Positions 1 to 22,763 of a stretch of DNA of 22,763 bases are shown here, in pieces (positions within the stretch are counted from its first letter, which is position 1; every line of letters starts with the position of its first letter). The stretch is from an uncultured bacterium (lineage in GTDB: Bacteria > Latescibacterota > CAZTBA01). The translations under genes were made by a program, and so were the position numbers. The stretch covers positions 1 to 22,763 of the forward strand of contig CAZTBA010000040.1 in NCBI GenBank assembly GCA_964611725.1. Direction: 5' to 3'. The notes under the pieces are model-generated. The model was not told where the DNA came from and searched no databases. It saw only the letters and a list, made by a program, of their open reading frames with translations.

Positions 1-264
1 TCCCTTTGGCTATTTCATTCTATAGATCTTTCCATTAACTGCGTAACTCCTGTTACTAATCAAGTGATTTTCGAAATGCTTTTGTGGCTTCTCAATGCCT
101 GCTTTTCTTGGTCTAACCCCTGTCTCTTCTCCAGGCAAGGGTTAAGGCTCCCCTCTCCGCTTGCGGAGAGGGGCTGGGGGTGAGGTTCTGGGAACAAGCA
201 ACAAAAGCTTCGTAAAAATTACTTAAAAGCGATAAAAATACCCTTCGCACAGAAAGGAGTTAAG

Positions 265-1296
265 ATGGATTATAGGTCTCTTGGACGTACAGGGGTGCCA
301 GTCAGTGTGCTCTGCTTAGGTTGTATGAACTTCGGTTGGAAAACACGGGAAGCAGAGTCAATGGATATTATTGATAAGGCGATTGACAACGGCATCAATT
401 TTCTGGACACAGCCAACGTCTATTCTCGGGGTAAGAGTGAATCTATCGTAGGAAAAGCTCTGAAAAGAAACGGAAAACGGGACAACATAGTCCTGGCAAC
501 TAAAGTACATGGGCGTATGGACGATGACGATATCTTGGCTGCAGGCAATAACCGGAGGCACATTATCGACCAATGCGAATCCTCACTCAAACGACTGCAA
601 ACAGATTACATTGATCTGTATCAGATACACCGCCCGAGATCCGATACCCCAATTGATGAGACCCTGCGGGCGCTTGATGATCTGATTCGAACAGGTAAGG
701 TTCGTTATATCGGTACAAGTACTTTTCCCGCCTGGCGGGTGATTGAATCATTATGGGTGGCAAAAGAATTGGGACTGAACCGTTTTGTAAGTGAGCAACC
801 ACCTTATCACCTAATGGACCGTAGCATTGAGAGAGAATTAATTCCGATGGCACAGACTTACGGGTTGGCGATTCTGCCCTGGTCACCCTTAGCACGAGGG
901 TTTTTGAGCGGCAAGTACAAACGTGGCGAGGCAATTCCCGGGGATTCCCGACTGGAAGGTGACATGCAAGGTCCTTTCAAGAAAAGGACTCAACAACATT
1001 TCAGTGATCGGGCATATGATTTACTTGCGGTGGTGGAGAAGCTGGCGGCCGAGAAAAATTGCAGCCCGAGTCAGTTAGCACTGGCATGGTTGATCCAACA
1101 ACCGGGTGTCACGAGCGCAATTACAGGGCCACGAACCATGGCCCATCTGGATGACTGTTTGGGTGCCACACCTGTGGAAATCACCGATGATGACCGCAGC
1201 CGGTTGGATGAAGTTGCTGAACCAGAATTGGCGATTGTACCCTATTATCACGGTAGTATGATCGATTTTAAAGCACCAAGATTTAACTGGCAGTAG
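265..1296 (+). CDS. aldo/keto reductase (AKR superfamily, Tas/YajO-like NAD(P)H-dependent oxidoreductase)
   Basis: 343-aa ORF. AKR-typical N-terminus (LGRTGVPVSVLCLGCMNFG), the D-x-A-x-x-Y catalytic region (FLDTANVYSRGKSE), LYQIHRP and a C-terminal PGV(T/S)SAITGPRT-type segment. SD AAAGGAG (253-259) lies 5 nt before the ATG at 265. Confidence 0.9.
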   Translation: MDYRSLGRTGVPVSVLCLGCMNFGWKTREAESMDIIDKAIDNGINFLDTANVYSRGKSESIVGKALKRNGKRDNIVLATKVHGRMDDDDILAAGNNRRHIIDQCESSLKRLQTDYIDLYQIHRPRSDTPIDETLRALDDLIRTGKVRYIGTSTFPAWRVIESLWVAKELGLNRFVSEQPPYHLMDRSIERELIPMAQTYGLAILPWSPLARGFLSGKYKRGEAIPGDSRLEGDMQGPFKKRTQQHFSDRAYDLLAVVEKLAAEKNCSPSQLALAWLIQQPGVTSAITGPRTMAHLDDCLGATPVEITDDDRSRLDEVAEPELAIVPYYHGSMIDFKAPRFNWQ

Positions 1297-1353
1297 GCAA
1301 GTTTCAGAAAGTATTTTTGGGTTTTTGCTGATAGCACCTGAAATTCTTCAATT

Positions 1354-1438
1354 GCTGTCGTTGTTTCAGATATTTACCTGTAGAGACGACCCGGTGGGTC
1401 GTCTCCAAAACAGGAAAAGACAAAACATTTTCCGAAAT
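1354..1438 (+). repeat. conserved ~85-nt intergenic element, copy 1 (hairpin with covariation; consensus GCTGTCG-N3-TTTCAG-N3-TTTAYCTGTAGAGACG-[11 nt]-CGTCTCCAAAACARGAAAAG)
   Basis: The perfect hairpin GAGACGACCC-GGT-GGGTCGTCTC (1383-1405) sits inside flanks that are near-identical to the minus-strand sequence at 19155-19239. It lies 58 nt after the AKR stop and ~320 nt upstream of the ORF starting at 1762. Confidence 0.7.
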
Positions 1439-1473
1439 ACGCTTAGAGATTAAACCTGAATATATAGAGGATC

Positions 1474-1685
1474 GCCGACACGCCTGACAACGGCTGCAGC
1501 GGAGTGGCAAACTCGGGGCTGGTTCGGTCGTGTCGACAATGGTGAGCGAAGTAGTTCTGCCGGTGGAGGCTCGGGATCTCTCCGCTGATAGTGGTCCTTT
1601 TCAGAGATCCGTGTAGGGTTATCCAAGAGATACCCCCTGTCTTGGTCGATCACATAGGAATCGCCCCTACAATCCAACCCTACAC
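1474..1685. other. GC-rich structured non-coding region with nested inverted repeats (candidate ncRNA / cis-regulatory leader)
   Basis: Four inverted repeats are present: CGACACG(1476-1482)/CGTGTCG(1529-1535); GGATCTCT(1574-1581)/AGAGATCC(1603-1610); GTGTAGGGTT(1611-1620)/AACCCTACAC(1676-1685), which encloses CCAAGA(1623-1628)/TCTTGG(1640-1645); and a CCCTACA direct repeat. No convincing ORF. Confidence 0.4.
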
Positions 1686-1761
1686 GAATTTGCGAAATGA
1701 ATTACTAGCTGAACCATACATTTAGTGATAAAAACAAGAGTTACAGAAAGGTCGAGATACG

Positions 1762-2469
1762 ATGCCTGGCGTGATGTCCTGGGGTGAAATGGACTGGCTT
1801 TTCCCGGACTTCCGGGACACTGGTCTCATATATCACGGTACACGGGCGGAGCACCTGCCTGCGATCTTCCGAGAGGGCTTGCAGCCGGGTGTTGCTAAAG
1901 ACGGTCACGGCACTATCTACGATGCCCTTTACCGTCATCGTCCGCCGTCAGTTCCTGACTGGGTGGATCCAAGGCGGTGCATCTTCGGGTACATGAACAG
2001 GAAACGGTTTCCGGCCAACAAGTGTGGGGCCATCATTGGTATCCAATGCATCGACAGTGTCCGACAGCGCACATGGTTCGCAGTCAGCAAGTTTTGCGAT
2101 TGGATCTACTGTCCCCGGGAGGCGGGTTACTTCGATACTGAGGCCAGGGCCGCGTACTACAAGCAGGTGGTGGAGCCAGTCTGTGCCAGAGCATATTGGG
2201 ACATGAGCCTATCGTTCGAGACAAACCTGTCCATCCGCCACGACGAGTTGCTCAACACCCAGCAATGCCAGGAGCTGTTGATCTGTCTCGAACGCATTGA
2301 CGCCGACTATCTGTCTTTGCAGGCAGTGACGACTCCCGGGCAAGATCCCGTGCTTCGGACAATGTACCCAGACCTCTTCGATGAAGCAGAGACGAGACTG
2401 AAGCAAGGACTGCCAGTCTCTGAGCAGATCAAAGCGATCGAAGAGCACGCAATCAGTGCCAGGCGCTGA
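1762..2469 (+). CDS. hypothetical protein; N-terminal ~140 aa resemble the ADP-ribosyltransferase (PARP/Tpt1-like) fold, C-terminal ~95 aa unknown
   Basis: 235-aa ORF with ATG at 1762 and a weak SD (AGAAAGG, 10-nt spacer). Residues 22-57 (LIYHGTRAEHLPAIFREGLQPGVAKDGHGTIYDALY) match, from memory, the H-G-S/T beta-strand plus 'I..GL' helix plus 'GxG(I)Y.A' strand shared by the PARP1 catalytic domain (LLWHGSRTTNFAGILSQGL...GKGIYFAD) and KptA/Tpt1 (FLYHGTASRFLDEIKKQGL...HYVHLS). I recognise no other domain. It is preceded by a 465-bp structured leader. Confidence 0.55.
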   Translation: MPGVMSWGEMDWLFPDFRDTGLIYHGTRAEHLPAIFREGLQPGVAKDGHGTIYDALYRHRPPSVPDWVDPRRCIFGYMNRKRFPANKCGAIIGIQCIDSVRQRTWFAVSKFCDWIYCPREAGYFDTEARAAYYKQVVEPVCARAYWDMSLSFETNLSIRHDELLNTQQCQELLICLERIDADYLSLQAVTTPGQDPVLRTMYPDLFDEAETRLKQGLPVSEQIKAIEEHAISARR

Positions 2470-2557
2470 GGGGAACGGACCACCGAATCAAGCCTTGCGC
2501 CGGACGCCGCATATGCGCCGCCTGTGAAGGTCACACTAAGATGAGGAGAAGATCCAG

Positions 2558-3757
2558 ATGTCATGGTTGCTCAAAGATCCACCCGATTTCAGCAAACATA
2601 ATGAGGAAGTAGCAGCACTATGGGATTCCTATCACAAAGGCCAGCCCAAGCGCGTACCGGTATCCATTCGCGGCAGTATACGCAACTTGATCCAGAACCC
2701 GGACTTGAACACAACCGGGTACACATTCAAAGATTTCTTTACGGATCCGGAGGCTCAGATTCAGTGCCAGTTGTCCTTCCAGAAGTGGTGCCGATACCAT
2801 GTGCTCTGCGACGAAGAGATGGGACCGCCGAGGGATGGCTGGCCGCTCTGCGTTGATTTCCAGAATTCCTATGACGCCGGGTGGTTCGGCTGTCCCCTGT
2901 ACTACGATGGCAACGCCGTGCCCGACACGATCGAGATTCTCAAGGAGAACAAGCACAAGCTCTACGACATGGAATGTCCGGATCTGCTGCATGGGGGGCT
3001 GATGAACCGAGCGGTGGAATTCTATGAGTACATGCATCAACGGTGCAGGAATCTGGAGTTTGAGAACCTGCCGGTACTCCCACCACGTACCATTCCCGCG
3101 GAAAGCTGCGACGGGCCGCTGGATGCGGCCTACAAGCTGCGTGGGGCAGCCGAAGTCTGCATGGACATGCTCACTGATCCGAACTACTACCATGATCTAA
3201 TGGAGTTCATCACCGAATCTCTCATCCGACGCATGAAGACGGTCCGCGAATGGCGCTGGGAACACTTTCTCGATTCCCCGGACAAGGGATGCTTCCGACA
3301 GCCCAACTTCGTCTTCGCCGATGATGCGGTAGTGTTACTCTCGATGGATCAATACCGAGAGTTTGTCTTCCCATACCACAGGCGCTTTGTGGAGGAGTTC
3401 AGCGACGGCGGGCGGACCAGCGTTCATATGTGCGGGGATGCTACACGATTTTTCCGGTTCCTTCGCGACCATCTCAACGTGTACAGTTTCGACACCGGTT
3501 TTCCCGTGGACCACGGGTGGCTGCGAAAGGAGCTCGGACCGGAGGTCCAGATTTCCGGGGGACCATCGGTCATGCTGGTCAAAGACGGACCGATTTCAGC
3601 GATTCGGAATCGGGTTCGGGACATCTGTGAGTCGGGTATTATGGAGGGGGGCAGGTTCATCCTGATCGCTGCGAACAACATGGCTCCATGCACGCCCGTG
3701 GAGCATATTGTTGCAATGTATGATGCCGCAAAGCAATTCGGCCGCTACGATTCCTAG
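2558..3757 (+). CDS. uroporphyrinogen decarboxylase (URO-D)/MtaA-CmuA-like family protein, paralog 1
   Basis: 399-aa ORF. SD GAGGAG (2544-2549) lies 8 nt before the ATG. It has URO-D-family length and layout, and a C-terminal 'SVHMCGD' matching the family's (I/V)H(I/M)CG motif followed by a TIM-barrel tail. It is paralogous in motif order to the next gene. Confidence 0.7.
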   Translation: MSWLLKDPPDFSKHNEEVAALWDSYHKGQPKRVPVSIRGSIRNLIQNPDLNTTGYTFKDFFTDPEAQIQCQLSFQKWCRYHVLCDEEMGPPRDGWPLCVDFQNSYDAGWFGCPLYYDGNAVPDTIEILKENKHKLYDMECPDLLHGGLMNRAVEFYEYMHQRCRNLEFENLPVLPPRTIPAESCDGPLDAAYKLRGAAEVCMDMLTDPNYYHDLMEFITESLIRRMKTVREWRWEHFLDSPDKGCFRQPNFVFADDAVVLLSMDQYREFVFPYHRRFVEEFSDGGRTSVHMCGDATRFFRFLRDHLNVYSFDTGFPVDHGWLRKELGPEVQISGGPSVMLVKDGPISAIRNRVRDICESGIMEGGRFILIAANNMAPCTPVEHIVAMYDAAKQFGRYDS

Positions 3758-3870
3758 TAGAAACTGAGAAGAAACCACCGAACCAGAGGATTGACAGCGA
3801 CTCCGTGAAAGCCTCGCGGTTTCCACTGAGCGCCTCATCCTCGCCGTTCGATGCATGAACTGGAGAGACG

Positions 3871-4989
3871 ATGCTGACTCCCCGAGAAAACATACTGGAG
3901 GTCTTCCGGCAAGGGACTCCTGAGTGGATTCCACTGGTGACCCATGTGGACCCATACAACCAGCCAAACCGTACAGGTATGGATCCGGCATTGACTGAAG
4001 CCCTGGGAACCGTGCACTGGCATGACGAGAGTACCATCCGCCTCTCACGTTTTCTGGGCCTGGACATCATGGACTACGTCGGCGGACCGGTGCGTATTCG
4101 CAATGAGAACGTCACGGTCGAGGTCACCCAGGAAGGAGACGATACCACCCAAATCTGGCACACTCCGCAGGGCACACTGACCCAGGTGCAAAGACGTTGC
4201 CGGGATGACGGCACGTCCTACGTTGTCGAACACCTCATCAAGAACGCCTCCGACCTGCCGGCGCTGGCAGCCATATTCGAGGACCAAACCCTGATCCTCG
4301 ATACGGACGCAGTGGCCGCAATGCGGAAGCGCCAGGAACTTATCGGCAACGACGGTATACTGCAGTGCTCCATGCCGGGAACGCCGATGGGCATGATGTA
4401 CCGTGTCTACAGCGGAGTAGAGACCCTGGTGTATCTCTACCACGATGCCCCACAGGCACTGGGAGATCTGTTCACGGTCATGGAGACGAACTACCAAAAA
4501 CGGTTGAAAATCAGCCTGGAGGCCCCAGCGGATGTCCACGTGGGCATGGACGACACCTCCACAACGATTATTTCACCGGCCATGTTTGAAGCATGCAACC
4601 TCGAGCTGACGAACCAGAGGGCGGACATATGCCACGAAGTCGGTAAACTCTACTTTCATCACTCTTGCGGCCTCATCCGTGACCTGCTCCCGCTTTATCG
4701 ACGAACCAGAATGGATGCCGTACATGCTTTCACAGAACCTCCCATTGGCAACGTGACGATCGTAGACGGCCGCAAGCTACTGGGCGACAGGATCGCCATA
4801 CGCGGCAATGTGGCTGCGATGGCCGAGGAATCCTGGGAGCCGGAAGCTATGCGGAAGAGCGTCCGCGAGCTCTTCAGGGGCATCACCCCAAGGGATCACG
4901 TTGCGCTCAGTATAACTGCCTACCCCCACAGGACGATTGACCAGATGAAGTTGGTCGTTGAAGCATGTCGAATGTATCGAGACATCTGA
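3871..4989 (+). CDS. uroporphyrinogen decarboxylase (URO-D)/MtaA-CmuA-like family protein, paralog 2
   Basis: 372-aa ORF. The N-terminus MLTPRENILEVFRQGTPEWIPL is the classic URO-D/MtaA opening (MTPRERLLAAL..G...DRVP-like), and 'FHHSCG' corresponds to the (I/V)HxCG motif. Weak SD GGAGAG lies 3 nt before the ATG. Confidence 0.75.
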   Translation: MLTPRENILEVFRQGTPEWIPLVTHVDPYNQPNRTGMDPALTEALGTVHWHDESTIRLSRFLGLDIMDYVGGPVRIRNENVTVEVTQEGDDTTQIWHTPQGTLTQVQRRCRDDGTSYVVEHLIKNASDLPALAAIFEDQTLILDTDAVAAMRKRQELIGNDGILQCSMPGTPMGMMYRVYSGVETLVYLYHDAPQALGDLFTVMETNYQKRLKISLEAPADVHVGMDDTSTTIISPAMFEACNLELTNQRADICHEVGKLYFHHSCGLIRDLLPLYRRTRMDAVHAFTEPPIGNVTIVDGRKLLGDRIAIRGNVAAMAEESWEPEAMRKSVRELFRGITPRDHVALSITAYPHRTIDQMKLVVEACRMYRDI

Positions 4990-5202
4990 GAGAATCAGCA
5001 CCGAACGGGCGCTTGCACGCGACCGCCCTGACTCTGTTGTTCTCACTGTAGTCCTGTCCGTTATTGACGCTCTTCTTCTTTTCAGAAGTTCCTTTGTTAG
5101 TTTTGGCAGCAGGCGAATCACAGGCCGTTCGGACCACAGAGAATGAAATCAATCTGCCAAGTTCTCCAACTCACTCGAGATTGATTCCGAAAGGGGATCA
5201 CA

Positions 5203-7200
5203 ATGAATGAAACACACCTTATCCCTGTCACAAAGCCCGAAGATATGCTGAAGAGCCGAGAATGGGCGGGACGCTTCCTCTCCGGTCCCGCCGACCTTCC
5301 CGTCTCTTTCATGTTCGATGGAAGGACCATAGGCGGCATCCCGAAAGACTGGCAACCGGTTTCAACCAGACGCCGCATCGACGCCAATATCTTCGAGACG
5401 GTTTTTGAAGGCAGGGACGCCGGGACCGGCTTGAATGTGCGGGTCGAGTGCACGGAGTATCAGGACTACCCGGTTGTGGAATGGGTGGCATGGCTCACCA
5501 ACAAGGGCAATGAAGCCACACCGGTGATCCGTGACATCCTCGCAATGGACGGAACGTTCAATGGTTCTTCGCCCATTCTGTATCACTGCAATGGCGACTT
5601 CTACAGTGAGGAAGGATACACACCTCAAGAGACTCCCCTACGCGCGGGAGCCACACTCGACTTTGCCCCCAACGGGGGCCGTCCCTGTGACGGCGCATTC
5701 CCCTACTACCGAATCATGTTCGAGGACTGCGGTCTATCCATGGCCATCGGCTGGCCCGGGCAGTGGGCGGCAACTTTCAAAGGGCTTGCGGACGGCGTAC
5801 ACGTTCAGGTGGGTCAGGAAAAGACGAATCTTCGGCTCATGCCGGGTGAAAGCATCCGCACGCCGCGAATGACCGTTCTGTCCTGGACAGGGGACGTTTC
5901 AAGAGCGGTAAACCTGTGGCGGCGGTGGTATATTGCCCACATCCTTCCAAGGCCCAACGGTCAACCGATGAAACCGCTGCTGGCCTGCGAGGGCCCTGGT
6001 GACGGCGTGGAATTCACAGCAGCCACCGAAGAGAATCAACTCCTGCATATCGAGATGGCCAAACAGCGTGGAATTCCATTTGACGTCTGGTGGATCGATG
6101 CCGGCTGGTATCCCTGCTACGACGAAAATCATGAAAGAACATGGCCGGTAACAGGCACATGGGAGCCCGACCCCGAAAGGTTTCCCAACGGTCTGAAACC
6201 GGTATCCGACTGCGCAGCCCGAAACGGCGCGGACCTGTTGATCTGGTTTGAGCCGGAAAGAGTACGCCTCGGCACAAAACTCGATGTGGAACACCCGGAA
6301 TGGCTTCTGAGGATGGGTGAGAGCGATAACAGTCTGTTGAATCTGGGCAACCCGGAATGCCGTCAACGGCTTACCGATCACGTGTGCAGGCTGATCAAGG
6401 ACAACGGCATAAAGATCTACAGACAGGATCACAACTTCGAGCCGCTGGAATATTGGCGCAGGAACGAGGACCCGGACCGTCAGGGCATGAATGAGAACCT
6501 GCATGTTCAGGGCTACCTTCAGTACTGGGACGACCTGCTGGCACGAAATCCCGGCCTGTGGCTCGATTCATGCGCGAGCGGAGGACGTCGCAATGACCTC
6601 GAAACCATGCGCCGTTCCGTGCCGCTGCACTATACCGACTACGGGTACGGGGATCATCCGGTGAAGCTGGCATTCCACCACACACTGTATGCGTGGCTAC
6701 CTTATTTCAAGGAATCCGCGCTCTCCTGGGATATCGGCGGAAGGGCGAGGTTCGCCCACCAGGTAGACAGCTTCTCCTACCACTGCGGCATGGCTCCCCT
6801 GTTTTCTACAGCTCTCGACATCCGCCGTGACGACTACGACTATGCCCTTGCCAAGAGAATGATCGACATCTGGCGCCAGGCATCCGATCTGATGCTGTAC
6901 GGCGACTACTATCCCCTTACGCCGTTCCACCGCAGCGCTGAGAAATGGGTCATCTGGCAGTTTGACTGCCCGGAAAAGGGCTGTGGGCTCGTCCAGGGAA
7001 TCCGTCTTCCGGAATCGCCGGAAGAGACCATCACAGTCCATCCGAAGGGTATTCGCTCGGATTCAACGTACTTCTTCGAGAACGCTGAAACTGGTGAGAC
7101 AAGGGACATTTCGGGAGCGGATCTGCTCCACGGTGATTTCACGTTCGCGCTTCCGAAGCGCAGTGGGGCCATCTGGTTCTATCGAAAGAACCCCGAATAG
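5203..7200 (+). CDS. glycoside hydrolase, clan GH-D (GH36/melibiase-like alpha-galactosidase family)
   Basis: 665-aa ORF. SD AAGGGGA lies 5 nt before the ATG. Three motifs match GH36 from memory: 'FDVWWIDAGWY' (like LDDGWF), 'LLIWFEPERV' (like GLWFEPEMV) and 'IKIYRQDHN ... LDSCASGGRRND' (like KWDMNR ... CSSGGGRFD). There is no N-terminal signal peptide. Confidence 0.65.
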   Translation: MNETHLIPVTKPEDMLKSREWAGRFLSGPADLPVSFMFDGRTIGGIPKDWQPVSTRRRIDANIFETVFEGRDAGTGLNVRVECTEYQDYPVVEWVAWLTNKGNEATPVIRDILAMDGTFNGSSPILYHCNGDFYSEEGYTPQETPLRAGATLDFAPNGGRPCDGAFPYYRIMFEDCGLSMAIGWPGQWAATFKGLADGVHVQVGQEKTNLRLMPGESIRTPRMTVLSWTGDVSRAVNLWRRWYIAHILPRPNGQPMKPLLACEGPGDGVEFTAATEENQLLHIEMAKQRGIPFDVWWIDAGWYPCYDENHERTWPVTGTWEPDPERFPNGLKPVSDCAARNGADLLIWFEPERVRLGTKLDVEHPEWLLRMGESDNSLLNLGNPECRQRLTDHVCRLIKDNGIKIYRQDHNFEPLEYWRRNEDPDRQGMNENLHVQGYLQYWDDLLARNPGLWLDSCASGGRRNDLETMRRSVPLHYTDYGYGDHPVKLAFHHTLYAWLPYFKESALSWDIGGRARFAHQVDSFSYHCGMAPLFSTALDIRRDDYDYALAKRMIDIWRQASDLMLYGDYYPLTPFHRSAEKWVIWQFDCPEKGCGLVQGIRLPESPEETITVHPKGIRSDSTYFFENAETGETRDISGADLLHGDFTFALPKRSGAIWFYRKNPE

Positions 7201-7264
7201 AGGACTGAAACCGACACCGAGCGGTACCGCTGACTTCCATTCCGTTACAGAGAGGAGGTGCGTC

Positions 7265-8734
7265 GTGAAGTACATTACCGAACCGGAGAAACGCGTGCCT
7301 GTAGCGCTCGATGCGGACGTTGTCGTAGCCGGCGCCGGCGTGAGCGGCGTGATGGCGGCCATCGCGTCGGCAAGGCACGGTGCGAAGACGGCAATCGTAG
7401 ATCGATTCGGCTCCGTCGGCGGGAATACCGGCCCCGGCTTCATCGCGGGAGGCGGCATGCTGCCCGGCAGCCCACACCCGGACGCCGGGTACTCCCGCAC
7501 GGTGTTTCCCGGGCTGTACGGCATAGCACGGGAGCTGATCGAGCGATACGCCGTGGCGGGCGGGAACGGATTGCAGCCGTACACGAAGCCGCCGTCAAAC
7601 TACGCATACAACGCACACCTCGCATCGTACGTCGCGCAGACGATGCTCGAAGAGAGCGGCGTTCGCGTCATGCTCTCAACTCGTATCGCCGATCCGATCA
7701 TGGATGGAACGAACGTGTGCGGGCTTTTCGTGGAGGACAAGTCGGGCCGACGCGCCGTGACGGCACGGGTGGTTATCGACGCAACCGGCGAGGCGGACGT
7801 GGCGCGACGCGCGGGCGCGCCGGTGCTCTATCCGAAGGACAGCTACCACGAGATCGACGGTCATGCGCCGACGGGCATGGGCATTTACTTCCTCATCGGT
7901 GGCGTGGATTCGGACCGGTACGAGTTGGCGATGGGCGGCGTCGAGGTCTCCGACGAGGATGTCGAATGGGGCATCGCGACGCTGGGCGAGAAACACGCCG
8001 GGGCGTACCGCGCGTTTCTGCCGTTCATGCGGAAGGCGAGCGACCGCGGCGACCTGAATCTGCGCTACACGCACGTCGATCTCGACGGTTCCCGCGTCGC
8101 GCTGTTAGCACAGATGCCATGCAGGAGCGGTACACCGAATTCCTGCCACGGGCGGCTCCAGCCGGAACGGGTCGAGGCGATCGATGCGTCGAACGCCGAC
8201 CACATCTCCGCGCTGGAGATCGGCGTGAGGATGCACCTTATCGAGATGGCGCGGTTCTGGAAGCATTACGTGCCGGGGTTCGAGAATTCGTGCGTGGTCA
8301 ACATCGCGCCGTTCCTCGGGTCGCGCGGCGGGCCGTGCATCGAAGGAGAGTACACGCTGACCATGGACGACTGCAAGGCAGCGCGCCGCTTCGACGACGT
8401 CACGTATCTCTACGGGCAATGGATCGCGCTAAAGCATACGTGCGATCAGGGAAAGTGCGAATGGGCGGATGTTCCCTACCGGGTGATGGTGCCGAAGAGG
8501 ATCGACGGACTGCTCGCGACGGGTCGCTGTGCGTCGTGCATCCCCGACACGCTCCTGAGGAATCGCATGGCGATCAAGGTCCTCGGCGAGGCGACCGGGA
8601 CGGCGGCGGCGCTCGCGGCGAAGAACGGCGTTCGGCCGCGTGATCTCGATAGACGGGAGCTTCAGCGGACGCTTCTCGGCGCGGGGTTTTACCTTGGAGA
8701 CATCGAGCGGCTGAAGCAATTGGGTTTGATCTGA
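7265..8734 (+). CDS. FAD-dependent oxidoreductase (PF12831-like, FAD_oxidored family)
   Basis: The long ORF 6962..8734 overlaps the GH36 3' end at its 5' side. The functional start is most likely GTG 7265, 6 nt after a perfect AGGAGG (7253-7258). A Rossmann GxGxxG (VVVAGAGVSGVMAAIA) lies 15 aa after that start, and the C-terminal ...CASCIPDTLLRNRMAIKVLGEATGTAAALAA segment is typical of this family. Coding is very GC-rich: the alternate frame 7258..8643 is an Arg-rich (RRRRERR...) pseudo-ORF. Confidence 0.8.
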   Translation: MKYITEPEKRVPVALDADVVVAGAGVSGVMAAIASARHGAKTAIVDRFGSVGGNTGPGFIAGGGMLPGSPHPDAGYSRTVFPGLYGIARELIERYAVAGGNGLQPYTKPPSNYAYNAHLASYVAQTMLEESGVRVMLSTRIADPIMDGTNVCGLFVEDKSGRRAVTARVVIDATGEADVARRAGAPVLYPKDSYHEIDGHAPTGMGIYFLIGGVDSDRYELAMGGVEVSDEDVEWGIATLGEKHAGAYRAFLPFMRKASDRGDLNLRYTHVDLDGSRVALLAQMPCRSGTPNSCHGRLQPERVEAIDASNADHISALEIGVRMHLIEMARFWKHYVPGFENSCVVNIAPFLGSRGGPCIEGEYTLTMDDCKAARRFDDVTYLYGQWIALKHTCDQGKCEWADVPYRVMVPKRIDGLLATGRCASCIPDTLLRNRMAIKVLGEATGTAAALAAKNGVRPRDLDRRELQRTLLGAGFYLGDIERLKQLGLI

Positions 8735-8749
8735 ATGCGTTCAGATCAA
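8726..8749. terminator. perfect 10-bp-stem hairpin between convergent genes (terminator-like, no U-tract)
   Basis: TTGATCTGAA-TGCG-TTCAGATCAA overlaps the TGA stop (8732-8734) of the FAD oxidoreductase and lies in the 106-bp gap before the convergent YdiJ-like gene's stop at 8841. No T-run is present on either strand. Confidence 0.2.
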
Positions 8750-8840
8750 AGGCATGAACGAGGAGGTTCGCCGTGACCGCAGAACTCGTCCACCCCGAAC
8801 TCGCCGAACACATCCGCTCCATGCCGCTCGGGTCGGATAC

Positions 8841-11800
8841 TTACTGACCCTGCATAACAGACGGTTCCGACTCCGGCTCTTTTCCTCTCAAATAATCAAT
8901 CAGAGGCTGTGTAACTAAGGGAACTACGTCACCGATCATGTGTGGCATCAGGTTATCCATAACCTTCGGCATGAGATCCGGCATCTGCTCCTTCATATAG
9001 TCAGGCATAGGTATGCGTTCACCCACGCGATCCAACATGACCGGCAGTACCTTGGGCATCATCCCGGGAAGCAGCTTCGGAAACAGAACGGGGAACATGG
9101 GCTTCATGAGATTTAGCGCCCCCGGAATCTTACCCATGAACCGCATCATCGGTCCCATCTTAAAGGGCATTGCACCAACCAGCTCCGGCCACATCGTGCC
9201 CATAAGATCCGCAAAACCCTGCGGAGTCATAAGGTCTATCATGGCCTCGAAAACAGCCCACTGCCTCCGCACTTCCGGGTTGGGATCAGGAAACTCATAT
9301 CCCAATGCCGATGACGCGAAGCGAGCGAGATCCACCACTTCTACAGGTATCTGCTTCTTGTCGGCTGAGACGCGGAGTTGAAATTCACAGCAGGGGCAGA
9401 GCGCCAGCACCTTCTCCGCTCCCGCCTCCAGCGCCTCGTCCAAACGAATACTCCCGACATCGGCAGCTACAGGCGGCTCTTTGATGAGTGTCAGGACACT
9501 CCCGCAGCAGTGTGCCTCCTCCCTGTTGTGGCTCATTTCCACAAACTCCACATTCGGGATAGCCTGGATAACTTCGCGTGGCGGTTCATATACGCCCGAT
9601 ACGCGGCCGATGTGGCAGGAGTCGTGCCAGGTCACCTTGGCCGGTTGCTGGTCGTTCTCCGGGAAACTGAACTCTCCCGATCGGATCTTCTCCGCTATTA
9701 CCTCACTGTAATGCTTCGCCTTGATACCATAGTCTATCCCCAGTTTCTCCGCCCAAACCGGGTAGACATGCCGCCACATCATATCGCAGGCAGGGCAAGA
9801 CGTGATGACGGTATCGGCGCCGCTCTCCTTGACAGCCTGGATGTTCTTCCTTATCGTTTCCTCAAATACACCCCACTTGCCCGCTACCAGCATCGGGGTC
9901 CCACAACAGTTTTCCGTTTCTCCCAGGTAGGTGAAGTCCACACCGGCGGCATCAAGCAAACGGACACTGGCCATGCCGATATCGTGCTCAACGTAGCTGG
10001 CGGTACATCCGGCGAAGTAGACATTCTCCGCCCCGCGGCCCGGTCCATGCTTCTCCTTGAGATCCTGCGGGAACCAGGCAGTGCGATCCTTGCGGTAGCC
10101 GGCCCAGATGTCACCCTCCTTCTGAAGCGCTGCCGCCATCATCTCAAACGGCGGAAAGGTCATCATCTTTTTGTCGTCAATGAGCTGACCTCGCAGCTTC
10201 ATCCACGACGGCTCAATCGGAAGAGCAGCGGAGCAACGCAGGTTACACAGCTCACAGGTAGTGCACACCAGGATGGAGTCAACCATGAACTGATCCCATT
10301 TCTCCCTGCCTTCCATATATTCCCTGAGCCAGTACCACTTCCCCCTCGGGGTCTGACTCTCCCAACCTCTACCGTAGAACTGGTCGCACTCCTCGATACA
10401 GTAGCCGCACTGAGAGCAGCTATAGGCATACCAGGCCACATCCGCAGGAATGTCGCGTATAGGTTTCTCAGGTCTCTCGCCGATCGAAGTGATGACATAG
10501 TTGCCAAAAGGTCGGATGAGGGGCTCAAAGACACCGGCAAGGCTCAATGCTGCACCGACGGGACCTCCTCCGATAACCTTGCCGGGGTTCAGCATGCCCC
10601 TGGGATCGACTTGCGCTCTGAACTTCGCCAATCGTCCGGCCCGTTCCTCTCCCAGAACCTCCTTAGCTTTCTTCGCAAAGTAGAGTCCCGTAGAATAGGG
10701 CCTGCCACCATACTTCTCAGCGATCTTCGTGATGGTCAAGACCAGGCTGAAGACCAGATTGTAGCTGAACTTGCGCTGATCGCTGGGGATGAAACCCAGT
10801 ATCACAGCCTCAGCCTTACCACCGGCGCCTTCACGTATGACGACACCTTCTTTGACAACAGGCTGATCGACCTTCCTCTCGATCTCTGTCATCACATCAC
10901 CCAGAGAGGAAAGGGGCACCACCACTTCCGCTGGCACCAGACTGGGGCCCAGTCGCTTGACGACCATCAGCTTAAAGCGGTGTTCCCACTCGTGCCGGGC
11001 GATGCGATCGCTCAGGATCTCAGCTTCACAGGGTCTGAGAAGCTTCGGGAGCCTACCCATCACTGCCTGGCGATCCTTGCTGCGAAAGGCAATGATGATG
11101 ATGTAGGATGCAGGCAACAGCACCCGCTCTTCAACCGGATGGCCGTAATGCTCCATCAGGGGAGACAGGTTCTTAAGCTCTGCCATCCGCGGGTTGATGA
11201 AGACCAGTGACCAGATGGGAAGTCCCTCATCCACCATCGACTGCACCAGCTCCTGCATATCATGGGCATCGGGACAGCCGATGGCAACCACATCCATATC
11301 ATCCAGAGGCTGAACCCGAATGGTCACATCACTGATCAGTCCGGTTGTCCCTTCGGCATCAGCTATCAACTCCAGATCCTCACCGCTGAACTCCCTGACG
11401 CTCCCATCAGGCAACACCGCCCGGGCACTCACTACATTGTCCCGGAACCATCCGGACTCGTAAGAGCCTATTCCGGCACCTCCCTGAGCCAGCCAACCCC
11501 CAACTGTGGATGACGGGTAACTGGTAGGGTAAAGCCGCAAGGTCAGCCCATGTCTGCCAAGCTCCCGGTCAAGCTTCTCCCACACAACACCGGCCTGCAC
11601 TCTGGCCGTCTGTGCCTCAGCGTCAACGCTGATCACCCGGTTCATGTGGTAGAAATCGACTACTATGCCGTTCTTTATCGGCAAAACTCCCCCGTAGCCC
11701 GAGGATGCTTTGCCTCGCGGTGTGAGCTTTAAATCGTTATCTGCTGCCCAGCGGACCAGTTCAACCAGTTCCTCCTCGGTCTCGGGCTGGACGACAGCAT

Positions 11801-11951
11801 CCGGAGTTGTGTCACCGACAAGGGGTTTGATGAGTCCAGGCATGGCAGCGATATCGTGACCGTAGAGTTTTCGCTCAGTTTCATTAAAGGATACACGCTT
11901 GCCAAATTTCTCCTCAAGATATGACCTACGCTTAGAATTTACCTTTCCCAT
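8841..11951 (-). CDS. YdiJ-like fused FAD-linked oxidase / Fe-S oxidoreductase (FAD_binding_4 + FAD-oxidase_C + 2x[4Fe-4S] + 2xCCG domains) with C-terminal Met/Pro-rich extension
   Basis: 1036-aa ORF. SD AGGAGG lies 4 nt before the ATG at 11951. The N-terminus is a PCMH-type FAD-binding domain (GlcD/D-lactate-DH-like). Two ferredoxin Cys motifs follow (YSCSQCGYCIEEC and VCTTCELCNLRC), then two CCG-type Cys-rich domains (FAGCTASY...CCGTP and WHDSCH...CCGS..CPCC) as in GlcF/LutA/HdrD. Overall size and architecture resemble E. coli YdiJ (~1018 aa). The last ~150 aa carry about 22 Met and about 23 Pro. Confidence 0.85.
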   Translation of the reverse strand: MGKVNSKRRSYLEEKFGKRVSFNETERKLYGHDIAAMPGLIKPLVGDTTPDAVVQPETEEELVELVRWAADNDLKLTPRGKASSGYGGVLPIKNGIVVDFYHMNRVISVDAEAQTARVQAGVVWEKLDRELGRHGLTLRLYPTSYPSSTVGGWLAQGGAGIGSYESGWFRDNVVSARAVLPDGSVREFSGEDLELIADAEGTTGLISDVTIRVQPLDDMDVVAIGCPDAHDMQELVQSMVDEGLPIWSLVFINPRMAELKNLSPLMEHYGHPVEERVLLPASYIIIIAFRSKDRQAVMGRLPKLLRPCEAEILSDRIARHEWEHRFKLMVVKRLGPSLVPAEVVVPLSSLGDVMTEIERKVDQPVVKEGVVIREGAGGKAEAVILGFIPSDQRKFSYNLVFSLVLTITKIAEKYGGRPYSTGLYFAKKAKEVLGEERAGRLAKFRAQVDPRGMLNPGKVIGGGPVGAALSLAGVFEPLIRPFGNYVITSIGERPEKPIRDIPADVAWYAYSCSQCGYCIEECDQFYGRGWESQTPRGKWYWLREYMEGREKWDQFMVDSILVCTTCELCNLRCSAALPIEPSWMKLRGQLIDDKKMMTFPPFEMMAAALQKEGDIWAGYRKDRTAWFPQDLKEKHGPGRGAENVYFAGCTASYVEHDIGMASVRLLDAAGVDFTYLGETENCCGTPMLVAGKWGVFEETIRKNIQAVKESGADTVITSCPACDMMWRHVYPVWAEKLGIDYGIKAKHYSEVIAEKIRSGEFSFPENDQQPAKVTWHDSCHIGRVSGVYEPPREVIQAIPNVEFVEMSHNREEAHCCGSVLTLIKEPPVAADVGSIRLDEALEAGAEKVLALCPCCEFQLRVSADKKQIPVEVVDLARFASSALGYEFPDPNPEVRRQWAVFEAMIDLMTPQGFADLMGTMWPELVGAMPFKMGPMMRFMGKIPGALNLMKPMFPVLFPKLLPGMMPKVLPVMLDRVGERIPMPDYMKEQMPDLMPKVMDNLMPHMIGDVVPLVTQPLIDYLRGKEPESEPSVMQGQ

Positions 11952-12079
11952 TGAACCTCCTAACTCTAACAGGGAATGTCACCTTCATAGTACAAACCTA
12001 ATATTTGCTTTGTTGTCGAATTCACTAAATTCGGATACAACACCAGACGATTACACAATTAAGATTTTCCGAAAAAACA

Positions 12080-12961
12080 TTAATCAAAAACTGAAAAATA
12101 GTGTTCGAAGAAACGTTCGACATCCACTCCTAAGGCAACCTGATGTTTTGCTTCCGATACACCCGATTTCCAATATGTCATCCCCTTTACCCTTTCACTC
12201 AGGAGCTCTACTTCTACATTACCCTTCTTAAAGGTGCAGATACTGTCATCAAAGATAGTTGCTGCCGCTAAAGGATCATGAAATGTGATAATGTTCCCTT
12301 CCTGAAACCAGATCTCGGCAAAGTCGAGCACGGGACGGAGCAGGTCCGACTGGAATTTCTCCTTAACCTGATCCGCGCCCATTACCACCCGGAGGGTCAC
12401 ATCCAGGCCGACGGAACGGTGGATGGCGACATCGGCTCCGTATACGATAGCTGTCGCGTGGGGATCACAACAGGCGTTCCATTCGATGGGGCCAACCCTC
12501 GGCATACGATTGGTAAAAACCCCGCACATCATCACCAGACCCTTTAAGAGGGATGGTATTTCCCGGTCGACACTGAAAAGAAGCCCCACGTTGGTCAGTG
12601 GGCCGATAGTCAGAAGGATGACTTCCCCTGGATTCTCGCGTATAGTCCGCCTTAGAAATTCAACGGCCTCACCTCTGGGGAACTTCTCATCGTGATCCCA
12701 CTTTTTCACAGCCGCTGCCTGCGGAGCACAGCTTTGTTTCTGGGGAACAAGAAGCGGGATCTCGACCCCTGGAAAAATCGGGATCTGCTTGCCGGCAATC
12801 TTACACAGAACGCTTGCCATCATCGCCCGTTTGTCCGCTTCACCGGTGACCGTTGTAATGCCAAGCAATTCGCACTCGGGCTGAGCCAGTAGATAAGCCA
12901 GACAGACAGCGTCATCAATATCGGAGCCGATGTCTGTATCCAGAAGAACCTTTGTCGGCAT
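12080..12961 (-). CDS. inosine-uridine-preferring nucleoside hydrolase (IUNH family)
   Basis: Canonical N-terminal Ca-binding aspartate cluster [22 protein letters not shown] chose the ATG at 12961 (MPTKV...) because AGAGAGGA lies 7 nt upstream. The ORF-track start at 13039 is a GTG with no SD and would add 26 non-family residues. Confidence 0.85.
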
Positions 12962-13113
12962 TGTGAAATCCTCTCTATCATTGTGATTTTGGCTTTTCAT
13001 ACTATCGAGGGTTTTCAGCGGTTTTAGAAGAAAAATCACACACTACAGCTAAGGCTATATATATAATATATCGCGGCAATTGTCAAGTCCCAACGTATTC
13101 CCTAAAAGAAAAC

Positions 13114-13141
13114 TTGACATATACTTACCATTTTTTATATT
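13114..13141 (+). promoter_or_regulatory. candidate sigma70-type promoter for the histidine kinase gene (TTGACA-16 nt-TATATT)
   Basis: Exact TTGACA at 13114-13119 and TATATT at 13136-13141 with a 16-nt spacer sit in an AT-rich stretch ~65 nt upstream of the ATG at 13207. TTGTCAAG (13080-13087) is a near-perfect inverted repeat of the -35 region (CTTGACA) and is a possible operator. Confidence 0.3.
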
Positions 13142-13206
13142 GATTTTCCAGATTCAGTGAAATTTTTAGGATTTCCAGCAAAGACCTATTTTCATGAGGG
13201 GAAAAA

Positions 13207-15933
13207 ATGAAGGAAAAAAACAAAACAAAAAAGGAACTGATAAGTGAACTGATGGAATTGCGCCAGCGGGTTGCTGAATTGGAAACATCTGAAGCAAAGC
13301 GCAAGCTGGCGCAGGAGGATCTGCGCAGCTCGGAACCGCAATATCGTATGATGATCGATTCCATGGGCGATGCGATTCATATGATCGATGGAAATTTGCG
13401 AATAATCCTTTTCAATAAATCTTTCATGAAGTGGAACGAAGAGCTGGGCCTGGAGACGGATGTAATTGGCAAGGCAATCCACAAGGTCTTTCCCTTTTTG
13501 CCACAGGAAGTTTACGAGGAGTATCACAGGGTATTCAAGACAGGCCAGCTTCTCATCACCGAAGAATGTACGCAAATCGGAGGTAAGGAATTTATCACGC
13601 AGACACGAAAGATCCCGGTATTCGGGAACGGTAAGGTTACCAGAGTTATCACTGTGATACGCGATATCACCGAGCAGCAGAGATCGGAGGAGACATTAAG
13701 TGACAGCGAAAGGCGATACCGGGACCTTTTTGAAAACGCCAACGATATAATATATACACACGATCTTGAAGGAAACATAACCTCAGCAAACAGGGCTGCC
13801 CTGAGCACCTTTGGATATTCCTTAGAGGAAGCCCTGAAGACGAATATAGCCCAGTTGGTGGATCAGGAATATCTGCCTCTGGCCTGGGAAAATACAAAAC
13901 GAAAGTTAGATACAGGGAAACCAACGGCACCCTATGAGCTCCTGTGCCATTCCAGATATGGGAAGGAGATCTGGCTGGAGGTCAACACGCGTTTGATCAA
14001 GGAAGATGGCAGGCCAGTAGCAGTGGAAGGGATTGGGCGAGATGTAACTGAGCGTAAGAAAGCAGAACAAGAGCTTCGGGAGAGCGAAGAATTCAATTTC
14101 GCATTGTTCCATTACAACCCTATCGAAACTGTAGTCGTGGATCGCGAAGGAAGGGTTATCAGATCCAACATGGCAAAAAGGCAGTCAGGCGATAGATTAC
14201 CCAATATCGGAGACTTGATGTATAAGGATTATGCCGGAAAACACGATACCGATATGTTTTCCGAATTGATGGAGTGCATTGGATCAGGCGAGACAAAAAG
14301 TTTCCCTGAACTAAGATATAATGACAGATTTCTATTCATAACGATAGCCCCCTTTCCAAAGGGAGCTATTATAACGTCCAAAGATATCACCGAGTACAAG
14401 CACGCAAAGGAGGCACTCCAGAAGAGCGAGGAAAAATACCGAACCATCTTTGAAACTACCCCGGCTGCGACGTTAATAATTGAGGAAGACACAACGATAT
14501 CTATGGTAAACACAGAATTTGAGAAACTCTTCAGATATTCCAAGGAGGAAACGGAAGGTAAGAAAAGCTGGACTGAGCTCGTCAAGGAAGACAGCCTGGA
14601 GATGACGGAGGAATACCATCGTTTGCGGAGGATTGACCCGGATTCTGCTCCGAAAAACTACGAATGCCAGGTCATTAACAAACAGGGTGATGTTAAGGAT
14701 GTCTTTTTGACGGTTGCAATGATTCCGGGGACAAAGAAGAGTGTGGCATCCGCCTTGGATATCACCGAGCGCAAACAGTTGGGAGAACAGCTTCTCCACG
14801 CCCAGAAGATGGAAGCCGTGGGCCGCCTTGCAGGAGGGGTAGCACACGATTTCAACAACCTTCTAACGGTGATAAACGGATATGCTGAACTTGCACGGGC
14901 AAAGCTTCACAAGGAAAATCCCTTGTATAACTACGTCGAGACAATTAAAAGAGCCGGAGAGAAGGCAGCAAACCTCACGCGACAACTCCTTGCTTTTTCC
15001 CGCCATCAGATAGTTAAACCTCAGGTAATCGATCTCAACTCTGTCACCCTCGATATGGATAAGATGCTCCGCCGCCTCATAGGTGAGGATATAGAGCTTG
15101 TAATAATTCCAAGTAAGGATCTCGGCTCCGTGAAGGCCGACCCCGGGCAGATTGAACAGGCCCTAATCAACCTTATTGTGAACTCCCGTGATGCCATGCC
15201 TGATGGCGGAAAGATAACGATTGAGACAGCCAATGTCGACCTTGAGGAGGTTCACAGCTCAAGTCACGACAGTATTGAGCCCAGGTGTTATGTCATGATC
15301 TCGGTAAGTGATACAGGAATTGGCATGAGTGATGAGGTTAAGTCCCACCTTTTCGAACCTTTTTTCACCACCAAGGAAGTTGACAAAGGAACAGGGCTTG
15401 GTCTTGCCACTGTTTACGGTATAGTGAAACAGAGCGAGGGGTATATTTCCGTTGACAGTGAGGAAGGTAAGGGGACAATATTTAGGATCTATCTGCCATG
15501 TATCGAAGAGACCGCGGATTCTTCTATTGATCGTGATGAGAAAGGCTATCTTCCAAGAGGTGACGAGACAGTCCTCCTTGTTGAGGATGAGCCAAATGTC
15601 CGTGAGTTTGTGAGCAAGATTTTGGAAGATCAAGGCTACACTGTCCTTGAGGCTTCAAACGGAATTGAGGCCCTGAATATTGCGAGAGAACATGATGGGT
15701 ATATCCATCTTCTTCTGACAGATATTGTTATGCCCAAGATAGGAGGTCAGCAGCTTGCTGAGGCAGTGAGGGGGTCTCGTCCTAAAATCAAGGTGTTTTA
15801 TGTTTCAGGTTACACAGACGAGAGCATAATCCGTCAGGAGCTTGTCGACTCCAAAACAGGATTCCTTCAGAAACCCTTCACGGTCTCGTCTTTGATCCGT
15901 AAGACGAGGGAGATACTGGACAAGGAATTCTGA
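13207..15933 (+). CDS. cytoplasmic multi-PAS hybrid sensor histidine kinase (coiled coil, ~4 PAS, HisKA, HATPase_c, C-terminal REC)
   Basis: 908-aa ORF. SD GAGGGGA lies 5 nt before the ATG. H-box '[17 protein letters not shown]', then N/G1/G2 boxes ([31 protein letters not shown]). The C-terminal receiver carries LLVEDE and LLLTDIVMP (phospho-Asp), with K in the FLQKPF motif. There are no hydrophobic transmembrane segments. It is AT-richer than its neighbours. Confidence 0.9.
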
Positions 15934-16003
15934 GTTTGTTTCAGGCTATAATTCCAGATAGCCCTTCCAGTCCGGCTTCTGGCCGGGGCAATCTCATATC
16001 GAA

Positions 16004-18439
16004 TCAGGGTTGTGTAGAGAAGCGGATATCGCGAAGCGGTTGGCCATCGTGATCAGTAATACGAAAGTAAAATCCCCAATCGAGGCTCGATTGTCCTATC
16101 TTTAGAAGGATGGGGGTCCGTCCGGCGGGCAACTCCACATCGACAACGTCTTCATCCATTTTAGCTGCCCGTGCCACCTGTCTATCAAGCGCCCTGTAGC
16201 TCCCGATCCAGGCAATCACAGAGTCGTTGCTGCCCAGGCGGAGCTGGGCGCGGACGGGATTGGTTGTTTCGACCCAGCACAGGGCGTAGGCCACCGCCCA
16301 TTCCTCCCCATCGAAAAAGTGACTCAGGTCCACATAGCCGTCCCACGGCTGATTGCGGAGCAGGCACCACCCTATCTGCCGGCCACCCTTGCCGGCATAA
16401 CCTGCTTCGAGGTTTATCTCACGCTCAGGTCCATAGACATTACTATGGCCCTTCCAGTCCTCATTGCTGAAAGGACCGATCACGAACCATTCGTTCACCA
16501 GTCCCAACCTTTGCGCCTCCGTGCGCTCGGGCGAGAAGTGCTGGCGAAAATCCTCTTCCTCATACCTCAGACGGCGCTTCACATGCCTTATGGTCACAAT
16601 CCCCTCTAAATTCTCTTCTTCCTGCTGGAGATATTCCACGAGTTGCCCGAATTTACCTTCCGCATCCGCCATAGCGCGATTGAATTCCTCCTCGTTACGC
16701 GCTTCGGGGATCATATCGCGGGTCCATATGTAGTCCATAAAAGTGTGGGTATAGTTGTAAGAAGTACGCACCTTAGCAACACGTTCTTCAACTATCCCGG
16801 TAGTATCGCCTGTCGCGAGTTCCTCCGCCTGACGCAGATACCCGCCAAGGCGTTTCATCAGTTCCGGAATAAGAAAACAGCCTGCATTGCGGAGGGCATT
16901 GCCGGGGAAATGGCGCCCACAATTGGCCATAGCGTCCTCAAGTGCTTCATAGTAGGCGCGCATAGGCTCAGCGGCAGGACCGTAGAAAAGCCGGTAAAAT
17001 TCCTCAAGCAGTGCCCTGACATCTGTATCTGGATCCCAAAGAAGCTTGGCTGCCACGTAGTAGTCAAGAAGGTTCGTCCACACATCTCCCAGCGAATACT
17101 GAGTGAACAGGCCCCGGGTGCCGATGGAAGCGAAATAGGGAATGTCGCGTGAGATCGAGTGGACGATGGGCCAGGGCAGATTGAGCCAGTTCACCTTGCG
17201 GTAGTATTCATAGAAGTAGACGCCGCCCACGCCGCGATCCTGCCAGGCGCTCAGAAGTGCACGGAACTTCGCATTGAGTGGGCAATCCGGATCATCTACG
17301 GGGTGAGCCATGCAGTACTCGTCATAGTGCGTGACTATCACCCGCAAATTGGGATGGGCTCGAAGGTCCGGGTCAAGTGGCGGCTGAGTATAGACATTAT
17401 AGGCCCCTACAAGGACAGGCTGATCGGGAAATTCACGTTCCAGCAGTTCGGCCAGTTTATTGTAGAAGATGAGTGAGCGCCGTGAATAGCGCTGATCCGC
17501 TGCGACATCCGGTTCATCCATTGCGCGGCACCCCTCGCAGTCGCACCAGAACTGGCCGTCGGACGGGGAAAAGGAGATCAGGCTGATAGAGAGATCAGAG
17601 CGCAGCAGCTCCGCCATCCGCTCCGCTACCGTGTGTGCTACCTCGGGATTCGAGTAGCAGAGCTTTGCGTTGCGATCGTTGCAGCGTTTCCCATCTATGA
17701 GTGCGAAATATTCGGGATGTTGGGGGAAATACTCCTTCACCGGAAGGAGCGAGTACTGCGAGTGGTAGATGCTGGGCACGACGCGAAAGGCGGGAGGATA
17801 ATCGGGATCGATCACGCGGTTCATCTTGTTTCGCAGGTTCCAGGCTGTATCTTTGCCAACCCAGCGCATCTCGAACCTCGGCCGCTGCTCTTCGCGGAAA
17901 CCCGGAAGCGAGAGCATGGCACACCGGGGAACTATCTCACCGAGATCTCCGGGAGCATACCACCGCACGCCGCAGTATTTCTCCAGCAGCTCGTAGGCGC
18001 CATAGAGTGTTCCATAATCACCGCCACCGATGATGACCATCGAGGTGCCGTCATTCGAGAGAAGGAAGCCCTCTTTCCCCAGGACATCCAGCCGCTCGCC
18101 GAACTCGGCGAGCGCCCTTTTCGTACGGCCTACAAAGACGCGGGCCTCAGCCTTCTCCCTCCCTTCCGACACTATGCGAAAGTCAGCCCCCGTAATGCGC
18201 CTCAGATATGCACGCAATTCCTCCGCTGCTTGTTGTTCCAAAAAACTCGGATCAACCGGCAGCACTATCTCTGCCAGCGCCCTTTCCCTCTCAGCTAAAA
18301 CCATTGCCGCTCTTTCCGGCATATCGGGAGCTCTCCTGAGCGTACAGCCTGCAATAAGCAACCCGGCTACGGCTCCCATCGCGAAACCTTTCTCAAGCAT
18401 CCTCTGTACTGACCCGATCAACTCTCGAGTTCTCCTCAT
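16004..18439 (-). CDS. DUF4838-like putative glycoside hydrolase lipoprotein (GH20b/GH67N-like N-domain, TIM-barrel-like core, C-terminal beta-sandwich-like domain)
   Basis: 811-aa ORF. The N-terminus has lipobox-like LLIAGC after a basic region. The 'SMVIIGGGDYGTLYGAYELLEKYCGVRWYAPGDLGEIVP' segment matches my memory of the conserved DUF4838 N-domain signature (G(T/S)hYGVYEFLE..LGVRWY.PG). Start is ambiguous: ATG 18439 has no SD, ATG 18400 abuts AGAGG, and ATG 18379 has AAAGG at 7 nt but would remove the signal peptide. Confidence 0.55.
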   Translation of the reverse strand: MRRTRELIGSVQRMLEKGFAMGAVAGLLIAGCTLRRAPDMPERAAMVLAERERALAEIVLPVDPSFLEQQAAEELRAYLRRITGADFRIVSEGREKAEARVFVGRTKRALAEFGERLDVLGKEGFLLSNDGTSMVIIGGGDYGTLYGAYELLEKYCGVRWYAPGDLGEIVPRCAMLSLPGFREEQRPRFEMRWVGKDTAWNLRNKMNRVIDPDYPPAFRVVPSIYHSQYSLLPVKEYFPQHPEYFALIDGKRCNDRNAKLCYSNPEVAHTVAERMAELLRSDLSISLISFSPSDGQFWCDCEGCRAMDEPDVAADQRYSRRSLIFYNKLAELLEREFPDQPVLVGAYNVYTQPPLDPDLRAHPNLRVIVTHYDEYCMAHPVDDPDCPLNAKFRALLSAWQDRGVGGVYFYEYYRKVNWLNLPWPIVHSISRDIPYFASIGTRGLFTQYSLGDVWTNLLDYYVAAKLLWDPDTDVRALLEEFYRLFYGPAAEPMRAYYEALEDAMANCGRHFPGNALRNAGCFLIPELMKRLGGYLRQAEELATGDTTGIVEERVAKVRTSYNYTHTFMDYIWTRDMIPEARNEEEFNRAMADAEGKFGQLVEYLQQEEENLEGIVTIRHVKRRLRYEEEDFRQHFSPERTEAQRLGLVNEWFVIGPFSNEDWKGHSNVYGPEREINLEAGYAGKGGRQIGWCLLRNQPWDGYVDLSHFFDGEEWAVAYALCWVETTNPVRAQLRLGSNDSVIAWIGSYRALDRQVARAAKMDEDVVDVELPAGRTPILLKIGQSSLDWGFYFRITDHDGQPLRDIRFSTQP

Positions 18440-18490
18440 ATTGTGTTAAGAAAGGCCAACACGCTTCGCAGGGATAACGGAGGAGAGATA

Positions 18491-19111
18491 TTACTTGGCA
18501 GCTTTGCGTATGGCAGCTATGGCCGCATCGTAATCGGGATGCTCGCTCAACTCCGGGATGATCTGTTTATAGGCTATGCGTCCGTCTTTACCTATAACGA
18601 AGATAGATCGGGCAAGGAGTCCCATATCCTTGATCAGGACACCGTAATTCAGTCCGAACTCGCGCCACACATGATCCGACAGCACCAGGACACGATCGAC
18701 CTTCTCAGTCTCACAGAACCGCTTCTGCGCGAAGGGCAGGTCCATGCTGATCGTCATCACTGCGACGTCTGACGGGAGGTTCAATATCTCATCGTTGAAA
18801 CGCTTTGTCTGCAGAGCGCAGACACCCGTATCGAGGCTCGGTACAACGCTGATCAAACTGGCTTTGCCTTTGAAACTTGAGAACTTGACCGGCTGGAATT
18901 CAACGTTCACCACCCGGAAATCAGGGGCCGGATCACCAACCTTGACTTCAGGCCCTAACAGCGTCAAAGGTTTGCCTTTCACGGTCACAAGACCTTCTCT
19001 CTCCTGTGGCGTCATCGTATTTACTCCTTGCGAGAGCCCCTGTTCACCGACAAGTGTGGCAAAGAACAGAACGGAGCACCAGACTATGTATTTTCGAACG
19101 TTCCCTGGCAT
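18491..19111 (-). CDS. tpx: thiol peroxidase (Tpx, atypical 2-Cys peroxiredoxin) with signal-peptide-like N-terminus
   Basis: Strong match from memory to E. coli Tpx: PSLDTGVCA (peroxidatic Cys), DLPFAQKRFC (resolving Cys) and EHPDYDAAIAAI near the C-terminus. The ATG at 19111 gives MPGNVRKYIVWCSVLFFATLVGEQGLSQG, which is n/h/c-region-like. The ORF-track start at 19153 is a TTG adding 14 aa, and it falls inside the conserved intergenic repeat (copy 2). Confidence 0.8.
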   Translation of the reverse strand: MPGNVRKYIVWCSVLFFATLVGEQGLSQGVNTMTPQEREGLVTVKGKPLTLLGPEVKVGDPAPDFRVVNVEFQPVKFSSFKGKASLISVVPSLDTGVCALQTKRFNDEILNLPSDVAVMTISMDLPFAQKRFCETEKVDRVLVLSDHVWREFGLNYGVLIKDMGLLARSIFVIGKDGRIAYKQIIPELSEHPDYDAAIAAIRKAAK

Positions 19112-19154
19112 AAAAGAAGCGAAAGCACTCACCTCCTGATAAAGTCTAGGCAAG

Positions 19155-19239
19155 TTTTAGAAAACATCTTTCCCTTTTCTTGTTTTGGAGACGCCTCATC
19201 GAGGCGTCTCTACAGATAAACACCTGAAAAGTCGACAGC
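19155..19239 (-). repeat. conserved ~85-nt intergenic element, copy 2 (inverted orientation relative to copy 1)
   Basis: The minus strand reads GCTGTCGACTTTTCAGGTGTTTATCTGTAGAGACGCCTCGATGAGGCGTCTCCAAAACAAGAAAAGGG. Flanks are identical to copy 1; the hairpin interior (CCTC/GAGG versus ACCC/GGGT) differs but stays fully paired. It begins 20 nt after the encapsulin stop and runs up to the tpx start region. Confidence 0.7.
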
Positions 19240-19258
19240 GACTATAGAGTCTACCATC

Positions 19259-20071
19259 CTATTTGAGCACACATACCGCCGAAGGCTCCACAAGTCGAAG
19301 CGTAAGGCTCTCAGAGATCACAAACTCATATTCTCCACCCGAAGGCCCCACGAAGCCTGTCATCAGGTCCTGTCCAAGCACGATCGAGGCGAACTGTCGC
19401 CCTGATGCCAGCAGCACAGCGCCAGAGCTGATCGCTGGCGCTTTGACTATGCCGTCGGTCACTGCCGATCTTAGATGCTCCATCTCCGCCATATTGCCCT
19501 GGGGATAGCGCCTGAATAGCAGGTTGTAAAGGGACGGAGCAAGCGCCAGAGTATAGGGACCGTGGAGCCCGGCATCGTCCAACTTGGTGATAGCCTTGAT
19601 GATATCATCAACGGCCGCACCGACCTCAGTCCAGGGCTTCAGTTTCAGGGACTGTGTTCCCTTGGCCGTGAGCAAACCCTCAACCCCCAACGCTTTGGAG
19701 CCATGCAATATGAGAGCGTCCTCCTGTCGTGCACAGGCGATCGCCGCTGCTGCAGCCACTTTCAGATCAAAGGACAGTCCAGTCGCCTCAAATGCTGCGA
19801 TGTCGCGTGCCGACAGACTGAATGTGCTCTGAATCAACGCGACGGGCATGGAAGGGCTTGCCATCATGCTCACACTTTCTGAGGTTGTCTCCTCAACCGC
19901 CGCATCCGGGCCCTGTATGGCTTTGAGACCGAGTCCATAAGGGCCATCCACATGCAGCAATCGACGAGCGCTCAACTGGCCCCTGGCAGCAGCCGTGACC
20001 GTCTCATCAATTTTCTCCCATACCTTTTCATCAAACGGAGCATCTCCACGATGTAGAAACTTTTCAGACAT
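19259..20071 (-). CDS. Family 1 encapsulin nanocompartment shell protein (HK97-fold, linocin M18-like)
   Basis: 270-aa ORF. SD AGGAGG lies 8 nt before the ATG. It is colinear with T. maritima encapsulin from memory: LHRGDAPFDEKVWEKIDETV..RRLLHVDGPYG versus LKRSFAPLTEKQWQEID..RKFVDVEGPYG; GPYTLALAPSLYNLL versus GPYTLVINTDRWINFL; C-terminal ILGQDLMTGFVG...FVISESLTLRLVEPSAVCVLK versus ILGQDLSIGYED...[21 protein letters not shown]. Confidence 0.9.
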   Translation of the reverse strand: MSEKFLHRGDAPFDEKVWEKIDETVTAAARGQLSARRLLHVDGPYGLGLKAIQGPDAAVEETTSESVSMMASPSMPVALIQSTFSLSARDIAAFEATGLSFDLKVAAAAAIACARQEDALILHGSKALGVEGLLTAKGTQSLKLKPWTEVGAAVDDIIKAITKLDDAGLHGPYTLALAPSLYNLLFRRYPQGNMAEMEHLRSAVTDGIVKAPAISSGAVLLASGRQFASIVLGQDLMTGFVGPSGGEYEFVISESLTLRLVEPSAVCVLK

Positions 20072-20170
20072 CGATTCTACCTCCTACCACCAAACATGCA
20101 TTTCCTAAAGACATCTCAAAGTCCAAGCCTATCTAATCCATATGGTATTACCTGTTCGAAGCGCGAGATA

Positions 20171-20530
20171 TTATTCTTTCATATCCCCCACTGTAGGGAT
20201 CGATTTACTTTCGGATTCCGGGGATTCGCCCCTTTCGATCTCCTCGGCGATTTCGCTCACCTCCGCAGCGCCATCCGCCAGAAGTTTCTCCTCATCCGGC
20301 AGCAATATATTGAGCAAACGCTGGAACTCGCCTGCGTGCACGCGCTCCTCGTTGGCTATATCCTGCAATACTGCCTTCGCCAGCTTATTATCGGTAGCGT
20401 CAGCCAAAGCTTCGTAGAGGTGAACCGCTTCTTCCTCCGCCGAGAGTGTCATGCGGATAGCCCTGGTCAGTTCGCGCGCCGTCAATTTACGAGGAACCAC
20501 GCCGCTGAACGGATTGATAAATTCAGCCAT
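20171..20530 (-). CDS. encapsulated ferritin-like protein (EncFtn/Flp) cargo with C-terminal targeting peptide
   Basis: 119-aa ORF immediately upstream of and co-oriented with the encapsulin gene. SD AAAGGAG lies 8 nt before the ATG. It has two E-x-x-H ferroxidase-type motifs (EEEAVH, NEERVH) on predicted helices, as in EncFtn. The acidic linker then ends in SIPTVGDMKE, which resembles the TVGSLK-type cargo-loading peptide. Confidence 0.85.
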   Translation of the reverse strand: MAEFINPFSGVVPRKLTARELTRAIRMTLSAEEEAVHLYEALADATDNKLAKAVLQDIANEERVHAGEFQRLLNILLPDEEKLLADGAAEVSEIAEEIERGESPESESKSIPTVGDMKE

Positions 20531-20650
20531 TCTACTATCTCCTTTCTGCCAAATGCTCAGGTTTCTTATAGATCCCTGAACTAAAAATACAGTGACCCTA
20601 CTCTTCTGAGGGCTGGTGTCTTGCCTTGGATATTATTGTTTTCTAATCAT

Positions 20651-21721
20651 TTATCCAAAATGCGCAGAAGGCCCTTTTTCTCCGCTCTCGGCCCTGGTGT
20701 CCATATAGTGTCCATCGGGGTCTATTTTCTCGATTGAAGACCGCAAATGATCAGGCGCAAGATGGGCATACCTCATAGTGGTTTTAATGTCCCTATGGCC
20801 TAAAAGCTTCTGCACCGTTGCCAGATCCACTCCTGCCATTACAAGGTGGGATGCAAAAGTGTGACGGAGATCGTGAAAGCGAATGTGAGGTAATCCGGCT
20901 TTCCTCAAAGCTTTCTCGAAGCTCCACCATATTCTGTGAAATCTATTCCCATCAGGTTTGCAGAATACATAGTTGCTTGAGATGTGGTGGGGTAGTCCGC
21001 TCAAGATACCGTACAGGAAATTACTCATCGGTATGGCTCTTGGCTCGTAGTTCTTGGGATGCCAGTCCTCCTTGTTATTGACAGTGATTATCCTGTTCCT
21101 GAAGTCTACATCAGACCACTGAAGGTTGAATATCTCTGATTTCCTCATACCAGTTTGAAGAGCTGTAGCTACCATGGCATGGATATAGCCGCTGCAATTA
21201 TCCAGAAGCCTTCTGGTTTCTTCCCTACTGAGGTATTTGGGGGGAAGCGGACTTTCCTTGAGCCCTCTAACTCCAGAAGCAGGATTTGACCTTAAGTAAC
21301 CCCAGTCAACAGCTTTTCTCAGCATCTTTTTGATGGCAAATAATTCCATATTTACAGTTCCTTCTTTGACCCGAATCACCCTCTTTTCTTTGTAGCTTTC
21401 TATCATCCTGCTTGTAATATCGAATAGATGCTTCCCCTTAAAATAAGGAACCAGATGGACATTTACGCTGATTATATCCCTTTCATAACTACGCCCGGAT
21501 TTGTTGGTCTTAGAATACTCGAGATATTCCTTTGCGTAATCCTCGAATAAGATTTTCTTGGTCTCACTCACACCAAGGATCTCACCCCTGGCAATTTTGA
21601 GCTGCACATCCTTTAAAGCAAGCTCAGCAAGCTGTTTTGAAGGGCCGATCTTCCTACGCTTTCTCTGGCCATTGTGGTAATAGTCGATGTACCAGTTATC
21701 ATCCTTCTTGTAGACACCCAT
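20651..21721 (-). CDS. tyrosine site-specific recombinase / phage-type integrase
   Basis: 356-aa ORF. SD GGAGGT lies 7 nt before the ATG. The C-terminal catalytic region HDLRHTFASHLVMAGVDLATVQKLLGHRDIKTTMRYAHL has the H-x-x-R box and the nucleophile Tyr in RYAHL. An upstream R in 'TGMRKSE' gives the family's box-I Arg. The N-terminal ~100 aa are SAM-like/arm-binding. Confidence 0.9.
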   Translation of the reverse strand: MGVYKKDDNWYIDYYHNGQRKRRKIGPSKQLAELALKDVQLKIARGEILGVSETKKILFEDYAKEYLEYSKTNKSGRSYERDIISVNVHLVPYFKGKHLFDITSRMIESYKEKRVIRVKEGTVNMELFAIKKMLRKAVDWGYLRSNPASGVRGLKESPLPPKYLSREETRRLLDNCSGYIHAMVATALQTGMRKSEIFNLQWSDVDFRNRIITVNNKEDWHPKNYEPRAIPMSNFLYGILSGLPHHISSNYVFCKPDGNRFHRIWWSFEKALRKAGLPHIRFHDLRHTFASHLVMAGVDLATVQKLLGHRDIKTTMRYAHLAPDHLRSSIEKIDPDGHYMDTRAESGEKGPSAHFG

Positions 21722-21805
21722 CGGTCATACCTCCTTCCCTTTCGATGGGCTCCAGACACAAACGTAAATTAAAGCGTCCGGAGTATCCCGTCAAGAGATT
21801 TCTGC

Positions 21806-22033
21806 CTACTGAAGAGAATCGTCAGCCGGCTCGTTCAACTCCTCTAACCAACCCTCTATATCGGACATTCTGAATCTCAGATGCCTCCCGATCTTCAAGA
21901 AGGGGATTTTCCTTTGGAATGTCAGTCTATAGATATAGCTCTTCTTAAGACGCAAGATCCCACACAAATCATCAATTGTTAAAAGAGATTCAGAGGTTGT
22001 GTCTTGGCTACAAGCAATCCTGTTCATATTCAT
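21806..22033 (-). CDS. excisionase/AlpA-type helix-turn-helix DNA-binding protein (HTH_17-like)
   Basis: 75-aa ORF directly upstream of and co-oriented with the integrase. LLTIDDLCGILRLKKSYIYRLTFQRKIPFLKIGRHLRFRMSDIEGWLE fits the excisionase-family HTH pattern (L.i.e.a..L.vs.stiyrl...g.iP..kiGr..rf....l..wl). No SD is visible. Confidence 0.6.
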   Translation of the reverse strand: MNMNRIACSQDTTSESLLTIDDLCGILRLKKSYIYRLTFQRKIPFLKIGRHLRFRMSDIEGWLEELNEPADDSLQ

Positions 22034-22140
22034 ATCATCCTATGGGTAGATGAAAAAGGACTGATCCAGTCTCCCTTTATAGCCTGCCCCGGTCAGGAGG
22101 AGGAAATGAATAACGAACACCCGGAGCAGGCTGTGTCACT

Positions 22141-22763
22141 CTATTCTTCCGATTCTTCTTCAGTGACTTCCTCCGGATCTTCCGGCTTTTTCCTTATCTC
22201 CAGCGCCACGAACTTAAATACTTCGATGAGCTTAGCAGGACTCTCCATGAGCACAGTGCGGATATTATTGCTGTTTTCATCTTTGATCCTCTCATCGCCA
22301 AATGCGTCCGCTACACGGCTCTTGAGACTGTCGTCATAATCCCAACCACACCTGTGACTGTAGTTGTCATAATCAGTGATACAGGCTGCAAGGATCTCTA
22401 CCAGGTCTTCAGTTCGGACACGGACATAGTCATCAGGGACAGACATAGTGGCGTGCATCTGACTGGGATCCCGGTCCGTTAACGTTTCGTTATCCTGTCT
22501 GATCTCCTCAAGAGCTTTCTCAGTACTCTCCGAAATATCCGCAAGTCTCTTCTCACGCCTCTCCTTATTCACCTGGCGGGTGTGAGCTGTCTTTTTCCTT
22601 TTACAGCACTCAGGATCCAGACAGATAGGTTCAGGATCTTCATCCTCTGGGCTTGATACTGACATCTTTCTCTTATCGCAGCTCTCGCACTCTGTCGTAT
22701 CGAAGCTAACCCATCCGAGTCTCTCGTATGAGTTCCAGGCAAGACCGGACCTGTCGATGATCC
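22141..22763 (-). CDS. hypothetical acidic protein with N-terminal Cys cluster (5' end truncated by window edge)
   Basis: The ORF track starts it at ATG 22665. The reading frame stays open through the window end (...IIDRSGLAWNSYERLGWVSFDTTECESCDKRK-MSVSS...), so the gene probably begins beyond 22763. CxxC...CLDPECC suggests a Zn-ribbon-like motif. The C-terminal third is highly acidic (EDPEEVTEEESEE). It is co-oriented with excisionase and integrase. Confidence 0.5.
   Translation of the reverse strand, partial: IIDRSGLAWNSYERLGWVSFDTTECESCDKRKMSVSSPEDEDPEPICLDPECCKRKKTAHTRQVNKERREKRLADISESTEKALEEIRQDNETLTDRDPSQMHATMSVPDDYVRVRTEDLVEILAACITDYDNYSHRCGWDYDDSLKSRVADAFGDERIKDENSNNIRTVLMESPAKLIEVFKFVALEIRKKPEDPEEVTEEESEE

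Follow-up and report, generated by a model that had tools for sequence, protein, structure and literature searches.

REP sequences and the Y1 transposases linked to them are the closest described systems for the repeat discussed here. GTAG-tagged REPs form a super-family of hairpins with stems of 6-13 bp and loops of 2-3 nt, which occur as singles, dimers, and clusters and fall into sub-families whose stems differ by complementary residues (Di Nocera et al. 2013, PMC3733652). Uni-REPs keep close to the 3' end of the preceding ORF and vary in their distance from the next one, REPs are also found inside ORFs, and many are argued to be transcribed (PMC3733652). The TnpA_REP proteins of groups 2 and 3 cleave single-stranded REP at a CT located 5' or 3' of the hairpin, and this cleavage depends on GTAG and on the integrity of the stem (Corneloup et al. 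2021, PMC8266576). TnpA_REP subclass 2.4 (Bertels group 4), which carries the motifs NH[IFV]H, WQ, and YIxNNP, is known from Cyanobacteria, Bacteroidetes, and scattered phyla; its REPs are of the "canonical long" or "double foot" type, and REPs that lie in frame within tnpA_REP, between HuH and Y, are unique to this subclass (Quentin et al. 2018, PMC6006769).

Here we describe a pair of hairpins from a window of 22,763 nt, that is, the whole stretch of DNA that was analyzed, which makes up a complete MAG contig of an uncultured lineage. We favor, with a probability of about 80%, the hypothesis that these hairpins are GTAG-tagged REPs of the kind that accompanies RAYT/TnpA_REP proteins of subclass 2.4 (Bertels group 4).

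Two modules and their hairpins

The core TGTAGAGACG-N11-CGTCTCCAAAAC occurs at 1379-1411 on the plus strand and at 19182-19214 on the minus strand, with two matches in the window against none in 100 shuffles. A repeat search of the window returned the two copies as a 93-nt inverted pair that is 74% complementary, and their mean column identity is 87% in an alignment of 97 columns trimmed to 1350-1445 and 19148-19243. Both copies therefore lie where a sequence-only reading of this DNA had placed them, but the part that they share is longer at its 3' side than had been described and reaches 1445 and 19147. Module copy 1 (1354-1445, plus strand) consists of a left flank, GCTGTCG..TTTCAG..TTTACCT, followed by REP 1 and by a tail, CAAAACAGGAAAAG...TTTTCC..GCTTA. 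Module copy 2 (19147-19239, minus strand) likewise consists of left flank, REP 2, and tail, and ends 9 nt before the AGGAGG that precedes a Redoxin-type gene.

REP 1 (1380-1405, plus strand, GTAGAGACGACCCGGTGGGTCGTCTC) and REP 2 (19188-19213, minus strand, GTAGAGACGCCTCGATGAGGCGTCTC) each span 26 nt including the foot and form a perfect 10-bp stem with a 3-nt loop. The GTAG foot is located at 1380-1383 in copy 1 and at 19213-19210 in copy 2, with GTA unpaired and the last G opening the stem, and in both copies a CT stands directly 5' of GTAG. Foot and stem base are the same in the two REPs, which share the formula GTAG-AGACG-N11-CGTCT-C. Folded as single-stranded DNA, the hairpins reach -11.2 and -11.5 kcal/mol (z = -4.1 and -5.2); folded as RNA, the 111-nt regions of the two copies reach -28.9 and -35.1 kcal/mol (z = -2.8 and -3.4), and the antisense strand folds as well as the sense strand. 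An outer CCTG/CAGG pairing in the fold of copy 1 was rejected because it is not kept in copy 2. The tails contain a weak second hairpin, RGAAAA-N9/10-TTTTCY (1413-1433 and 19159-19180), formed by GGAAAA at 1413-1418 and TTTTCC at 1428-1433 on the plus strand in copy 1 and by AGAAAA at 19175-19180 and TTTTCT at 19159-19164 on the minus strand in copy 2; it shows one further compensated pair, and its folding energy is distinct from that of shuffles in copy 1 and not in copy 2.

REPs 1 and 2 are the sole strong GTAG-tagged hairpins on the contig, on which weaker candidates are no more frequent than chance allows, numbering seven against 4.2 +/- 2.1 in shuffled sequence. We note two further palindromes in the window. 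One is a 32-nt inverted repeat at 1589-1707, 75% complementary with arms 55 nt apart, which contains GTGTAGGGTT...AACCCTACAC and is thus another GTAG-bearing palindrome; it lies within the 316-nt gene-free spacer between copy 1 and the ORF at 1762-2469. The other, at 4413-4443 on the minus strand (GTGGTAGAGAtacaccagggTCTCTAC), is a 7-bp GTAGAGA/TCTCTAC hairpin resembling the "double-foot" type inside a URO-D-like gene (3871-4989), and it may be due to chance or may be an old intragenic REP remnant.

The 11-nt interior of the hairpin had been described as different in sequence yet self-complementary in both copies. The compensated changes are real, but they affect only two of the four variable stem pairs (A-T versus C-G and C-G versus T-A, both compensated, in the upper stem), so that two of the ten pairs have changed on both sides. 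In a slid-partner control 100% of cells were paired against 34-59%, which shows that the pairing is real, and the covariation score, calculated from two sequences only, was equalled by 69 of 500 shuffles. The covariation between the copies is thus real but thin. The palindrome has been kept despite a divergence of ~15-25% in the flanks of the copies. The earlier view that the stem-loop is maintained rather than drifting was right.

Copy 1 follows an AKR gene, the stop codon of which lies at 1294-1296, and copy 2 follows an encapsulin gene with its stop codon at 19259-19261. The distance from stop codon to GTAG is 84 nt for copy 1 and 46 nt for copy 2, and both copies are located between co-directional ORFs on the sense strand, a gene context that the sequence-only reading had described correctly. 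The AKR of the window is closest to Chloroflexota AKRs. The ORF at 1762-2469 (plus strand) had been termed ART-like; a Pfam search at E <= 0.001 gave no match for it. Copy 2 is followed by a Redoxin/AhpC-type gene, and the ORF directly upstream of encapsulin is rubrerythrin-like. In three relatives (L053-L055), encapsulin belongs to a long oxidative-stress cluster that also includes Fur, rubrerythrins, Redoxin, a multihaem cytochrome, desulfoferrodoxin, ferritin, and SOD; in the window (18491-20530, minus strand) only the rubrerythrin-like, encapsulin, and Redoxin genes are still together, followed by a DUF4838/GH67N protein. Directly upstream of these three genes lies a tyrosine recombinase of the phage integrase family (20651-21721, minus strand), and the stretch that holds it, 20000-22763, has a G+C content of 0.44-0.48 versus about 0.55. 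This stretch may be the edge of an integrated element; the contig carries no tRNA gene that would mark an integration site for the neighboring integrase.

Neither region has an Rfam match at the gathering threshold, and at E <= 10 the matches consist of miRNA and lncRNA noise with E > 1. A promoter and terminator scan of both strands called neither copy. On its 3' side the hairpin runs into CAAAAC, the tail beginning with CAAAACAGGAAAAG, with no T-tract, whereas an intrinsic terminator combines a G+C-rich hairpin with a U-tract directly behind it. The earlier statement that the element is not a canonical intrinsic terminator stands.

For comparison with relatives we used encapsulin and AKR loci amounting to about 130 kb in total. 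The element is absent from the three encapsulin loci (about 73% identity) and from four AKR loci (L074-L077, 84-86% identity, the named members being Chloroflexota). At these seven loci a comparison of orthologous sites showed no synteny and no usable empty site, and the spacers are unrelated in sequence. Such an absence agrees with a dispersed repeat that is specific to the lineage; a conserved regulatory site would not fit it.

The hairpin class and its link to Y1 transposases

A search for GTAGAGACG-N5-17-CGTCTCCAAAAC retrieved 52 loci from contigs representing one genome per species, and a metagenome scan with the flank-extended core retrieved 14 loci, none of them with the flanks of the window. 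In total, the class comprises 116 hairpin instances in 69 loci, and its hosts include Nostoc, Calothrix, Bacteroidales, Prevotellaceae, Chitinophagaceae, Acidobacteria, Calditrichia, Ignavibacteria, Chlorobiota, and Nitrospirales, among others. Across 70 distinct inserts the variable part is mostly self-complementary, well above the chance level, with a mean of 2.4 consecutive pairs against 0.46 after shuffling. The hairpin is multi-copy in other genomes, where it forms inverted doublets of the type GTAGAGACG..CGTCTC ... GAGACG..CGTCTCTAC (L018, L024, L028, L031, and L066) as well as tandem arrays (L043, L051, L062, and L066). Single-foot members lie in co-directional (39), convergent (20), and divergent (5) contexts.

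The flanks of the window modules, ~35 nt on each side, were found in none of the genome and metagenome loci of the class. In the sequences compared, a covariance model of the module detected only the two window copies (117-119 bits), and its matches elsewhere were driven by the core and scored at most 44 bits. Judged by sequence comparison, the module flanks are private to this lineage. Twelve Nostoc loci (L006, L010, L011, L017, L020-L022, L026, L039, and L048-L050) offer a second case of a class REP embedded in a longer lineage-specific carrier: the REP core, with insert GCGATTTATCG and one bulged base in its stem, is central in a unit of ~110 nt that has its own terminal inverted repeats of ~15 nt, CAATACAGTTCAGAT...ATCTGAACCGTATTG.

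In other genomes the class is linked to genes for Y1 transposases, which were found through ORFs located between paired hairpins and then by tblastn. The ORF at 3906-4430 of L060 (175 aa) has as its best NCBIfam match NF047646, the REP-associated tyrosine transposase (E = 8e-12), together with a weak match to Pfam Y1_Tnp, and it is flanked on both sides by units of ~160 nt bounded by the class hairpin. Its homologs adjoin or surround hairpins in L044, L051, and L036, and NF047646 is also matched in L044 (E = 4e-15), L070 (E = 4e-16), and L071 (E = 5e-12). These proteins score 45-59 bits against an NCBIfam equivalog cutoff of 80 and lie at or below the Pfam Y1_Tnp gathering threshold, and their assignment as RAYT is based on the identity of the best match, motifs, JGI names, and the fit to the published description of the subclass. 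Linkage of the REPtron type, in which a gene is flanked by the same REP, was found for the class in L036, L044, L051, L060, L070, and L071. The protein family numbers at least 5,935 clusters, and many of its members are named RayT by JGI.

The motifs expected for subclass 2.4 are found as NHIH, WQ, and YIRNN in L060 and as NHVH, WQ, and YIINNP in L070, the latter together with an in-frame GTAGAGACGCAAAATCTTGCGTCTCTAC. Furthermore, the RAYT-like genes contain in-frame REP hairpins directly behind the HUH motif (L044, 3848-3914; L051, 146-1047; L070, 6551-6578; L071, 10334-10361; and L072, 10304-10400). The genes of L070 and L071 have identical hairpins on either side and one in frame within, and L051 contains five in-frame hairpin units of 60 nt. 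The peptide VETQxxASL, encoded by GTAGAGACGCAA[A/G]ATCTTGCGTCTCTAC in L070 and L071, follows directly after the HUH motif in 68 of the 120 best homologs, some of which carry 2-4 tandem copies. In-frame REPs in RAYT-like genes are an already published hallmark of subclass 2.4 (PMC6006769). A literature search returned nothing for the peptide VETQNFASL and its variants and only PCR primers for the 9-mer GTAGAGACG.

A domain search and tblastn with RAYT proteins revealed no Y1/RAYT gene in the 22,763 nt of the window. We also considered whether the module might be what is left of a RAYT gene that had a REP within it, a possibility rejected since tblastn gave no match in the window and since the frame that reads through the module is unlike the part of RAYT that follows the insert.

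The window copies resemble GTAG-tagged REPs (PMC3733652; Nunvar et al. 2010) in several respects. Both are palindromes within the range of 20-40 nt, and they have the GT[AG]G foot at the 5' side in its GTAG form, a 10-bp stem that falls within 6-13 bp, and a short loop of 3 nt. Both are extragenic and lie near the stop codon of the upstream gene between co-directional ORFs, which is among the co-directional and convergent settings of these REPs, and sub-variants with complementary stem differences are seen between the copies (2 of 10 pairs) and among the 70 class inserts. Class members likewise occur as singles, dimers, and clusters, some of them inside ORFs. In contrast to described GTAG-tagged REPs, the stem AGACG/CGTCT could not be matched to any of the 24 named families in the text and supplements of PMC3733652, where GTAGAGAC does not occur and whose family consensus sequences stand in a figure; moreover, the REP described here sits in a longer private module. 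GTAG-tagged REPs are dispersed through their genomes at high copy number, and the one contig analyzed here carries two. The likeness to subclass 2.4 REPs (PMC6006769) lies in the class, the hairpin of which flanks Y1 genes of about 170-260 aa and lies in frame within them, many members being "double foot" (GTAG...CTAC). The window copies differ from these in that they are single-foot, with CCAAAAC rather than CTAC on the 3' side, and in that no subclass 2.4 gene is present on their contig.

This comparison bears on how the compensated changes should be read. They had been taken as an argument for a selected RNA structure, yet GTAG-tagged REP families are already described as having a constant foot and a top that varies while staying self-complementary (PMC3733652). 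A DNA hairpin needs a self-complementary stem, so its variants survive only as complementary pairs, which gives the appearance of covariation. The inference of an RNA structure is therefore unsupported, given that the same pattern is seen in 70 distinct inserts across many phyla and that these hairpins are tied to a Y1 transposase acting on ssDNA hairpins. No RNA function is needed to explain the "covariation" or the gene context, for which published REP biology accounts, and the REP/MITE-like repeat that had been listed among several candidate identities is supported by the class sequence, the RAYT linkage, and the agreement with the literature.

A third, hairpin-less copy of the flanks

The flanks of the module occur a third time at 1294-1349 on the minus strand (..ATTTCAGGTG-CTATC-AG-CAAAAAC..TTTCTGAAACTTGCCTA), without the hairpin. 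When the REP is deleted from copy 2, the third copy aligns with it end to end at a score of 20, which none of 2000 shuffles reached (3.3 +/- 1.8, maximum 12). The third copy meets copy 1 head to head at CAATTG (1349-1354), and its terminus contains the AKR stop codon TAG (1294-1296). The element can thus no longer be described as two-copy, a count that is an artifact of viewing one contig. The 8-mer TAGGCAAG at 1294-1301, which consists of the stop codon and 5 nt, is also present in two Chloroflexota AKR orthologs (L076, 10516-10523, and L077, 5756-5763). This could be a coincidence, ancestral sequence, or a preferred target, and the exact end of the third copy is uncertain as a result.

Together with copy 1, the third copy forms a 150-nt dimer at locus 1 that folds as a long ssDNA hairpin (z = -3.5), and the inverted dimer taken at its full 155 nt (1294-1448) has inverted ends, beginning with TAGGCAAG and closing with ..GCTTA. 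Locus 1 in this respect resembles the REPINs (Bertels and Rainey 2011, PMC3116915), which are likewise inverted dimers and long ssDNA hairpins, and singlets such as locus 2 are expected from decayed REPINs. However, a REPIN consists of two inverted REPs with a short spacer and thus carries a REP in each arm, whereas each locus here has one REP and the left arm of locus 1 has none. Since the third copy has flanks and no REP, locus 1 corresponds to a REPIN-like inverted dimer minus one REP and locus 2 to a singlet.

The modules with a REP (copies 1 and 2) and without one (1294-1349) might represent a natural pair of filled and empty sites, or the carrier might be a new composite non-autonomous element that uses the REP as a handle for mobilization; we regard this proposal as unlikely though worth stating. 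The junctions that it compares are ..TATC^TGTAGAGACG..CGTCTC^CAAAAC in the filled state and ..TATC-AG-CAAAAAC in the empty state. If the pair were a true one, a subclass 2.4 RAYT would insert or excise a single 26-nt REP at a defined junction.

Alternative explanations and significance

An alternative reading is that the element is a lineage-specific RNA element of the 3' untranslated region, acting as a stabilizer, attenuator, or non-canonical terminator, with a hairpin selected as RNA and only a secondary likeness to REPs. Both copies lie on the sense strand shortly after a stop codon, the RNA stems of the 111-nt regions are strong, many REPs are argued to be transcribed (PMC3733652), and among class singlets in co-directional contexts 28 are sense and 11 antisense, as counted from crude ORF calls at loci that are not independent. 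The E. coli REP/BIME elements, known as mRNA 3' stabilizers or attenuators, likewise place a stable stem-loop without a U-tract in the 3' untranslated region of the upstream gene, although they belong to another sequence family and another RAYT group (subclass 2.2 / group 2) and have bulged REP stems. On the other hand, the U-tract, a terminator call, and an Rfam match are all missing, the orthologous junctions of relatives lack the element, the opposite strand folds equally well, and compensated pairs are equally expected of a DNA hairpin. In addition, the class hairpin is found in antisense orientation, between convergent genes, within ORFs, and around transposase genes. Taken together with the hairpin-less copy of the flanks, the missing Rfam match and the absence at the junctions of relatives also tell against the small RNA, the processing module, and the combined terminator and promoter that had been suggested, and we consider a primary RNA element quite improbable. 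A weaker form of this idea, in which a REP has been co-opted for a role in the 3' untranslated region, is possible and compatible with the REP reading.

The hairpin-less flanks at 1294-1349 could also point to a MITE whose parent would be an unrelated IS encoding a DDE transposase, in which case the mobile unit would be the ~92-nt module or the 155-nt dimer (1294-1448) and the REP a passenger inserted in one ancestral copy. The inverted ends of locus 1 and the long hairpin of its dimer are in line with this, as is the Nostoc REP core inside a ~110-nt unit with 15-nt terminal inverted repeats of its own. Nevertheless, REPINs likewise form long hairpins with inverted ends, inverted arms are seen at locus 1 only and copy 2 has no left inverted arm, no target-site duplication is definable, and three copies are too few to set boundaries. 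Furthermore, the window contains neither a parent IS nor an IS transposase, and its integrase is a tyrosine recombinase. We hold this origin to be about as improbable as a primary RNA element, or slightly more so. As to a duplication that is due to chance or purely local and belongs to no family, the flanks were indeed not found elsewhere in the class loci searched, the organism itself being represented by one contig, but a widespread RAYT-linked class has exactly this foot and stem base, and the palindrome has outlasted the divergence of the flanks. With three copies at two loci that lie 17.7 kb apart and on opposite strands, the arrangement is neither tandem nor segmental, and chance duplication is effectively excluded.

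If the hairpins are GTAG-tagged REPs, as we favor, then by analogy with the in vitro behavior of groups 2 and 3 a single-copy gene elsewhere in the genome would encode a HUH/Y1 enzyme that binds the hairpin when the GTAG strand is single-stranded. Such an enzyme would require the GTAG foot and an intact stem and would cleave at the nearby CT, and cleavage and mobilization would spread the repeat to new intergenic sites, the REP itself being non-autonomous. We infer or assume, for this MAG, the cognate RAYT, the high copy number, and the mode of movement. In this lineage the REP would travel inside the ~92-nt module, the flanks of which also exist without it. Because these flanks are found with no other class REP and have an inverted partner without a REP, the mobile unit may not be the REP itself. 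The sense-strand position of both copies, a short way behind stop codons, makes it probable that they are transcribed, and a secondary stabilizing effect on 3' ends is conceivable.

We read the element as a lineage-specific repeat of an ordinary kind rather than as a new regulatory RNA. The main value of this finding is correct annotation, as a hairpin in two 3' untranslated regions with apparent covariation is easily mistaken for a new structured RNA or an unusual terminator. The class can be searched with the simple pattern GTAGAGACG-N9-11-CGTCTC, and the present case adds an uncultured lineage to those that carry the GTAGAGACG-type REP of subclass 2.4 RAYTs. The third copy, which has no hairpin, offers a modest lead on the way in which a REP enters or leaves its carrier sequence and, should the filled and empty sites prove to be a true pair, counting such sites genome-wide could yield a first in vivo footprint of how REPs move in a RAYT group not yet assayed.

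Follow-up and report, generated by a model that had tools for sequence, protein, structure and literature searches.

The window, i.e., the entire stretch of 22,763 nucleotides that was analyzed, contains at positions 1762 to 2469 of the forward strand a complete open reading frame (ORF) that begins with an ATG start codon and encodes 235 amino acids followed by a stop codon. Its product is a stand-alone, DarT-related protein of the ADP-ribosyltransferase (ART) fold, which is remotely yet demonstrably homologous to DarT at the levels of sequence profile and structure. In our assessment, the gene product is likely to be a cytoplasmic ADP-ribosyltransferase with a single domain and a very distant homology to the DarT single-stranded DNA (ssDNA) ADP-ribosyltransferases. 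It does not constitute a DarTG system and lies outside the current Pfam DarT model; within the DarT-like clade, we assign it to a new branch that is both divergent and orphan. A preliminary description of this DNA had proposed a novel stand-alone protein of ART fold at this position, and sequence profiles, a profile-profile alignment, and two structure models lend support to this proposal.

DarT proteins (PF14487, formerly DUF4433) are the paradigm of DNA-base ADP-ribosylation. They include the thymidine-specific DarT2 and the guanosine-specific DarT1 ssDNA ADP-ribosyltransferases, act in DarTG and DarT-NADAR toxin-antitoxin and anti-phage systems, and have roles in phage defence, in the growth control of Mycobacterium tuberculosis, and, recently, in genome editing. 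To our knowledge, all characterized DarTs are toxins with a partner hydrolase that reverses their action.

A small family with two branches

Forty-two homologues were found among 5.8 billion proteins; they were 43 to 79% identical to the window protein, and nearly all of them were 235 to 265 amino acids long and lacked a Pfam domain. The gene is thus real, since its MPGVMSW N terminus recurs in nearly all of these homologues; the segment MPGVMSWEEMNWLFPDF at the N terminus is a conserved feature peculiar to this family. When 1.84 billion cluster representatives were searched exhaustively with a profile, only 34 matched at an E value of ≤0.001, mostly fragments of members of the same family. 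Among these were a few shorter, AT-rich relatives that, once added to the profile, revealed a branch in Clostridia. The family is therefore small and consists of two branches, namely, proteins of ~235 to 250 amino acids from Poribacteria/Latescibacterota metagenome-assembled genomes (MAGs) and proteins of ~195 to 205 amino acids from Clostridia, including the genera Thermohalobacter, Wukongibacter, Paramaledivibacter (e.g., WP_073149218.1 of P. caminithermalis, a cultured host), Geosporobacter, and Tepidibacter. Homology between the two branches is evident from hhalign (99.5% probability; E value of 3e-23). Among the GTDB species representatives, the branch of the window protein was found at 15 loci, in MAGs that bear the label Candidatus Poribacteria or Latescibacterota, and one GTDB genome carries two copies of the gene. 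An ankyrin-repeat protein of 1096 amino acids (P0063) also matched the profile but was not accepted as a member, as the match was judged to be driven by its repeats. The family was not found in IMG/VR viral contigs or in PHROGs, and a literature search retrieved no published description of it. The gene is accordingly a conserved member of a small family that is not yet covered by curated databases. Since both Pfam and NCBIfam miss this family, a dedicated model would improve the annotation of sponge-symbiont and sediment lineages.

Relationship to DarT

Taken alone, the window protein had no match in Pfam at an E value of ≤10, and it remained below the gathering threshold of the Pfam DarT model (22.5 bits) and below the DarT threshold of PADLOC. 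Its matches to Tpt1 in NCBIfam and PDB were subthreshold (E values of 0.07 to 0.1) and were located at residues 18 to 54. When the family profile was compared with PDB, E values of 0.0015 to 0.006 were obtained for Tpt1 and of 0.05 to 0.12 for DarT. Scanning of 36 family members one by one produced weak PARP matches in 16 of them, weak DarT matches in 3 close relatives (best E value, 0.009), and PADLOC DarT matches in 7 (best E value, 7e-4). In the Clostridial branch, one protein (P0078) exceeds the Pfam DarT gathering score (27.3 versus 22.5 bits) by virtue of its C-terminal half, and another (P0098) is named "DarT domain-containing protein" in UniRef. An NCBIfam match of the window protein to FliZ (E value of 0.0015) was dismissed as a stray, non-ART match, its score being 18 bits compared to a cutoff of 159 bits.

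The relationship was tested directly in profile-profile comparisons with a set of genuine DarT sequences. A synthetic DarT-like peptide led to the true N-terminal DarT motifs in PDB, and these motifs served as seeds for scans of viral and metagenome contigs, from which 18 full-length ORFs were obtained; all of them pass PF14487, with a best E value of 2.5e-55. A profile made of N-terminal DarT fragments retrieved truncated proteins only. Against the 18 full-length sequences, hhalign gave a probability of 86.4% for the branch of the window protein (P value of 4.6e-6, 167 columns), 96.2% for the combined family (P value of 2.6e-9, 144 columns), and 50% for the Clostridial branch alone. The controls, in which the DarT alignment was either reversed or shuffled by column (20 versions), yielded probabilities of at most 3% and scores of at most 22.8, compared to scores of 45 to 66 in the real comparisons. 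Detectable homology to genuine DarT thus extends across the whole catalytic domain. These data agree well with the suggestion in the preliminary description that the protein might be DarT-like, whereas its view of the arrangement as resembling the PARP catalytic domain was not upheld, the closest relative being DarT and not PARP. With the PARP catalytic domain (PF00644), the protein has in common the superfamily fold and the general logic of a His, an aromatic residue, and a Glu, but not the H-Y-E triad whose Tyr lies in a β-2 strand of the type G-x-[IY]-Y-F-A.

The structure models point in the same direction. The AlphaFold model of the window protein had a pLDDT of 89, and an independent model for the Clostridial branch, with a pLDDT of 88, produced the same top list. 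The figures listed were 7.9 for Thermosipho DarTG, 7.6 for Thermus DarT, 7.5 for E. coli DarT1, 7.6 for BC2332, 7.1 for SopF, 6.5 for CC0527, 6.4 for Tpt1, and 6.3 for OspC3, and the split β-sheet core of ARTs was recognizable by structure comparison. On the basis of sequence and models, the protein can thus be assigned to the ART superfamily, with DarT as its apparent nearest relative. The preliminary description had looked to profile and Foldseek searches for confirmation of the fold; the former delivered it in the form of the profile-profile match to DarT, but Foldseek comparison of the window model with PDB returned noise only. Because Foldseek gave nothing with the very same model, the relationship must be regarded as remote. 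BC2332 (PDB 2aua; SCOP d.166.1.6, "BC2332-like") is an uncharacterized ART-fold protein of Bacillus cereus and therefore offers no clue to the mechanism; no relation to it was detected at the sequence level, and it was not among the PDB HMM matches at an E value of ≤10. A comparison of pI values had no discriminating power, since E. coli DarT1 is itself acidic.

The likeness to DarT lies in the single-domain architecture of ~200 amino acids that begins directly with a β-1 strand of the type YH.T. The differences are considerable: sequence identity is 10 to 14%, and the window protein's family has an N-terminal conserved segment of its own, mentioned above. In addition, a C-terminal extension of two helices (approximately residues 196 to 235, positions 2347 to 2466, forward strand; helices 203 to 214 and 220 to 234 in the model) is specific to the Poribacteria/Latescibacterota branch and is absent from the Clostridial branch.

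Predicted active site

Codons 22 to 57 (positions 1825 to 1932) read LIYHGTRAEHLPAIFREGLQPGVAKDGHGTIYDALY, and both this motif and the ORF that contains it had been correctly located before. The first part, L22 to L40 (LIYHGTRAEHLPAIFREGL; positions 1825 to 1881, forward strand), is predicted to form the β-1 strand and α-1 helix of the NAD-binding motif, as indicated by HMM alignments with Tpt1 and DarT; its counterpart in DarT is YH(I/F)TH.DNL..IL..G. The motif exceeds a chance resemblance: residues Y24, H25, and G39 are invariant in all 76 family sequences, and H25 aligns with H17 of DarT1 (hhalign). The initial identification of an H-G-T strand followed by a helix ending in GL was therefore sound.

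This was not the case for the adjacent GHGTIYDA segment, which had been taken for the Tyr-containing strand of PARPs. The residues H49 to R58 (HGTIYDALYR; positions 1906 to 1935, forward strand) are helical in the AlphaFold model and are probably part of the loop region that covers the NAD. Position 53 is occupied by Tyr in 36, His in 35, and Asn in 5 of the 76 sequences, with Tyr restricted to the Poribacterial branch, so that Y53 was discarded as the tyrosine of an H-Y-E triad. Nor are the glycines of the supposed G-x-G-I-Y-x-A element conserved, the consensus being D-x-H-E-T-I-Y-x-A. The true β-2 strand is found further downstream, at C73-I-F-G-Y-M-N79 (positions 1978 to 1998, forward strand). 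It corresponds to a strand at residues 74 to 77 in the model and aligns in hhalign with C61-L-S-V-S-Y-P-N68 of DarT1. Its residue F75 is Phe or Tyr in 76 of 76 sequences and is placed at or beside Y71 of DarT2 and S63 of DarT1, the position that stacks against nicotinamide. Between these segments, R60-P61 (positions 1939 to 1944, forward strand) provides a basic residue that is Arg or Lys throughout the 76 sequences and that aligns with R52 of DarT1 and R51 of DarT2.

The predicted catalytic Glu is E171 (positions 2272 to 2274), which is part of β-5, Q167 to D180 (QQCQELLICLERID; positions 2260 to 2301, forward strand), an assignment based on conservation, hhalign, and a strand at residues 170 to 174 of the model. 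E171 is invariant in the branch of the window protein, and E159 is invariant in the Clostridial branch; hhalign aligns the two with each other, and E171 with E152 of DarT1 and E160 of DarT2. Since the MAFFT alignment of the 76 sequences displaced the E171 column of the Clostridial branch by one residue, alignments of the individual branches and hhalign were used instead. The segment QQCQELLICLERID resembles QAEILVFEKIPPSYI of DarT1, the β-5 motif QxELLICxxI.P matches QAEILVFEKIPP, and in P0078 the β-5 region is covered by the Pfam DarT model. Two other residues had been put forward as the catalytic acid, E127 and E138. The former varies even within the close clade, and the latter, which lies within a long helix, is replaced by Gly in the Clostridial branch; both were therefore rejected in favor of E171.

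Taken together, the ART triad positions, i.e., His or Arg in β-1, an aromatic residue or Ser in β-2, and Glu at β-5, are represented by H25, F75, and E171, and the Arg and Glu that are catalytic in DarT are matched by R60 and E171. As far as can be judged from the alignments, the four putative active-site elements are strictly conserved and follow the order and spacing seen in DarT; the His-Arg, Arg-β-2, and β-2-Glu spacings are 35, 15, and 96 in the window protein versus 38, 20, and 89 in DarT2. From the alignments and the secondary structure, we infer that H25, R60, F75, and E171 are arranged around a predicted NAD pocket.

Other DarT features were not conserved in the family of the window protein. 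These include (i) the TH.DN sequence after the His; (ii) the essential D54 of DarT1, which corresponds to P62; and, apparently, (iii) the "NAA" and base-reading residues. The "NAA" motif, which is invariant in DarT, fell on E120-A121-G122 or on positions 110 to 112, depending on the pairwise comparison, so that the ARTT-loop alignment is not consistent. The base-reading residue of the ARTT loop is His in DarT2 and Asn in DarT1. This loop appears to be shared with neither of them, and the target can therefore not be read from the sequence.

The mechanism that we propose follows what is known for DarT. In Thermus DarT2 and E. coli DarT1, H13 contacts the adenine ribose; R51/R52 contacts the β-phosphate, polarizes the NAD, and abstracts a proton; Y71, or Ser63 in DarT1, stacks against the nicotinamide; and E160/E152 is the catalytic Glu (PMC9967889, PMC11543638). 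By comparison, H25 in β-1 of the window protein would contact the NAD ribose and the nicotinamide amide, R60 would contact the β-phosphate and polarize the NAD, F75 in β-2 would stack against the nicotinamide, and E171, at the start of β-5, would serve as the catalytic Glu. The protein would thus bind NAD+, remove the nicotinamide, and pass the ADP-ribose to an acceptor. Judging from the nearest relatives, our first guess for this acceptor is a nucleic acid base.

Genomic context and possible functions

The gene is flanked on one side by an aldo-keto reductase gene (265 to 1296) and on the other by two URO-D-like genes, beyond which lie genes for glycosidases and other metabolic functions. DarTG and DarT-NADAR systems include an antitoxin, either a macrodomain (DarG) or NADAR, that is encoded next to the toxin or fused to it; neither such a gene nor a common neighbour was detected in ~20 homologous loci (seven with called genes and ~12 further GTDB loci). 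The preliminary description was thus right that no macrodomain or other partner lies next to the gene, and this applies to the homologous loci as well. A search for hidden partners, in which all ORFs of at least 80 amino acids were clustered across 16 loci, yielded just generic SAM methyltransferases (at 7 loci) and antisense shadow ORFs. The neighbourhoods of the individual copies included transposases and integrases (loci L001, L002, and L004), GNAT acetyltransferases (L002, L003, L004, and L025), generic SAM methyltransferases (about eight loci), an APH (L001), a glyoxalase (L003), a PIN/PhD pair (L025), and an SMI1_KNR4 protein (L026). The copy at L025 is 83% identical to that of the window at the DNA level, and the similarity extends from start codon to stop codon only; since it ends at the ORF borders, the gene represents a single-gene unit in unrelated contexts.

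In the Clostridial branch, the gene occupies one conserved chromosomal position in several genera, between a block encoding an oligopeptide-binding protein and a membrane protein and a gene of the AIRS family. The conserved neighbours there are a polytopic membrane protein of 460 amino acids, a protein of 519 amino acids, and the AIRS-family protein, and no homologues of them were found near the Poribacterial copies. Because the position is conserved across genera, the pattern looks like vertical inheritance and not like that of a mobile toxin. Since the gene lacks a conserved partner, be it a macrodomain, NADAR, or another, the activity is presumably not lethally toxic to the cell itself or is controlled otherwise. 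A DNA toxin of the DarT kind would be tolerated only with difficulty if it had no antitoxin. The missing antitoxin and the stable Clostridial position thus argue against classic toxin behavior and weaken the guess of a nucleic acid acceptor; together with the apparent divergence of the ARTT loop, they leave it quite possible that the target is a protein or a small molecule.

Several alternative readings were weighed against that of a DarT-like transferase. The best single-sequence and profile HMM matches in PDB and NCBIfam are those to Tpt1, at the motif YHGT..L..I...GL.P, which is nearly identical to that of the NAD-binding C-lobe of Tpt1/KptA (PF01885), and PHROGs contains a faint "RNA 2'-phosphotransferase" match. 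That the protein is an RNA 2'-phosphotransferase of the Tpt1/KptA type, or a related enzyme that modifies RNA ends, is nevertheless extremely unlikely, as these matches cover ~25 to 55 residues of the NAD-binding lobe only, are confined to β-1 and α-1, and in NCBIfam score 11 to 13 bits compared to cutoffs of >230. Moreover, Tpt1 is a two-lobe protein whose N-terminal RNA lobe holds most of the Arg-His-Arg-Arg catalytic tetrad, and since the ART motif of the window protein starts at residue 22, there is no room for this lobe, a point that had been recognized at the outset. Very unlikely, too, is an ART fold that does not transfer ADP-ribose, be it an NAD+ glycohydrolase or a noncatalytic pseudo-ART that binds NAD or ADP-ribose. 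The missing partner and the unrecognizable substrate loop would fit such a protein, but the strict conservation of His, Arg/Lys, Phe/Tyr, and Glu across two deeply diverged branches argues for retained catalysis, and DarT has been reported to be without NADase activity (PMC9967889), which we also count against this reading.

We consider it unlikely, to a lesser degree, that this ART has a protein or a small molecule as its substrate instead of a nucleic acid, in the manner of an arginine ADP-ribosyltransferase or ADP-riboxanase (SopF/OspC3-like) or of a xenobiotic- or antibiotic-modifying enzyme (Arr-like). With such a target, the lack of an antitoxin at any locus would be natural, and the stable chromosomal placement of the Clostridial branch as well as the small-molecule-modifying enzymes that neighbour several Poribacterial copies (GNAT, APH, SAM methyltransferases, and glyoxalase) are in line with it. 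However, these enzyme families are very abundant in the host genomes and none of them is consistently adjacent, and all sequence signal leads to DarT, Tpt1, and PARP and not to SopF, OspC, or Arr.

Within the preferred reading as a distant DarT homologue, the protein retains the catalytic His, Arg, aromatic, and Glu positions, and the partner and, apparently, the base-reading loop were either lost or never present. Such a scaffold could show a new acceptor specificity or a nucleic acid mark that is tolerated and regulated. Tentatively, we entertain the possibility that it is the founding member of an uncharacterized, DarT-derived ART family that carries out nonlethal, physiological ADP-ribosylation of a novel acceptor (e.g., a different nucleic acid base, an RNA species, a metabolite, or a xenobiotic) and has no dedicated eraser, with vertical inheritance in Clostridia and movement as a single gene in Poribacteria/Latescibacterota. 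It is not rare for an ART family to be uncharacterized, and nothing so far points to an unusual mechanism; the predicted catalytic residues render the hypothesis directly testable.

The intergenic region of 465 bp upstream of the gene (positions 1297 to 1761, forward strand) had been described as an unusually long structured leader. It is not a feature of the family: blastn showed no similarity to the homologous loci, no Rfam match was obtained in the segment from 1200 to 2700, and at L025 and L026, which harbor the nearest homologues, the gene abuts the upstream ORF. The RNA fold of the region has a z score of -3.1 relative to shuffled sequences, and this value is largely due to a palindromic element in the 5' third of the leader (1294 to 1445) that is repeated at 19147 to 19248.

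Other genes and a repeated element in the window

Directly downstream of the ART gene and on the same strand, the window contains a tandem pair of URO-D-family genes that encode proteins of 399 aa (2558-3757) and 372 aa (3871-4989); in the first of these proteins, the URO-D model was matched by the C-terminal part only. This linkage between URO-D-family genes and the ART gene was not found in other genomes. The pair is followed by a melibiase/GH36-like gene (5203-7200) and by an ORF of 461 aa (7258-8643), for which no Pfam match was obtained at an E value of ≤0.001. The start of the latter ORF is uncertain, since it is overlapped by a 590-aa ORF with a TTG start (6962-8734).

The window also harbors two copies of a palindromic intergenic element of about 100 to 150 nt, located at positions 1294-1445 and 19147-19248. 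Its ends are formed by terminal inverted repeats, TAGGCAAGTTT[C/T]AGAAA..., the GC hairpin GTAGAGACGACCCGGTGGGTCGTCTCCAAAAC is found at its center, and both copies are directly preceded by stop codons. A REP/MITE-like nature is possible for this element, as is a function as a bidirectional terminator.

Gene neighborhoods of ART homologues

At the two closest homologous loci, L026 and L025, the ART gene is overlapped or abutted by small unannotated ORFs, namely, those of 71 aa (5708-5923) and 129 aa (4600-4989) in L026 and of 46 aa (2148-2288) in L025. None of the three matched an NCBIfam or Pfam family, and no counterpart was found in the window. Among the Poribacteria/Latescibacterota loci, generic class I SAM methyltransferases are encoded no more than a few genes away from the ART gene in about eight cases (L003, L013, L014, L016, L018, L019, L021, and L025) and GNAT acetyltransferases, over the same range, in four (L002, L003, L004, and L025), and an APH-family kinase gene adjoins the ART gene in L001. 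This proximity could have arisen by chance, genomes being rich in such genes, or it could hint at a small-molecule-modification neighborhood.

The ART gene of the Clostridial branch (about 5001-5600 in loci L005 to L009) occupies one chromosomal position that is conserved across genera. On one side, the ART gene is flanked by SBP_bac_5 genes and the gene for a polytopic membrane protein of 460 aa; on the other side lie genes encoding a protein of 519 aa, a member resembling AIRS/ThiL, and an amidase_3. The His cluster H76, H79, and H81 (HxFHSH) is invariant in this branch and absent from that of the window.

DarT-type proteins with additional segments

Two loci encode DarT-type proteins with extra segments. 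In L042 (859-1938), the open frame ahead of a DarT1-like domain encodes a putative N-terminal extension of about 120 aa with hydrophobic segments. In L055, a single ORF (1171-2499), which continues past the end of the locus, combines a genuine DarT2-like domain with a long C-terminal extension. This extension carries an HD-type motif (HDIGK) where the macrodomain would stand, and the ORF may represent a different DarT-hydrolase fusion.

Follow-up and report, generated by a model that had tools for sequence, protein, structure and literature searches.

The protein encoded on the reverse strand at positions 8841–11951 (1036 codons plus the stop, from the open reading frame list and the Pfam domains) of the window, the 22,763-nucleotide stretch of DNA analyzed here, ends with a segment of unusual composition, and the question raised by this locus is what such a segment does at the end of a redox enzyme. 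It comprises residues 888–1036 (8844–9290) and starts directly after the second CCG domain; it has 22 Met and 23 Pro in 149 residues, compared to 24 Met and 51 Pro in the remaining 887 (binomial P, tail versus rest of the protein, of 1.3e-10 for Met and 1.5e-5 for Pro). These counts agree with those of the first-pass annotation, and the three Met/Pro strings it quoted were located at residues 928–941, 948–973, and 981–1005.

Regarding the rest of the protein, Pfam confirmed the order FAD_binding_4, FAD-oxidase_C, 4Fe-4S dicluster, and two CCG domains, all encoded on the reverse strand like the tail. FAD_binding_4 (residues 50–188, E 3e-41) and FAD-oxidase_C (220–459, E 9.5e-9) map to 10575–11804 and, by domains as well as fold, form a D-2-hydroxyacid dehydrogenase-like module of the VAO/PCMH type; a Foldseek search with the full model retrieved D-lactate dehydrogenase, D-2-hydroxyglutarate dehydrogenase, and AGPS (alkyl-DHAP synthase) at E values from 1e-24 to 1e-19, with target-normalized TM scores of 0.77–0.84 to the first two. 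The ferredoxin-like 2×[4Fe-4S] domain (residues 509–577; 10221–10427; Pfam Fer4_17) has Cys 512, 515, 518, 522 and 563, 566, 569, 573 invariant in a 48-sequence alignment. The two CCG domains (residues ~643–730 and 773–860; 9372–10025; PF02754 E 2.6e-32, two stretches) both fit the motif CX31-39CCX35-36CXXC with a complete set of cysteines: C649, C682, C683, C719, and C722 in the first, all invariant in the same alignment, and in the second C779, C815, C816, C852, and C855, also invariant, together with C854. By this sequence criterion, the protein belongs with the HdrB/HdrD-like iron–sulfur proteins, and cluster binding is predicted. No signal peptide is present, since the FAD domain follows the N-terminus directly, without a hydrophobic leader in between, and nowhere in the protein does the hydrophobicity reach the level expected of a transmembrane helix (highest 19-residue Kyte–Doolittle mean, 1.34). 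The gene product is a cytoplasmic FAD/2×[4Fe-4S]/2×CCG oxidoreductase of an uncharacterized family, with full-length homologs at 78–82% identity.

Among the named CCG enzymes, LdhH, TfrB, GlpC, GlcF, DsrK, HmcF, and TmcB, HdrD/HdrB-type proteins that are fused to dehydrogenases or paired with them, share the 2×[4Fe-4S] domain and, after it, two CCG domains whose Cys motifs are complete, but their profiles end ~5–30 positions past the second CCG, without the ~135-residue Met/Pro helical domain: on the window protein, the NCBIfam profiles of the GlcF, GlpC, TfrB, LdhH, HmcF, and TmcB types stop at residues 860–877, and those of the best matches, LdhH (4e-41), TfrB (4e-39), and GlpC, at 872–877. 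Even the best score, 141 bits for LdhH, is far from the cut-off of 800, and all the other models are also far below theirs, so that the protein is a member of none of these families. As for E. coli YdiJ, a D-2-hydroxyglutarate dehydrogenase (NF049975) of similar size (1018 aa) with a FAD-linked oxidase N-half and a Fe–S C-half, the likeness implied by the earlier label "YdiJ-like" is limited to the FAD-binding domain, the only part that aligns by BLASTP (34% over 140 aa); the NF049975 model covers residues 48–209 only, with 72.2 bits versus a cut-off of 1350, placing the protein outside the YdiJ equivalog, and YdiJ has no Pfam CCG match and only 2 Met and 5 Pro in its last 150 residues. The tail was thus correctly described as an unusual architectural addition, absent from YdiJ and from the GlcF-type proteins. 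The mycobacterial EtfD (PDB 9ojn) shares the Fe–S and two-CCG module (E 4e-23) and also carries a long C-terminal extension after the CCG; this extension, of ~30 kDa, is disordered in cryo-EM, and EtfD has five transmembrane helices (PMC13083937). The extension of the window protein, by contrast, has a predicted fold and no sequence relationship to that of EtfD, and no transmembrane segment accompanies it.

The first-pass annotation took the tail for a flexible, low-complexity stretch, a description that does not hold. AlphaFold2 modeled the full-length protein with a pLDDT of 90.1 and a pTM of 0.87 (82–91 in the tail blocks), and the tail alone with a pLDDT of 88.3, a pTM of 0.78, and the same six helices as in the full-length model; across both models, the tail pLDDT is 82–95. 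Composition, column conservation, and these models define a predicted all-helical, self-folding, conserved domain at residues 888–1022 (8886–9290), in which four short helices precede a hairpin formed by two long ones (~36 residues each). According to DSSP on the models, the short helices would span residues 891–907, 910–918, 921–926, and 932–940 (9132–9281), a region where W898 is invariant and F901, M917, P922, M928, and P929 are nearly so. A disordered look is confined to residues 1023–1036 (8844–8885), a variable and probably disordered end with gaps in most homologs and a pLDDT below 50 at residues 1028–1036 of the full model; the rest is predicted to be ordered.

The hairpin has a very regular architecture, in which both helices are reiterated tetrads of the type hydrophobic–hydrophobic–Pro–polar, with Met as the usual residue before each Pro. 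Helix 5 (predicted by DSSP at residues 945–979; 9015–9119) has Pro at 951, 954, 958, 962, 966, and 970 within hydrophobic–hydrophobic–Pro–(K/R/G) tetrads, the polar position being mainly Lys or Arg. Helix 6 (predicted at residues 984–1021; 8889–9002) carries a Met ladder at 986, 990, 994, 998, and 1002, in continuation of the invariant M982 that immediately precedes the helix. Its Pro are at 991, 995, 1003, and 1011, after the near-invariant P983, which also lies just before the helix; the family consensus adds 1007 and 1015, and the polar position is mainly Asp or Glu. The profiles of the two helices are alike (hhalign probability of 96%, a value that composition may inflate), and about three-quarters of their positions are apolar and conserved. 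Pro, Met, and hydrophobic residues recur in the tail with a period of 3.8–4.0 residues, an amphipathic periodicity. Immediately before the 15 conserved Pro columns, Met fills 49% of the positions and Leu 26%, the tails contain on average 7.2 MP dipeptides versus 3.6 expected, and 12 of the 25 Met-majority columns lie at −1 or −2 of a conserved Pro.

As for conservation, all orthologs carry the segment, and Met and Pro are retained column by column, which answers the check suggested with the first description. In the alignment of 48 sequences (mean column identity of 42%), W898, P954, P958, and M982 are invariant, and ~20 further Met/Pro columns are conserved at 85–90% or more; besides M982, the invariant or near-invariant Met are M917, M928, M949, M964, M986, and M998. 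Identity to the query is 49% for the tail, 50% for the whole protein, and 42% for FAD-oxidase_C; tail identity is 75–88% across many phyla, and column conservation persists down to 27–35% identity, in an alignment that is nearly gap-free, with indels in one short loop only. Of the 48 members, 47 have 22–32 Met per tail; the exception is the Dehalogenimonas ortholog (P0387), which retains the domain with 9 Met, so that at least one lineage can do without the high Met content. When Met is replaced at the Met-majority columns, the substitute is nearly always apolar: L, V, F, or I fill 249 of the 295 non-Met cells, gaps included (L 135, V 41, F 39, I 34, and then A 16). No His or Cys is conserved in the tail, which contains 0–4 His and 0–3 Cys, mostly no Cys at all, and its net charge ranges from −5 to +4, with a mean of about −1.

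Scans with the tail matched no Pfam or NCBIfam family; Pfam searches with 25 tails yielded nothing beyond noise at E ≤ 10 (G3P_antiterm, DUF6918, Lact-deh-memb, and HEAT-type families), and the PDB profile search returned only weak HEAT-protein matches (E ≥ 0.02), leaving the tail with no sequence or fold relative in Pfam, NCBIfam, or PDB. The HEAT/ARM matches (E 0.02–0.2; CAND1, Mot1, PP2A-A, and Pfam mTOR_dom and HEAT_EZ) were rejected, none being significant and the domain consisting of a single long hairpin instead of a solenoid. Only 226 tail matches occurred in 1.84 billion representative proteins, always C-terminal and after CCG domains; the domain is therefore a hallmark of one family of cytoplasmic FAD → 2×[4Fe-4S] → 2×CCG oxidoreductases. 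This family occurs in at least 473 species genomes of sediment, groundwater, and peat anaerobes, with full-length identities to the window protein of 68–82%; its carriers include Chloroflexota, Zixibacteria, Ignavibacteria, Desulfomonilia, Gemmatimonadota, Actinomycetota, and Ca. Methanoperedens, and many are Dehalococcoidia. Among cultured organisms, Thermincola potens has an ortholog (ADG82086.1). A full-text search over a limited set of papers yielded no study of the family, and nothing on Met-rich tails combined with CCG/heterodisulfide reductase proteins or on homologs from cultured organisms.

In many enzymes of anaerobic respiration and fermentation, electrons enter or leave through CCG/HdrD-like modules. 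A docking role is proposed for the tail because it is joined to the CCG end, the point at which electrons would leave or enter the Fe–S chain; as an explanation of the tail as a whole, acceptor-side docking or capping has a probability of about 0.4, tentative but preferred here, and it is plausible that a hydrophobic partner or acceptor docks next to the CCG module. The tail would hold a hydrophobic redox partner against the CCG clusters, a contact assumed from the sequence adjacency and the high pTM of the model; the partner might be a lipophilic carrier located at the membrane surface, e.g., menaquinone, or else a protein that offers an amphipathic segment, and the tail would replace the separate membrane or partner subunit used by other CCG enzymes. 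Met, a flexible and unbranched hydrophobic residue tolerated next to Pro inside helices, would serve to provide a deformable, sulfur-rich apolar surface and not as a metal ligand. Such a mode of action may resemble that of the Met-rich surfaces of the SRP54/Ffh M domain and calmodulin, helical domains in which many Met side chains create a pliable apolar surface; neither is related to the tail in sequence or fold, and regularly spaced intrahelical Pro is not among their features. A possible functional analogue is found in the monotopic quinone reductases: the C-terminal amphipathic helices of NDH-2 and SQR, the N-terminal helical hairpin of class 2 DHODH, and the membrane-binding domain of Dld (PF09330) are terminal amphipathic helical elements beside the last redox centre that attach a soluble-type enzyme to the membrane and flank the route of the quinone. 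No homology to these elements is apparent (PF09330 matches at E ≥ 0.16, in 5 of 25 sequences only), and the tail, unlike them, has no net positive charge and few aromatic residues.

In favor of docking count the position-specific conservation, the structure prediction, the periodicity, the placement of Met beside Pro, and the aliphatic substitution pattern, along with the fixed C-terminal position, the charge pattern of the two hydrophobic helices (Lys/Arg at the polar position of helix 5, Asp/Glu at that of helix 6), and the lack of any conserved membrane or ETF-type partner gene nearby in ~80 loci. Other data count against it: peripheral membrane anchors are usually basic, whereas the tail has a mean net charge of about −1, and Met-rich, aromatic-poor helices partition weakly into bilayer interfaces (hand sum on the Wimley–White scale). 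A large number of carriers belong to the Dehalococcoidia, for which a lack of quinone synthesis is reported (PMC5736913), and therefore a quinone cannot be the universal partner. Moreover, no candidate partner protein is conserved beside the gene, the Dehalogenimonas domain manages with its 9 Met, and the covariation analysis (MI with APC, 240 sequences, Meff of 71) was dominated by clade signals and resolved neither a tail–body contact nor a partner domain.

The same analysis found the strongest covariation within the tail itself, which fits a purely structural role with no direct part in electron acceptance: the hairpins could pair as a four-helix bundle across subunits, or buttress the CCG module. 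Many FAD-linked oxidases are dimers, the compact helical domain is confidently predicted even in isolation, and the weak, nonsignificant sequence matches are nearly all HEAT/ARM-type helical scaffolds; on the other hand, related CCG enzymes function without such a domain, and the extent of apolar conservation in helices 5 and 6 seems, in our judgement, beyond the needs of a simple hairpin interface. Oligomerization or buttressing alone is rather unlikely. A composite reading, distinctly doubtful when taken as a whole, would combine an undescribed type of fold, with long helices having Pro at every fourth residue that Met at the pre-proline positions would make viable, with a Met-lined interior or groove as the last station of the electron path, binding a lipophilic or aromatic redox carrier, a soft metal, or a cofactor; the enzyme would be a self-contained dehydrogenase, under ArsR control in many genomes and transferred horizontally between bacterial phyla and archaea.

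Of the three functions that the first-pass annotation proposed for the tail, namely metal binding, docking, and an interaction arm, the first is the least supported, since the tail lacks conserved His and Cys, aliphatics take the place of Met, and the protein is cytoplasmic. A Cu(I)/Ag(I) binding or sensing appendage based on MxxM/MxxxM motifs would account for the abundance of Met in nearly all family members and for the i,i+4 ladder of helix 6 that continues M982, and helical Met/His motifs do bind Ag(I) in SilE. CusF, CopC/PcoC, the Ctr1 ectodomain, and SilE share with the tail the high Met density and the MxxM/MxxxM spacing, but they are extracytoplasmic and use His/Trp/Cys co-ligands or disordered motifs; Cu(I) sites formed by Met alone typically occur in proteins of the periplasm or outside the cell. 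The tail is instead predicted to be folded, its Met are not kept as Met/His/Cys ligands but are interchangeable with L, V, F, and I, down to the 9 Met of Dehalogenimonas, and half of the Met columns are accounted for by their position next to Pro. As for the genomic context, 17 of 43 related loci have immediately upstream a regulator of the ArsR/SmtB type, a family with many metal sensors, and in the clustering of 80 neighborhoods ArsR-type regulators (25 loci) are the only recurrent neighbor; however, none of them matches a model more specific than that of the generic subfamily. An HMA P-type ATPase and a YHS protein lie nearby in one Zixibacteria locus, but metal-transport neighbors do not recur across loci. 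Overall, metal binding is improbable.

Heme b is held by two Met axial ligands in bacterioferritin, and a helical bundle with M982, M917, M928, M949, M964, M986, and M998 after the last Fe–S module could in principle extend the electron wire in the same way; such a cofactor is very improbable, given that Pfam, PDB, and structure searches revealed no similarity to any heme protein, that no His is conserved, and that Met is replaceable by aliphatics at most columns. Finally, a neutral low-complexity expansion or a disordered linker with no specific function, to which only the biased composition and residues 1023–1036 would conform, is refuted by the positional conservation, the single indel loop, and the high pLDDT, and also fails under the refuting condition stated in the first-pass annotation; the absence of DNA-level tandem repeats indicates that no recent repeat expansion took place.

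The interest of a conserved extra domain of ~135 residues lies in its location, exactly at the CCG end, and in its odd Met/Pro architecture without database relatives: knowing what it binds would probably reveal the electron acceptor of the enzyme and the role of a very common, unannotated oxidoreductase, and would also tell whether a Pro at every fourth residue of a helix constitutes a genuine structural motif.

Among the short proteins, an apparently stand-alone tail of 180 aa (P0034) turned out to be the downstream piece of a frameshift-split gene, and the other tail-only candidates were fragments or CCG-plus-tail pieces. Sporadic neighbors in the 80 loci include WrbA-like, FadL/TodX, and LPG_synthase_C genes.

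Regarding its layout, the 1036-aa oxidoreductase (8841-11951, minus strand) has an FAD_binding_4 domain (residues 50-188), an FAD-oxidase_C domain (residues 220-459), a 4Fe-4S dicluster domain (residues 509-577) and two CCG domains that end around residue 860, all assigned with Pfam; scans of the whole protein found no Pfam or NCBIfam family covering the residues after the CCG module. This last part of 149 residues, 888-1036 (8844-9290, minus strand), has 22 Met and 23 Pro, against 24 Met and 51 Pro in the remaining 887, with a binomial P of 1.3e-10 for Met and 1.5e-5 for Pro. The Met/Pro-rich segment claimed in the first-pass annotation is confirmed by these counts, all the strings quoted there being present in the protein, and the enrichment is real and beyond chance; no DNA tandem repeat was found in the tail-coding region.

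As for the known enzymes, D-lactate dehydrogenase, D-2-hydroxyglutarate dehydrogenase and alkyl-DHAP synthase match the N-terminal half of the full-length model, while LdhH, TfrB and GlpC are the closest to the CCG half, yet far under the family cut-offs; their profiles stop at residues 860-877, so these families are devoid of the tail domain. The label "YdiJ-like", given earlier to the protein, holds for the general plan only, because the homology with E. coli YdiJ is limited to the FAD-binding domain, YdiJ has no Pfam CCG match, and there are 2 Met and 5 Pro among its last 150 residues. Of the relatives, only mycobacterial EtfD, an integral membrane protein, has a long extension behind its CCG domains; this region of ~30 kDa is disordered (PMC13083937), and its sequence is unrelated to that of the tail. 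With profiles ending before it and a Met/Pro-poor end in YdiJ, the tail is indeed the unusual addition, missing from known relatives, that had been supposed: it is a new domain, so far unannotated, attached to a known type of enzyme, and no relative of this domain was found.

With the tail alone as query, 483 proteins matched at E ≤ 0.001, and identity to it is 75-87% among the 120 best listed; the annotated sources include Zixibacteria, Dehalococcoidia and Spirochaetales. Across 1.84 billion cluster representatives, searched exhaustively with HMMER, only 226 matches to the tail turned up. Every sufficiently long HMMER match places it at the extreme C-terminus (for example, residues 887-1026 of 1030, 888-1014 of 1030, 876-1014 of 1020 and 883-1023 of 1027), and the shorter ones are fragments or CCG-plus-tail pieces. 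One protein that looked like a stand-alone tail comes from the second half of a gene split by a frameshift: in two related loci from Zixibacteria, L003 (3459-6543) and L004 (2939-6023), the gene is broken so that a first piece of 855 aa overlaps with a second of 180 aa, which has the tail only; the two assemblies may share one sample, and a sequencing error is possible.

Conservation was evaluated on 48 full-length family members with a mean column identity of 42%, including those from Thermincola potens, Thermanaeromonas toyohensis, Phosphitispora and Dehalogenimonas; the tail is kept and its Met and Pro columns are conserved, as the first-pass annotation had proposed to check in orthologs. 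W898, P954, P958 and M982 are invariant, and at least 90% conservation occurs at D889, F901, M917, P922, M928, P929, P943, M949, M964, P966, P970, P981, P983, M986, P991, P995, M998 and P1003. Overall, 15 Pro columns reach at least 70% and 25 columns have a majority of Met; length variation is confined to one short loop, and identity to the query is 49% for the tail, 50% for the whole protein and 42% for FAD-oxidase_C. Each tail has 22-32 Met and 15-23 Pro in 47 of the 48 members; P0387, a 1027-aa homologue from Dehalogenimonas sp., is the sole member seen to keep 19 Pro with Met down to 9, a single data point from a group reported to be quinone-less.

The AlphaFold2 model of the full protein (pLDDT 90.1, pTM 0.87) has values of 82-91 in the 10-residue blocks of the tail, with six predicted helices (891-907, 910-918, 921-926, 932-940, 945-979 and 984-1021). 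The tail, for which a disorder prediction had been suggested, is thus mostly confident helix, pLDDT falling under 50 at residues 1028-1036 only. Modelled alone from 25 sequences, it gives the same helices (pLDDT 88.3, pTM 0.78), and therefore it behaves in prediction as an autonomous domain; all of this geometry comes from prediction rather than observation. Helices 5 and 6 are unusual in their wealth of Pro, at 951, 954, 958, 962, 966 and 970 in the former and at 991, 995, 1003 and 1011 in the latter, to which the family consensus adds 1007 and 1015. Both reiterate a hydrophobic-hydrophobic-Pro-polar tetrad, with a period of 3.8-4.0 residues for Pro, Met and hydrophobics; the polar position is mostly Lys/Arg in helix 5 and Asp/Glu in helix 6. 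Their profiles are alike (hhalign probability 96%, a value that common composition may inflate), which suggests an internal duplication. The non-significant matches of the tail profile (8886-9290) are nearly all HEAT/ARM helical scaffolds (CAND1, Mot1, PP2A-A and importin-9 in the PDB; mTOR_dom, HEAT_EZ and PSME4 in Pfam); they probably reflect a common hydrophobic-hydrophobic-Pro-x-hydrophobic pattern at helix starts.

A scan of one genome per species with the tail as query found a close relative in at least 473 genomes. The best 80 of these, 75-88% identical, belong to Ignavibacteria, Dehalococcoidales, Anaerolineae, Thermoflexales, Zixibacteria, Coatesbacteria, Desulfomonilia, Syntrophaceae, Thermodesulfobacteriota, Gemmatimonadota, Thermoleophilia, WOR-3 and Eisenbacteria, and include the archaeon Ca. 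Methanoperedens; 54 full-length genes in these loci share 68-79% identity with the window protein. Beyond the tail, the entire enzyme keeps 68-82% identity among very distant bacterial phyla (loci L007-L086), and 74-76% in the Ca. Methanoperedens versions (especially L050 and L053); such identity across distant phyla and an archaeon suggests a strongly constrained enzyme, widely spread by horizontal transfer as an uncharacterised single-gene function.

When neighbouring genes in the related loci were clustered, neither a membrane subunit nor an ETF nor any other redox partner proved to be conserved near the gene. A single neighbour recurs, an ArsR/SmtB-type regulator of 110-150 aa encoded just upstream in the same orientation in 25 loci (for example, L033, 2991-3323; L012, 2993-3328; L027, 1063-1410), and present in 17 of the 43 loci having enough upstream DNA; it matches a generic subfamily model only, has one conserved Cys ahead of a DPxRL motif and, for the most part, another in the last helix, and is absent from the window. 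WrbA-like FMN_red flavoproteins (about 10 loci), FadL/TodX outer-membrane transporters (7) and LPG_synthase_C (6) are too inconsistent to count as operon partners; in L003 and L004, the downstream genes encode a flavodoxin-like protein, LPG_synthase_C, an HMA P-type ATPase and a YHS protein.

Other CCG enzymes depend on separate membrane or partner subunits. Since this enzyme has no conserved partner gene, the tail invariably follows the CCG module directly in the same chain, and its long helices have conserved apolar residues at about three-quarters of their positions, the preferred reading, to which we assign a probability of roughly 40%, is that the tail would serve as a pliable, Met-lined hydrophobic module for docking or capping on the enzyme's acceptor side. 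Candidate ligands would be a quinone in the membrane, some other lipophilic acceptor or a segment of a partner protein; against the membrane or quinone as the specific ligand, the net charge of the tail is near neutral, aromatic residues are few, and the family is frequent in Dehalococcoidia, reported to make no quinones (PMC5736913). A purely structural or dimerisation role is rather unlikely, and the covariation analysis, being underpowered, did not separate it from docking.

The Cu(I)/Ag(I) site proposed in the first-pass annotation is improbable and the weakest of its three functional options, because the Met columns are replaced nearly always by Leu, Val, Phe or Ile, neither His nor Cys is conserved, the Dehalogenimonas lineage lost most Met with the Pro skeleton kept, and the protein is cytoplasmic by sequence, with no leader or transmembrane segment; the recurrent ArsR neighbour and a single locus that has a copper-type ATPase leave it a slim chance. 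Proximity to Pro within the predicted helices explains half of the Met columns: 12 of 25 lie 1-2 residues ahead of a conserved Pro, Met occupies position -1 in 49% of cases and Leu in 26%, position +1 is polar, and MP dipeptides are twofold in excess (7.2 per tail, 3.6 expected from composition). From this pattern, the unbranched, flexible and hydrophobic Met should be the side chain best tolerated there. Finally, the column-by-column conservation and the confident predicted helices contradict the description of the tail as low-complexity, and the conservation data rule out a neutral expansion.

In the window, the gene stands alone; it is flanked by a convergent FAD_oxidored gene and, upstream in the same orientation, by a nucleoside hydrolase gene. 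The FAD_oxidored open reading frame, mechanically called at 6962-8734 (plus strand), overlaps the end of a melibiase-like gene (5203-7200, plus strand); because the domain match begins at residue 119, translation probably starts at an internal codon around 7270-7320. The GC content is 0.57-0.64 at 7000-11500 and 0.44-0.49 at 12000-16000, dropping at a boundary upstream of the gene that may be a junction of different origins; this region carries the nucleoside hydrolase gene and one for a hybrid PAS histidine kinase/response regulator. Elsewhere, two adjacent genes with partial uroporphyrinogen decarboxylase-like (URO-D) domains (2558-3757 and 3871-4989, both plus strand) adjoin an aldo/keto reductase gene and glycoside-hydrolase-like genes.

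Follow-up and report, generated by a model that had tools for sequence, protein, structure and literature searches.

Gene content and organization

The window analyzed here is an entire metagenome contig of 22,763 nt. It carries a ferritin-like encapsulin cargo gene, the gene of a Family 1 encapsulin shell (enc) and a thiol peroxidase gene (tpx), next to an integrase gene with an excisionase-like gene upstream of it (Table 1). In the open reading frame (ORF) listing, every gene from orf174 to a glycosidase-like gene with a DUF4838 domain is on one strand. An earlier sequence-only reading of this DNA had placed the EncFtn-like, encapsulin, Tpx and integrase genes as listed here, all on the minus strand and with tpx downstream of enc in the same orientation, and had counted 99 nt between cargo and shell and 120 nt from the integrase stop to the EncFtn start; the ORF listing agrees on each point. 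The second gap is another matter: the 105 nt then given (19154-19258) hold as a distance between ORFs, the Redoxin/Tpx open frame spanning 18491-19153, but since tpx probably starts at ATG 19015 (see below) the gap is probably about 243 nt. The distance from tpx to the DUF4838 gene is 51 nt, shorter than that from enc to tpx.

Table 1. Features of the encapsulin locus and of the adjoining integrative element.
Feature	Position (nt)	Strand	Basis or remark
Thiol peroxidase Tpx (atypical 2-Cys peroxiredoxin), 174 aa	18491..19015	-	NF001808; ATG 19015
Repeated ~93-nt intergenic element	19156..19248 (second copy 1345-1437)	- (second copy +)	Inverted repeat and fold
Family 1 encapsulin shell, 270 aa	19259..20071	-	Linocin_M18, NF041155, AlphaFold2, Foldseek
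Cargo-shell spacer, 99 nt	20072..20170	-	Holds AGGAGG ribosome-binding site of shell gene
Ferritin-like encapsulin cargo (EncFtn/Flp type, EncB/EncC subfamily), 119 aa	20171..20530	-	NF058679, PTVG C-terminus
Integrase-cargo spacer, 120 nt, AT-rich, GC 0.39	20531..20650	-	Presumed element/host junction
Tyrosine integrase, 356 aa	20651..21721	-	PF00589, phrog_1
HTH_17 excisionase-like gene, upstream of integrase	21806..22033	-	PF12728, phrog_66, phrog_1840
Acidic ORF, 174 aa (orf174), part of integrative element	22141..22665	-	Without family match

The cargo and shell proteins

The cargo protein scores 112 bits in the NCBIfam family EncB_fam (NF058679; cut-off 90) and matches Pfam Rubrerythrin at 3.3e-07; unlike the cargo of classical EncFtn/Flp systems, it falls below the cut-offs of TIGR04535 and of the Pfam EncFtn-like family. 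Its best solved relative is Myxococcus xanthus EncC (7S8T, 6.9e-18), to which it aligns in both ferroxidase motifs, E...Y and EExxH. In the window these read AEEEAxxLY and EERVH; they align to Pyrococcus furiosus EncFtn as well as to EncC, and are invariant in eight orthologs. The C-terminal peptide IPTVGDMKE is encoded at 20174-20200, and the eight orthologs carry xPTVG[DEN][LM][KR] at the extreme C-terminus, with an invariant TVG and a variable linker before it. We take this terminus to match the published TVGSL-type targeting consensus, which makes it, on sequence grounds, a putative targeting peptide.

The shell protein belongs to Linocin_M18 (PF04454, 6.8e-75) and to NCBIfam encap_f1 (NF041155), in which it scores 250 bits where the cut-off is 100. 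Its AlphaFold2 model (pLDDT 89.5) has the HK97 fold, with Foldseek TM scores of 0.80-0.86 to solved Family 1 shells; by sequence, D. quercicolus 9I8E and M. xanthus EncA match best among the solved shells. Judging by sequence and model, three features of a Family 1 system are here: a shell predicted to have the HK97 fold, an adjacent gene for a ferroxidase-bearing cargo, and a targeting peptide on that cargo. The sequence-only reading had described a classic pair of ferritin-like cargo and Family 1 encapsulin, and with the family cut-offs passed and the ferroxidase residues and C-terminal peptide kept, that description stands. A spacer between cargo and shell genes is found in relatives too (52-130 nt), with the ribosome-binding site alone conserved.

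The triangulation (T) number of encapsulin shells depends on the E-loop's conformation (PMC11664910). Here the sequence leans toward EncA-type shells, which form both T=3 and T=1 assemblies (142-157 bits, vs. 82-96 bits for the T=1 shells of classical EncFtn/Flp systems), while the AlphaFold2 protomer leans toward a T=1-type E-loop (2-3 Å rmsd to T=1-type protomers, vs. 6-7 Å to those of T=3 and T=4 shells). Because sequence and model disagree, a T number cannot be called, which goes as well for the T=1 shells that the sequence-only reading expected.

Two groups of known systems are close to this pair. Like M. xanthus EncA/EncB-EncC (4PT2, 7S20, 7S8T), it has a cargo gene beside a shell gene, a C-terminal targeting peptide and ferroxidase residues; the cargo falls in the EncB family with EncC as its best solved match, and the shell matches include EncA. 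It differs in having a single cargo gene, and a shell with only ~32% identity to EncA that is ~10 residues shorter, over the aligned region, than the closest solved shells (278-287 aa). M. xanthus EncA/EncC, to which shell and cargo are closest by sequence, assembles into both T=3 and T=1 shells. With the classical EncFtn/Flp systems (Rhodospirillum rubrum; Haliangium ochraceum, 7ODW; Thermotoga maritima, 3DKT; P. furiosus, 5N5E) it shares the cargo-then-shell order and a half-ferritin with an E/ExxH site, but its shell match to these is the weaker one.

The thiol peroxidase and its start codon

The Tpx protein scores 187 bits against the NCBIfam thiol peroxidase equivalog NF001808 (cut-off 123) and matches Bacillus subtilis Tpx (2JSY) at 1.8e-47, with both cysteines (in PSLDTGVC and FAQKRFC) aligned; the peroxidatic and resolving cysteines are invariant in 14 homologs. 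Neither its C-terminus (...AAIAAIRKAAK) nor those of its homologs carry a TVG-type targeting peptide.

The TTG codon at 19153, the first of the open frame, has no ribosome-binding site, and an AAGGAG motif lies 8 nt upstream of ATG 19015. The Tpx product on record for this contig (P0121) has 174 aa, and its closest homologs have 173-175 aa. The motif, the record and the homolog lengths together make ATG 19015 the probable start, and the enc-tpx gap is therefore probably 243 nt; with other starts it would be 105-147 nt. In alignments, the open frame between TTG 19153 and ATG 19015 resembles the signal peptides of some Tpx homologs. If translation started instead at ATG 19111, Tpx may be exported, as far as the sequence indicates, and would be physically apart from a cytoplasmic shell.

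The stem-loop between enc and tpx

The gap between enc and tpx had been said to hold a hairpin, and this is real: a perfectly paired GC-rich stem of 10 bp closes a 3-nt loop (19188-19210; -18.3 kcal/mol, z -4.7). Its 35-nt core pattern is present in two copies in the window, with none expected by chance. The hairpin is part of the ~93-nt element in Table 1, the two copies of which form an inverted repeat (I1; 93 nt, 74%) and differ, in their alignment, by two compensatory base-pair changes in the stem. None of the 38 related loci contains the pattern, nor was it found in viral contigs.

The sequence after the stem-loop was recorded as CCAAAACA in the description of the element and as CCAAAACAAGAAAAG in the terminator test. 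It has no U-tract, and a consensus scan of the spacer called neither a terminator nor a sigma-70 promoter, although such a consensus may not fit this phylum. With no U-tract behind the stem-loop and no terminator called there, transcription of enc may run on into tpx. Stems downstream of enc in relatives were compared as well, but stable stems occurred everywhere, some of them inside the next genes, and there was no control; this comparison was not used.

Encapsulin neighborhoods in relatives

The sample of neighborhoods is small: scans of genome and metagenome contigs with single proteins gave 5 and 13 loci, mostly short, whereas Flp-type Family 1 encapsulins number at least 1100 homologs at E<=1e-20. 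Across about 11 related loci only the cargo and shell genes are fixed. In the closest clade (L001-L003; shell identity 72-74%, Verrucomicrobiota-like) the pair lies within a ~12-kb oxidative-stress island, with the order Fur - Rbr/Dfx - EncFtn - Enc - Rbr - (Trx) - Tpx - multihaem cytochrome - Dfx - Ftn - Rbr-like - SOD - PFOR - ZIP. The beginning of an island of this type is also seen in L022 and L017. Elsewhere, a thioredoxin gene and a thioredoxin-reductase-like gene lie upstream of the pair (L024), or a flavodoxin-like reductase gene downstream (L026/L010); at L005, L006, L008, and L013 the neighbors are unrelated. The shell phylogeny is star-like across phyla, with Verrucomicrobiota, Chloroflexota, and Planctomycetota matches at 60-74%.

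On the linkage of tpx to the encapsulin pair, which the sequence-only reading had noted, these loci are divided. Tpx is found 1-3 genes downstream of enc in L001-L003, but it is absent within the ~7-10 kb flanks at L005, L006, L008, L010/L026, L013, and L024, and in none of the ~11 loci is it directly adjacent to enc. A conserved EncFtn-enc-tpx order as a single operon is thus not found among them, and no link between encapsulin and tpx was found in the literature searched.

The Tpx proteins themselves fall into two groups. The window Tpx is only 51-57% identical to those of the L001-L003 islands and is of a separate lineage; the clade to which it does belong (73-76% identity) directly follows a classical ferritin, in Rbr-Dfx-Rbr-Ftn-Tpx operons (L027-L031). 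Since the island Tpx and the window-type Tpx differ in lineage, there are two Tpx lineages near iron-storage genes.

DNA alignments with the relatives, covering the regions upstream of EncFtn and downstream of enc and the cargo-shell spacer, gave the ribosome-binding site as the sole conserved sequence, with neither a breakpoint nor a regulatory element. A Fur-family gene is present in L001-L003; no Fur/PerR gene or relic of one was found in the window, nor did a tblastn search of the window give anything for relics of Fur, rubrerythrin, ferritin, superoxide reductase (SOR), multihaem cytochrome, G6PD, or ZIP genes. A crude screen of 21 spacers for AT-rich, 7-1-7-type Fur/PerR-like palindromes gave one in L001 and none in the window. 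With no Fur/PerR gene, relic, or operator-like palindrome in the window, common regulation of these genes is suggested by the relatives only.

The integrase and its element

The integrase has matches to PF00589 (1.5e-35) and to the phrog_1 integrases (1.2e-80), and the R...HxLRH...H...Y residues are visible in its translation. The gene upstream of it has an HTH_17 domain (PF12728, 3.2e-13) and matches two PHROG excisionase families, phrog_66 and phrog_1840; a gene of this type also precedes the integrase in L035 and L037/L038. A tyrosine integrase with its catalytic residues together with an excisionase-like gene identifies an integrative element, and the two genes are placed as in tRNA-targeting elements of the lambda-like attL-int-xis layout, with the integrase reading toward the element end. 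The third gene, orf174, has no Pfam or PHROG match, and its GC3 is 0.51.

The sequence-only reading had put the encapsulin genes directly beside the end of such an element, and composition bears it out: GC3 is 0.51-0.54 for the integrase (0.51 by itself), excisionase-like gene, and orf174, against 0.59-0.63 for the encapsulin and tpx genes and DUF4838. Against this, the backbone of the contig is itself patchy in GC3, with 0.47 for AKR, 0.52 for HK, and 0.54 for IUNH.

Integrase relatives at 60% identity are the last genes of small elements, with a tRNA gene within 15-45 nt (tRNA-Phe and tRNA-Leu are among those abutted) and host genes after it. The window differs from such tRNA-targeting elements in that there is no tRNA or tRNA fragment at the junction and the other element end is off the contig, which ends inside the element, 2 kb past the junction. 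ARAGORN finds no tRNA in the window; Rfam has no match at gathering score, and in 18400-20800 none that is real at E<=5. A tRNA remnant in the spacer between integrase and EncFtn was considered, being superficially like the tRNA junctions of the relatives, but is supported by neither program. Apart from the ribosome-binding site, this spacer does not resemble the DNA upstream of EncFtn in the encapsulin relatives. No close phage or viral-contig relative of the integrase was found, and no integrase homolog near any other encapsulin locus. With no att site or tRNA at the junction and the contig ending inside the element, the element boundary rests on composition and analogy. The 120-nt spacer is presumed to be the junction of element and host, in which case it must also hold the cargo promoter.

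Interpretation

The locus is a known system, an ordinary two-gene iron-storage nanocompartment beside a Tpx gene and just outside a mobile element. It looks like a loose stress-gene cluster, for which an operon is not demonstrated, and the adjacency of the mobile element looks incidental. The reading that we consider probable for the whole is accordingly a chromosomal Family 1 encapsulin iron-storage system of a PVC-type (Verrucomicrobiota-like) genome assembled from a metagenome, with tpx loosely linked to it and the integrative element, next to it by accident, outside the module.

By analogy with the protein families, the ferritin-like cargo would be anchored within the HK97-fold shell through PTVGDMKE at its C-terminus, and would oxidize Fe2+, the mineral being laid down within the shell and the iron so kept from Fenton chemistry. 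Tpx, separately translated and cytoplasmic, would not be cargo; it would reduce H2O2 and organic hydroperoxides with thioredoxin. In this lineage the cassette of cargo and shell tends to sit among oxidative-stress genes, and the window would represent a minimal version of such a cluster. It resembles the oxidative-stress islands of anaerobes under Fur-family (PerR-like) regulators, where the closest relatives hold both the encapsulin pair and Tpx, but has three such genes only, with regulator, rubrerythrin, and SOR absent. With a 243-nt spacer containing a strong stem-loop between them, enc and tpx are probably expressed separately or with attenuation, not as a strict operon. Integrase, excisionase-like gene, and orf174 would make up a lower-GC integrative element whose end falls in the 120 nt ahead of the cargo gene.

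One alternative is that tpx is a chance neighbor of the encapsulin pair, tied to it neither in function nor in regulation, just as the DUF4838 glycosidase-like gene might be. The sequence-only reading had arranged EncFtn, enc, and tpx as one module, and what tells against that arrangement favors the chance neighbor: enc and tpx are never directly adjacent in the ~11 loci, six of these loci or locus pairs have no Tpx in their flanks, the window Tpx is not an ortholog of the island Tpx, the gap is long and holds a strong stem-loop, and DUF4838 is nearer to tpx than enc is. The module as drawn is weakened. Pure chance, however, has to account for the recurrence of both Tpx lineages beside iron-storage or oxidative-stress genes (Ftn-Tpx in L027-L031, and the L001-L003 islands), which chance would hardly produce for a gene that is usually single-copy; we regard this alternative as unlikely.

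The sequence-only reading had left two options for the mobile element, that it inserted beside the module or that the module is itself mobile cargo, and the first is favored. For EncFtn, enc, and tpx to be borne by the element, the integrase would have to be internal to it or at the end far from the module. All genes from orf174 to DUF4838 are indeed co-oriented, no att site or tRNA separates the integrase from EncFtn, there are several compositional shifts along the contig, and the star-like shell phylogeny suggests that the cassette, in general, is passed on horizontally. The GC3 of the module, though, fits that of DUF4838 and the backbone and not that of the element genes, the integrase is terminal in its relatives, with host housekeeping genes next to it, and of the encapsulin loci this one alone has an integrase as neighbor, so that mobile cargo seems quite improbable. 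That unrelated fragments were joined near 20.5-20.65 kb of a metagenome contig is hardly credible: the change in GC at the junction is abrupt and the contig ends 2 kb on, but there is no chimera-prone repeat or low-complexity sequence at the junction, and contigs that break inside mobile elements are usual for real insertions.

A more specific history can also be imagined, which we put forward as speculation that may well be wrong. In this PVC lineage the encapsulated ferritin would occupy the slot that belongs, directly upstream of tpx, to a classical ferritin in the sister Rbr-Dfx-Rbr-Ftn-Tpx operons, two Tpx lineages would have been recruited beside one encapsulin lineage, and insertion of the element may have hit the promoter region, severing from the cassette a Fur-family regulator and rubrerythrin such as lie ahead of it in the closest relatives. 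If so, recruitment of two Tpx lineages would indicate selection for expressing peroxide removal together with iron sequestration, and with an element in the promoter region, the cassette might rely for its expression on transcription running on from xis-int. The presence of an integrase next door is in any case a caution against inferring function from neighborhood.

A dual role has been proposed for encapsulin compartments, in iron storage and in protection from oxidative stress (PMC8346489). The stress-island setting of the pair in a Verrucomicrobiota-like clade fits this proposal. What the window adds is a data point rather than a new system, showing the Flp-type encapsulin cassette as a unit of two genes that is portable.

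A Conserved Ferritin-Encapsulin Pair

The three proteins of the putative module all exceed curated family cut-offs in Pfam and NCBIfam: the shell protein matches Linocin_M18 (Pfam, 6.8e-75) and encap_f1 (NCBIfam, 250 bits; cut-off 100), the ferritin-like cargo EncB_fam (NCBIfam, 112 bits; cut-off 90), and the peroxidase the thiol peroxidase (Tpx) equivalog (NCBIfam, 187 bits; cut-off 123). Aligned with M. xanthus EncC (7S8T, 6.9e-18) and with the EncFtn domain of P. furiosus, the cargo retains its ferroxidase motifs, glutamate/tyrosine and EExxH. In eight orthologues xPTVG[DEN][LM][KR] forms the extreme C-terminus, with TVG invariant and a variable linker before it, an arrangement that, to judge from sequence, matches a Family-1 targeting peptide. 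EncFtn and Enc are a canonical encapsulin pair, and were found together at every locus examined.

The sequence-only reading had expected a T=1 shell. The T number of encapsulins depends on which conformation their E-loop takes (PMC11664910). By sequence, the solved shells matching best are those of D. quercicolus, M. xanthus (EncA, the partner of EncC) and Q. thermotolerans (T=4), at 142-157 bits. The T=1 shells of T. maritima and H. ochraceum score lower (82-96 bits), yet T=1-type protomers fit the model better: the AlphaFold2 shell protomer (pLDDT 89.5; TM 0.80-0.86 to solved Family-1 shells) superimposes at 2-3 Å on these, and at 6-7 Å on T=3/T=4 protomers. Taken together, the two comparisons neither back nor contradict the T=1 expectation.

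Features of the window and of related loci
Feature	Location	Strand	Remarks
orf174	22141-22665	minus	174 aa; no family match
xis	21806-22033	minus	HTH_17, excisionase-like
Tyrosine integrase	20651-21721	minus	
Ferritin-like cargo	20171-20530	minus	119 aa
Encapsulin shell protein	19259-20071	minus	270 aa
Hairpin element, enc-tpx copy	19156-19248	minus	~93 nt; stem at 19188-19210
Redoxin/Tpx	18491-19153	minus	longest ORF
DUF4838 protein	16004-18439	minus	811 aa; lipoprotein-like glycosidase homologue
FAD_oxidored-family gene	6962-8734	plus	2.2e-66; GC 0.63, GC3 0.77
Melibiase-like gene	5203-7200		
URO-D-family genes	2558-4989; 8841-11951		two tandem genes, possibly methyltransferase-type; location covers these and the fusion nearby
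Inverted repeat, 32 nt (75%)	1589-1620 / 1676-1707		
Hairpin element, second copy	1345-1437		downstream of aldo/keto reductase gene
Island, L001	8047-20071		Verrucomicrobiota-like MAG
Island, L002	3074-14269		Verrucomicrobiota-like MAG
Island, L003	3391-14725		Verrucomicrobiota-like MAG
Integrase relative, L035	11054-11284		tRNA-Phe (+tRNA-Met)
Integrase relative, L036	1232-1333		tRNA-Leu next to smpB

Linkage to the Thiol Peroxidase

The spacings first reported (99 nt between cargo and shell, 105 nt between shell and tpx, 120 nt between cargo and integrase) are, like the coordinates, correct for the longest ORFs. That of tpx starts at a TTG (19153) without a ribosome-binding site; ATG 19015 is preceded 8 nt upstream by AAGGAG, and corresponds to the 174-aa product recorded for the contig. 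The closest homologues (73-78% identity) have 173-175 aa. Counted from this start, the spacer between enc and tpx measures 243 nt instead of 105 nt. Upstream the frame stays open (19016-19153, minus strand) over a signal-peptide-like stretch (MPGNVRKYIVWCSVLFFATLVG...), which resembles and aligns with signal/lipoprotein leaders in many 195-228-aa Tpx homologues, but is missing the lipobox Cys of many of these. It could be either a relic leader or part of an exported isoform; an exported form might conceivably start at ATG 19111, but this start has no ribosome-binding site at a normal distance. Both catalytic cysteines are kept in alignment with homologues. Tpx has no targeting peptide, and is therefore not a cargo. 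The unrelated DUF4838 gene lies as near as 51 nt to tpx, so that neither shared orientation nor spacing is by itself much of a guide to function.

The enc-tpx spacer includes a GC-rich hairpin whose 10-bp stem is perfect and whose loop has 3 nt (-18.3 kcal/mol, z -4.7), within an element of which a second copy has the same orientation relative to its upstream gene. A 35-nt core pattern occurs twice in the window, against none expected by chance, and the two stems show two compensatory pair changes between copies. The stem is followed by CCAAAACA, with no U-tract, and is not called a terminator by a consensus scan. The element was not found in any related locus examined. It is a repeated, structured element specific to this genome, and could attenuate or stabilize transcripts. 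Two copies in 22.7 kb suggest that there are many per genome. The 3′ part of the second copy is repeated beside it in inverted form (1294-1325), where it overlaps the aldo/keto reductase stop codon, so that ~145 nt (1294-1445, plus strand) fold as a single long, imperfect hairpin (z -4.7), a MITE/REP-like architecture. The 32-nt inverted repeat lies in the same 465-nt intergenic region as this copy, and may represent a small RNA or a further repeat. In L024, a related encapsulin locus, the cargo-shell spacer (9865-10006) consists, unlike other loci, of tandem short GC-rich hairpin-forming units (GGAGTTCGGGAGCCGTGCTCCCG...).

Neighborhoods of related shells were collected, with about 7-10 kb of flank available per locus. 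In the four closest (72-74% identity; one labeled Verrucomicrobiota), the pair lies in a syntenic oxidative-stress island of ~12 kb: a Fur-family regulator, rubrerythrin or superoxide reductase, EncFtn and Enc; then one or two rubrerythrin-type genes, sometimes thioredoxin, Tpx and a multihaem cytochrome; then superoxide reductase, ferritin, a rubrerythrin-like gene, SOD, PFOR and ZIP. Three loci have the whole island, while L022 ends after the second rubrerythrin. The combination of the island's 504-aa cytochrome (between Tpx and superoxide reductase) with terminal PFOR and ZIP transporter genes is unusual, and may deserve separate study. Elsewhere, thioredoxin and a thioredoxin-reductase-like gene precede the pair (L024), a flavodoxin-like reductase follows it (L026/L010), or neighbors are unrelated (glycosidase, PDH E1, sulfatase; L005, L006, L008, L013).

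The proposed inclusion of tpx in the module holds only in a looser sense. Tpx is directly adjacent to the pair at none of the related loci, and lies within the ~7-10 kb flank only in the three complete islands, where it belongs to a different lineage (80-81% identity among themselves, 51-57% to the window Tpx). Relatives in the window's own clade (64-76%) immediately follow a classical ferritin within Rbr-Dfx-Rbr-Ftn-Tpx(-G6PD-ZIP) operons or, in one Lentisphaerae lineage, lie near a hemerythrin. An iron-storage gene followed by tpx is thus a recurring theme in two Tpx lineages, which argues against pure chance; the specific EncFtn-Enc-Tpx arrangement is unique to this contig. No Fur gene, relics of other island genes, or operator-like palindrome were found in the window.

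The Neighboring Integrase

The integrase, a generic tyrosine recombinase by its match to phrog_1 (1.2e-80), has intact catalytic motifs. No close relative turned up among phages or viral contigs. The closest relatives for which context is available (60% identity) each end a small element, which also has an HTH_17 gene and once a RepA_N/DnaA_N-like protein; within 15-45 nt of each integrase stop comes an oppositely oriented gene for tRNA-Phe or tRNA-Leu, and beyond it housekeeping genes. The elements in L035 and L036 are classic tRNA-targeted small integrative elements. By analogy, DNA past the window's integrase stop would be host DNA. Composition agrees (GC3 of EncFtn 0.62, Enc 0.59, Tpx 0.63 and DUF4838 0.63; integrase 0.51, xis 0.54 and orf174 0.51; spacer GC 0.39), but on this contig it marks foreign DNA only weakly because the backbone is itself patchy: in low-GC patches at 12080-15933 and 265-1296, GC3 is 0.52 in a PAS/histidine-kinase/receiver hybrid, 0.54 in a nucleoside hydrolase and 0.47 in the aldo/keto reductase. 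No tRNA or tRNA fragment was found at the integrase/EncFtn junction in a scan of the window; the element's far end lies beyond the contig, which the window, at 22,763 nt, takes up entirely.

Of the two origins first offered, the relatives' layout and GC3 favor insertion of an element next to the cassette over the module as mobile cargo, and no integrase homologue occurs at the other encapsulin loci examined. The presumed insertion point corresponds to the position of rubrerythrin/SOR and the Fur-family regulator in the closest relatives, genes that the element may have displaced or separated.

Farther along the contig, the FAD_oxidored-family gene has a GC content markedly above its neighbors; its longest ORF shares 239 nt with the end of the melibiase-like gene, so its true start is probably later. 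Near the URO-D-family genes is a 1036-aa fusion with FAD-linked oxidase, 4Fe-4S and CCG domains.

Implications

Flp/EncFtn encapsulins, proposed to serve iron homeostasis and oxidative-stress resistance, with Flp-fusion operons noted to include ferritin-like proteins or rubrerythrins (PMC8346489), are well described, and the window is one more example. As no paper in the literature searched links encapsulin and thiol peroxidase, the tpx neighborhood amounts to a minor detail, so far undescribed, and not to a system of a new kind. It is conceivable, though we think it unlikely, that encapsulated ferritin here replaces the classical ferritin before tpx and that the element has uncoupled the cassette from its regulator; if true, this would be of moderate interest.
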